Assembly: GCA_002269645.1 (NCBI GenBank) | Contig: NIVC01000733.1 | Span: 124,001 to 188,000, forward strand | DNA length: 64,000 nt | Reading direction: 5' to 3' | From: Macrostomum lignano | Lineage: Eukaryota | In this document: positions 1 to 64,000 of the stretch, one piece after another | How the letters are laid out: the number at the start of each line of letters is the position of its first letter | How positions within the stretch are numbered: the stretch's first letter is position 1 | Notes under the pieces: generated by a model | The model's input: the letters and a program-made list of their open reading frames with translations, nothing else | Database searches by the model: none | Told to the model about the DNA's origin: nothing | Position numbers and translations under genes: made by a program

Positions 1-786
<786 letters not shown>

Positions 787-1018
787 GGTAGATTCAGCAT
801 CATCTCGTGAACACGTTTCCCAGTGTAACCATATCTCAAGTCGGTGCTTCTCTTTGTTTAAATCTATCTAATCTCGTTCCTTTCATCCATTCTCTGATCG
901 ACTTAACTATCATAATCTAACCTACGTAGTGACATCTATCCTCATTTCTTCTCATCTACTCTCTACTCCCCTTCTCATCTACTCTCATCAATTCTCATAT
1001 AATATGCTCTCTTCCCAG

Positions 1019-1342
1019 GTAGTCCTGACCCACCTGCCCACGGGCACTGTGGTGCACTGCCAGGAAACCAGGTCCCTACACGAGAATCGTCAAATCGCCC
1101 GTCGCCGCCTTCAAGAGAAGCTGGATGTTCTCATCAACGGCGAACACGCCGCCTCGTTGGTGGCCGATCGAGAGCGTCGAGCTCGGGACCGCTACGAGCA
1201 CGGCAGGAGCGTGTCCCGGCTGCAGATGAAATTGCGGCTCAAAGAGGAGCTCGCTAATCGGCTGCCGCAGCGGCTGGAGACGCCTCCGAGCAGGGACGAG
1301 GGTGGCGACGCTGATGCTAATAATGGTACTGATGATCGATGA
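1019..1342 (+). CDS. MTRFR: Terminal exon of mitochondrial class I release/rescue factor (C12orf65/MTRFR-like); the GGQ exon lies upstream of the window
   Basis: Acceptor ttcccag|gta at 1018/1019. VVLTHLPTGTVVHCQETRSLHENRQIARRRLQEKLDVLINGE matches the post-GGQ RF-1 segment of C12orf65 (recalled as [36 protein letters not shown]). Basic helical tail follows; TGA at 1340-1342. Confidence 0.85.
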   Translation, partial: VVLTHLPTGTVVHCQETRSLHENRQIARRRLQEKLDVLINGEHAASLVADRERRARDRYEHGRSVSRLQMKLRLKEELANRLPQRLETPPSRDEGGDADANNGTDDR

Positions 1343-1384
1343 CTGACTTGTAGCATCTTATTTAGCTCACGTTTGTCAGCCTGT

Positions 1385-1610
1385 CTCTTATCTCATCCCG
1401 AAGATCTCTTATCTCACCCCGTAGATAGATCTCATCTCACCCTGTAGATCTTATCTCACCCCGTAGATCTCTTATTTCACCCCGTAGATCCCTGTCTCAA
1501 CCCGTAGATCTCTTATTTCACCCCGTAGATCCCTGTCTCAACCCGTAGATCTCTTATCTCACCCCGTAGATCTCTCATCTCAACCTGTGGATGTCTAATC
1601 TCACCCCGAA
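1385..1610. repeat. Degenerate ~21-bp minisatellite (ATCTCACCCCGTAGATCTCTT)
   Basis: About 10 imperfect copies visible. Confidence 0.8.
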
Positions 1611-1960
1611 ATCTTCTATTTTATATTGGCCGGTAGATTTTAATCACATCTTACCCACAGATCTCGATCTTATCCCAGCTAGTACTCGTAGATCTCCTAT
1701 CGCATCTCACCCTTCCCTTAGATCTCCTATCTTCAGTGTCGCTGATCTTCAACTTACGTTTTAACCCGTGTCTTTCAATCTGCAATACTCTGGCACTGCC
1801 AATAACTTGTACAGGATCTGGTATTTGAATTTGGTACTAATTAAAATAAATACACACGACTGACCTAATGACCGATTCAATTGTCAAGATGTGCCTGTTT
1901 TGGCTTGTAAATTCGTGTTCTCAACTTTGAGTTTACCTGATTTTTGATTATCAGTTGGCG

Positions 1961-4275
1961 CTAATCTACTCAGAGAATCAGCTCTAATCCACCCTGAGAA
2001 TCGGCTCTAATCCACCCTGAGAATCGGCTCTAATCCACCCTGAGAATCGGCTCTAATCCCCCCTGAGAATCGGCTCTAATCCTCCCTGAGAATCGGCTCT
2101 AATCCACCCTGAGAATCGGCTCTAATCCACCCTGAGAATCGGCTCTAATCCTCCCTGAGAATCGGCTCTAATCCACCCTGAGAATCGGCTCTAATCCACC
2201 CTGAGAATCGGCTCTAATCCACCCTGAGAATCGGCTCTAATCCACCCTGAGAATCGGCTCTAATCCACCCTGAGAATCGGCTCTAATCCACCCTGAGAAT
2301 CGGCTCTAATCCCCCCTGAGAATCAGCTCTAATCCTCCCTGAGAATCGGCTCTAATCCACCCTGAGAATCGGCTCTAATCCCCCGTGAGAATCGGCTCTA
2401 ATCCACCCTGAGAATCGGCTCTAATCCACCCTGAGAATCGGCTCTAATCCTCCCTGAGAATCGGCTCTAATCCACCCTGAGAATCGGCTCTAATCCCCCC
2501 TGAGAATCGGCTCTAATCCACCCTGAGAATCGGCTCTAATCCACCCTGAGAATCGGCTCTAATCCACCCTGAGAATCGGCTCTAATCCACCCTGAGAATC
2601 GGCTCTAATCCACCCTGAGAATCGGCTCTAATCCACCCTGAGAATCGGCTCTAATCCACCCTGAGAATCGGCTCTAATCCCCCCTGAGAATCGGCTCTAA
2701 TCCACCCTGAGAATCGGCTCTAATCCACCCTGAGAATCGGCTCTAATCCCCCTGAGAATCGGCTCTAATCCACCCTGAGAATCGGCTCTAATCCACCCTG
2801 AGAATCGGCTCTAATCCACCCTGAGAATCGGCTCTAATCCTCCCTGAGAATCGGCTCTAATCCATCCTGAGAATGGGCTCCAATTCACCCTGAGAATCGG
2901 CTCTAATCCACCCTGAGAATCGGCTCTAATCCATCCTGAGAATCGGCTCTAATCCACCCTGAGAATCGGCTCTAATCCATCCTGAGAATCGGCTCTAATC
3001 CACCCTGAGAATCAGCTCTAATCCACCCTGAGAATCGGCTCTAATCCTCCCTGAGAATCGGCTCTAATCCACCCTGAGAATCGGCTCTAATCCACCCTGA
3101 GAATCGGCTCTAATCCACCCTGAGAATCGGCTCTAATCCACCCTGAGAATCGGCTCTAATCCCCCCTGAGAATCGGCTCTAATCCACCCTGAGAATCGGC
3201 TCTAATCCACCCTGAGAATCGGCTCTAATCCACCCTGAGAATCGGCTCTAATCCACCCTGAGAATCGGCTCTAATCCACCCTGAGAATCGGCTCTAATCC
3301 ACCCTGAGAATCGGCTCTAATCCATCCTGAGAATCGGCTCTAATCCACCCTGAGAATCGGCTCTAATCCACCCTGAGAATCGGCTCTAATCCACCCTGAG
3401 AATCGGCTCTAATCCCCCCTGAGAATCGGCTCTAATCCACCCTGAGAATCGGCTCTAATCCACCCTGAGAATCGGCTCTAATCCTCCCTGAGAATCGGCT
3501 CTAATCCATCCTGAGAATGGGCTCTAATCCACCCTGAGAATCGGCTCTAATCCACCCTGAGAATCGGCTCTAATCCACTCTGAGAATCGGCTCTAATCCA
3601 CCCTGAGAATCGGCTCTAATCCACCCTGAGAATCGGCTCTAATCCACCCTGAGAATCGGCTCTAATCCACCCTGAGAATCGGCTCTAATCCACCCTGAGA
3701 ATCGGCTCTAATCCACCCTGAGAATCGGCTCTAATCCCCCCTGAGAATCGGCTCTAATCCTCCCTGAGAATCGGCTCTAATCCACCCTGAGAATCGGCTC
3801 TAATCCCCCCTGAGAATGGGCTCTAATCCTCCCTGAGAATCGGCTCTAATCCACCCTGAGAATGGGCTCTAATCCACCCTGAGAATCGGCTCTAATCCAC
3901 CCTGAGAATCGGCTCTAATCCACCCTGAGAATCGGCTCTAATCCACCCTGAGAATCGGCTCTAATCCACCCTGAGAATCGGCTCTAATCCACCCTGAGAA
4001 TCGGCTCTAATCCACCCTGAGAATCGGCTCTAATCCACCCTGAGAATCGGCTCTAATCCACCCTGAGAATCGGCTCTAATCCACCCTGAGAATCGGCTCT
4101 AATCCACCCTGAGAATCGGCTCTAATCCCCCCTGAGAATCGGCTCTAATCCACCCTGATAATCGGCTCTAATCCACCCTGAGAATCGGCTCTAATCCACC
4201 CTGAGAATCGGCTCTAATCCATCCTGAGAATCGGCTCTAATCCATCCTGAGAATCGTCTCTAATCCACCCTCAGA
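1961..4275. repeat. 23-bp minisatellite GCTCTAATCCACCCTGAGAATCG, ~100 copies
   Basis: Highly homogeneous head-to-tail array; variation mostly in the CCACCC/CCCCCC/CCTCCC/CCATCC position. Confidence 0.97.
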
Positions 4276-4552
4276 ATTCGAATGCTTCAAGAAGGGTTGA
4301 TAAGCAAGACTTGTTAAAGCAACAGCTTCATCAAGGTATATTAGTGTAGCAGTATAAAGCAAAACCAAACAAAAAATTCCGAGCAAAAACTTCGGCTTTA
4401 GCTCTCTCGTTGTTGCAGAAATACAGAAAAAAAAGGAGACATTTCTTCAGCAGCTATAGGAATCATGTGAAGTGGTTTTTAATAACCGATTAGTGATAGT
4501 TAATCCTTGGCTATAGCAGTCAAATCGAAATCACTTTGTCGGGCATCCGGCA

Positions 4553-4804
4553 TCAAGGCTTCCTGGTGTCGAAACCCGCCATGCTGTACACCACGTCAAC
4601 AAAGAAGAAATAATTAACATCCTCTCTTGTGCCGACTGTCTGCTTGAACTTGCGGTACAGCAGCGCCCATTCCTCCTCCGAGAAGCTGCTTACGATGCCC
4701 AGATCGGTGAGGACTCGCCTGAACTGATTCTGCGAGATGGTGCCGTGGTGCACTTTGTCGTAGCTCTCGAAGAATGGCAGCATCTGAGTGCGCCGTTCGC
4801 GGAC
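4553..4804 (-). CDS. Multi-EF-hand protein, coding exon 8 (last)
   Basis: Acceptor ccacag|gtc (phase 0). VRERRTQMLPFFESYDKVHHGTISQNQFRRVL...RKP*, EF-hand-pair module 8. Confidence 0.9.
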   Translation of the reverse strand, partial: VRERRTQMLPFFESYDKVHHGTISQNQFRRVLTDLGIVSSFSEEEWALLYRKFKQTVGTREDVNYFFFVDVVYSMAGFDTRKP

Positions 4805-4859
4805 CTGTGGGCCGGTGTTGGTTGGCTGGGCTGCTGGCTACTGGCTTTTTCATGGCCTC

Positions 4860-5735
4860 GCATCCCCATCTCACATCTTTGTCACTGCATCCCTGTCCCT
4901 GCATCCCTGTCCCTGCATCTCTGTCCCTGCATCCCTGTCCCTGCATCTCTGTCCCTGCATCCCTGTCCCTGCATCCCTGTCCCTGCAACTCTGTCCCTGC
5001 ATCCCTGTCCCTGCATCTCTGTCCCTGCATCTTTGTCCCTGCATCCCTGTCCATGCATCCTGTCCCTGCATCCTGTTCCTTCATCCTTGTCCCTGCATCA
5101 CTGTCCCTGCATCCCTGTCCCTGCATCTCTGTCCCTGCATCCCTGTCCCTGCATCTCTGTCCCTGCATCCCTGTCCCTGCATCCCTGTCCCTGCAACTCT
5201 GTCCCTGCATCCCTGTCCCTGCATCTCTGTCCCTGCATCTTTGTCCCTGCATCCCTGTCCATGCATCCTGTCCCTGCATCCTGTTCCTTCATCCTTGTCC
5301 CTGCATCACTGTCCCTGCATCCCTGTCCCTGCATCTCTGTCCCTGCATCCCTGTCCCTGCGTCTCTGTCCCTGCATCCCTGTCCATGCATCCTGTCCCTA
5401 CATCTTTGTCCCTGCATCCCTGTCCATGCATCCTGTCCCTGCATCTTTGTCCCTGCATCCCTGTCCATGCATCCTTGTCCATGCATCTCTGTCCCTGCAT
5501 CTCTGTCCCTGCATCCCTGTCCCTGCATCTCTGTCCCTGCATCCCTGTCCCTGCATCTCTGTCCCTGCATCCCTGTCCCTACATCTCTGTCCCTGCATCC
5601 CTGTCCCTGCATCCTGTCCCTACATCTTTGTCCCTGCATCCCTGTCCATGCATCCTGTCCCTGCATCCTCATCTCCGTCCCTGCATCCCTGTCCCTGCAT
5701 CCCTGTTCCTGCATCCCCATCTCTGTCCCTACATC
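4860..5735. repeat. 14-bp minisatellite TGTCCCTGCATCCC/TCTC in EF-hand gene intron 7
   Basis: Direct tandem repeat; source of the spurious Cys/Pro ORFs. Confidence 0.95.
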
Positions 5736-5873
5736 CAAGCCTAACGTTAAACAGGTAAAAAGTCCCATCTCCCAAAGAACTCCCAGAACTTCCCCAAAAG
5801 CCATGTGCCAAATCCCAAACGACCTGAACAGTAAGAAATTCTGAGTGTAGAGTCGGCTCCAGTCCATGCTCAC

Positions 5874-6078
5874 CTGTTGAGCAATGAGCAGCAGCAGTTT
5901 GTTAACCGACTGCTCAGCCTCGGCCGGCAGGTAGTTGATGCAGCTCTCTGGCTCAGGCACAAACTGCTCAGGGTTAGCCAGCGGAGTCTTGTCCAGGTGC
6001 TTCTGCGTGAAGGCAGCCTCTACGTCGTCAACGAAACGCATCCATTCCACCGAGTCCGGGTCTTTGCGCGACTGGTAC
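5874..6078 (-). CDS. Multi-EF-hand protein, coding exon 7
   Basis: Acceptor ggcag|g tac (phase 2), donor cag|gtgagc (phase 0). YQSRKDPDSVEWMRFVDDVEAAFTQKHLDKTP...IAQQ. Confidence 0.88.
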
Positions 6079-6189
6079 CTGCCAGGTGCGGTGAAATTTG
6101 GCCGAGTTGCGAAACTGGGACTTTCAGTTTAGGGAATTAAAGTCTCGAAGATTCGGGATTCCGAATTTAGGGGTTCTAATCGAGAATTG

Positions 6190-6435
6190 AGGATTTGGGA
6201 TGTCGGAGCTTGGAGATTTGGGATGTCGGAGTTGGGGATTTGGGATGTCGGAATTGGGGATTTGGGATGTCGGAGCTTGGAGATTTTGGATGCCGGAGTT
6301 GGAGATTTGGGATGTCGGAAATTGGAGATTTGGGATGTCGGAACTTTGGGATTTGAGATGTCCAAGCTTGGGGATTTGGGATGTCGGAGCTCGAGGATTT
6401 GGGATGTCGGAGTTGGGGATTTGGGATGTCGCTTA
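6190..6435. repeat. ~22-bp minisatellite GGAGATTTGGGATGTCGGAGTT in intron 6
   Basis: About 11 imperfect copies. Confidence 0.9.
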
Positions 6436-7322
6436 CAAACAAATTGCAATTCGTGAGAAGCAAAAAGATGAAGCATTAACACTATTGATCTGTAGAGAAA
6501 ACGTGAAGAAGTCAAACCAGAAACTCTTCACGGAGGCTTAAAAACTTTTGCCAGTTTGTTTTTTAGTCCTCTGAAAGTTTCTTGACCAAATAAGACGCAT
6601 CCGGAATGATGGACAGATTTGAGGCATTGTTTTCCATGCTCATCACTAAGAGAGCACTTTGACAACACTTTGAAAATCGATATTGATTGAGCTCGATCGC
6701 TATTGTTGCACAGTGCTACACGAAAAGGAAACAGCAAGTCTCTTCCATTAAACTAGAAAGTACCTGCACACTCAGGAAAATGGGTTGGTCAACAAAAGAC
6801 AACACTAGCTAAGCCTCCAAGTTTTTAAGGTAAAAAAAGTGGCACTTAACCTCGCTCTAAAAGCTCCATGGTCTTGCAACTTACTAAGCTGAATTTTGGA
6901 AGTCAGAACTCTCATGTACTTTTAGAGTGCAAGGAAGTATTGCAATAACAAATTATGCACTTTACAAGTTCAGTCGCACTCCTAAAGTACATGTATTTCT
7001 ATAGTCTACAAGTAATATTAAATCTTTCAACGTAGTGAGAATTTAAAATTACTGTCACGCTTTCACTGGGGTTTATGTACGTTAAAAGTACGGTCAGACT
7101 TATGCAAGTACTTATGTACTTTAAAAGTACATCTGAACTATTCTTAGTACTTGTCGCTTCCCTGTGTACTACAAAATTACAGCAAAATTTTTGCTGTGGT
7201 TTTTGTACTTTTAAAGTACAATGAAAGTTGAAAATAAAAATCTATAAAATCTGGATCAAAGGCGCGATGCTGCACCGCAAAAGTGCAAACGCAATAAAAT
7301 CGGACAATGCCGCCGAACTCAC

Positions 7323-7962
7323 AGATCCTCCAAGTGGCTGAACTCGGACTCGCCCAGTTGCAGTCCCGAGCCGCTCAACGCTCGCCTAAACGTCACCTTA
7401 GAGATTCGGCCGCTTCTAAGCTTGTCAAAGTCGCGCAAAAACTCCTGAACCCGAATTCGTTCGCGTACAGCCTTGGTTCGAATCCTGTAGAGCACCTGGT
7501 CGGCGTCGGTGGCCGGCCGAAGGTCCGGCAGGCGGCCTCTCGACTGCACCAGCCGGAGCTCCTGCAGCCGTTTGCCGTACATGAACTCCACCGGCTTCTC
7601 GGGCTCCAGATCCTCCAGAAAAGCGGCATAGTTGAAGCCTTCGTCAACCGCGAATCGAGCCTCGATGGCCTCGAGCTCTTCCGGCTCGCAGTGCAGCCCC
7701 AGCATCGTCATCGCCTGCCGGAACTGCGTCCTGGACATTGTGCCCCGCCTGTGCTTGTCGAAATCGCGAAAAGTCGGCCTGACGAGCATCCGGCGTTGAG
7801 CCACCTTCAGGGCCAGCCGCTCCAGGGCCTGGTCGTAGCAGCTACGGTGCTCCGGGCTCGCGGACGCCTCCCAGTTGATCGTGCCCGGCTTCGGGGCCAC
7901 GAACAGCTCCTGGGCGGGTACGGCAGCGAACGGGTCCTTCTCCAAGCCGGTGCGGGTGAACA
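7323..7962 (-). CDS. Multi-EF-hand protein, coding exon 6
   Basis: Acceptor ccgcag|tg (phase 1), donor ct|gtgagt (phase 2). Contains FRDFDKHRRGTMSRTQF and FLRDFDKLRSGRISKVTF EF loops. Confidence 0.93.
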
Positions 7963-8009
7963 CTGCGGTGACGGAGTGGGAAGTGGCTGTCTATCTGCTC
8001 AATTAAAGC

Positions 8010-8500
8010 CTCCCTATCGCTTCCCTGTCGCTTCCTTGTCGCTTCCCTGTCGCTTCTCTGTCGCTACCCTGTCGCTTCTCTGTCGCTACCCTGTCGCTAC
8101 CCTGTCGCTTCCCTGTCACTACCCTGTCGCTACCCTGTCGCTACCCTGTCGCTACCCTGTCGCTACCCTGTCGCTACCCTGTCGCTTCCCTGTCGCTACC
8201 CTGTCGCTACCCTGTCGCTTCCCTGTCGCTTCCCTGTCGCTACCCTGTCGCTTCCCTGTCGCTACCCTGTCGCTACCCTGTCGCTACCCTGTCACTTCCC
8301 TGTCGCTTCCCTGTCGCTACCCTGTCGCTACCCTGTCGCTACCCTGTCGCTTCCCTGTCGCTACCCTGTCGCTTCCCTGTCGCTTCCCTTTCGCTTCCCT
8401 GTCGCTACCCTGTCGCTTCCCTGTCGCTACCCTGTCGCTTCCCGGTCGCTTCCCTATCTCTTCCATATCGCTTCCATATACCGCTTCCATATCGCTTCCC
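8010..8500. repeat. 11-bp minisatellite CCCTGTCGCT(A/T) in intron 5
   Basis: Direct tandem repeat. Confidence 0.95.
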
Positions 8501-8513
8501 ACTCCATACTCAC

Positions 8514-8724
8514 CGCTATCCACATCCGCCACAAAGTCCATCCAGCGGACTTTCTCCCCGTCCCTGGCATCGGCGTACTGGTTGCAGAGCAGGTCGAGCT
8601 GACGCGAACTCAGGTCATGCCAGCCCAGCTTGCTGAGTCCCAACTGGGACAGGCAGCGCTGGAACTGGGACCGCGTCATCAAACCGCTGCGCAGGGTGTC
8701 GTAGTCCACGAAGAAGTCCTTGAC
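8514..8724 (-). CDS. Multi-EF-hand protein, coding exon 5
   Basis: Acceptor ccacag|gtc, donor g|gtgagt (phase 1). VKDFFVDYDTLRSGLMTRSQFQRCL...VRWMDFVADVDS. Confidence 0.92.
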
Positions 8725-8764
8725 CTGTGGATGTTTCGTAGGAATTATACTGCATTCGTTGCAT

Positions 8765-8795
<31 letters not shown>

Positions 8796-8823
8796 GCTAC
8801 TACTACTACTACCACTACTACTG

Positions 8824-8869
<46 letters not shown>

Positions 8870-8898
8870 AACTACTACTACTACTACTACTACTACTG

Positions 8899-8942
<44 letters not shown>

Positions 8943-8943
8943 G

Positions 8944-8990
<47 letters not shown>

Positions 8991-9012
8991 GCTACTACTA
9001 CGACTACTACTA
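8765..9012. repeat. (CTA)n trinucleotide microsatellite in intron 4
   Basis: Direct repeat with CTG/CCA/CAA interruptions. Confidence 0.97.
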
Positions 9013-9026
9013 CAGATAGTACTCAC

Positions 9027-9368
9027 CCTAGCCCTCGTGCTCAGCACCAACGACCTGATGCGCACCATCAGCTCATCGAAGGTGACATTGTCTCCCACAG
9101 TCACCACCGGCCTCTCAACGATGGCCTGCCAGTCGCGGGTCTCAGCCTGGGCCGCCCGGGTCTCCAAGTCGGCCTGACGCGACACCCGCTGCTGGCAGAA
9201 GTCCGCGTCCACAGCCTCGGCGAAGGCCGGATAGTTCACGTCTCCTGTGGCCGGGTCGGCGAACTTGCGGGCGAGCAGCTTCAGCTTCTCCGGGCTGACG
9301 TCCAGGGTGAGGAAGTGCAGCGATCGGGCGAACTGCTGTGGCGTCATCACCCGGGTGTAGGCCGTGCT
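9027..9368 (-). CDS. Multi-EF-hand protein, coding exon 4
   Basis: Acceptor cacag|agc, donor agg|gtgagt, both phase 0. STAYTRVMTPQQFARSLHFL...VNYPAFAEAVD...RAR. Confidence 0.9.
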
Positions 9369-9388
9369 CTGTGGGTGCGGGCCGGGAG

Positions 9389-9412
9389 GCTGACTGTCTG
9401 CCTGTCTGTCTG

Positions 9413-9469
<57 letters not shown>

Positions 9470-9472
9470 GAC

Positions 9473-9549
<77 letters not shown>

Positions 9550-9552
9550 GAC

Positions 9553-9584
<32 letters not shown>

Positions 9585-9612
9585 CTGTCTGTCTGTCTGT
9601 CTGTCTGTCTGT
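9389..9612. repeat. (TCTG)n microsatellite in intron 3
   Basis: Direct repeat. Confidence 0.97.
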
Positions 9613-10261
9613 CTCCCTAGAAACTATAGCTCTTTGTGACTGCGCATCTTGTGCGTGAGAGCTGCATTGAGCTGTATTAGCTCATTTTTGAACATCTTGC
9701 GTTACAGAGATAATAAGTCTGACGTCAGTTAGAGTTTTTTATTACGAGTACGATCGAGCTTACTGCATCTCTCTTTGCTAGATTAGATATTCGAGCAGGT
9801 AGGAGCAGCTCAGATTGCTGCGCCAAGTCAGCGGAGAGTTCTAAGAGTTACCCGCCCCTCCCTTGGAGTCTAATTAGTGGCCTGTAAAATAGCAGAACTC
9901 TCTAATTGCTCAGCTCGGAAATTAAGGTTATTTGAAATGATGAATTCGAGCTGACAGGAAGTCAATGAGAGTCGGGAGCGATCACTGTTATTATGGGAAT
10001 TTTGTGAGGAAGAGTTGCAATTAAAATTGCAACTTTCCACTTTCCTTGGCTCCTTAGGAATAAAAGACCGGCATTGTGGGATCTATTTTTACTTAAGAAC
10101 CTTTTTTCAGATCCTTTGGGAAAAAGAAAATGAGACAGAAGACCGGGTCAAGGTCAAGTAGCTGCATGTATAATATGCTCTGGATTGCAGCTAAATAGGA
10201 TTATTAACTCTTGCTTGGCTGCTTTTGCTATTGCTTCTTTTAGATTCTGAGTTTTCCTGGG

Positions 10262-10552
10262 AAGATGGAGGGGAAAGGGGATGGGAAATGAGAGGGGATG
10301 TGGGGGGAATGGGAGTGAAAATGAGAGGGAAAATGAGAGGGGAATGGGATGGAAGTGGGAGGGGAAGAGGGAGGGGAAGTGGGAGGGGGGAATGAGAGGG
10401 TAAAGGAGAGGGGAAAGGAGAGGGGAAAGGAGAGGGGGAAATGAGAGGGGAAATGAGAGGGGAAAGGAGAGGGTGAAATGAGAGGGGAAAAGAGAGGGGA
10501 AATGAGAAGGGAAAAGGAGAGGGGAAAGGAGAGGGGAAAGTAGAGGGGAAAG
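10262..10552. repeat. Purine-rich low-complexity tract (GAGAGGGGAAA-like)
   Basis: Almost pure G/A on the + strand. Confidence 0.85.
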
Positions 10553-10899
10553 TAAGCAGACGTGTAATACAGCACAAATACGAGTATAAGCAAAATTGTG
10601 TAAAATTTCTCGCTATTAAAATTCTTAAATAATAATGACCCGTCAACTTAAGCGAGTAAAGGCAGGGAATTCACTGAAATGATCTCTTTGCCGCAGCCTA
10701 CAGTACAGCAAAATGAGCACGAAACCCATACAGATGAATCCGTACTGATCTGGTGTGCACGGTTACACACTAATTAACACGGATGAAATTCTGTCTACGG
10801 AATCGAATCATTTCATCAAAATTCTTGTTCAATTCTTGTGGTTTTTTTTAATTCTTTGTCATCGAAGTGAATTAAATTTTTGGAGATTATTAAAGTTCT

Positions 10900-11283
10900 A
10901 CCACCGATTCCATGGGGTCACTCTCCCACCCACTGATTCCATGGGGTTACTCTCCCACCCACCGATTCCATGGGGTCACTCTGCCCTGATTCTATGGGGT
11001 CACCCTCCCCTGATTCCATGGGGTCCCTCTCCACCGATTCCATGGGGTCACTCTCCCCCGATTCCATGGGGTCACTCTCCCCCGATTCCATGGGGTCACT
11101 CTCCCCTGATTCCAAGGAGTCCCTCTCCGATTCCATGGGGTCACTCTCTCCCCCGATTCCATGGGGTCACTCTCCCCCGATTCCATGGGGTCACTCTCCA
11201 GCAATTCCATGGAGTCACTCTCCTTCTCCACCGATTCCATGGGGTCACTCTCCCCGCCCCCCACCAACTCCATGGGGTCACTC
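10900..11283. repeat. ~23-bp minisatellite CCGATTCCATGGGGTCACTCTCC
   Basis: About 15 imperfect copies, CCATGG core. Confidence 0.92.
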
Positions 11284-11372
11284 TTAGGTCAATTTTAAGG
11301 CTCACTCCCTAATTAATAATTATTCGCTAACATGCTAACAGGCTTCCAATCCAGACACAGCAACCAACTCAC

Positions 11373-11846
11373 CCTATCGTAGTCCTTGAAGTACTGATAG
11401 ACCATCAGTCGCCTCTCCAGCACCTGTCGTCGAATGTCTTCCATAGTGTCGGCCAAGTCGGCCTCCTCGGCAGCTGTCAGGCGGGGCAGAGTCCTCGCTA
11501 GCGACCCCTGCGCCGGCACTTCCACCGTGGCCAGGGGCTTCTTTTCCAGGTGCGGCACATTGAACGGAGAGTCCATGGCCAGAGCGAAGTCCCTGTAGCG
11601 AACTCTGTTGCTGCCGTCTTTGGCGGCGAAGTAGTGCGCGAGAGCGTGGCACTCGGGCAGGGTGAGCTGGGCCTGCTTGCCGATTGCTAGCATCAGCGAC
11701 TTCACGAACTGGTTCTCCGTCACCAGGTCGTGACGCAGTTTGTCGTGATCGCGCAGAAATTCCAACAGGCGAATGCCGTACTTGTGAACAGCGACGCGAA
11801 GGCGTTGAAGGATCATCTCAATTGACGGGTCCGTCACGGCTTCGGT
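11373..11846 (-). CDS. Multi-EF-hand protein, coding exon 3
   Basis: Acceptor ttccag|acc, donor agg|gtgagt, phase 0. EFLRDHDKLRHDLVTENQF...YQYFKDYDR. Confidence 0.9.
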
Positions 11847-11919
11847 CTGGAATTTGAGTCGAAGTTTGGCTCGGCTGGTGATCATGGTGCTTGGATTGGA
11901 AATGGACTGGCTGGACTTC

Positions 11920-12430
11920 TAATCTCCTTTCTTCTCTCATCTCTCTCCTCTCATTTCTATCTTCTCACCTCTCTCCTCTCATCTCTCTCCTTTCATCTCT
12001 CTCCTCTCTCCTCTCCTCTCTCCTCTCTCATTTCTATCTTCTCACCTCTCTCCTTTCATCTCTCTCCTCTCTCCTCTCATCCCTCTTGTCTCCCTTTCCC
12101 TCTCCCTTCTTCCCCCATCTCCCATTTCTCTCCTCTCTCCCCTTTTCTTTCTCCTCTCTCCTCTCTACTCTTTACTCTCTTCTCTCTTCTCTGCTCTCAC
12201 CTCTCTCATTTTCTCTCTTCTTTTTCCTCTCCTCTCTCCTTTCTCCCCACTATTCTCTCCTCTCTCCCCACTTCTCTCTCTTCTCTGCCCCTTTTCTCTC
12301 TTCTCTCCTCTCTTCTCTCCTCTCTCCTCTCTCCCCACTATTCTCTCCTCTCCTTTCTTCTCTCTCCTCTTCTCTCTCCCCTTCCCCTTCTCTTCTCATG
12401 TTTCGCCTCTGCTTTCATCTCTCCTCTCTA
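11920..12430. repeat. Pyrimidine (CT)-rich low-complexity tract in intron 2
   Basis: Almost pure C/T on the + strand. Confidence 0.85.
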
Positions 12431-12547
12431 CAGTTCTCTGCAGAGAAGCATACGGCAAGGACCTACGGGTGTTCGTAAATTACAAATGAAACATGCACTT
12501 TTAAGCACTTTTCCGGCCTATACAAAAACTCAGCAATAATGAATCAC

Positions 12548-13131
12548 CTCTCCGTTGCTGAAAGCTGACGGCGGTGCTGGCGCAGATTTCGTCGCCACCT
12601 GTTGATCCTGCTGAGCGGAGAAGCCGGCCACGGCATCGAGGTCGCTCTGCAGGTTGAGATAGCTCACCAGCCCGGCTCGCTCCGGGTCGGCGTACCGTCT
12701 GGACAGCAGCGCCACCTCGGCCTCGCCGAACTCCTTCGGCACCGGCAGGGCTCGGTAGAACTGCGACTCCGTCACGCAGCCGACATTGTGCCGGTCGAAT
12801 TCTTTGAAAGCGGCTCGCAGCGAGTAGCCTCCGAGTCGGTAGTGCCTGGCCAGGTGCTCCAAGAGTGACAGCACTTTGTTCTCGCTGTCCGGCGACAGTG
12901 GCCGAACGCTTCGTCGGGTGCCGAGCAGTTCGGACGCGGCCGGGATCTGAGCCGACGGATGCACGGACAAGTCGTCCGGGCGGAAGGCTCGTCCAGCGTC
13001 GATGGAGTCGCAGAATCGACGGTAGTTGAAGCGGCCGTCAGGAGCGCGGTACTTTTGCAGCAGGGCCGACTCCTGCTCTTCGCTGAGCTTGACGCCCAGA
13101 TTCATCCACAGGGTGCGCAGGAATTGATTGC
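12548..13131 (-). CDS. Multi-EF-hand protein, coding exon 2
   Basis: Acceptor gatag|gc (phase 1), donor gag|gtgatt (phase 0). NQFLRTLW...FNYRRFCDSID...AFKEFDRHNVGCVTESQF. Confidence 0.9.
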
Positions 13132-13252
13132 CTATCAGTTTGGAATGATAAAAATATAACACACATGTTCTAAACTAGCTACTGTACAGCCTATTGTCGA
13201 ATTGTGAAATCTTTTTATGAAATTTAAATTAGAAGTAAACGGTACAACTTAC

Positions 13253-13367
13253 ATGTAACGAATCCCGAACGCAGCTTGTCGAAGTCCATAAAGAAATTCT
13301 CGACTCGAACCCGACGCGACTCGCACAGCTGTCGAATCTGAATCTCGATTTCCTGCAGCGGAGCCAT
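13253..13367 (-). CDS. Multi-EF-hand protein, coding exon 1 (probable ATG at 13367)
   Basis: gtcATGg context; MAPLQEIEIQIRQLCESRRVRVENFFMDFDKLRSGFVT; donor t|gtaagt (phase 1). The eight exons sum to 2823 nt = 940 aa plus stop. An acceptor at 13406/13407 precedes the ATG, so the true start could be further upstream. Confidence 0.82.
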
Positions 13368-13575
13368 GACTTCCTGTACCCGAATTTCGACTGGCAGTAG
13401 AAGTTGCTGCAATCAAACAGAAAAATAAAAGAAATGCTTTCTTTTAAAAACTTTAGTAAAAGTACAGGCAGCTATTAATTGGTAAATAACATCCACATCC
13501 TTCCTTCTATCTGATTATACATGTACTGCCAGTACCAGTACATATTTTTTCGTGAATTATTGTGGATTTAAACAT

Positions 13576-13590
13576 GTTGCTATCAGCAAC
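13576..13590. promoter_or_regulatory. RFX X-box-like palindrome GTTGCT-ATC-AGCAAC upstream of the EF-hand gene
   Basis: Two inverted half-sites fitting GTNRCY(N0-3)RGYAAC, ~210 bp upstream of the ATG. Confidence 0.5.
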
Positions 13591-15649
13591 AACTGCTGGC
13601 GCAACAGATAGGTCATTTAGTGTATAAAAAAGATTTGTACTTACCAAAAAGTTGCAGAATGAATTAAGAATGGCCAAATGTAAAATTGTATGGTGCTTTT
13701 AAAGTTAAATTTTAAGAATTTTCTTAAGCGACAAGTATCTCAGAATAAGATTTTTAACTCAAAAACTAATTCCTATGAAACAAACAGTAAATACTCTTTT
13801 TTATTGATACTCAACACATATTATGACACAATAGTAACAAAAAGAAAATATTTTTGTTTAACTTTGAACTTATTAGCTACGAGAATACGTACAAATTTGA
13901 CTGATTAAAGAAGCAGCGATTTATCGCGTACTTATATCACGTACGTATCACAATACGCATCACGTATTCGTAGACTCACTGGTTTCACACAGAAATTTTT
14001 TTAAAAACTGAGAGAGAAACGAGTTTAATATTTAGCTTTTAGTCTAGTTTTTCTAGCTTAATAGCCTATGGTTTCTATTACAGCTGATTCAGAATAACCT
14101 TAGGCTAGACGCCAAACTACAGTCTAGTCCTAGTAAAGTAGACTAGGCCTAGTACTAGTAGTAGACCAAAATCAGTCTTTGTGTTGTTTAGAGAACATAT
14201 AGTTTATATGGTGTAATTGTGGATATGAATTCTGTGTTAATCCTTAGCATTATTTTTCTATTGATTTTTAGACTTTAGTTTAAAACCTTTCAATCTTCTA
14301 TCATAAAATTTTACTTTTATTAGTTCATTAATTAAATAGTGTTTCCTATCTATTTTCCCTACTATAGAATTTATTTCATTTTTTCAACTGTTAATATATA
14401 AGTATTGTATAGACATTTTAAGGTCATTAGCTAGCTAAGTACCAGTAGATTAGCATGTATTTATTGCTAGCTCTGCAAGTTAAACAGGGTTAAGTAACAG
14501 GGTTAGATAGCCATAGTTAGTATAAAACTCTAAAATTAGGGGTCAAACTGTCACGATGTTGATGGTGGCGTAGCGGCTAACTATGGCTAGGACCCTTAAA
14601 AGGGCCATTTTACGAGAGTCGTTGTAAGTCGTAGTTCCAAAATAAGTTGAAGTCAACTCTTGCAAAGCGGATTGTGTAGCGGAGCACTTGACAATAAAGG
14701 CAGGAAACTGCCGTAGTTGTTTTATTGTTAAAATCAATATTAGGCTTGGTTATTACTGTCAATACACAAACTATAGCTTCTGGGCACTGGCGGCTGCAAC
14801 AATGGTTTTGAATATAATTGGAGGTGAAGTCAAGTGACAGACGAGTGATGCGATGGCGACGTAACGTAATGAGCAATAGCAATGAGCACAGTGAAGGCGG
14901 TGGGACACAGTAGGCAGGATTGGCGTCAGCCGTGGCGTGAGGTAAGGAGGCTCGAGGCAGCCAGACAGAGAACAAGGCAGACAAGCCTAAGGAGAGAGAG
15001 AGAGCAAAACCAGGAAAGAAGGTGGAGACCCCCAACTCGCCAGGCGAGGGTTAATAAAGGAGCGCAGAGGGGGGTAGCACGAAGCATGAGCGGTTCTCAT
15101 TGGCTGGCTAAAGAACTTAAAATTATCGATCGTGCCAGTTTTCTACGGTCGCATGAAAGGATAGCAAAATGCGCAATGAGTTAGCGATAAGTACAAATTC
15201 ATTGGGCACTACTACAAGTAAACGTTAAAATAAACTATTGGAAAAATTAAAATGAGAAATAGCAAGGGAAACTATAGTCCAACGGCCCCTCTCGGGACCA
15301 CTTAAACTAGCAACGTCACACAAACCTTGCATACAAGGCCAGGGCATAACCATGAATTTTCTTTGGGGCCATTTGTTTTTGCTCCTAGTTTCTAAACTTA
15401 TGCTTAAAAAGTTGGGAAACACTATAAATTTTCATTTTTGTATATTATAAAATACTAAAATAAAATCTAATAAATATTGACAATAAATATTTAAGTAAGA
15501 ATTGTTTTAACTAATCTGTTTGTGCATGTCAGCCTATGCAATGCTCTGCATAAGTGCACTTTATTGTCATTATATGATTGCCTTTTTTCCTTAGTTTTTG
15601 ACTTTTCTAAGTCAAGTCTCAATTAAAATCTCAAGTCTATACATGGCAC

Positions 15650-15824
15650 CAAGGGGCACACCTAAAGGGCAGTTGCCTCCCTTATTTGGTAGAGACTTAA
15701 AAAATGAAATGGGGACCAAGTGCATTTTTGCCAAATCTTAGGGCTATGCCTATCCCCTCTGCCCCCTTGGGTTTTTACCTTCTAGTATCTGCCCCCTCTT
15801 AACCAATTTTTGGTTGCACCAATG
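15650..15824. mobile_element. Degenerate hAT-like MITE
   Basis: CA..TG ends with diverged short inverted repeats (caaggggcacacc / ggttgcaccaatg). Flanks CATGGCAC (15642-15649) and CATGGTAC (15825-15832) give a 7/8 TSD. Confidence 0.4.
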
Positions 15825-16791
15825 CATGGTACTAGTGTAATCAGTTTACTGAAATATAAAAGTTTAAAAAGTTATGGGTCTCAAATTTTGGAGATATTGG
15901 CCAATATATAGATAACACCCTAGCTATGTTACTGCTTTCATAAGTAGACTAGGACTGATTTTTAGCTAGCTTGTTTGCCTTTATCACTTAGTCATAGTCA
16001 TGTGAAGTCCTTTCCTACCATTCTTGATAATTTTACTTTTTTATATTATTTGTTAATATTGAGCAATCATTAGTGTCTAATATTCCAAAAAATATATAAG
16101 CCAATTGTAATGCAATTTTCATTATGTTTTTAATAGTTATAGAGTTTGAAAGTTTATTTATTACTATTTTTGTGACTATACTGTATATTTAAGATTTTAA
16201 TTATATTTTCATATAGCTATAAAGGCTTGAAACAGCTATTTACTTCTTATAAATAAACTTATTTGGCTTTTGTAATTCCTTAGTTTCAATTCCTAATTTA
16301 TGTTTTTCTATCTTTTTGATTGAATTAGAACTAATATGTTCCATTATATTATATCACTTGTTTTTAGCCCCATATAAAGTTTAATATTGAACCTAAAACT
16401 TCTTTTTTGAAAATAAATTTGTTTAAAGAATGTAAGAGCATATACACAATTAACTTAATAGAGTATAAGTAGTTATAAAAGTTTAAAGAAGAAAGAAGTG
16501 CAATTCAGTTAAACATTGTGCACTTTTATAATGCTTGCAAATTGAGTAATGAAAACTTACATGTAAGTATGCATTAGATTCAAAAGTGCTCAGGTTCTAG
16601 AACTAGAAATGGATACTATGGACAGAATTAATATCAAATCGAATAGAAGGCATATAATAGTTGGTTGTCGCATTAAATAAGATCTGATATGTGCACGCTA
16701 TTGACTTATCTTAATGTGCATTGTGATGCTCAAAATTGACTCTCAATATTTCATTATCGGTAACGAGTATCTGGTATGCATGCTTAGACGA

Positions 16792-17374
16792 TCAAACACA
16801 TCCACCTTCCAATTCATTGTTATTATCCATTGCGTTCTCGGCACCAACTTGGGCAAGCAGTTCCTCTCGTCTGGCACACATCCGCTGAGTAGAAACTGGA
16901 CCCTGCGTCAGAGAAACGTAGTGACGCAGTGCTTTGAAGGTGACGTCTTCGCTCAGAGCTGTTGGACCCAGCGCCAGCAACTGACGTAGCCGTTTTTGAC
17001 CAAGCGCCCGGTTAAGCAGATTAATTAGCGTTCGTTCTGGCCCGCTAGACGTTGGTTCTGCGCAACAGCATTCTTGAATCCACGCCAATGGAATAGCCAT
17101 CTGGTAGCTGGTGTCAGTTGCCAGCAGGACCTTGTCCGGCTCACTTGGATCCTGCTTGGTGTGCTCCAGCCAGTCGCAGTTCCTGCTCCCAGCATTAGAG
17201 TGTCGTTGGCTTGACCAGTCAAGTTGATCAGCTTGAATCTGGTTTAGACGTCGGTTCAACTGCTCCAAGGTTGAATGAATCGGCGATATTGTGAATGTTA
17301 GAATGGCCGATAGTTGAGCAGTGTAGCGCTGGAAAAGTTCTTCAAGCATCGACTTGGTCAACGGTTGTTCCTGT

Positions 17375-17413
<39 letters not shown>

Positions 17414-18132
17414 AAAAGCTGCTGCGTAGCCAACAATCCGTGATGCTGTTGAGTCTGCTGCGGTGCCGCTGCAGCTAAAAAGGCACCCAGCGAAACAGCA
17501 GCAGTCGGAGGCAGATGAGTTGGTGTCGAGATCGTCGGTCTGAGGGTTACACTTGCCTGTTGCTGCTGCTGCTGCTGCTGCAACTGCTGGCACTGATTTT
17601 GCTGTGCTTGCGCCCTTGGAATCAGCGGGCGGGGGAGCACCATCTGCGGTGCGCGGCGCAGCAGCGGGATTGCGATAGTTGCACCTGTTGTCGCTGCGGC
17701 AGTTGTCGTTACAGTATGAAGCGACGGCTGCAGCGAATTTTGCACAGGCTGTAGTTGAGGCTCTGAATCGTCTTTTTCCACTGCTCCGTATTCGGCTTCA
17801 GTCTCGGTTGAATCGGCTTCCTCGCCGTCCTCGCCAGGCGGCGTCACCTCGTCGTCCACGTTGCTGGCTTGATCGTCCGCTCCACCAATAGTTGTCTCAT
17901 CGCTAGCCGACGGCGTGACAAATGGACCGCCGAGATGTGCGGAAGTGGACGGATCGACGTCGATAGTGGTTGGCGTTGGCGATTTATCGGCCCGGCGGAG
18001 TCGCTTCCTATTGCCCAGGCTGTGCTTGTAGAGATCGGCAATTCGATCGCGATCTTTGATCCAAGTTGCCAGGGTGCTGGGCGGCAGGCGCATCTCTCGG
18101 ATTATGGCCGACTTGGCCTCGCCGTTCTCGAT
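16792..18132 (-). CDS. CENP-B-type HTH / polyQ protein, exon 2
   Basis: Acceptor gaacag|atc, in frame with the 433-aa ORF. IENGEAKSAIIREMRLPPSTLATWIKDRDRI...RKRLRR completes a CENP-B_N/psq-like HTH, followed by acidic, polyQ and coiled-coil segments. Confidence 0.8.
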
Positions 18133-18235
18133 CTGTTCTCAATTGGGTATGCAGGATCAAATAAAGTTTAGGTGTGTGATTTAAAAAAACCGAACGGTTG
18201 TCATATTATCCCGGTTTTCATTGTTTCAAACTCAC

Positions 18236-18424
18236 CCTACTAAGCGTGTGCATTTTTGTCTCGACATCGAAATAGACCCGTTTGTTCCTTACAATCGCTC
18301 CGTTAGTCCGTCGCTGTTGAGCCGCGCTTTTAATTTCGATTCCACCTCCACTGTTTCCGCCGACCTCTTCATCTTTCGCTTCGAGAACTCCGTCGCCATT
18401 AGCAACCACCACACTGTTTTGCAT
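18236..18424 (-). CDS. CENP-B-type HTH / polyQ protein, exon 1
   Basis: ATG at 18424; ends RNKRVYFDVETKMHTLSR with donor agg|gtgagt (phase 0), supplying helix 1 of the HTH. Confidence 0.7.
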
Positions 18425-20189
18425 GATTCTAGTCTGAAACTGGACTTAGCCAATTTCAGCTGTATGCAGTTACAGACAGAAAAACTTGGTTGAGAGAGTG
18501 CGCGCGCTGCTGGTACGCGATGTATCGCCCCGAATAGGTTTCGTCGCTGGAAATCTGCTGGTTTTAGGCCCGCTCCCCTCTTCCTCTCTCCCCTGTCTCT
18601 CTTCAGCTCGCTTGCTTCGCTAAACTGACTTGAGTCGATGTTCTTCCCCCTCTTTCCCTCTCTCTGTCCATTGGCTCTGGAGGCCAATGCAACGATGGAC
18701 GGAGAAACTAAGCCTCCCGTTTTCTCTCCCTTTCTCTCCTCTCCCCTCGTAAGTCCGTCTCTCTCTTTCTCTCTCTCTCTCTATCCCTCAGCTACTCAAC
18801 GTTCGTTCTATGTTTTCTTCCGTTACACTTATGCGCAGCGCTGCGTGGCCTGAACGAGCCTAAAGCAACGAAATAGAAATAGGAGGGGTTACTAGAACGG
18901 GTATTGCCTGCTAGGGCCGAGATCGGGTTCAGTGCCTGGGAGTGTTTGGGGCGGGGGTGGGTACATCGTCGACTGAGAGAGAGACTTTCCAAATCAATGT
19001 GCCTCAACTGGCCCTCCCTGAGCCGGTAAAAGTCTCCCCTTTTGGCCCCGATATTTGCCTGTCCTCTCCCCTCTCCTTCTCGCTGTCTCTTTGCTCCTCG
19101 CTCTCTTCTCGTCTCCCTCCACTCGTCTCTATTCCCTCTCTCTGTCCATTATTTTCTTCCCCTCATCTTGCCTCCGCGTCCTATAGAGGCTGGTTGGTTG
19201 TCCATCCTGTTCCGCGATCCGCGCGCGCCATCAGCTCCGCAACTTAACGAATGAGCATGTTTAGAGGGAAGATCTGATCCTCGTCGTTCCCAAAACCGTT
19301 CTCTCTCTCTTCTCATTCTCTCCGTGTCCTGCTCACCGTCAAATTGAAGCATATATCGTTTCCTTCTTCAAACGAATCAATTTTCTTCCTAGCTACTCAC
19401 TCGCTGACGGTTGCCTGTTTATCCGGTTTGCATGATGAACTTAAAATAAATTTACATTGCCTAAAATTTTTCAGAATCCAGTTTCACAACGCCTCAACTT
19501 CCACGATTGTAGCGTTTCGTGAAATTTATTTAGTCTAAATAAATCACGAAATAGCTAAATCAAACTCACATTTCATAGTGGTTAGCAAAGTTTTCTTGTG
19601 CCCAAAAACACCTGTTAGAAGGTATATTAAGCGTCACGTGTAGCGTAGCGGTATAAATGACATGGATATCAAAACAGTTCGAATTGAATTGGCTAGTTTC
19701 GAATTATACCAAGAAACTGAGGTATGAATTACTACGAAACAGAGTTCATGGAAAGTCCATTGCTTGTATAAATCTCGTAGTCGTAATGATAACGAATAGT
19801 TCGAAAACGTTCTACGAGTGTATGTTAAACTTTCAAACTGAGCGCAGATAAAACTCTGCGCTTTTAGAAGCGTGCTTGTACACAATCTGTGATCTTTGAG
19901 CGTCACTAGGTACGTAGCTGAGGCCTGCGTTGACCCCTAATAGTTTGTGTACGGTGGTACCACTTCTAACTTAAGATTTGGACTTTCAATTCATATGAGC
20001 CTGTTTCTATTTGGCTTTGTACGATCTTTAATATTCAATCAAACTTTTAAGCGCAGTTGGCATAAATGCTACTTAAAATTCGAATTGTACCAGTAGTATA
20101 GTATGAAAACTATATTCAAGTTTAGCGAGAAGCTTTTGGCAAAATCCAGTTTTGAATTGGGCAATGCTTTTTTAAACCTGAATTCTGTA

Positions 20190-20932
20190 GAGATTACAGA
20201 AGCATGAGCAACGGATGAGAAGCTTGAGAACTTATGCACAGAAGCATGAGCAATTGATAAGAAACGCGTGAGAATTTAAGTACACCAGCATGAGCGATTG
20301 ATGAGAAACATGAGAATCTAAGTACAGAAGCATGAGTAATTGATGAGAAACATGAGATTCTAGGTACAGAAGCATGAGTAATTGATGAGAAACTTTAGAA
20401 CCTACTGATAGATACAGATACATCGGTATTGATGAGAAACATGAGAATCTACGAGCCTCGTAAGTACAGAAGCTTGGGTAATTGATGAGAAACATGAGAA
20501 TCTAAGTACAGAAGCCTGATTAATTGATGAGAAACATAAGAATCTTAAGTACAGAAGCATGAGTAATTGATGAGAAACATGAGAATCTAAGTACAGAAGC
20601 ATGAGTAATTGATGAGAAACATGAGAATCTAAGTACAGAAGCATGAGTAATTGATGAGAAATTAGAGAAACTAAGTACAGAAGCATGAGTAATTGATGAG
20701 AAACATGAGAATCTAGGTACAGAAGCATGAGTAATTGATGAGAAACATGAGAATCTAAGTACAGAAGCATGAGTAATTGATGAGAAACATGAGAATCTAA
20801 GTACAGAAGCATGAGTAATTGATGAGAAATATGAGAATCTAAGTACAGATGCATTGGTAATTGATGAGAAACATTAGAATCTAGGCACAGAAGCATGAGT
20901 AATTGATGAGAAACTAGAGAAACTATAGGCCC
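20190..20932. repeat. 42-bp minisatellite AGTACAGAAGCATGAGTAATTGATGAGAAACATGAGAATCTA
   Basis: About 17 copies. Confidence 0.95.
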
Positions 20933-21456
20933 AGAAGCGTTAGTATTTTATAAATAATGCGGTACAAACACTGCAGGAGTCACAGTTTTAGTTTTTTGCG
21001 TTTTTTTTTAATTTGCAGTTAAGCGTTAAAATTTAAGTTTCAATTGAATGCCAAGCCGGCTACATATACCTGACTGCATAAAATAGAACCCTTGTTAAAT
21101 GTGGCAATCAGTTTAATATAGCAGAATCGTTCCATTTTTCGTCAAATTTCAGAGTAACCCTCCGTCCATGACAAGAAAGTCAACTACTGGTCTTCGAGTA
21201 TTAGACTGTGCATCCTAATCTATATAATACATTATATCTTATCGCACTCTTAAGAAGCGAACGAGTTCGCAAATTTTTCTTTAAAATAAAACCGCGCCTG
21301 GCAAGCAGAGGCCAGATCGAACTTGAAGAAGAAGAAGATTTCATTATACCTTAGAATACGTGCGACCTAAAGAACCCAATACATATATAGCGCCTTATTA
21401 ATAACAATATCAATATTAGTCTCTATATATAAAGTTCCTACAGTTAAGAAAGCAGA

Positions 21457-21612
21457 ATGGACAGCAGTTCAGTACAGACATTAGGCGCTGGTGCAGCAGC
21501 CGTGCTGGTTGGCACTCTGTTTTATCGTTGGCTGTCATATCCCAGCAGACAGTTCGGCCCGACGCCTCTGCTAAGTGTGCTTGAGGATCGGCAACAGTCC
21601 AGGGTGCTTTCG
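21457..21612 (+). CDS. ACSL: Long-chain fatty-acid-CoA ligase (ACSL1/5-like), exon 1 with N-terminal membrane anchor
   Basis: MDSSSVQTLGAGAAAVLVGTLFYRWLS (hydrophobic anchor); donor tcg|gtaagg phase 0 matches exon 2. Confidence 0.75.
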
Positions 21613-22289
21613 GTAAGGTGTTCCGCAATTTTCTGTGTTTGTTCTTCTCAGTTACGAGTACATTTACGAGCTATAAGCGTTTTATTTTAATTATTGATTT
21701 TAGGATGCTGTCAGTGTTTTGGGCACGCAGTGACGGGCACACATTCCGTTACAATCGGAGTTAAGCAGTTTTAAAAAAAGTTTTTTTAGCCTATCTTGTT
21801 GATAAATAAGCGTTTGTGATGCTTTGGGAATCTGATCCCTTGGGGTTGGGAGTGTAATATCTTTGGAATGCAAAGTCTTGGAATGTAATGTCTTTAAGAA
21901 TGCAATATCTCGAAATGTGACGCTTTTGGAATATGGATAATGTCTACGAATATATTGTCTTAAGAATGTGATCTCTTGTGAGTGTGACTTCGTATATAGG
22001 AATGTAATGTCTAAAGCATGACAACACAAACATTGCATCATATCTGAACCTTGTGACGGTTTTACGACCTGGGTGTTTTGTGCGAGTTTGAAGTTTTTTT
22101 AAGATTGGGAATGTTTATGTAATGTTTTGGATGCGATATCTTAAAAATGTTGTGCTAATTATTGTTTGGGCAAATTTTCGTGATTATTTGGCACATAGCT
22201 TTCATGGTTTTCACAGAAGACACAATTATGTTGATGTGGTTCATGGAACGGAATTAAAAAAATTGAATTAACTACATGGAGCTTCTGTC

Positions 22290-22938
22290 TGACCTCAGCC
22301 TTGACATTTCAGCAATCCCCCCGTAAGCCTTGATATCTCAGCAATCCCCCCGTAAGCCTTGATATCTCAGCAATCCCCTCGTAGTCGTAAGCCTTGATAT
22401 CTCAGCAATCCCCTCGTAGTCGTAAGCCTTGATATCTCAGCAATCCCCTCGTAAGCCTTGATATCTCAGCAATCCCCTCGTAAGCCTTGATATCTCAGCA
22501 ATTCCCCCGTAAGCCTTGACATCTCAGCAATCCCCCCGTAAGCCTTGACATCTCAGCAATTCCCCCGTAAGCCTTGACATCTCAGCAATTCCCCCGTAAG
22601 CCTTGACATCTCAGCAATCCCCCCGTAAGCCTTGACATCTCAGCAATCCCCCCGTAAGCCTTGACATCTCAGCAATCCCCCCGTAAGCCTTGACATCTCA
22701 GCAATCCCCCGTAAGCCTTGACATCTCAGCAACCCCCCGTAAGCCTTGACATCTCAGCAATCCCCCCCGTAAGCCTTGACATCTCAGTAATCCCCCCGTA
22801 AGCCTTGACATCTCAGCAATTCCCCCGTAAGCCTTGACATCTCAGCAATTCCCCCGTAAGCCTTGACATCTCAGCAATCCCCCCGTAAGCCTTGACATCT
22901 CAGCAACCCCCCGTAAGCCTTGATATCTCAGCAACCCC
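22290..22938. repeat. ~29-bp minisatellite GTAAGCCTTGACATCTCAGCAATCCCCCC in ACSL intron 1
   Basis: About 21 copies. Confidence 0.95.
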
Positions 22939-23723
22939 GTATTCTCAGTTGCAAAATTTCGGTTAGAAGCACAGACCAAGAAGTATCTTATTTCAGACTG
23001 CCCCGCCCCGTCACAGAATGCATGCCTTGAACAAAACAGTAGCTATCTTTTGCAATGTTCGTAAAACTTAGAAGCACTCAGACAAGTTTTGCTGGGCGTG
23101 GGCATGGGCACTTCTTTCTATTTTACGAGTACTTTCCTACGTTTAGCCATCAGCGCTCGTTGTTTTCAGTGCTGGGAAATTTTTTTTCCAAGTGAATTTT
23201 TGCATCATATCTCTACAATCGTTTTACTTCTTTCTTTAGCTTCCGAAAAAAATGCGCTTCGTTTTTAAAAGCTTTTAGAAAAGTAGTCGTAGACAAGAAA
23301 AAAGAGAGAAGAGAAGCCGTATTTTCTTACTCTCAGGTCAGGACTCGGGACCAAGCTACCAGGCCGGACTCGCTTCCATTAAACAATTTAGCAGCCACTG
23401 GTTTCGAGTCTACGGCATTCGTTTAATTTTTTGGCTGTGTTGAGGCCACGGCGCAGTGGTTTGGGTGAGGTCTGAGGGTGCAGAGCTTGGGGTTGGGGTT
23501 GTGCGTGCCCTGTGGGGGGGGGTTGCGTGCGCTGCGGGGGGTGGGGCGCTGCGGGGCGCGGCAGAGTCTAAAACTAAAACCAGAGAACTAAATAGAGGCT
23601 GACGTAGACAAATAAATTCTGGTAAGGGCCAGATTTGGAAAGACTCGGGTGTACATCCACGCTTTGCTAGAGTGTACATTGGCTTTATTTATGTGGGATA
23701 GAGGGAGAGAAATGTGAATGAAC

Positions 23724-26700
23724 CACAGACCAAGAAATATAACTAGACTGCGCATGAGGGTAAAAAAAGTTGTGCCTTTTTCCTAGTAGGAAAAGTGGCA
23801 CCCCAGTGCCCACTCCCCCACGATCGATAATTGTGCCCGGGCCTTTCTTACCCTCAGCCAACTCAGCTTGTCGGGGTCTCTTTTTTCTTTATGTTCGTAA
23901 CTAGTGAAAATTCAGACTCAGTAAGAAATAGGATTAACAAATCAACAACTACAGATTCATTTTTAATTTATCTAGAATTTTTTGCACGCATTTAATGGCA
24001 AATATATAGTTTATCACGGGAATAAGCTTAAACAGAATGCATTGAAGCCATAACTTACCAGCCTCCATATGCGAATACGCTGATTACAAATTAAGAAAAA
24101 TCGCTGTTCGAAGCAGCCTTTGCCTCTTGCCGGGTTTTCTTCCAGCGCGTGAAAGATCCTTAGCCAGCTTCTTCATTCGAATATTTATAAAAAGCATAGC
24201 CATTACTCGAATCAAATGCAGCTTGTGAGACTCAATGCTGATACTCGCGGATGCCGAATGAGAGTCCAGTTCAGGGAACAGATTGATTGACATGCGCAGA
24301 ATCTCCTGAACAGCTACATCACTAGAGAATCCGCTGCTGTAGCTGGCACGCCGAACAACAGTCTCTGCATTGAGCAGCACCCGCAGGACATTGCTGCTAG
24401 GAAAAATCAGGCCGCCAGTTCCTTCCTTGTTCAAAACATTTTTTATGGCAACGAGTGAGCATGGTCCGCGTGAAGCTCCTGGCGTCTCAGAGCTTGCGAT
24501 CAGAGCTGACCTGCACGGAGCACATTCAACTGCTTTCATCATTCTTCGGACGACCGCGCCTGCGATATAGCACACGATGGACTGGCAAATTTCACACACC
24601 GATGCATTCTTGCAGTGTTGGATTGAACCCAGACTCAGTCCCATTTCATTTTGAGCTTTCATCTGCTTCCATGGCTGCTGTCCTGATGATGATGGCAGAC
24701 AAGACAATGATAACTGAATAGTGGCATCCTGCTGCCTCACATTCGGACTCACGGACTGTAGAATTCCACCTCCGGCATGCACCAACAGCTGCCTGAATGC
24801 TGAGCGAAATTGCGTGGGCGTTGGGTTATGGTTCCAGCCATTTCGTAGCCTTACTGCATTAAAAAACAGTTCGAGAAAATCCTGCGAAAGCTTGTAAGTG
24901 CAAAGAAAGAAGAATTCGCCAGTCGAAAATAAATACTTAGCGAGCTCCATAATGCCATGGCAGTTGGTGATGAAGCCTAGGAAGCCAGTCTTCTTTGCGG
25001 TTTCTACTATCTTACAGCCAGCCGGAGTTTCAAGGCTACGGAGAAGTTCGATCGAGCTAGAGAAGAAATCGATCCAATCCGACTGATTGTCAGCTCTAAG
25101 CGCCATTTTGGCGCCATAACTGACCAGCCGCTTGGAATTGAAAGCGTCGAACAAATCATTCATGTGCTCAACGAAATCTGCGGTGACTAGCACATCAGAG
25201 TGCTCAAATCCGATCACACCTTGCTGATGCACCCATCGCAAAGAGTCGGCCACTGACTTGCTAAACAGTTGTGATGCCAAATAGACCTTCATCTTTAAAT
25301 TAGCAAAGTTGATGTGATGCCTGCTTAACTTGTTTCCAAGTCGGAGTCCATGACTTTCTTGTACTTGCTGCAACATGGAAACATATTTCCATTCAATATT
25401 TCCTCTGTTCGGCCAAACAAATCTTCCCAGTGACTGCCACTGATTGCGAATCAGCTTTAACATGTGAGGCACATCCAGGAAGGCTGCAACCTGAATGCTA
25501 GGATCGCAGGGGTGCGGGAAGCAGGCGACGACCTCGTTCGGAGAACTTATCCTGGAGCCAAGGAGTTCGATCGCTCGAATGTTGTGCTGAGTTCCATCGC
25601 ATGTGAATGATGTTGCTATGACGCCAACCTGGTACAGTCGCTGAATGGATTCCTCTACAACGCTCGAAAGAAATTCGCCGTCAACTCCATTCACTAGAAA
25701 ATACCCTAAAGGCAGCTTCCAATAGCTCTTAAGCCCCACTGCCATCACTACCAGTGCCGAAGACGCCTCCTGATCACTTGGTTTGCCATCGCCTTTGTCA
25801 ACGTAGCCAAAAAACATACCTTCGCTTGAATTCCATTCAATCATCGACTCTAGCGACATTTCATCAGCAACAACGTTGCAGTAGTCAAAGGCTTGGCCGT
25901 CAGTGGAGCTGCGTCGCCGCGAAAGTTCCTGGAAAGCCTGATCGCAAAACCCTGGAAAGCACTTTGCATTTGAGAGCCATTTTCTAAGTGACGCAGGATG
26001 TGGAAGCTGAAAGTACTTTCGTACATACTCATAAGCCTTCGGACTATAGAAATGCAATGTAGAGGCGAATTTGCGCACTTCGTCAGAGAACCTCTTTGTC
26101 CTTTTTCTATTGCAAGGCACGATGCTGCTCAGCAGTGAATCGGAGGTCAAGAAATTCAATCGAGATGCCGCTGCTTCGTTTAACATGCACTTGGCCTTTA
26201 GATCCAGAATTGCGTCCTTCAATGTTTTGGCTCTATGTTTAATTTGCCTGTGCTTTGAGCGCAGAGATCGAATTTTTCTGTACTTGCTCTGTACCGTCCG
26301 ACGCAGGATTTCAATGGCCTTAGCACTTTTCTTAGATCTCTTATGAGCAGCCAAAAGCCTTTTGTATCTGCGCCTCAGGTTTTTTAGGACTCTCACCTTT
26401 TCTTCGAATAGTTCTCTGGCCACACAGTTGGCATGCAGTTCTTGTAGGGGTTGTTCTGGTTCATCTGCCTCCGTGTCAGTTGGCTGAGCCTTCGTCTTGC
26501 TACATTCCGGCGCTTTCAAAAATGCAGCAAAGTCAACTTCCTGAGCAGCGGCGGCGGCGGCGGTGGCTGTTTTTCGCTTCTTTTCAACAGGCTGCAGGCG
26601 GTCAGGGAGCGTCGGGAAGATAGAAGGAACAGCATTTGGATACAGCCGCCTTCTTGTGGTGGGCAGAAAGCCGGCTAGTTGTTCCTTGAAGCAAGACTCT

Positions 26701-27209
26701 GCAAAGTGGACCGAGCAGACTTGGGTGGTCGCCGATGGTTTGAACTCCTTGCGTCGGAGCGCAACCAGCCACTTTCTCTTCATTTCAGTGTCTTTTGGAA
26801 AAAAATGGAAGGACACTGCCGGAGACATTGACGAGTTGTTCGAGCAGCCTAGAGCGCAGCAAAAGCTGCCGTGACTTTTTCTGCTAGGCAGTTTTGAAGA
26901 ATTAGATTCTTCCATGGCAGTTCGATTTAGTGAGGATTGATTTAGATTAGACTGAAGCAGCTTGCTTTGTATTTCAAGTATGTGTTTTATAAGTTTATAT
27001 TTTTGGCCCCAGACCACTTTAATATATAGCTACATATCAACGCAGGCGGAAAGAAAAGCAGGCCTGTACCCTAACTTCTTGCCCAAGCACAATTATCGAT
27101 CGTTTTCGAGTAGGGAGAGAGGGACCATTTTTTCCACTGTCATTTGGTCAAAAACAAGCCCAAGCAAGAAATGCGGGATGCGCAGTCTAGTTATATTTCT
27201 TGGTCTGTG
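23724..27209 (-). mobile_element. Complete P-superfamily DNA transposon (3486 bp) in ACSL intron 1
   Basis: Identical 32-bp TIRs CACAGACCAAGAAATATAACTAGACTGCGCAT (23724-23755, 27178-27209). 8-bp TSD GAATGAAC (23716-23723, 27210-27217). Subterminal inverted repeat at 23820-23842 and 27081-27103. Encodes a THAP-P transposase. Confidence 0.95.
24084..26915 (-). CDS. THAP-domain P-element transposase (THAP9-like), ~943 aa, intronless
   Basis: gccATGg start. C2CH THAP domain (CCALGC...W...CSVHF...AVPSIF), coiled coil, ADEM, TCDG, DVPHMLKLIRN, MKVYLASQLFS, LSQDFLELFF, C-terminal YIAG..CxxC. No stops or frameshifts. Confidence 0.95.
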   Translation of the reverse strand: MEESNSSKLPSRKSHGSFCCALGCSNNSSMSPAVSFHFFPKDTEMKRKWLVALRRKEFKPSATTQVCSVHFAESCFKEQLAGFLPTTRRRLYPNAVPSIFPTLPDRLQPVEKKRKTATAAAAAAQEVDFAAFLKAPECSKTKAQPTDTEADEPEQPLQELHANCVARELFEEKVRVLKNLRRRYKRLLAAHKRSKKSAKAIEILRRTVQSKYRKIRSLRSKHRQIKHRAKTLKDAILDLKAKCMLNEAAASRLNFLTSDSLLSSIVPCNRKRTKRFSDEVRKFASTLHFYSPKAYEYVRKYFQLPHPASLRKWLSNAKCFPGFCDQAFQELSRRRSSTDGQAFDYCNVVADEMSLESMIEWNSSEGMFFGYVDKGDGKPSDQEASSALVVMAVGLKSYWKLPLGYFLVNGVDGEFLSSVVEESIQRLYQVGVIATSFTCDGTQHNIRAIELLGSRISSPNEVVACFPHPCDPSIQVAAFLDVPHMLKLIRNQWQSLGRFVWPNRGNIEWKYVSMLQQVQESHGLRLGNKLSRHHINFANLKMKVYLASQLFSKSVADSLRWVHQQGVIGFEHSDVLVTADFVEHMNDLFDAFNSKRLVSYGAKMALRADNQSDWIDFFSSSIELLRSLETPAGCKIVETAKKTGFLGFITNCHGIMELAKYLFSTGEFFFLCTYKLSQDFLELFFNAVRLRNGWNHNPTPTQFRSAFRQLLVHAGGGILQSVSPNVRQQDATIQLSLSCLPSSSGQQPWKQMKAQNEMGLSLGSIQHCKNASVCEICQSIVCYIAGAVVRRMMKAVECAPCRSALIASSETPGASRGPCSLVAIKNVLNKEGTGGLIFPSSNVLRVLLNAETVVRRASYSSGFSSDVAVQEILRMSINLFPELDSHSASASISIESHKLHLIRVMAMLFINIRMKKLAKDLSRAGRKPGKRQRLLRTAIFLNL

Positions 27210-28264
27210 GAATGAACAGTGTTGTAAAACGATGAATAGCAGCAGCCCTTATTCTACGAACTTGCTTAACATTTTCAACCCCCTTCTCTCTAGAGGCTCG
27301 CCCTCTATATTAATTGTTCAGAAATTTAACAACAGCTTTAATTTTTTAAAACCAAACCAACAAAAGATTCTTCCACTAAAGTCTATACTAATATACTGAT
27401 AAATGGGTAATCAAAGTTCAACAGGACAATATTCTCCCAGCGGAGATGGTAATAACAATAAGTCTGGAACAATGCGCCGATCCAAGTCTGGCACATCGGT
27501 ATTTCCACGTTACGAAACTCAATCTACTCTCTTACCTGTAAGTACTTTAGTATAATATATAATATGCCTTTAATCTAAATGTGAATGGAAGCTCTAGTTA
27601 ATAATTATTAATACTCGTAGGTCAGTCATGTATACAAAACTGAACTGAAAGAGACCATTTATTCTCGCGAGTCTTGATTCTTATCTCTGCGCTTTAGTTT
27701 GAAGTTCGAATTCGAAACGGCCGAACTAAATATGATTAGACCTTATGCGCACATATATATATATACTATAGGCATAAGTGACGTGCGTGCCTCTAATTTT
27801 AGTATGAGCTACAACTACAACTAGCTAAAGGTCAAAAGTTACGTTAAAAGTCTTGAAATATTGCCAAGTCACGACTGAGGGACCAGCAGATTAGTCATTA
27901 AAAAATCCAAATGAACAAAACACGCATTCTGGTTCTGGCACTGGCACTAGCCATCTATCGTAAATATCTACTGTTATGCTAAAAATAGACCTTATAGCTT
28001 AACTAACTTTTATTTATAACAAATGCAAATTTTCTAACGCGAAACCAGAACTCGTACTAATTTAAGCAACAGCCTAAGAGTGACTTAGCAATAGCGCCAT
28101 CATGTGACTTTTCTAATGCATTCCAGCACACTACAGCAGGTTTTTATTGTAGCACGATGTTTTTATTTATAACAGCTTGGGTTTTGGGCAAAATGGGTTT
28201 TGAAAAGCATGATATACAAATTTGTTGATGTCATGATATTCTGCAAGGAGTGAGACTCTGAGGT

Positions 28265-28668
28265 GTAAGATTCTAGAGCCTCTTAGGGGTGAGATTCTAG
28301 AGCCTCTTAGGGGTGAGATTCTAGAGCCTCTTAGGGATGAGATTCTAGCGCCTCTTAGGGGTGAGATTCTAGGGCCACTTGTCTTAGCGGTGAGATTCTA
28401 GAGCCGCTTGTCTTAGTGGTGAGATTCTAGAGCCGCTTGTCTCTGAGGGATGAGATTCTAGTGCCGCTTGTCTTTCTGAGGGGTGAGATTCTAGTGCCGC
28501 TTGTCTCTTTTAGGGGTGAGATTCTAGAGCCGCTCGTCTCTCTGAGAGTCTGAGGGGTGAGATTCTAGTGCCGCTTGTCTCTTTTAGGGGTGAGATTCTA
28601 GAGCCGCTTGTCTCTTTTAGGGGTGAGATTCTAGAGCCGCTCGTCTCTCTGAGGGGTGAGATTCTAGG
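28265..28668. repeat. Minisatellite with variable unit length, core AGGGGTGAGATTCTAGAGCC
   Basis: About 13 copies whose unit length increases along the array. Confidence 0.9.
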
Positions 28669-28778
28669 CGCGCATTTTTCTAGGCTGGTGAGAATCTATA
28701 GATTCTTTTTTTCATGCCCAAACTATAAAATCCGCTTTTTACTACTCACAAGCTACTCACACTCACCCACCTGTTCAG

Positions 28779-29415
28779 GACGGCTCTCGATGCTGGCCAT
28801 TCTCGGACTCGACCGAGATTATCGAGTACTGCTACGAAGAGGCCAAAACTTTGCACGACGGGTTCCTTCGCGGCATCCGCCAGTCGAACAATGGACCCTG
28901 CTTGGGTACTCGGGTTGGCGAAGGCCCATACGAGTGGCTGACCTACCAGCAGGTGTATGATCAGGCCAGGGAGCTGGGCAGCGCGCTAACAGGTCGCCTG
29001 GGCTTGTCTCGCGGCGAATTCGTTGGCGTCTATTCGCAAAACCGAGCTGAATGGGTGCTGACTGAAGTGGCTTGCAATCAGTTCTCACTGGTGCTGGTGC
29101 CGCTATATGACACCCTGGGCACTGAGGCGTGCAGTCACATCCTCAGCCAGACCAGCTCGAGTGTTGTTGTTGTCGACTCAGAAACCAAGGCTAGGAATCT
29201 GTTGCAGTGCAAAGCTGAGGCGCCGTCGTTTCGACATGTGGTGCTAATGGGGATTGATTCCCCTAAACCGGAGCTGGTCAAAGAGGCTCAGGAGGCTGGG
29301 GTGGAGCTGCACGCTTGGTCTGAGCTTGTGAGCTGGGGTAGAGAGAATCTCGCCGAGGTGAACCCGCCTGCGCCTGACGATTTGGCTACTCTGTGCTACA
29401 CTAGCGGCACTACTG
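28779..29415 (+). CDS. ACSL: ACSL exon 2
   Basis: gttcag|gac acceptor, g|gtgag donor (phase 1). GPYEWLTYQQV...YSQNRAEW...VPLYDTLG...DDLATLCYTSGTT (AMP-binding P-loop). Confidence 0.95.
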
Positions 29416-29499
29416 GTGAGCTTGTCTACCGATATGTATCGCTTAATTCATGTGTTCGTGTATTAATCATGCGTTTACTAACTGTTTATCACTCAAATT

Positions 29500-30082
29500 T
29501 GAAACTCTCACAAACTCGAAAGTTCACTCAAACTCGAAGCTTCACTCAAACTTGAAGCTTTAATCAAACTCGAAGCTTCACTCAAACTCGAAGCTTCATT
29601 CAAACTCAAACTCGGAGCTTCACTCAAACTCGAAGCTTCACTCAAACTCAAACTCTGAGCTTCACTCAAACTGGAAGCTTTACTCAAACTGGAAGCTTTA
29701 CTCAAACTCTAAGCTTTACTCAAACTCGAAGCTTCACTCAAACTCGAAGCTTTACTCAAACTCGAAGCTTCATTCAAACTCAAACTCGGAGCTTCACTCA
29801 AACTCGAAGCTTCACTCAAACTCAAACTCTGAGCTTCACTCAAACTGGAAGCTTTACTCAAACTGGAAGCTTTACTCAAACTCTAAGCTTTACTCAAACT
29901 CGAAGCTTCACTCAAACTCGAAGCTTTACTCAAACTCGAAGCTTCACTCAAACTCGAAGCTTTACTCAAACTCGAAAGTTCACTCAAACTCGAAGCTTCA
30001 CTCAAACTCGAAGCTTTCACAAACTCGAAGCTTCATTCAAACTCGGAGCTTCACTCAAACTCGAAGCTCTCAAACTCGAATG
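29500..30082. repeat. 18-bp minisatellite ACTCAAACTCGAAGCTTC in ACSL intron 2
   Basis: About 30 copies. Confidence 0.93.
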
Positions 30083-30191
30083 CTCTCTCAAGTTTGTATG
30101 GCGCTTCTTTCACTTATTTATTTATATCTTGAAATTTTTGTTAATGGCCTTAATGTAATGGATTAATTATGACTTTAATTGTGTTCCCCAG

Positions 30192-30292
30192 GTGTACCCA
30201 AGGGTGTGCAGCTCACGCACAAGAATATAATGAGCAACATGGCTGGCGTGTACAGTGTGCTGTTGTTAGACCAGAAGAGCAACGCTAATCAG
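30192..30292 (+). CDS. ACSL: ACSL exon 3 (not in ORF track)
   Basis: cccag|gt gta ccc aag ggt: completes TSGTTG-VPKGVQLTHKNIMSN; donor cag|gtgagg. Confidence 0.92.
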
Positions 30293-30434
30293 GTGAGGCC
30301 TGCTTGCTTTTTACCTGTGATGAGTTTTAGCCATCAAAACTAATATGGATAATTTGTGAACATATAGTAGTTTTAGTGTCTGTAGCAGTGATATTTTAAT
30401 ATATTTGTATCGTGTTCTCACTACTTGGGTTGGG

Positions 30435-30820
30435 ATACTGATGGAGTCTTATCTCTAGGGGTGAGATTCTAATCGAGTCTTATCTCTAGAGGTGAGATAC
30501 TAATGAAGTCTTATCTCTAGGGGTGAGATTCTAATGGAGTCTTATCTCTAGGGGTGAGATTCTAATCGAGTCTTATCTCTAGGGGTGAGATACTGATGGA
30601 GTCTTATCTCTAGGGGTGAGATACTGATGGAGTCTTATCTCTAGGGGTGAGATACTGATGGAGTCTAATCTCTAGGGGTGAGATTCTAATGGAGTCTTAT
30701 CTCTAGGGGTGAGATACTGATGGAGTCTAATCTCTAGGGGTGAGATTCTAATGGAGTCTTATCTCTAGGGGTGAGATTCTAATCTAGTCTTCCTCTATAC
30801 GGAGGAGATTCTAATCTAGT
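30435..30820. repeat. 31-bp minisatellite TCTCTAGGGGTGAGATTCTAATGGAGTCTTA in ACSL intron 3
   Basis: About 12 copies. Confidence 0.92.
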
Positions 30821-30972
30821 CTAGTTTATCCAAGAGTGAGAGTCTACAGTGGTCATTTGCGATAAGATTTCATATTTAAATTTCATAACACGCCTACTTA
30901 TTACGGCTTCATCTACTACAAGATAATTATCGTATTAAAATAGTTGCAACCCCTCACTACTAACTGCAGCAG

Positions 30973-31360
30973 GTCCTGCCGCCTATGACGCCGGAAGACA
31001 CCTACCTGTCCTACCTGCCCCTGGCGCACATGTTCGAGCGTTGCGCAATCACCATGTGCTTCCTGAACGGCATGCGTGTCGGATTCTTCCGCGGCGATGT
31101 TCGCCAGCTGATGGAGGACATGCAGGCTCTGCGGCCAACCCTGTTCTGCACCGTGCCGCGGCTGCTCAACCGCATGTACGACCGGGTGCTCGCTGGCGTC
31201 TCCGGCAGCGTCATCAAGTCCAAGCTGCTGCAGATGGCTGTTGATAGGAAGACTCGAATGCTCGAACGTGGAATCATACGACGGGACACGATGTGGGATA
31301 AATTGGTGTTCTCTAAGGTGCACCAGCTGACTGGAGGCCGGGTCCGAGTGGTGATTACAG
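30973..31360 (+). CDS. ACSL: ACSL exon 4
   Basis: CAGCAG tandem acceptor; YLSYLPLAHMFER...PTLFCTVPRLLNR...GGRVRVVIT; donor g|gtgaga (phase 1). Confidence 0.95.
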
Positions 31361-31384
31361 GTGAGAGCGGAATTGGTGCTTGAT

Positions 31385-31640
31385 TGATCTGATATCGATT
31401 TTTATTAGCCCGATATCGATTTTTTCACCGATATCGATTTTTATTTCACCTGTATCGATTTTTCCTAACTGGATATCGATTTTAATTAGCCCGATATCTA
31501 TTTTTAATAACTGGATATCGATTTTAACTAACCCGATATCGATTCTTTATACCTTAGTATCGATTTTTAAAAAAACTTGATGTGGATTTCTATTAAACCT
31601 TTCTGTATTTTGATTGGTCCAACATCGATTTGAATAAATC
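31385..31640. repeat. Degenerate repeat built on ATATCGATTTT in ACSL intron 4
   Basis: About 10 recurring ATCGAT cores. Confidence 0.7.
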
Positions 31641-31712
31641 CGATACTAATGTTATCTTGTCCAATATCAATATTAACTAATCCTATCGTTAATCCCAATA
31701 ATCCCCGTTCAG

Positions 31713-32194
31713 GCTCGGCCCCCATCGGCGCCAAGGTGATGCAGTTCATCCGCGCCGCTTTCGGCTGCCCAGTATTCGAAGGCTACGGCCAGACTGAGGC
31801 CACTGCCGCCGTCACGGTCACCCTGCCCGGCGAGACCAGCCTGGGCCACGTGGGCACCCCGGTTCCCTGCAACCACGTCAAGCTGGTCGACGTGCCCGAG
31901 ATGGGCCTGAAAGCCAGCGACGGTCGTGGCGAAGTTTGCGTCCGCGGAGCCAACGTGTCCAGCGGCTACTTCCGGATGGACGACAAAACTGCCGAGGTGC
32001 TGGAGCCGGACAACTGGCTGCACACGGGCGACATTGGCGAGTGGACGGAGAACGGCTGCTTGAAAATTGTGGACCGTAGGAAGCATTTGTTTAAACTGGC
32101 TCAGGGCGAATACGTGGCACCTGAGAAGATTGAGCAACTCCTAAGCCGGTCTCAGTATGTGGCGCAGATCTTTGTTGATGGCGACTCACTTGAG
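31713..32194 (+). CDS. ACSL: ACSL exon 5
   Basis: ttcag|gc tcg; GSAP...EGYGQTE...GEVCVRG...WLHTGDIG...IVDRRKHLFKLAQGEYVAPEKIE; donor gag|gtgatt. Confidence 0.95.
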
Positions 32195-32234
32195 GTGATT
32201 AGATTCAACTTGAAAAGTTTATAACGATCTAAAC

Positions 32235-33095
32235 TACAAGTTTTGCTCCTACATTATTAGTACACACGTACTTTAAAATCGTAAAGTACAAGTATACTCC
32301 TACATAATTAGTACACACGAACTTTAGAATCGTAAAGTACAAGTGTAGTCCTACATAATTAGTACACACGTACTTTAGAATTGTATAATACAAGGGTACT
32401 CGTACATTATTAGTACACATGAACTTAAACTCTTAAAGTACAAGTGTACTCGTACATTGTTAGTACACACGAACTTTAGAATTGTATAATACAAGGGTAC
32501 TCGTACATTATTAGCACACATGAACTTAAACTCTTAAAGTACAAGTATACTCCTACATAATTAGTACACACGAACTTTAGAATCGTAAAGTACAAGTGTA
32601 GTCCTACATAATTAGTACACACGTACTTTAAAATCGTAAAGTACAAGTGTACTCCTACATTATTAGTACACACGAACTTTAGAATCTTGAAGTACAAGTG
32701 TACTCCTACATAATTAGTACACACGAACTTTAGAATTGTATAATACAAGGGTACTCGTACATTATTAGTACACATGAACTTAAACTCTTAAAGTACAAGT
32801 GTACTCGTACATTGTTAGTACACACGAACTTTAGAATTGTATAATACAAGGGTACTCGTACATTATTAGCACACATGAACTTAAACTCTTAAAGTACAAG
32901 TGTACTCGTACATTATTAGTACACACGAACTTTAGAATTGTATAATACAAGTGTACTCGTATATTATTAGTACACATGAACTTAAACTCTTAAAGTACAA
33001 GTGTACTCGTACATTATTAGCACACACGAACTTCAAAATCGTAAAGTAAAAGTTTTCTCGTACGTTATAAGTACACGCGAACTTTAAAATCGTGC
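32235..33095. repeat. ~50-51-bp minisatellite in ACSL intron 5
   Basis: About 17 copies; 17-codon periodicity seen in the spurious ORFs. Confidence 0.92.
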
Positions 33096-33184
33096 TACTC
33101 GTAGGTTATTAGGATATGCGCACTAATAGTGCAAGTGCACTTTATGAAAAGCGTCAAGTACAAGCGCACTAATGCATATTGCAG

Positions 33185-33523
33185 ATCTACGTCTTGGGCA
33201 TAGTGGTCCCTGACCCGGACGTGGTCCTGCCCTGGGCTAAGTCACACGGCTTGCCTCAGGACCTCGAGGCCCTGTGCAAGGACCCTAACGGGCCGCTGAA
33301 ACGAGCGATCCTGGAAGACCTGAACCGGATCGGCCGCGAGAACGGGCTTAAAGGCTTCGAACTGTGCAAGGACATCATGCTGTGCGCTGAGCAGTTCTCA
33401 GTTGAGAACGGCCTGCTAACGCCGACGTTCAAATCGCGGCGGCCGGATCTGCGCGTGAGATTTCGCGACGACTTCAAGCGAATGTACGATGGACTCAGGG
33501 CCTCCAGCAGTGCGGCAGCTTAA
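33185..33523 (+). CDS. ACSL: ACSL exon 6 (last)
   Basis: ttgcag|atc; ...FSVENGLLTPTFKSRR...TAA. Six exons total 2103 nt = 700 aa. Confidence 0.95.
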   Translation: MYVLGIVVPDPDVVLPWAKSHGLPQDLEALCKDPNGPLKRAILEDLNRIGRENGLKGFELCKDIMLCAEQFSVENGLLTPTFKSRRPDLRVRFRDDFKRMYDGLRASSSAAA

Positions 33524-33792
33524 TGTGGTACTTGATTTTGAAGTTTATTAATTAACATAAAGGTATGACTTATTAATAGGCCGAAATGAATCAATGTAAT
33601 TAACTCATTATAATACATCTTGCGCCCCACTACTTTAACTGAGTTTTTTTCTTTTCTCAACTGAGTTCTTTAAATTTCTTAAATTTCGTAATTCACAAGC
33701 TCAATATACTACTTCTTTATTATTGTCATTGTTATTATTATTACAGAGCATTCCAGTTGTTTTTTTGAAGACTTTATTTCAGTTTGTCTGTA

Positions 33793-33830
<38 letters not shown>

Positions 33831-34486
33831 GTGTCAAAGAAGGTCATTCAAGCCCAGCCATTAGTTTTACCAACTTTCTACATTCTCCAACCAGGCGTCC
33901 CAAACTGTGTGCGTGTTTTTTGGTGTTTATTCTCTCCGTTTTTCTCCTGTTAAAAAAGCCAACCAATCGTGTCCGCGTGTTTTGTTTTAAACACAATTCT
34001 CAAAATCTAATTGACTTTTTGGTAATGTAGTATCTTGAAATTCTCTTATTTATATAGTACTAATAGTAGCTTTTTGAAGTGTAGCACTGACAGCGGTCTC
34101 ATGGATAAATATTGTACGCGAGTTCGGTTTTGATAATGGAAATCATGTTAATTTGTGTGTTGTTTTTTCTTCTAACCGACATTTTGCCTTGACAGAGTGA
34201 CCATTAGCTACTTTATGATTCTTTATTTGTACTTTGTATTGTTATTATTATCATTAATACGCCTAGTAAAGCGAAATAAAGATATTATTCGCTGAAAAAT
34301 ATACCTAACAGCCTTACACAAGCCATCATCTATTTGAAAAAATAACTTTTTAACTTTAATTTTTTTGTGTATTTTTTCTAACTTTGTATTTTTTCTTTGC
34401 ATACTACTGAATAGGCTTGGAAAATAGTAGTTCAGTGCGAATCTATATCGGAATGTAGTGTTGGGAGTAATTACTTTTTAGTAAGC

Positions 34487-37400
34487 GTCACTGATCCCAG
34501 TTTCATTTGCAATGTCACTCTCCATCATTTTCACTCGTCATGTCACTGATCCCAGTTTCATTTGCAATGTCACTCTCCATCATTTTCACTCGCCTTGTCA
34601 CTTATCCCCGTTTCATTTGCAATGTCACTCTCCATCATTTTCACTCGTCATGTCACTGATCCCAGTTTCATTTGCAATGTCACTCTCCATCATTTTCACT
34701 CGCCTTGTCACTGATCCCCGTTTCATTTGCAATGTCACTCTCCATCATTTTCACTCGCCATGTCACTGATCCCAGTTTCATTTGCAATGTCACTCTCCAT
34801 CATTTTCACTCGTCATGTCACTGATCCCAGTTTCATTTGCAATGTCACTCTCCATCATTTTCACTCGCCTTGTCACTTATCCCCGTTTCATTTGCAATGT
34901 CACTCTCCATCATTTTCACTCGTCATGTCACTGATCCCCGTTTCATTTGCAATGTCACTCTCCATCATTTTCACTCGCCTTGTCACTTATCCCCGTTTCA
35001 TTTGCAATGTCACTCTCCATCATTTTCACTCGCCATGTCACTGATCCCAGTTTCATTTGCAATGTCACTCTCCATCATTTTCACTCGCCATGTCACTGAT
35101 CCCCGTTTCATTTGCAATGTCACTCTCCATCATTTTCACTCGCCTTGTCACTTATCCCCGTTTCATTTGCAATGTCACTCTCCATCATTTTCACTCGCCA
35201 TGTCACTGATCCCAGTTTCATTTGCAATGTCACTCTCCATCATTTTCACTGGCCATGTCACTGATCGCAGTTTCACTTGCAATGTCACTCTCCATCATTT
35301 TCACTCGCCATGTCACTGATCCCAGTTTTATTTGCAATGTCACTCTCCATCATTTTCACTCGTCATGTCACTGATCCCAGTTTCATTTGCAGTGTCACTC
35401 TCCATCATTTTCACTCGTCATGTCACTGGGGAGTACGACGTTTGCTTGCGGGAAGTTTGCTTGCCGAACTTTGCTTGCCGAACTTTGCTTGCGGAATTTT
35501 GCCTGCCGAACTTTGCTTGCCGAACTTTGCTTGCGGAATTTTGCCTGCCGAACTTTGCTTGCCGAACTTTGCTTGCGGAATTTTGCTTGCTGAAGTTTGC
35601 TTGCCGAACTTTGCTTGCCGAACTTTGCTTGCAGGAAATTTGCTTGCAGGAACTTTGCCTGCCGAAGTTTGCTTGCCGAGCTTTGCTTGCAGGAATTTTG
35701 CTTGCCGAGCTTTGCTTGCAGGAATTTTGCTTGCCGAACTTTGCTTGCGAAATTTTGATGTCTGCTTTCTAGAAAATTGCAATCACACAATCGCAAGGTT
35801 TTAACTTGCAGAATTATTTTCTTGTTTGCTTGCTTGTTTTGATTGCTTGTAAAGTTGGTCAGTCAATTATTACTTACTACAGATGCTTTGCAAGTGGATT
35901 CTTATCAGGGTCGACGTAAACTGACTCTTGACTTTCAAAGCTTTCAAACTAGGCTTATAGAGTTTCATTCTAAGAATGTAGTATATAGAGTGCTTAGAGA
36001 TTTAGTATAGGTAGATAGGGATCGGTAACAGTATAAATCTTTGTAGTTCCTGATTTCAGCACGATTGAGCAGGTATGATAATTGCAGTGATGCTAATGTA
36101 TAATATTGCATATACGAGCGTACTAATAATATTTTAGTATATAAAATGTAGTTAATAATCCGCCATATCCTCATACAAAATCATAACACTATAGGCGACT
36201 TCCACGAATCTTAGAAAATGAAAATTAGAAATACAAGAGCTCAAAAATAGGTTTCTTTAAGGTTCCGCAATAATTTGGCTGGCAAACCTCGCAAGCAAAT
36301 TTCCTGCAAGCAAAGTTCGGCAAGCAAACTTCCTGCAAGCAAACTTCGGCAAGCTTATGTGCAGCAAGCAAATTTCCTGCAAGCAAAATTCGGCAAGCAA
36401 AATTCCGCAAGCAAAGTTCGGCAAGCAGACTTCGGCAAGCAAACTTCGGCAAGCTTATGTGCAGCAAGCAAATTTCCTGCAAGCAAAATTCGGCAGGCAA
36501 AATTCCGCAAGCAAAGTTCGGCAAGCAGACTTCGGCAAGCAAAATTCCGCAAGCAAAGTTCGGCAAGCAGACTTCGGCAAGCAAAATTCCGCAAGCAAAG
36601 TTCGGCAAGCAGACTTCGGCAAGCAAAATTCCGCAAGAAAATTCGGCAAGCAGACTTCGGCAAGCAAACTTCTCGCAAGCAAATTTCATAGACCCTGTCA
36701 CTGATCCCAGTTTCATTTGCAATGTCACTCTCCATCATTTTCACTCGCCTTGTCACTTATCCCCGTTTCATTTGCAATGTCACTCTCCATCATTTTCACT
36801 CGTCATGTCACTGATCCCAGTTTCATTTGCAATGTCACTCTCCATCATTTTCACTCGCCATGTCACTGATCCCCGTTTCATTTGCAATGTCACTCTCCAT
36901 CATTTTCACTCGCCTTGTCACTTATCCCCGTTTCATTTGCAATGTCACTCTCCATCATTTTCACTCGTCATGTCACTGATCCCCGTTTCATTTGCAATGT
37001 CACTCTCCATCATTTTCACTGGCCATGTCACTGATCCCCGTTTCATTTGCAATGTCACTCTCCATCATTTTCACTCGCCATGTCACTGATCCCAGTTTCA
37101 TTTGCAATGTCACTCTCCATCATTTTCACTCGTCATGTCACTGATCCCCGTTTCACTTGCAATGTCACTCTCCATCATTTTCACTCGCCATGTCACTGAT
37201 CCCCGTTTCATTTGCAATGTCACTCTCCATCATTTTCACTCGTCATGTCACTGATCCCCGTTTCATTTGCAATGTCACTCCATCATTTTCACTCGTCTTG
37301 TCACTGATCCCAGTTTCATTTGCAATGTCACTCTCCATCATTTTCATTCGTCTTGTCACTGATCCCAGTTTCATTTGCAATGTCACTCTCCATCATTTTC

Positions 37401-37552
37401 ATTCGTCTTGTCACTGATCCCAGTTTCATTTGCAATGTCACTCTCCATCATTTTCACTCGTCATGTCACTGGTCCCCGTTTCATTTGCAATGTCACTCTC
37501 CATCATTTTCACTCGTCATGTCACTGGTCCCAGTTTCACTTGCAATGTCACT
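34487..37552. repeat. 55-bp satellite GTCACTGATCCCAGTTTCATTTGCAATGTCACTCTCCATCATTTTCACTCGCCAT, interrupted by an insertion at 35429-36695
   Basis: Arrays at 34487-35428 and 36696-37552 resume in register across the insertion. Confidence 0.95.
35429..36695. mobile_element. Non-autonomous foldback element with GG..CC ends and tandem-repeat arms (Merlin-like)
   Basis: 8-bp TSD TGTCACTG (35421-35428, 36696-36703). Imperfect TIR GGG...TTTGCTTGCG.GAAGTTTGCTTGCCGAA. Arms are oppositely oriented arrays of TTTGCTTGCCGAAC-like units around an AT-rich non-coding core. Confidence 0.85.
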
Positions 37553-38427
37553 CATTTTTGTTCAGAGTTAGAAAGCAAAGTCAAGGTTGAGTTCATCATT
37601 TCCGTCTCTTTCTCACTCTCGCTCTGCTTGCTCAGTGTTGAAGCTAACGAGTACCCCTAGCTACCATCAGCCATGCATGGTGATGAGGTGTGGAGCATGG
37701 AGTCGCATCTCTCAGCAGGGTGCTGCAAGCGCTCCCAAACACACACACTAATGGAACAGGCGCACAACAATGGATCACGCTGTGAGCAGAGTAACGCGAG
37801 AAGGCAGGCGCACCTGCTCCGCCAGGGAATTAACGGGGTTCCAAAGCCTTCATCCTCTGCGCAGCTTCCTCTCTGCCTATAGCTTAACTTCAGTTTTGGT
37901 TGGCTGATTCAGCTATAGCAGCCATAATCACAGAATATATATAGTCATTTCATCTTAAGTGTATCCAAGGCGTGGTGGGCATCAAAGAAATTCTTGGCCT
38001 AAGCCCGTTCAGCTCTGCACTCGCCATGGCAGGAAGTTAAGACGGAGAGAGGTAGATAGGCCCTATAACTCCTTAAGTCCTGCATGTATACCTGACCTTA
38101 GCGATTCTACTAAGAAGACTGAGAGAAGAGAGAAAGATTGAGATTGAGTGTGCACACTCAGACTCAGAGAAGCTTCCACACTGCACGCCACGATCGCTTG
38201 TGTGTATGTGTGTGTTTACCGAAAGACCGTTCCTTCAGAGCTCACACAGCATATATATGTAAGAGGGTATTACAACAAGACCTCCAATACAGCCAACCAA
38301 TAAGCGTGCTTAGAGAAATCGACGGAGACCAAAAGTTAGCTATATATATGTACTGAGTTCCTCGGAAAGGCGACCTATTATATACTGAATCAGACTTCCG
38401 TTCCACCTAGACAGAGGCGGACGGACA

Positions 38428-38736
38428 ATGCATCAGATGACGCAGAGTCAGTCAGATCCGGAGCAGTTGAAACGTGAGCATCTGCAGCTGTTAAAAGAGC
38501 TGCGCCAGAGGCGGATGCAGCGTTGCAGACGCTTCGCTGGTCGGTACAATGCCAGCGATGCTGAGAAATCTAAGCCAGCCAAGCTGGGACAGCATCCGGA
38601 GCTTCATCATCATAATTCAACAACAAGCAATATACCGGTAGCTCAGATCCTTCAGAAGCAATTATTTATAAATCCCAGCGACTGCAGCGAGTGCTGCTGC
38701 AGCGATCATGACACGGAGGACGAGGACGACTTCTCG
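38428..38736 (+). CDS. Possible coding exon (unknown; may be an upstream exon of the CCDC62-like gene)
   Basis: Acceptor cctag at 38410, ATG at 38428, 103 codons, donor tcg|gtaagc (phase 0). Protein-like composition, no recognisable domain. Confidence 0.45.
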
Positions 38737-39194
38737 GTAAGCTTTATTCGATAATGCAAACTGATTTAAACAAAGGACTTTAAAAAACTAAGAACTATAG
38801 ACTTTGAAAGGCAGCGGAGAAACAACTACGAGTATCAATATTTTCTGGTTTTTAATTTTTTGCAGAGCGATTGTTAAAAAAAGAAATTATGCAAACATGA
38901 GGGAATAAAGAGAGTAGATAAATAGCAAGCAGAGAGAGAGAGGGGGCAGAGGTAGAGGAACAAAATGAGGTCGTGAGACTAGAGTAGTAGAGAGAGAGCA
39001 GTGGAAGATGAAGAGAGAGATGGAAAGAGTGGAGAAAGAGGAAGATAAAGGGGAGAAGGGTGGGAGAGAGAGCAAGAGTTCTGTACTCTCTCTCTCCCTC
39101 TCTCTCACTGATCATAATAGCCCTGACGAAGAATATACAATATTTGAAATATCTTAAACATCTGCGTTACCGTTGAGGTTTGAGAACGCTTCCC

Positions 39195-39349
39195 TATCTC
39201 TCTTCTCTCCCCCTCTCTCTCCCTTCTCTCTCCCTCTCTCTCCCTCTCTCTCCCTTCTCTCTCCCTCTCTCTCCCTCTCTCTCCCTTCTCTCTCCCTCTC
39301 TCTCCCTCTCTCTCCCTTCTCTCTCCCTTCTCTCTCCCTCTCTCTCCCT

Positions 39350-39381
<32 letters not shown>

Positions 39382-39545
39382 CCTTCTCTCTCCCTTCTCT
39401 CTCCCTCTCTCTCCCTTCTCTCTCCCTCTCTCTCATTTCTCTCTCCCTCTCTCTCTCGCCCTCTCTCTCCCTCTCTCTCGTGCTCTATCTTTCCGTATGT
39501 CTCCCCCTCTGTCTCTCTCTCTCCCTCTCTCTTCCTCTCTACCTC
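39195..39545. repeat. CT-rich low-complexity tract
   Basis: CTCTCTCC/CTTCT units. Confidence 0.88.
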
Positions 39546-40262
39546 TATCTATCCATAGAGATATAGAGCAGAGAGGCAGTGGAGGGCAGAGTTGATAAAG
39601 ACACGAAAACCGTACTCAATTGAAACCTATACCTACTCCAGCAGTTTGTAAGCTTCCACACGCATACTCATTCCCATTACACATTGCCGCTCCAGCAACT
39701 GCAGTAAAATATTCAGTACCAGAAGTAAAACACTCCCAGTTGCTTATGGATATGTCTCCTCTTCAATAGCTGGGAATAAAAAGTGTCTGTCTTCCAGAAT
39801 CGACAGACAGACACAAAAGAGCTGCTGCAGTGGAAATGGATTAGGTAGGGCTGCAGAAATTCTTTAATTTCTTGGCGAATGCAAAGGAATATGGCTTGAC
39901 TTTGGAATTCGGGAACAATGGAACGGAGATGAAGATGAGGATATAGCAGCTGCTGCGAGAGAGATGGAAATTGAGCAATTTTAAGTTAGTCATGTGGGCG
40001 AAGCATGACCGTGGTAGAGGTGGAAAATCAATGTACATTACTGCATGCACTGTGTGCTTAAATCATCGCTTGCTGGATGAAATTTCATCTTTTTCAATTG
40101 AATTATGAGACAAAAACCAGTGTGATACCAACAGTTAAGGCTGGCACTGCTGAGTGCGCGGCTGAAAATGATTGATGATCCGATGAGGTGTAGGGGAAGC
40201 TGGGACTGCTCTTCGGTTGCAGTATGCTGGTTTGAACTGCCTCTATGTTTGTAGGTCAAAGC

Positions 40263-40263
40263 T

Positions 40264-40340
<77 letters not shown>

Positions 40341-40342
40341 GG
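40263..40342. repeat. (GATA)n microsatellite
   Basis: Direct repeat. Confidence 0.95.
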
Positions 40343-41441
40343 ATAGATAGATAGATAGATAGCACACAGTGGGACGTATTTACTGTCAGTAACTGATGGC
40401 AGTCTAACCCTTCGCCAGAGAGGTCAAGCTGCAGCTACAGCGGCAGTCAGCCAGCCGGCTTCTTGTCACTAAATAGCGCATGTCTTTGAAAAGTAAATTT
40501 CTTGGGCAAACACAAGTCTATTCAGTTGGCTAAAACTATTGAACCACTTCAGCTCAGGTAAGGTAAACGCAGCTTATTTGAAAATGCCAAATGATTTAAA
40601 AAACAGACTGACATCGCCAACAGGCAAGCAAATATGCATCTAGCAAAAAAGTAGTGAATTTCCTCGATACTCTACTTTTAACCGTAGTCTAAGTAGAGTG
40701 TAATGCGCATGAGTAATAAACTTTTCAGCAGTTTTTTATCATTGCTACCCTAAATTGAGATCTGCATTGGCTCTGTCAAACTTGCAACAGGCAGACTGTG
40801 TAACTTCATTATAATCGTTGTATAGAGACACTCGAAACTGCAGAACACACCTGGGCGTGTAGTTTGTGAATCACTCCATCATCAGACTCTATTATTATTA
40901 TCGCAAAACGGTCTCAAGCAAGGCCCCCTCTTACGCGTTCTGCTCATCTCTTCAATGCAAATTGATGACACAGAATTTCTTAGAAAATTGTTCAACCGTC
41001 AAAATGACGCTACCACCGGGCGCCACGCTTCTCGGTCAATTTTTTTATTGTATAAGTTTTTCATAAGCTGTCCATCTCAGCAATATGCGCTGCTTTTCAT
41101 CGCAGAAATTTTCTTCGCATTTCACGGCGCTGGGCGTATTTACCTTGAGACCCAATCTGTCATCAGAGACTGGAACTGAGAGTGCAATTCTCTTCTGCGT
41201 TTGAAACAATTCTTTGGAGGGAATATAGCAATTAACTAAGCAAATATGTTGCTACACTGACACTTGAGCCGAATCAAATTCATTCCTGGGTGCCGACCTC
41301 TGCTGTCGTTAATCAAGCTACACTTCTTACTAGTAAACTCTCGATTAATTACTTCGTGATTCTTCATAAGGCAATGCGGATACTGAAACTTGCGACCGTT
41401 TTCGCCTCTGGTGCTGGCGCCTCTGGTGCTGGCGCCTCTGG

Positions 41442-41734
<293 letters not shown>

Positions 41735-42674
41735 GGTCCGTACACCCTGTTCTCTCTTTTTTCATAAAGATTTGAGTCCAGCGAACAAACAGCCCATTGA
41801 AGTAATTTTGATCTCTAATTTTGGCAGGAATTTAAGTGGGGACTTCAGACTGCGACAAAAATAACACAGTTTCTTCAGGAACCAGCAAACTAAATATTCA
41901 TCAACTAATGCTAAAATATTCCACAGAAAAACATAGAAAAATAAAGTAACTCATCAATGTAATTGTGAGCGGCAATAGAATTACTTCTAGAGTAATACGT
42001 GCTCGTTGAGATTTTTGGCCCCAGAGCGAGCGACAGAGAGACTTAGTAGATGAGTTTGACGCCCAGGTGAGCTGGAAACATCACAGAGCAGAAGACGCGC
42101 AGTATTGTAAAACTTGAGGGGCGCATGCACGAGATGCCACAAATGCAGCGAGTCCTGTGAGTGAACCGCTCGCCAAAAAATGTCTTTCATAGCCCCCCGA
42201 CTGCGCGAGATTGCAATCTGTTCAAAAGCTGCTGCAGCAGAGAATCGCGCACAGAATGCTATAGCCAGTCGGGCAGACAGCCTTCGGACACTCCAACCCC
42301 AGCTTGAGCCGCAGGCGCAGACGGCAGGCCATTGCACATTGCACACACACACACTGGGGCTGGTTAACTGCCAATAAGTTTTCTGGCTTTCTCCTCTTCT
42401 CTCTTTCAGGTCTGACCCTCAACAGCCCCCGCCCTTAGTCCCCAAAGGTCTCATTCTATTTCTCTAGCGAAACTAGCACCTACTCACGCATTGGCTGTCC
42501 CAGCTGTCTCGCAGGCAAAACGCAAACCGAAACCCCCTATTACAGACAGGATCAGTGGAGCAACTTCTGAGAAAGATAAACTCTCAACTAGAAGCAGACA
42601 CAGCGGCTTTAGTTGAGTCAACTCAAGCGGCCACGAAAGGAGTCACTACTAGCGCTGCCTGCGATAAAAAAGTC

Positions 42675-42728
42675 ATGATGCGATCCAGACGAACTTCTGC
42701 TGGCGGCGACAACCACAGGAATGGATAT
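42675..42728 (+). CDS. CCDC62: CCDC62-like gene, upstream exon (5' extent uncertain; frame open back to an acceptor at 42545/42546)
   Basis: MMRSRRTSAGGDNHRNGY with donor tat|gtaagt, phase 0 compatible with 43199. Confidence 0.55.
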
Positions 42729-42959
42729 GTAAGTGAAGTCTGCGCTATCGTTCTCAGATTGGTTTAACTGCTTCCTTAGTTCTCGAAATACCTGGATTAT
42801 AAATTCGGAATTCTAATAGTAATATGATTACAGTAATGTGCAGATGTGCAACCGACAGCTCAGCCGCAGCTATTTAAGCGGCGCATCTGAAGGCTGCGTA
42901 CGGCTGTTCAGTCCAAGGACTGGGGGGGGGTCGCCATACACAGCCTCAATTATCCCAGC

Positions 42960-43035
42960 TAATGCTGGCACCCATTTTACAGCTGGGTGAACTGAAGAAA
43001 TGTAGAGTTAAGCGTCTTGCTCAAGGAAACAACTT
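42960..43035 (+). mobile_element. CORE-SINE / L2-tail-like fragment
   Basis: GCTGGCACCCATTTTACAGCTGGGTGAACTG...GTTAAGCGTCTTGCTCAAGGAAACAAC resembles the recalled MIR/CORE consensus GTTAAGTGACTTGCCCAAGG and invertebrate L2-related tails. Confidence 0.45.
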
Positions 43036-43198
43036 CTTAGGTCGAGAATCTTCTGAAATTTCAATAGATTGGTGCTTTTTTATGCGTTTCTAGTCAAGAA
43101 AAAACATGCTTGTAGTAGACTTCTTTTTCTGGAATTGAATTGAAAAAAATACATACATATTAAAACAAACAAATCCGTCAAAATCCATCTCGACACAG

Positions 43199-43417
43199 TC
43201 CGGCACACCTGACTTTGAGAACGGCGTCATTGTCAAGCAGCGCAAAGAGCTGCAGCTGCTGGTCTCGGAGCTGCGAGAACGCGACACCGAGCTCAACGAG
43301 TTGGTCAACTCGCACCAGAAGCAGCTCAGCAACTGGGAGGCGGACAGAAAGAGGCTCATTGTACTGGAAGAGAAGCTCCGACAGAAGGACCAAGAGTTGC
43401 AGGAGAAGAACGGCCAG
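43199..43417 (+). CDS. CCDC62: CCDC62-like coiled-coil protein, conserved N-terminal exon (not in ORF track)
   Basis: acacag|tcc ... cag|gtgagc. KQRKELQLLVSELRERDTELNELVNSHQKQLSNWEADRKRLIVLEEK closely resembles human CCDC62 (recalled KQRKELQLLIGELKDRDKELNDMVAVHQQQLLSWEEDRQKVLTLEE). Confidence 0.85.
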
Positions 43418-43495
43418 GTGAGCATAGATTAACGCGCGGCTCTTAACCATAAAAAACGAGTTTTATTGAACTCTAAAAACATTCGTACATTGCAG

Positions 43496-44453
43496 CTGAA
43501 GTCTGCCATGTCCCGCCTGGAAGAGTCAGTCAAGCAGTCGGAAGAGCGAGCCCTGCAGGTGCAGGAGCTGCAGAAGCAGCAGGACCGCCTGCAGGACGAG
43601 AGCGCCGGCCTGCGTGGCACCTGCGAAGAGCTGGAGGACACAAACTACCAGCTGGACCGGAGGCTGCGCGAGACCAGCGCTCAACTCGTCCAGGTGGAGA
43701 CCCGAGCTGGTCAGCTTGAGCAGGACGTGCACACGGCTGCTCAGAACCTGCACCAGCTGCTCCACCGACTCAAAGCCAGCGACGCGTCTCGGAAAGAGCT
43801 CCAATCCCAGCAGGAAGAGCAGCGTCAGGAAAATGAGCAACTGCGAGCTGAGATTCGAAAGCTGGCCGGCGAGAGCCGCGACCTGCTTCGCGTCAACGAG
43901 AAACTCCAGCAGCAGACCGAGCAGCTGCAGAAGGACTGCCAGCTCGCCGCTGAAAGGGAACGACGCAAGGACGAGCTGGTGCAGAGCCAGCGACTCAAGC
44001 AGGAGCGGACAGACGCCGAGCTGCAGCAGCTGCGCGGGATGTACGAACGAATGCAGATGGACTTGGCCGCGCTGACCACCAATCTGGACACGAATCGGGA
44101 CGGTGCAGCCGGCGGCGGGACTGACGGAGGCGCGCTGCTGGAGGCCGACCTGGCCAGGTGGACCGGCGGCAGCTCCCGCGGCGGCGCGAACGGCAACGCG
44201 CCTGCAGCAGTCAACGGCAGGCAGCAGCGACCTCCGCCGGCGTCGCTGCCGCTGTCCAGCAAGCCGCCACTGCGACGCGGCCCGCCGTCGACTGCGGCGT
44301 CCGTGGCCTCGTCGACGTTTTCACAGCCTCCCGCATCGTCGCAGCATTATCAGCAGCATCATCATCATCAGCATCAGCAGCAACAGCAGCAGCAGCATCA
44401 GCCGCCGCCGCCGCCGCCCTATCACGTGGGCAGCGGCCGATTTCTAGGAAACA

Positions 44454-44485
<32 letters not shown>

Positions 44486-44605
44486 AGCGGCGGCAGATCC
44501 GGCGGCTCCCTGCCCGACTTGAGCCCCGGCGCCAACGAGGACTCCGACAGGTGGGCCGCCGCCTCCAAACGACTCGGCGGACGCGAATCCTCATCTGGGA
44601 GGCTG
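43496..44605 (+). CDS. CCDC62: CCDC62-like protein, long coiled-coil plus low-complexity exon
   Basis: ttgcag|ctg acceptor, ctg|gtgagt donor, phase 0. Heptad-rich region followed by G/S/H/Q/P tracts. Confidence 0.85.
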
Positions 44606-44706
44606 GTGAGTCAGGCTGGGATTCTTGAGTTTGGCTTCTTATTGAACTCAAGTGTCTTAGTATTGGGTCACGATTTACCTAATCGCTCGCTTCATTCGCA
44701 CTGCAG

Positions 44707-44814
44707 CACAGCGGTCACTATGGCAACGGAAACCTACCGTACTATTCATCCTCGCTGGACAAATCAGTGCTCTACTCAAAAGACCTGCGCGACTACGCGT
44801 CAGATTTGGCATGA
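44707..44814 (+). CDS. CCDC62: CCDC62-like protein, probable last exon
   Basis: ctgcag|cac acceptor, phase 0; HSGHYGNGNLPYYSSSLDKSVLYSKDLRDYASDLA*. Confidence 0.55.
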   Translation, partial: HSGHYGNGNLPYYSSSLDKSVLYSKDLRDYASDLA

Positions 44815-45371
44815 AGCGCACTGCTAATCCCACTGCCGACTGTTCACTTCAAATCCAATTGGATCAGAATATTTATACAAAACAGTGACAGTTTTGGCGT
44901 CAGTTTGAACTATCCGAGGACCCAATTGCATTGACCAAGCGGCTGTGTGTCTGTGATGATTCAGCGATCTATTTTATACATATTATAACAAAATCTAGCA
45001 GTTTTTATATTCCTGTTTATATTCTCTTCAATAGCGCACGCTTGCGATTTTGTGTTAAGCATCTGTGCTTTTCTGTTTAAATGCGCTTCACTATACACTG
45101 GCCTACGTGTTTAACCTTTTTTGCCCGCACCTAATCAGCATGATGTTATTTATATTGTACGCCCTCCACCCCAAGAGCGGGGCTTAGCGAAGCTTAATAA
45201 ACGCTGCCATCAAGTAAGAAACCAGATCGAATGCAATGTGAACTTTAAACACTTGGATGGAGGCACCGCACGAGGGATGAAAGTTGATAAAAAAAGGACT
45301 AGGGTTTACTTGGTCGTATTATGTCGGTCTGAGAATGACCCTTTGAGGCTGCCAGTATCAGTCTAACATAT

Positions 45372-45950
45372 TCGATCGATAATTTTGGTCTCTCTCTTCA
45401 CCCACCCCAAAAGATCGATAATTCTGGTCTCTCTCCACACCCACCCCAAAAAGATCGATAATTCTGGTCTCTCTCCACACCCACCCCAAAAAGATCGATA
45501 ATTTTGGTCTCTCTCTTCACCCACCCCAAAAAGATCGTTAATTCTGGTCTCTCTCTTCACCCACCCCAAAAAGATCGATAATTCTGGTCTCTCTCCACAC
45601 CCACCCCAAAAAGATCGATAATTTTGGTCTTTCACCTCCCCTACCCCAAAAAGATCGATAATTTTATTTTCTCTCCTCAACCACCCAAAGAGATCGATAA
45701 TTCTGGTCTCTCTCCACACCCACCCCAAAAAGATCGATAATTCTGGTCTCTCTCCACATCCGCCCCAAAAAGATCGATAATTCTGGTCTCTCTCCACACC
45801 CACCCCAAAAAGATCGATAATTCTGGTCTTTCTCCTCACCTACCCTAAAAAGATCGATAATTCTGGTCTCTCTCCTCCCCTACCCCAAAAAAATCGATAA
45901 TTTTATTTTCTCTCCTCAACCACCCAAAGAGATCGATAATTCTGGTCTCC
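45372..45950. repeat. ~39-40-bp minisatellite CCACCCCAAAAGATCGATAATTCTGGTCTCTCTCCACAC
   Basis: About 15 copies. Confidence 0.93.
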
Positions 45951-46313
45951 GGACCGTTAAGATATTCCACAACTTTACCAGAAGGTCGGATTTATCCCAA
46001 AAGGGCCAGTCTATTCAATACCCTTATGTGCTAATTAGCCCGTGGGTGATACTTCATCTCCTGATGCAGGTGAAACACTAACATTACACCAGGTGTCAAT
46101 TAGGATGATGTCAAGATTTATCGAAGCAGTTACATCGATGAAGCTACAGCCTCGACTTATGCTCGCAAATAATCCAAAATTGTAGAAACAGCCAGTCAAG
46201 AGAGAGTCACTAAGCCACAGAAATCGCAGATCGCCAGAAATCAAATGCCAGCAGACAAGGCCTCACAAACTGCTGAAATTTTTGTTGCGATTCAATACCG
46301 ATGACATTTATTT

Positions 46314-47206
<893 letters not shown>

Positions 47207-48039
47207 ACTCTGTCTCTTTAATTGCATAAGCTTGATTCTAAGGATAAGTTGGAAGCTTATCAGTAAACAAGGGTCGCGATTAGGGGCAATTTTTATAAAC
47301 TAGACGAGTTCGCTACGATATAATATGAAAATTCGACTCAGAAGTTCATTGAAAAGCATTTACGAGTACATGAGTGGAAGTGCGGGACACGAAAGAGTCG
47401 TGAGAGCACATCAAGTAAGTTTCAGATCGAGTTGAAGAGGAAAACACGACAGGCCCGCCCACTCAATGGGAGTGCACTACCGCGCTCTCATTTCTCCATT
47501 GACTATTTTTAGCAATCCCAATCTTTCACATTATTGACTCCCAGTAAAGCATTAAATATAGAAATCCGGGTTGTATCTAATTAGACAAATATCTTAGTTG
47601 AATACAAAGTCAAAAAATTGTTAAAAATTTTGAAAATTTTTAAAAATTCTTGCATTGTAGAAATCCACACCAACGAATATATTTATCCCAATGAGGAGGA
47701 ATCCTAAGGGAGTTTGTGTCTTAGGCTATCTTTTTATCTTTTTAATCAAATGCTTAACTTTTCCGGCTTACTAAATCAGACTAATTATGCACGTTTGAGT
47801 TCGTGTTTTTTCATAGTATTTCTAGTAGTAGGGAATTACTACGCAATAATTTTATAGTGAAAAAATATTTTTTACGTATTTTTTATTATCAATTTTTTTG
47901 CTTGGGTGCGAAATCGTGCGCTTTATAAGGAAAGTCGTTCTCTTGACTTTGTAGACACTTTTGGCACGATTCTCCATATTATTCGCCAGTGACATGAATG
48001 AAATGAATTACATTGTCGCTAGTACATAAATATTTTCGC

Positions 48040-48790
48040 CATTTGCATGAACCTTGGCCCTAATTAAATGAATCTTGGCGCTAATTACATAAATCTTGGT
48101 GCTAATTACATGAATCTTGGCCCTAATTAAATGAATCTTGGCGCTATTTACATGAATCTTGGCACTAATGACTTGAATATTGACGCTATTTACATGAATA
48201 TTTTCCCCCTAATTACATAAATCTTGGTGCTAATTACATGAATCTTGGCCCTAATTAAATGAATCTTGGCGCTATTTACATGAATCTTGGCACTAATGAC
48301 ATGAATATTGACGCTATTTACATGAATATTTTCCCCCTAATTACATAAATCTTGGTGCTAATTACATGAATCTTGGCCCTAATTAAATGAATCTTGGCGC
48401 TATTTACATGAATCTTGGCACTAATGACATGAATATTGACGCTATTTACATGAATATTTTCCCCCTAATTACATAAATCTTGGTGCTAATTACATGAATC
48501 TTGGCGCTATTTGCATAAATCTTGGCGCTATTTACATGAATCTTGGCGCTAGTTACATGAATCTTGGCGCTATTTACATGAATCTTAACGCTATTTACAT
48601 GAATCTTGGCGCTAGTTACATGAATCTTGGCGCTAGTTACATGAATCTTGGCGCTAGTTACATGAATCTTGGCGCTATTTACATGAATCTTAACGCTATT
48701 TACATGAATCTTGGCACAACTTACATAAATATTGGCTCCATTTACATGAATCTTGGCTCTAATTACAAGAATCTCAGTTACATAATTCGT
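48040..48790. repeat. 21-bp minisatellite TTACATGAATCTTGGCGCTAT with a 128-bp higher-order repeat
   Basis: The variant TTACATAAAT recurs at 48085, 48213, 48341 and 48469. Confidence 0.92.
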
Positions 48791-49254
48791 GGCGCCATTG
48801 AAACAGAAAAAGCTAAAAACAAGCAATTTAGGCTACTTGCTGTTAACAAATATATATTTATCTAAGCTAAAAATTTCGGGCACAATATCTTTATAAATAA
48901 CAAGCGTCAGCATCTGTTTTTGTCTAGAAGCCATAGCACTGAGGCTGCTTATTATATTTCAGGTCTTGTTTTTTTTATTTTGAGGTGAGAACTTAGACAG
49001 AGCTGAGCGAGAGAGCCGACAGGTGGAATTCTCAAGAATTTTGATTGGGTCTTAACCTTTAAATCCGCAAGTAATTAAAATTATTTTTTACTTGCTTATT
49101 TTTAGGTCACTTTTACTTGTACAAACTAAAAAATTCTCACTTTTCAAAAGCTAAATTCACTTTCTTCACGAACTCGAAAGTTTTAGATAGTAAGAGACTT
49201 AGCGGCTGTTTTAACTGTGCAATTCTTTAGTTAGAAATTCCGGTCATCGGGAGG

Positions 49255-49925
49255 GAGACAAGAGAGGGAGAGAGGGGAGAGAGGGAGAGAGGGGGAGAGG
49301 GAGAGAGAGGGAGGGAGAGAGGGAGAGAGGGAGAGAGGGAGAGAGGGAGAGAGGGAGGGAGAGGGAGAGAGGGAAAGAGCGAGAGAGGGAGAGAGCAATA
49401 GATAAAGAGAGAGAGGGGGGTGAGGGAGAGAGGGAGAGAGGGAAAGAGGGAGAGATGGGAGAGAAGGAGAGAGGGAGAGATGGGAGAGAAGGAGAGAGGG
49501 AGAGAGGGAGGGAGAGAGGGAGAGAGGGAAAGAGCGAGAGAGCGAGAGAGGGAGAAAGCAATAGATCAAGAGAGAGAGGGGGGGTAAGGGAGAGAGGGAG
49601 AGAGGGAGGGAGAGAGGGAGAGAGGGAGAGAGGGAGAGAGGGAGGGAGAGAGGGAGAGAGGGAGAGAGGGAGAGAGGGAGAGAGGGAGGGAGAGAGGGAG
49701 GGAGAGAGGGAGAGAGGGAGAGAGGAGGGAGAGAGGGAGAGAGGGAGAGAGGGAGAGAGGGAGAGAGGGAGAGAGGGAGAGAGGGAGGGAGAGAGGGAGA
49801 GAGGGAGAGAGGGAGAGAGGGAGAGAGGGAGAGAGGGAGAGATGGGAGAGGGGAGAGGAGAGAGGAGAGAGGAGAGAGAAGAGAGGAGAGAGGAGAGAGA
49901 GAGGGGAGAAGGTGAGAGATAGAGG
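49255..49925. repeat. GA-rich low-complexity tract (GAGAGAGG)n
   Basis: Almost pure purine. Confidence 0.9.
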
Positions 49926-50511
49926 AAAATCATCCCATTTAAGCATCCCATTTAAGGAAAAATCATCACTAACATCAATACCATTGAGCATCATACAAGA
50001 GGGGAGTCTTAGACGTACCTAAAAAAGTAAGCTTTCGATTGCTGATGAATTTAGCCTTGAGCCTTTTGGCGTCAAAAACAAAGCCGTCAATCGCTTTGAT
50101 CTGCAAACTCACTCGTTAGGGCGTCAATATTTTTGGCATTGAAAAGTCATTAAAGGCCAGCGTGTGTAGGAGCAGATTGCATCGCTTTTTAGCTAGCGAG
50201 AATCGGCTACTATAGCAAGAGAATTCAACTAATGAGCTATCAAACAAAAGGAAATAATTATTAGAAAATTTTCTGCATTCTCTTTATCCTCCCGATTTGA
50301 CGGAAGCTATTGTATTATGGTTTTTGATGGCCAAAACATAAACTCGCTTTTTATAGACATCAAAGATGGATTGGATCTGCCCTGCTAAACGGCTTGAATA
50401 CTCATGCCTGAGCAGTGTATATTTAAAATGTTTTTATTCACTCCTTCATTACATTAGTCATCGGGTTTGAAAAATGGTAAATTTGCAGGAGAACATGGTT
50501 GCGTGTCTGTG

Positions 50512-50762
50512 GCAATGGGGTGTCTGTGGCAATGGGGTGTCTGTGGCAATGGGGTGTCTGTGGCAATGGGGTGTCTGTGGCAACGGGGTGTCTGTGGCAA
50601 TGGGGTGTCTGTGGTACATGGGGTGTCTGTGGCAATGGGGTGTTTGTAGCAATGGGGTGTCTGTGGCACATGGGGTGTCTGTGGCAACGGGGTGTCTGTG
50701 GCAATGGGGTGTCTGTGGCAATGGGGTGTCTGTGGCAATGGGGTGTCTGGCAGATGGGGTGT
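50512..50762. repeat. 17-bp minisatellite GTGGCAATGGGGTGTCT
   Basis: About 14 copies. Confidence 0.93.
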
Positions 50763-50952
50763 CCAGAACAAAATCCAGAAATCCAGAGCGTCAAATTAAT
50801 TCAGAATCTCGCTAAAAGTTAACTCGGAACTCTGAGTCACGAGTTTGACATTCGTTTCGTGAGGTCTCTAATTATCGTCGTGCATGCTGTGTCAAAGGAA
50901 ATTCCATTTATTGAGCTCGGGATTAGTGAAAATTTGAAGATGCTTCTTTCAG

Positions 50953-51532
<580 letters not shown>

Positions 51533-52008
51533 TATCTTTCTTATTATTATTATTAGAATTATGATTAGAATTATTAAAATTACTATTTTCCGTGCTCATG
51601 CACAGCAGCAGAGTCAGTAATGTCAAGCGCCTATTAAAGGATTAGCCAGAGAAATAAGGTCATGAGGGGACGCGGGTTACGGGCGGTGAAGATCCAAACA
51701 TTCGAGCTCGCGTGACAGCTCGATTTATTAAATTCCAGTTTCAGAAATGATTCCTCAAAGCCAGGCCAGATTAGTGAAATTTGAGCCGCCATCGCGTGAC
51801 AGGCAGTTGGATTCTTCGGTTTTGAAGACACCAATAGGACAAATCCAAGCTGGACCGCTTCTGATTGGCCAGTCCAGAGCTGCAGCCAATCGCTGATGGC
51901 CAGACAAGTTACCTTGGGAGATTTCTAAGGAGGGGATAAAAATGGAAAACAAAACCGACGCAGATTAAACTACTGCCCTTGAGAGTCAGAACCTGAGTCC
52001 GGCCGACA

Positions 52009-53311
52009 ATGAATCCGGACTCCAATGCAACAGACGGTAACGTCACTGATGGCAGGCCTGGCACTTTTGCATCGGTCCTGAGTCCGCTGCACATCCAGGT
52101 GATCTTGGGCTTGTGCTACGCCTCCATGGCCCTGCTAATTGCCTGCCTGTGGCTGTTGAGTCGCCGGCCATTTGTCAGGTATCGGCTGAGCTGCCTGTTG
52201 CTGGTTCGCTGGAACTGCGCGGCAGACTTGGCCTGCCTGCTCAACAAGACCTGCTTTGCGTTGTTGGACCGGCCGGAAATGCTGGAGAATGCCGGGCAGC
52301 ACGTGGCCGCCTGGGTGTGCAAGCTGTACCACTTCAGCGACAATGCGACTTTGACCCTGCAGGTGTGGGCGCTCACCCTGTTTCGCTATGGAACGGGCGG
52401 CGATGTGCCTTCGACTGAAATTTGCGCTGAAACACTTCAACGCTTTCCGCCTGAAAATTGGCGTCACCGTAGCCGGGATTGTTGGTGTCGCTGCGCACCT
52501 CAACTACCTGTGGATGTTCAGCATTGTTGGCGAAGGCCTGAGCAATCGCGGAGGCGGACGCGAAGACGCCACCGACAGCTCCGGAGATTCGTCGGGTGAG
52601 TCGCGGGCCGAACTGATCTGTAGCGTACTGCCCGAGTTCCACTCCGTGTACAGCGTGGCCGTGATCCTGGAAGTCTTCGTCAATATCTATGGCCCAATTC
52701 TGATCTGCGCTGCTTCCACCGCGGCCGTACTGGTTGGTTGGCTCTGCGGCAGGGCGGAGCAGCTCAGTCCGTTTGGTGGCAGCTTGCCCGGATCCGCTCG
52801 CGAGTGCCAGCACCAGCAGCACCAGCAGCAGTTCAGACGCGGCCGGGCCAGCAACAGTCTGAACGGAGCGACGCCCGATGGTCGACCGACTGAGCTGGCA
52901 ACGTTTCAAAGCGCCGAGTTGGTGAACATCAGCGCCAGGGTCCTGTTTCTAGCCTTGGCCTTGCTCTGCTACCCGCCACTGGCAGTGACCGGCTTGTTCA
53001 AAGCTCACACCGTCCACAGCCGTTCCGAGCTGTCTCAGAGTATCTACCCGATTCTCTACTACATTCTGCAGCCGATCAAAAACATTCTGAGCGCTCTGTT
53101 TCACTTTGCATTCGTTGCCTACTTGCTGGTGGCGCACAGGAACTCAGCTTGTCGACGCATTCTGGGGCGCAAGTACGCCGCCGTGCGCCTGCAGACATCG
53201 GGCGACCAGTTGGAGCTTCAAGAGCGCAACGATGGAGAAAGCGGCCGAGATCAGCTGTCCGAACAGCAGCAGGCGGCTGTTCCAATGAAACGACTTGAAA
53301 ATTGTACCTAA
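52009..53311 (+). CDS. Divergent rhodopsin-like 7TM receptor, intronless, split by one +1 frameshift at 52381-52384 (~433 aa if joined)
   Basis: Frame 1 gives an N-glycosylated N-terminus, TM1, TM2 (AADL) and TM3 (WVCKLY...QVWALTLF). The +1 frame continues AMER (DRY-equivalent), TM4 (HLNYLWMF), ECL2 Cys, TM5, TM6 (LCYPP) and TM7. Confidence 0.7.
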
Positions 53312-53399
53312 AAATATTGTAGCATTGTCACACTGTTGTTAAATCGATTTTGTTGTAGTGTCTTTTCTTTTGTACAACTGTTGTTGCATACCAGAACAT

Positions 53400-53770
53400 T
53401 GGGGAGAAAGGGAGAGAGGGGAGAGGGGAGAGAGGGAGAGAGAGGAGAGAGAAGGGAGGAAGGGAGAGAAGGGAGAGGGGAGAGAAGAAGAGAGAGATGA
53501 GAGAGAAAGGAGAAAGAAGGGAGGAAGGGAGAGAAGGGAGAGGGGGAGAGAAGAAGGGAGAGATGAGAGAGAGAGGAGAGAGAAGGGAGGAAGGGAGAGA
53601 AGGGAGAGGGGAGAGAAGGGAGAGGGGAAGAGAAGAAGGGAGAGATGAGAGAGAGAGGAGAGAGAATGGAGGAAGGGAGAGAAGGGGGGAGAGAAGGGAG
53701 AGGGGAAGAGAAGAAGGGAGAGATGAGAGAGAGGAGAGAGAGAAGGGAGGAAGGGAGAGGAGAGAGAGAG
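53400..53770. repeat. GA-rich low-complexity tract
   Basis: Almost pure purine. Confidence 0.88.
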
Positions 53771-54359
53771 TAAAAATCTGCAACCGCAGACCTCTAAAAA
53801 GCATTCTACAAGCGTCGTATTATTGATATTATTCATTTTGATAATTTTGCCACGTTATTCGATGTTATGAAAAATATTTATCCGCATAATACTTTAGCCA
53901 ATAGGGTATGTATTTTTCTGTAGACGCGTCAATTAAAGGTTAAACCGTCCCGCAGTGTTTGACTGATCTGCAGTGGGCGAACAAATCACTTTGCTACATA
54001 CACAGCAGCTGCTGTTTTCAATGTCTGAATTGATTGATTGGGTGTTAGTATTTTATATCGATTGGCACGATGGCAATGCTAAGTTCTGACAATAAGCGTA
54101 GATTGTATTTATTGGATTTGTTTGAAATAAATTATTAAATCTATACATGTCTCACAGTTTGAGTCAAACGCATTGGGACTGCAGTCAACTAAGGGAAGAA
54201 ACAAATATACTCGTAGGAAATTGTACTCCAATAGGTTTTGCGTTATTCTAAAATAGTTTTGTACAAATTTATTTAGCATTGAGTAGGTAATTAATTATCA
54301 CACTACAAGATAAAGGAGTCATTGGGTGCATGCAGAAGTGCAAATAAGTTGTTGAGATG

Positions 54360-54845
54360 AAGAAAAAGGAGGGAAGAGAAAAGGGAGAGGAAGGGAGAGA
54401 GGAAGGGAGAGAGGAAGGGAGAGGAAGGGAGAGGAAGGGAGAGGAAGGGAGAGGAAGGGAGAGGAAGGGAGAGGAAGGGAGAGGAAGGGAGAGGAAGGGA
54501 GAGGAAGGGAGAGGAAGGGAGAGGAAGGGAGAGGAAGGGAGAGGAAGGGAGAGGAACGGAGAGGAACGGAGAGGAAGGGAGAGGAACGGAGAGGAACGGA
54601 GAGGAACGGAGAGGAAGGGAGAGGAACGGAGAGGAAATGCGAGGAAGGGAGAGGAAGGGAGAGGAAATGCAAGGAAGAGAGAGGAAGGGAGAGGAAGGGA
54701 GAGGAACGGAGAGGAACGAAGAGGAAGGGAGAGAGAAAGTGAGGGAGTGAGAGAGGAGGGGTAAAAGAAGCAAAAGTAGGAACACTTAAAAGGGACATGA
54801 AAGGGGGAGAGAGAGAAGAGAGTTAGGGAGAAAAGGAAGGGAGAG
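54360..54845. repeat. 10-bp repeat GAGAGGAAGG / purine tract
   Basis: Direct repeat with GAACG variants. Confidence 0.92.
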
Positions 54846-55429
54846 AATGATAAATGACATTGCAAGCAAGTGTGGTGTGATCAACAGCAGAACAATGTCA
54901 GAAGTGCACATTGATTCATGTCAGAATTAAAAGCAAAAGCAGAAAATTTCACCCCTTGTATGGGCTGAAGCATAAATTATTAGTCTGTAATAATGACTTA
55001 AAATAATTGAGTCAACTAAAAAAACAGCTGAAGCCACTAGCTATCTGATTATTACAGAGTTCGGTTACATCTAATTACAGACAGTTTTACTGTCTATTCA
55101 ACTTCATTCAGTACCCTTTTTCCTAAATGTTGTACAGTTGCGTCAAGTCCACACAGCACTACGCCTCTGACGTAGATAGGCTGCAGGCTTTTCGCGAGTA
55201 TTTTCAGCCCCACTCCAACACCCCTTCCCGGATTTACAGCAGACTAAAGCCGTGGCCTCCTGTGTGGAGTTGAGATAAAAGCAGGACAAGTTCAGCGAAC
55301 TGTAGTTCCTTCGTTTCGGCCGTCAGAGAATCTTCCGTGTAAGAGAAATGCAATACCATACTTGGTAATGAGCGATTAGAGCAAGCACTAAATATTAGTG
55401 TACTCCAACAGCTCTGTAATGCACTGTAG

Positions 55430-55705
55430 ACGCCTAAATCTGTGTCATTATTGGCGACCTAAATCTGTCAACATTGGCGCCCTAAATCTGTCAACATTGG
55501 CGCCCTAAATCTGTCAACATTGGCGCCCTAAATCTGTCATTAAAGGCACCATAAATCTGTCATCATTGGCGCCCTAAATCTGTCATCATTGCCGCCCTTA
55601 ATCTGTCAACATTGGCGCCCTAAATCTGCCATCATTAGCACCCTAAATCTGTCATCATTGGCGCCCTAAATCTGTGTCATCATTGCCGCCCTAAATCTGT
55701 GTCAC
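55430..55705. repeat. ~23-bp minisatellite TTGGCGCCCTAAATCTGTCAACA
   Basis: About 11 copies. Confidence 0.9.
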
Positions 55706-58219
55706 AGAATAAGAGGTTAAACAAGACTTTCATGCAACAGAATTCAGTGTCAGTATTACTGAAGTGTCAGAATTCAGTATTCAGTGCTTCTCGGCACTGG
55801 TGTTTATGTAGCAAATTACAACTTTTAAGATGGACACTGCGTCAATTCTCACTAAATCTTTCTGATAAGAACGAAGCGCATTGATCGCTAAAATTAGTCT
55901 CAGTTCCTGTCGGAACAACCTGAATCGCTACGACTATGCAAGCGAATATTCGCAATGTCGCCTCAGGCGTCACATTCAACTAAAATAAGAAGCAGATACA
56001 GCTGAGCGAATACAGTTGCCCCCTCCCCCCACCCGCGGCGAAGACTCAAAAAATACAATAACAACTTTTTCTTACGCGCCGTGCCCCCAAATCATTAAAG
56101 TGCGCCCCCGCCCCCGACACGGCCTTGAAGTTCGAATACAAAACTCAAGGACTACTTAACAACTCAACTCAACTAAGCTCACGTGCCCAAGGTTTAAAAG
56201 TGCCTTTAGTTAGGCAAAATATCGTGCAGCCAAAAGGGGTGTGGCCGTGTTTTTCTTCACTTTTAGCTGCAACTTGATCATGCTGCGAGTTGCAAAGCTA
56301 TATTGGAAATGATTTCATAGTTTCAGCCAATATAGTTGGTCATGCATAGGACCGATCAGGATTAGTGCTACGTACACATGACTGTTTTGATGCTAGGGTC
56401 AGAGCAGCTGATCGCAAGAAACGTAGTCAAGAGAAGATCATAGAGACATTCTTGATACTGACGAGAGAGCATCATGTACTGCAGACTGTAAAATATTCAT
56501 GAGACTTTTTCCGACGTTTTAAGGTCAAATTCAGGCATACAGGCGTCGCCAAGGGGCCCGGTCTGTGTCTGAAACAGCAATTTATGGTGGCACCGGTACT
56601 AATTCTTTGTCATCTATTTGCCAGAAAAATTAAAAAATCTATGAATATCTCCGTGATCAAAGAACCGATAAAAAACGGTCCGAAATGTTTATATTAGCTA
56701 AAAATAGCAAAAGAAAACAATATATGGAAAGTTCTTGATATTCCAGATGACATAAGCCCAGATGTCAAGCATAGAAAAGTGTCGTCTAAATAGAACTTAG
56801 CAAGTCACGGTAAAAAATCACTTCCCTGTCCTCGCTATGTAAGTTCTGGAGCCAAACTTGTTTAATGACCTTATAATAGGGTTTTAATATTGACTGCACT
56901 ATGAACTTAGTATTCATTTGGTATCAACATATAGAATACATATATGCAAGTCCTCCGTAGATCCAACAGACAAGTGCAGAAGCTATAGAGACGTAAACTT
57001 GCCATGGTCTATTCCCCGATCCTCAACAACAACAGCTAAATTAAACTGCTGTGACATCCTTATAACTACTAATCAGACTTGCCGGCAACGTCAGAAACAA
57101 TGCTGAAAACTTTTTGTTTTTGTTCGCATAAAAAGTGCTCAGAAAAAAAACTTCATTGTGCACACGGGGTCGACCAGTGAATCTCATGGAATACGAACGA
57201 CTGACTGAAAGCTGAAAAAATCAGTGCTGCAGGGATGCGCGAAAAAATTAACGGTTAGTTGCAGACATTTGCTATTTGTAAAAGCCACTCTCTTTTCTCT
57301 TCTCACGGCTCTACTTTGATTTAATTTGCTTAAAGGAAAACGCGTGTCGACCTACTATTGTGTTCTTCATTTTCAGCTTCAGCAAACTAATGAAACAAAC
57401 TTACTCAAATAAAGCAATATTGACAATCGGTTTTGCTCAAATGCATGATTCTTTATTGCTTTCTAGACACAGCGGAAGTAAAAATATACAATTTGTCAGA
57501 TTTTTTTTTCAAAAAAGTGATTTGAAAATTAAAAAATAACCGCCTCCTTCTTTTAAGAAATACTAGAAGCCTGTTTTTTGGATTTTCGCCCACTAAATTA
57601 ATTGCGTTTTGTTAATATTTCGTTGGACGGATGTCAACTTAGATTAACGGTTGTACTACAAATAAGAATTATCAAGCCGAAAAATTGAAAGTTGAAGTGT
57701 CTTTACCTATGAATCACGTATGCACACGAAATTTATGTAAAAATTTGGATTATGATAGCGACAGCTATGTAACTGGATCTATTCTACCAAAGATTCGAGT
57801 CCACGGCCCATGGCAAGTAAAATATATCAATAAAACTACGGGGAGTCCACTATGAAATATACCAATATTGATGGGCTGCAGAGGGCAGAAATGAGCTATA
57901 ACGCCGAGGCTAACGTGTCAGCTCGTATCTGCCCGATGCGGCCCATCCATGTTATAGTTAGCGGGCGTGAAACCGCGTTTCACAGCTCGCTGAGACTGTC
58001 TATGGTAAAATCCCATTTACTCCAACGCATTCGATCAGTCGGTTTAACGACCCGCTGAAAATATCTATGGCAAAGTCAGAAGAAAGCGGGGTCAAGGGGG
58101 CGCTTAGCCCCTTTGCGAGGGTTTGAGGGCGGAGCCCCCACATTTGCACACCACCAGCACTCTAGACAAAGAAAGAAAGAATGAAATCTAACAAAATTTC
58201 TATGGCCAAAACCTTTTCA

Positions 58220-59053
58220 ACTTCGGATTTGTCAAAAGTGAGTTCAAATTCGTCAGCGTATGCAAAACTATATAGCGCTCAAGGAAAATAGAATGAGTGT
58301 CTATGGTAAATTTTTAGAGAAAGTGACTTCGAATTCGTCTAAGTTCGAGCTAAGTGAAATTCGTCAGTGCAAATACAGCCTGATCAGAAAAAGTGCTGCT
58401 TTGTCCATGGTAAGAAAAGAAAGTTAATTTCTTGAAATCTTCATTTCATGCTTTGATTATTGTCAAAGATGCCCTACATGAGAATTTCGCCTGTGGATCG
58501 CTCTAGACTCGTGCGTTGTTTTCAACAAGGACGAGACTGGAGACAACTCGCAATTGAACTGGATATCAAGAGGACAACTGCCAGTGACATCATCAGGAGA
58601 TATGTTGATGAGGGTAGGATCGATCTTAACGCGCGTGGAGGTGCAGTGAGACTAAAGTTTTCTGAGGAGATGCTCGGGGCGTTGACGAGGTATGTGAAAG
58701 AGAAGCCGACTGTGACCCTCAAAGAAATGCAGCAAAAGCTTGTTGCAGATTTTCCTGCTGCTCTTGCTGTGACAACGCAGGCAATCAGTCGTCGGCTTGA
58801 CGGGACTTTGTGCGTTACATTGGCTGTTTACTTAAATTTACCATAGACACCTTCTTTTCTTACCAAGGACAAAGCAAACACTTTTTCTGATCAGGCTGCA
58901 TTTGCACTGACGAATTTTACTTACTTAGACGAATTCAATGTCACTTTCTCTAAAAATTTACCATAGACACTCATTCTCTTCATATTATCATAGAGCGCTA
59001 TATAGTTTTGCATAAGCTGACGAATTTGAACTCACTTTTGACGAATCCGAAGT
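58220..59053 (+). mobile_element. Tc1/mariner-like internal-deletion derivative with ~200-bp inverted repeats
   Basis: 58220-58430 and ~58852-59053 are ~85-90% reverse complements by eye, with repeated GTGTCTATGGTAAATTT motifs. They flank a transposase N-terminus. Exact termini and TA TSD not resolved. Confidence 0.75.
58469..58846 (+). pseudogene. Truncated Tc1/IS630-type transposase (two HTH DNA-binding domains, no DDE domain)
   Basis: MPYMRISPVDRSRLVRCFQQGRDWRQLAIELDIKRTTASDIIRRY...RGG...KPTVTLKEMQQKL...AISRRL; the frame runs into the right inverted repeat. Confidence 0.75.
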
Positions 59054-59247
59054 AACTGATACTAAACATTATTAAGCACCAATAAGCTTTACTTTTAAAA
59101 TAGACAAGTTTTGGAAACTTTAATCTCATATGCATACGAGGTTTTTTACTTATTGAAGTCGGCCATAGATTATTGCAGCGGGCGGGATGCCGTGTGTGTT
59201 TCACCCCGTTTCAACACGCCTAGGCTAACTATAATGTAAATCTCGAT

Positions 59248-59803
59248 GGGGTGCTTTCACAAGGTCGAAATTTCACAACGTCGAAACTTCACAAGGTCGA
59301 AATTTCACAACATCGAAAACTTTAGCAAGAGACTTCATAAGGTCGAAATTTCATAAGGTCGAAATTTCACAACATCGAAAACTCAAATAGCAGCCACTTT
59401 CACAAGGTCGAAACTTCACAAGGTCGAAATTTCACAACATCGAAATATCTAGCAAGAGATTTCATAAGGTCGAAATTTCACAAGGTCGAAATTTCACAAC
59501 ATCGAAAAATCTAGCAAGAGATTTCATAAGGTCGAAATTTCACAAGGTCGAAATTTCATAACATCGAAAACTCAAGTGCAGCCACTTTCACAAAGTCGAA
59601 ACTTCATAAGCTCGAAATTTCACAAAGTCGAAAATTTTATCTATCAAGAACCATACAGTAGTTTTCTACGTTGTGAAATTTCGACCTTATGAAATTTCGA
59701 CCTTATGAAGTCTCTTGCTAAAGTTTTAGATGTGGTGAAATTTCGACCTTGTGAAAGAAGGTGCTTTCGACGTTGTGAAATTTCGAGTTTGTGAAACCCC
59801 CCC
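59248..59803. mobile_element. Second GG..CC foldback element with tandem-repeat arms (Merlin-like MITE, 556 bp)
   Basis: 8-bp TSD ATCTCGAT (59240-59247, 59804-59811). Ends GGGG.../...CCCC. 16-bp TTCACAAGGTCGAAAT units are forward in 59255-59640 and inverted in 59670-59797. Confidence 0.85.
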
Positions 59804-62346
59804 ATCTCGATTAGGTATTCGTCTCAAATTGAGCTGTCACCATGTGTTTATAATCTCTATGGGATTGACTCACAACAGGACTGTCTCTATAAATCCATTT
59901 ATAAGGATTTTATTACGAAACTTCGAAAAGTCGAAAATCTCTTTTTACTGCATGGCTGTGTGATCTGCATGCCTTTATTTTGCCTAATTAATTAACGTAA
60001 TTTACGATCAACCATCATCGAAAAAGGCTGGGGAATGTGAAACCTTATACATATAATTTCCTAACTTCTAATTTCCAAATTTCCTAAATTATGAATTGGC
60101 ACTGCCATAAATCAAAGCGATGTGAATATAGTCGAAGCGCAACCTGTAGCGGATAGACAAGAATTTTAATGCACTTTTTACATATATACATATAATATGC
60201 ATATTGATGCTCATAATTACACAATTATTACTGTCTAGCAATTACGAGATGTATATACTTGGTTCTAATTAAACCTAAAAAAGAACCTACAATTATGGCT
60301 TATCTCTTTTGATAATACGGCAACATATGGATCTCTGCTCGCTGTAGACGAACGGCCCTGCATGGTTCGATTCACATTCCACATTCACATTCCTGGGCCA
60401 CGGTACATTCATTTGGGGCTTGTGCACGTGTACACGAAAAAATTGCCAGCGGGTTGTCTTGTACGTGGTTCACGCACCTATTGGGCCAACCAGCTCCAAA
60501 TGCACAGTGCGTACACATGCCTGACGATTAGAAAAACAAAAGGGCCGCTGTGTACACTCTGTGTGAGCGTGTGTATGATGAGTGCGTGCCTCATGCGTAC
60601 AGTATAGTATTGTGCTTAGGAGTCAGCGGAATGGGCAATGCGGAATTGCCGTCAGCGCTGGCATGGTAAGACCTCAAAGGAAACTTAAAGGAATCAAATG
60701 AGCTAACATACATGTTAAGCCATACAGGTGCAGAGCTAGGCGTCACCACAGACTTATGAAAAGGAATAGCTATAGATGCATTCAATAACATTAAAGACGC
60801 TCTAGCTATAACTTTTCCAGAGCGATATTGTTTGCATGTCTTCGAATTAAATTACATATGTAATATTAATACCCCTGGCCACTCATATTTCGTCTCTGCA
60901 GGATGATAATCAGGCTTGGGAATCTGGCTACAATAGCTCCTTTATTACCGTCTGTACCAAAAGCTTCGCTGAGCACTCCTGAAAAAAATTACACGACAAC
61001 AAGGGATGGTTAGATGTCAAAGTAAGCTAGTGTTGGCTGTTGATACAGCTGAATAAAACAATTCACTTATGTAGACAAAGAACTGAGATGCTGAGAAATG
61101 TACAGTAAGGCCTTTTTATATAATGCTTGTTCTGGTTCTAGATCCAGATCAAATTTGTAAAGCATAGCTTTTGTCTCCTAATCTAGAAGGATATATATGT
61201 ATACGTTGCTGTAAAGTTGTAATTAGTGAATTCACAAAAAGGTTGCGCCACGAAAATAGATAGAAAATTCTCCATATGAAATGCATGGAAAAAGTTATCG
61301 TGGAATTAATTGGACCCCAAAATTGCCTTCGAATATGAATGGCAATAGCCAAAAAGAAATTGAAAATTGTGCAAAGTGAGACTGTTAAGACAGTCAAACA
61401 TTCACCGAAGTTAAATAGTTATACTGTTTTTTTCTTGAAAGATCAGAACCGGATCTGGGAATTGGTAATGTAAAAAGTGTTATAAGTCTGATTATAAATT
61501 TAAACATTGATTATTAGTCGGTTGATAACAATGGATAATAATTTGCCTTTTTCATAAAATATTGAGACAATAATATTATGCACCAACCAACCATGCAAGG
61601 ACGGACTGACCGGAAACCTCGTTTCTTGGAAATTTTTAGGAGGCCTTTTAGGCCTGCCTTTTAGAAGGATTTTCAGATTTTTACGTAGATAAACAGTTTC
61701 CTTTTTCAGCACAAAATTGTTATTACGCTCGTATTGGCAAATTGCTTTTGATAAGAGACCGACCCACTGTTTATCTTTTCATATGCTTTACTTTTCTTAT
61801 ATAGGCCCCTAGCTCTATTGATATTCATAAAGCTGTTTGTTAAAAAATTGTATTCTATTCTATTTTAATTTTTCATATTTTTTTCAATTCAGCTTCAATT
61901 ATATTTAAACTTGCAGCGAGGCAAGCGACTGCTACTGCTAGGCCTAGCCCTAGACGTGAATACAACAACAACATTAGGCCTAATAGGCAATCTTCAAGTT
62001 TCGTTCGTTAAATTATTTTTTCAATGATTTCTGAACTATCTTGCTCTGAGATGATTATTTTCGAGCTCTCCAGTGTACCCAGCCCTCTCCTAATGATATT
62101 AGGCCTAGCATTTAACTTGCAATAAAGAACTAGATTATAGAATTCATAGAAATGCATAGTAATGCATGCCTAGACCCCAGAAGGCTAATTAAGGACAAGG
62201 TTGACAGTTGTTTTGTCTGCTGCCAGATTGTCTGCCAGTGCCACTTTTTCATCTGTAAAAATATAGTACTTCTATCATTGATAGTAATTTTGGCTGCTAT
62301 ATTTTTTAATATGATGTCACCTAGGCTATCACATATCAGTATTAAG

Positions 62347-62744
62347 TAGAGGTCGGACGGGATCCCGATCCTGATCCCGAAATCTCGGGATGCCGAGGAA
62401 AATTGAATTCCCGCGGGACCAGAATCCCGACCCTAAAAAACTCAAGATTCGGGAACAGGTCTTTCGATTAATAATTTATAGAATTAGTGATTACTTGAAG
62501 GTATTTTGCTTTAACTTGTACTCGTTACATTATTTACTTTGTTGGTTACAAAAGTCAAAACTTCATATCAATTTCATTGTGTTTTACTTCTTGATCTTGA
62601 CAATCTTTTCTCAATTTTGTTTAACTTTACATGGACAATACACTAAAAGACCTGATCCCGATTCCCGAATCCCAATTCCGATCCCGAGAAAAAAATTATT
62701 CCCAATCCCGATCCCGCCGAAGATTTCAATCCGTCCGACCTCTA
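62347..62744. mobile_element. hAT-like MITE (398 bp)
   Basis: 14-bp perfect TIR TAGAGGTCGGACGG; 8-bp TSD GTATTAAG (62339-62346, 62745-62752); subterminal GATCCC repeats. Confidence 0.9.
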
Positions 62745-63091
62745 GTATTAAGTTTGAATAAAATAGTGAAAGGACAAAAATTCTTTTTTATTATGGTGAC
62801 AACTAACAACTAATGATAATGTTAGTTATTGTTAGGAAACTAGAAGTGTGAATATAGGCCAACTTTTTTTTAATTTTAGAAATTAAAAAGGTTTAGTTAT
62901 AATTTGGTTATTTTTTGCTAAGAAAAAATAAATGTTTGTTTATCTGAAATCCCATGAAATAAGGCCTATTTATACACATGGCAGCTGTGTCTATTTTATT
63001 ATAGGCTATAACTATGTCTAGCTACAATAATATAGTTATCTATAAAAACTAGGTAGTTTCTTATTATAATATGGAGACTAAGTCTTGCAAA

Positions 63092-63285
63092 CAGTGGCGC
63101 AACCAGGAGGGGGGGCGGGGGGGGGGCGGTCGCCCCCCCCTTAGGCGGGGGACCGAAAAAAAATCAAAGGGGGACCAAGCGAATTTTCGCCAAAAACAGA
63201 GCCACCCCTCCGCTGCCCCCCCCCTCCCGGGACTTTACCCTCAGAATCCGCCCCCCCCCTTGAAAAATTTCTGGTTGCGCTACTG
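63092..63285. mobile_element. hAT-like MITE (194 bp, GC-rich)
   Basis: 15-bp TIR CAGTGGCGCAACCAG (one mismatch); 8-bp TSD CTTGCAAA (63084-63091, 63286-63293). Confidence 0.9.
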
Positions 63286-64000
63286 CTTGCAAAGAACATT
63301 TGCATATAATACTATGTTCTATTAGTGTAAAATTGGAGTTGAAGAAAAATTAGAAAATAAACAAGAATTTTAAAGTGCAAAACATAATAGAAAACAATGA
63401 ATATCAATTATAGCAACATGTGATAATAGTCATAGGCCCTATTTGGATATATAAGAACATGTTTAATGATAGAAATAACTTAAGTCTTTATACTGAAAAA
63501 ATATTATGTCAATGCAGTGTATACTTGTAATGACATGTAATAGCATAGTAATGAGTCTTTATCCAAAAAAAATCTATGCTCTTTCCATTTTCCCTTATAA
63601 TACTAAGCAGTAGTGTAAATGTATATATAATTTGATAAATGCAACAAAAATAAATATAAAAAGAATATACTATAAAAAAGAAAAAAGAAAAAAGAAATAA
63701 AAAGAAATACTATTTAAAGTTTCTAAGTAAACAATCACAAATTTCTTTGTTCCAAATTGATTAAAAGTACAAAATCTAGTCTTATATTTGAAGAACTCAC
63801 CAATTGGTCAATAACAAAGTCTAAATTAAGATAGTTGGACAAGCCTTGATTGATAAAAAGTTTAATTAAGATACTTCTTTCAACAGTGCCATAAAAATTT
63901 AAAGCAAAATGCTACTAATGCCTCAGTTGCTCCAGGTTGTTCCCCAAGCTCAATTTCAATCCAAGACTCCAAAATGACTATTGCAACAATGAAACCTGAT

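What the first reader, a model, noticed from the sequence alone, without database searches (positions are those of the whole stretch)
23716..27217. Complete, apparently intact P-superfamily transposon with THAP transposase in an ACSL intron
Seen in sequence: identical 32-bp TIRs with CA..TG ends, an identical 8-bp TSD (GAATGAAC), and one uninterrupted ~943-aa ORF. The ORF has a THAP C2CH domain, a coiled coil, the three acidic catalytic positions (ADEM, TCDG, QDFLE), the DxxH motif, the GTP-binding insertion region and the C-terminal YIAG/CxxC motif. Established: 8-bp TSD, ~31-bp TIRs and a THAP-RNase H transposase define the Drosophila P element/THAP9 family. The Drosophila transposase gene is spliced, whereas this one is intronless. 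Inference: undecayed TIRs, TSD and ORF point to a recent insertion and a possibly active element, which could be a transgenesis tool in this lineage. It is antisense to the host gene.
Basis: partly seen in the sequence, partly recalled or inferred. Interest (0 to 1): 0.8.

Follow-up and report, generated by a model that had tools for sequence, protein, structure and literature searches.

The report
Intact P/THAP9-type transposon in flatworm gene
This is a complete, undamaged copy of a P-element-type "jumping gene", probably in the flatworm Macrostomum, sitting backwards inside the first intron of a fatty-acid-activating (ACSL) gene; it is a well-preserved new member of a well-known transposon family, and nothing tested here shows that it still moves.

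Summary
The element is 3,486 bp (23724-27209). It has perfect 32-bp TIRs (CACAGACC...), an identical 8-bp TSD (GAATGAAC) and one uninterrupted 943-aa ORF on the minus strand.

- **Protein:** all six Pfam domains of P-element/THAP9 transposases are present. The catalytic triad is D351/D440/E682. All eight residues that contact GTP in the Drosophila enzyme are conserved. The AlphaFold model superposes on the Drosophila P transposase structure (6p5a, TM 0.84).
- **DNA ends:** a 17-bp perfect subterminal inverted repeat lies about 100 bp inside each end, with spacers of 64 and 74 bp, recalling P-element architecture.
- **Host site:** the element lies antisense in coding intron 1 (21613-28778) of an ACSL gene, whose exons I mapped.
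- **Other copies:** a Macrostomum lignano UniRef gene model carries 153/154 identical residues of this transposase, fused to a different P-like protein that is absent from the window. So at least one further, possibly partial, copy exists elsewhere.
- **Relatives:** the closest full-length relatives are 42-46% identical, also intronless, and have TIRs starting CACAGA.

Genome copy number, insertion polymorphism, expression and activity could not be tested. Verdict: a real, structurally intact, young-looking autonomous P-superfamily transposon. It is a new member of a known kind and of moderate interest.

The parts
23716..23723 (.). Left copy of the 8-bp target-site duplication, GAATGAAC
   Evidence: Read directly; identical to 27210-27217.
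23724..23755 (+). Terminal inverted repeat at the 3' end of the transposase gene, 32 bp: CACAGACCAAGAAATATAACTAGACTGCGCAT
   Evidence: 32/32 complementary to 27178-27209; 0 matches in shuffles.
23820..23836 (+). Subterminal inverted repeat (17 bp, ACGATCGATAATTGTGC), 64 bp inside the TIR. Candidate transposase (THAP) binding region (inferred).
   Evidence: 17/17 with 27087-27103. It lies within a 58-nt, 72% imperfect inverted repeat (I1).
24084..26915 (-). Transposase ORF, 943 aa plus stop, no introns. THAP aa 19-100 (nt 26861-26616). Long helix/zipper aa 159-226 (26441-26238). HTH aa 239-313 (26201-25977). RNase H N-part aa 320-453 (25958-25557; D351, D440). GTP-binding insertion domain aa 484-603 (25466-25107). 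RNase H C-part aa 674-708 (24896-24792; E682). THAP9-type C-terminal domain aa 777-920 (24587-24156).
26916..27177 (-). 5' untranslated/promoter region of the element between the TIR and the ATG. TATA-like TATATATTAAA near 27028 (consensus match only).
23756..24083 (-). 3' untranslated region with two ATTAAA poly(A)-signal variants (minus strand, at 23996 and 23967)
   Evidence: pattern matches only.
27087..27103 (-). Subterminal inverted repeat, partner of 23820-23836, 74 bp inside the TIR
27178..27209 (-). Terminal inverted repeat at the 5' end of the transposase gene, 32 bp
27210..27217 (.). Right copy of the 8-bp target-site duplication, GAATGAAC
21457..21612 (+). Host ACSL coding exon 1 (predicted): Met plus hydrophobic N-terminal anchor, donor GTAAGG at 21613
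   Evidence: in-frame junction with exon 2; N-terminal length matches homologues. Inferred, no RNA evidence.
28779..29415 (+). Host ACSL coding exon 2 (AMP-binding domain, ends ...TSGTTG; donor GTGAGC). Further exons at about 30192-30280, 30964-31380, 31700-32221 and 33173-33520.
   Evidence: (PF00501, 1.1e-35).

Best explanation
This is a full-length, autonomous-type DNA transposon of the P superfamily. It belongs to the THAP9/Pdre-like branch rather than to the Drosophila P element itself. It inserted by cut-and-paste into coding intron 1 of an ACSL gene, antisense to the host gene.

Likely mechanism, inferred from the Drosophila and zebrafish enzymes:
1. The N-terminal THAP zinc finger binds sites in the subterminal regions. 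The 17-bp subterminal inverted repeats are the best candidates.
2. The long helix (aa 159-226) oligomerises the protein and pairs the two ends, whose TIR-to-subterminal-repeat spacers differ (64 vs 74 bp).
3. The HTH domain grips the inner TIR.
4. GTP bound in the insertion domain (K529, K543, V544, S552, F589, D590, N593, D679) positions the terminal nucleotide.
5. The D351/D440/E682 site cleaves the ends and joins them to target DNA 8 bp apart. Repair then produces the GAATGAAC duplication.

Shown here: the DNA anatomy, the domain set, the conserved residues, the fold and the insertion site. Inferred: GTP use, the binding sites, and that this copy is young and still transposition-competent. 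I put the last point at about 0.5.
For: - Perfect 32-bp TIRs and an identical 8-bp TSD.
- A single 943-aa ORF that is full length at both termini compared with its closest relatives.
- Six P-transposase Pfam domains in the canonical order. Five are far above their cut-offs (THAP 65 bits, HTH 87, RNaseH_N 131, GBD 117, RNaseH_C 57); THAP9_C scores 25.3 bits against a cut-off of 24.
- PDB sequence hit to Drosophila P transposase 6p5a, E 7.6e-41.
- D351/D440/E682 align with DmTNP D230/D303/E531 and are invariant in a 33-sequence family alignment, as are D481, H484 and D679.
- All eight DmTNP GTP-contact residues listed in PMC7776569 are conserved.
- The AlphaFold model has mean pLDDT 75.7, with the catalytic core above 90. 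Its best PDB match is 6p5a_A: E 2.9e-23, TM 0.84 normalised to the target.
- Architecture is P-like: a 17-bp perfect subterminal inverted repeat about 100 bp from each end.
- Relatives at 29-46% identity have TIRs that also start CA[CT]AGA.
- A second locus exists. P0004 (UniRef A0A1I8H379, M. lignano) is 153/154 identical to residues 9-162, and its other 746 residues are not encoded in the window.
- Zero differences across the TIRs and TSD, plus an intact ORF, bound neutral decay to about 2.4-3.8% or less (inference).
Against: - No direct evidence of mobility. Genome copy number, internally deleted derivatives, empty-site alleles, transcripts and small RNAs could not be examined.
- No identical or near-identical full-length protein exists in the 5.8-billion-protein collection, so multi-copy status rests on one chimeric gene model.
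- The age bounds from 40 bp of TIR/TSD and from ORF intactness are loose.
- A missense change that kills activity would be invisible here.
- The species assignment rests on P0004 alone. The ACSL exon and another ORF in the window found no M. lignano protein.
Confidence: 0.85

Rival explanations
1. Intact-looking but dead or silenced copy. It is a genuine P-superfamily insertion, but it no longer transposes. The cause could be an inactivating missense change, loss of required subterminal binding sites, or complete host (piRNA-type) silencing.
For: Nothing tested here demonstrates activity. Only one other, possibly partial, copy is documented. No exact or near-identical full-length protein exists elsewhere in the searched collections. 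For comparison, zebrafish THAP9 excises but gave no detected integration in the reported assays (PMC10983969), so intact-looking P-like transposases can be partly defective.
Against: Every catalytic, GTP-contact and zinc-binding residue checked is conserved. The TIRs, TSD and ORF carry no lesion. The second copy is identical over the 153 residues compared, which points to recent amplification.
Confidence: 0.35
2. Domesticated THAP9-like host gene. A transposase-derived gene kept by the host for a cellular function, like human THAP9.
For: Long intact ORF with full domain conservation.
Against: It still has perfect TIRs and an 8-bp TSD. It lies antisense inside an intron of an unrelated gene. 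Part of it recurs at another locus. Domesticated THAP9 genes lack TIRs and TSDs (PMC7776569).
Confidence: 0.02
3. Chance resemblance, assembly artefact or contaminant sequence.
For: None found.
Against: The 32-bp inverted repeat and the 8-bp flanking repeat are far beyond chance. The element is embedded seamlessly between host intron sequences that are unique in the window. The host exons on either side join in frame.
Confidence: 0.01

Closest known systems
Zebrafish Pdre2 / zfTHAP9 (P-superfamily element with TIRs, 8-bp TSD and an active transposase)
   Same: Same domain order including the THAP9-type C-terminal domain. The catalytic residues sit at almost the same positions (D347/D434/E679 in zfTHAP9, against D351/D440/E682 here). 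Both have an 8-bp TSD and subterminal inverted repeats, and the GTP-contact residues are conserved in both.
   Different: TIRs are 32 bp here against 13 bp in Pdre2. The subterminal repeats are 17 bp at about 100 bp here, against 12 bp at about 400 bp. Protein identity to a cyprinid-fish (Cirrhinus) homologue is about 38% over 47% of the query. The host phylum differs.
Drosophila melanogaster P element and its transposase (DmTNP; PDB 6p5a)
   Same: 8-bp TSD. TIRs of 31-32 bp beginning CA. Subterminal inverted repeats about 100 bp in, with unequal spacing at the two ends. THAP-zipper-HTH-split RNase H-GBD organisation, the same DDE and GTP-contact residues, and fold match TM 0.84.
   Different: The Drosophila gene has four exons with a regulated third intron; this one is a single ORF. 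About 25% identity in the structural alignment. The C-terminal domain here is THAP9-type (PF22824). No TIR sequence similarity was established.
Unnamed intronless P-like elements P0001/L001 (Logan DRR639055), P0002/L002 (ENA metagenome) and P0069/P0070
   Same: Closest relatives, 42-46% identity over the full length, 904-933 aa, single ORFs. The termini start CACAGAAC (L001, L002) against CACAGACC here. L002 has 36-bp perfect TIRs ending ...GCGC.
   Different: Less than 50% protein identity, so a different family. Host organisms unknown. No clean TSD in L002, probably because it is a collapsed repeat in a short-read assembly.
Human THAP9 (domesticated P-transposase homologue)
   Same: Same protein architecture and the THAP9_C domain.
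   Different: Human THAP9 has no TIRs or TSD (PMC7776569). This element has both.

Membership tests
P superfamily of DNA transposons (P element / THAP9 / Pdre) | N-terminal THAP C2CH zinc-finger DNA-binding domain | tested here: met
   PF05485, 8.9e-18, aa 19-100. C-x(3-4)-C...C-x2-H and AVPSIF are present. PDB THAP1/THAP2 hits around 1e-12.
P superfamily of DNA transposons (P element / THAP9 / Pdre) | P-transposase HTH domain followed by an RNase H-like catalytic domain with a D, D, E triad | tested here: met
   PF12017, PF21787 and PF21789. D351/D440/E682 align with DmTNP D230/D303/E531 and are invariant in alignment A1.
P superfamily of DNA transposons (P element / THAP9 / Pdre) | GTP-binding insertion domain splitting the RNase H fold, with the GTP-contact residues | tested here: met
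   PF21788, 1.2e-33. K529, K543, V544, S552, F589, D590, N593 and D679 correspond to DmTNP K385, K400, V401, S409, F443, D444, N447 and D528. Actual GTP binding was not tested.
P superfamily of DNA transposons (P element / THAP9 / Pdre) | 8-bp target-site duplication | tested here: met
   GAATGAAC on both sides.
P superfamily of DNA transposons (P element / THAP9 / Pdre) | Terminal inverted repeats plus subterminal inverted repeats | tested here: met
   32-bp perfect TIRs. 17-bp perfect subterminal inverted repeat with 64/74-bp spacers.
P superfamily of DNA transposons (P element / THAP9 / Pdre) | Three-dimensional fold of P transposase | tested here: met
   AlphaFold model against 6p5a_A: E 2.9e-23, TM (target-normalised) 0.84. 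The next hits are RAG1 and Hermes at TM 0.3 or less.
P superfamily of DNA transposons (P element / THAP9 / Pdre) | Mobility: several copies, polymorphic insertions, internally deleted derivatives | tested here: inconclusive
   One further locus is inferred from P0004. A 13-bp TIR-end relic lies at 22970. The host genome is not available in these tools.
P superfamily of DNA transposons (P element / THAP9 / Pdre) | GTP-dependent cut-and-paste with 17-nt staggered end cleavage | not testable with these tools
   Biochemical property; needs excision and strand-transfer assays.
Canonical Drosophila P element (sensu stricto) | Four-exon transposase gene with germline-regulated third intron | tested here: not met
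   One uninterrupted ORF encodes all domains. The element works like a P element but is not the Drosophila family.
Domesticated THAP9 genes | Single-copy host gene without TIRs or TSD | tested here: not met
   TIRs and TSD are present.
Long-chain acyl-CoA synthetase (host gene) | AMP-binding domain with the TSGTTGxPKGV motif and an N-terminal hydrophobic anchor | tested here: met
   PF00501, 1.1e-35. Best hits include one that its source names long-chain acyl-CoA synthetase. The spliced junction reads TSGTTG|VPKGV. Exon 1 has a hydrophobic stretch.

The most novel reading that the evidence does not exclude
This copy is a currently active, autonomous P-superfamily transposon in Macrostomum (Platyhelminthes), from a clade of intronless THAP9-like elements with conserved CACAGA termini. 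It would then be a natural, GTP-dependent cut-and-paste system. It could be studied, or re-engineered with a heterologous transposase source, for insertional mutagenesis in a regenerating flatworm. It would also give a second tractable animal model of P-element/host (piRNA) dynamics outside Drosophila.
Probability: 0.4. Interest if true: 0.55.

Novelty: new member of a known kind. Interest (0 to 1): 0.4.

Why it matters
P-type transposons are best known from Drosophila, where they drove hybrid dysgenesis and became the main transgenesis vector. Elsewhere, most homologues are either domesticated (THAP9) or decayed.

A copy with perfect ends, an intact target duplication and a transposase that keeps every known catalytic and GTP-contact residue is a good candidate for a living element in a flatworm used for stem-cell and regeneration research. 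If active, three things follow.
- It is a source of insertional polymorphism; here it sits inside a lipid-metabolism gene.
- It is a comparative system for the unusual GTP-dependent mechanism.
- It is a possible genetic tool, although piggyBac and random-integration transgenesis already exist for M. lignano, and endogenous copies would complicate its use as a vector.

If it is not active, this is a routine transposon annotation.

Tried and rejected
- Exact-sequence look-up of the transposase in 153 billion gene positions: nothing.
- Look-up of P0004's contig, to obtain DNA of the second copy: not on record.
- Scan of JGI metagenome contigs with the protein alone: no relative. With the family alignment, 481 distant relatives at 28-38% identity. 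These served for TIR comparison, but none showed a convincing TSD. The only identical 8-mers were palindromes that belong to the TIRs. I attribute this to collapsed or chimeric repeat assembly, so TSD length could not be confirmed in relatives.
- Species confirmation using other window genes: the ACSL exon found only homologues at 45% identity or less, with no M. lignano entry. A coiled-coil ORF (43508-44137) found nothing. Rfam and tRNA scans were empty. The Macrostomum assignment therefore rests on P0004 and, circumstantially, on the heavy tandem-repeat load that matches the published genome description (PMC5730564).
- A paralogous empty site within the window: none.
- The TIR-like 13-mer at 22970 as an excision footprint or MITE: no partner end and no flanking duplication. 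Left as a relic.
- Rejected: a 33-bp TIR with a 7-bp TSD (the flanks would then differ), and the upstream GTG as start codon (relatives begin a few residues before the THAP domain).
- Ghanim et al. 2019 (PMC6948148) is not held. The GTP-contact residues were taken from the 2020 review instead.
Full report
**1. The observation**

Reading 23600-27350 shows GAATGAAC at 23716-23723 and again at 27210-27217. Immediately inside these lie CACAGACCAAGAAATATAACTAGACTGCGCAT (23724-23755) and its exact reverse complement (27178-27209). The repeat finder gives 100% complementarity (I2). A pattern search allowing three mismatches finds only these two copies of the 32-mer, with none in 100 shuffles.

The repeat finder's 33-nt arms arise because the last TSD base pairs with the first base of the other TSD. 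Only the reading 32-bp TIR + 8-bp TSD leaves identical flanks. The relatives' ends also begin CACAGA (see section 6). The element is therefore 3,486 bp.

The minus strand carries one ORF from the ATG at 26915 to the stop at 24084-24086, 943 aa. The listed 977-aa version merely extends to an upstream GTG. The window holds no other sequence similar to the element, at DNA or protein level.

**2. What the protein is**

Pfam finds all six P-transposase domains in canonical order:

| Domain | Residues | E-value |
|---|---|---|
| THAP | 19-100 | 8.9e-18 |
| P-element HTH | 239-313 | 9.6e-25 |
| RNase H N-part | 320-453 | 6.4e-38 |
| GTP-binding insertion domain | 484-603 | 1.2e-33 |
| RNase H C-part | 674-708 | 1.5e-15 |
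| THAP9-type C-terminal domain | 777-920 | 25.3 bits, just above cut-off |

- **Solved structures.** The best match by sequence is the Drosophila P transposase (6p5a, E 7.6e-41), followed by THAP1/THAP2/THAP11 for the N-terminus.
- **Catalytic triad.** From that alignment, D351, D440 and E682 correspond to DmTNP D230, D303 and E531. The 2020 review names these as the catalytic residues (PMC7776569). I confirmed the residues by position. They are invariant in an alignment of the query with 32 homologues, as are D481, H484, K487, R490, N491 and D679.
- **GTP contacts.** The review lists the residues that mediate GTP binding in DmTNP as D528, K385, K400, V401, S409, F443, D444 and N447. All eight are conserved here, as D679, K529, K543, V544, S552, F589, D590 and N593.
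- **THAP signature.** The zinc ligands and the AVPSIF motif are present.
- **Predicted structure.** An AlphaFold model built on the alignment has mean pLDDT 75.7, with values above 90 through most of residues 330-680. It shows a single 68-residue helix at 159-226 where DmTNP has its leucine zipper. Foldseek against the PDB puts 6p5a_A first (E 2.9e-23, TM 0.84 normalised to the target). RAG1, Hermes and Transib follow far behind.
- **Completeness.** The C-terminus (...RQRLLRTAIFLNL) matches those of the two closest relatives to the last residues, so the ORF is not truncated.

**3. DNA anatomy beyond the TIRs**

A perfect 17-bp inverted repeat, ACGATCGATAATTGTGC, lies at 23820-23836 and 27087-27103. 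It sits inside a 58-nt, 72% imperfect inverted repeat (I1). Overall, the terminal ~120 bp of the two ends are about 67% alike.

The spacers between TIR and subterminal repeat are 64 bp at the 3' end and 74 bp at the 5' end. The Drosophila P element likewise has 31-bp TIRs, subterminal inverted repeats about 100 bp in, and unequal spacing of internal binding sites at its two ends (PMC7776569).

A TATA-like sequence lies about 110 nt upstream of the ATG, and two ATTAAA signals follow the stop codon. These are pattern matches only.

**4. Host context**

An ORF at 28851-29555 (+) carries an AMP-binding domain. Its homologues include one that its source names long-chain acyl-CoA synthetase.

tblastn with those homologues, plus ORF inspection, maps exons on the + strand at about 28779-29415, 30192-30280, 30964-31380, 31700-32221 and 33173-33520. 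The exon 2/3 junction reconstitutes TSGTTG|VPKGV with GT-AG sites.

Exon 2 has no start codon. Upstream, at 21457-21612, an ATG-initiated segment encodes a hydrophobic N-terminus. It ends at the best donor in the region (GTAAGG) and joins in frame to the TTCAG acceptor at 28778/28779. The resulting distance from the Met to the conserved TL(H/Y)DGF motif (74 residues) matches homologues such as P0048.

The element therefore lies in coding intron 1 (21613-28778), antisense to the host gene. It accounts for about half of that intron. The exon 1 assignment is an inference without RNA support.

**5. Which organism, and other copies**

The word-indexed search of 5.8 billion proteins found one near-identical hit, P0004, which is UniRef A0A1I8H379 of Macrostomum lignano. 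Its residues 747-900 match residues 9-162 of this transposase at 153/154. The single mismatch is at the edge of the matching segment.

The first 746 residues of P0004 are a different, distantly related P-like transposase (19-37% identity to ours) that the window does not encode. So a second locus in M. lignano carries at least the 5' part of this element, next to another P-like element.

This is the only evidence for the species and for multiple copies.
- The ACSL exon and another window ORF found no M. lignano proteins.
- The exact protein is not on record.
- The window's dense tandem repeats (64 TRF rows) agree with the published description of that genome, in which simple and tandem repeats make up 15% (PMC5730564). 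This is circumstantial.

**6. Relatives**

An exhaustive HMMER search of 1.84 billion representatives finds 14,659 homologues at E<=1e-3 and 1,145 at E<=1e-30. The best full-length ones are only 42-46% identical. The superfamily is huge, and this lineage is a distinct family within it.

- The two closest relatives with DNA in hand are single ORFs of 933 and 904 aa.
- L002 has 36-bp perfect TIRs beginning CACAGAAC.
- Contig L001 begins exactly at CACAGAAC.
- Among 80 more distant loci from metagenome contigs, several have 30-60-bp TIRs starting CA[CT]AGA. These often carry (AC)TAGA.TGCG about 18 nt in, as in the window's ...ACTAGACTGCGC.
- TSDs could not be recovered in those assemblies.

**7. 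Age and activity (inference)**

There are no differences across 40 compared TIR+TSD positions. That bounds per-lineage neutral divergence to about 3.8% or less at 95%. In this ORF, 4.45% of possible substitutions create stop codons, so its intactness bounds divergence to about 2.4% or less. The identity with P0004 points the same way.

All of this fits a young insertion of a competent element, but it does not prove activity. The zebrafish homologue shows that an intact P-like transposase can excise without detectable integration in the reported assays (PMC10983969).

**8. Comparison and verdict**

In mechanism and architecture this is a P-superfamily element. Every family-defining feature testable in silico is met.

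It is not the Drosophila P family: it has no introns, only about 25% identity, and a THAP9-type C-terminal domain. It is not a domesticated THAP9, because it has TIRs and a TSD. It resembles zebrafish Pdre2/zfTHAP9 most closely in protein layout (catalytic residues at 347/434/679 there, 351/440/682 here). In TIR length and subterminal-repeat placement it is closer to the Drosophila element.

No paper in the held library mentions P elements in Macrostomum as a genome component. Transgenesis in this animal already works by random integration and by piggyBac.

I rate it a new member of a known kind. Confidence in its identity is high. I put the probability that it is currently active at about 0.4-0.5. 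Interest is moderate.

Noticed in passing
window 22970-22982 (+), context 22962-23010: A third exact copy of the terminal 13 bp of the TIR (CACAGACCAAGAA), 741 bp upstream of the element in the same intron. After small indels it is followed by AGACTGC, which also occurs in the TIR. The preceding bases GAAG resemble the GAAC that precedes the true left TIR. No partner end and no duplication were found. It is probably a relic end of a related element.
   Followed up: partly
window 45374-45949; also 15121-15134: A 40-bp satellite (14.5 copies) whose unit contains GATCGATAATT, the core of the element's 17-bp subterminal repeat. The unit aligns 33/42 with the element's 5' subterminal segment (about 27088-27127). 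The 11-mer occurs 16 times in the window against 0.03 expected. This suggests a transposon-derived satellite or a shared subterminal repeat module.
   Followed up: partly
L001, L002, L008, L030, L031, L039 (ends of the elements): P-like elements whose transposases are only 29-46% identical to this one share TIR features: a CA[CT]AGA terminus and, in most, a (AC)TAGA.TGCG motif 15-20 nt inside. This hints at conserved end recognition across this THAP9-like clade.
   Followed up: partly
P0004 (UniRef A0A1I8H379, Macrostomum lignano): A chimeric gene model. Residues 1-746 are a second, distantly related THAP/P-like transposase. Residues 747-900 are the N-terminus of the element studied here. So at least two P-superfamily lineages exist in that genome, and they lie adjacent or nested at that locus.
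   Followed up: partly
whole window, e.g. 1-787, 1957-4277, 22297-22938, 32230-33093, 34487-37553, 46314-47203, 49261-49918, 50953-51541: An unusually dense load of micro- and minisatellite arrays, many inside ACSL introns (28252-28667, 29489-30080, 30427-30822, 32230-33093). They create spurious long ORFs, for example 7307-8602 and 4774-5844.
   Followed up: no
window 16792-18093 (-): A 433-aa ATG-initiated ORF with polyQ tracts and no Pfam match. Its N-terminus faintly recalls the end of a transposase-type HTH. Function unknown.
   Followed up: no
window 43433-44824 (+): A 464-codon open frame in a 60% GC region encoding a coiled-coil-like N-terminal half. No homologue was found in the protein collection, and only weak Pfam coiled-coil noise.
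   Followed up: partly
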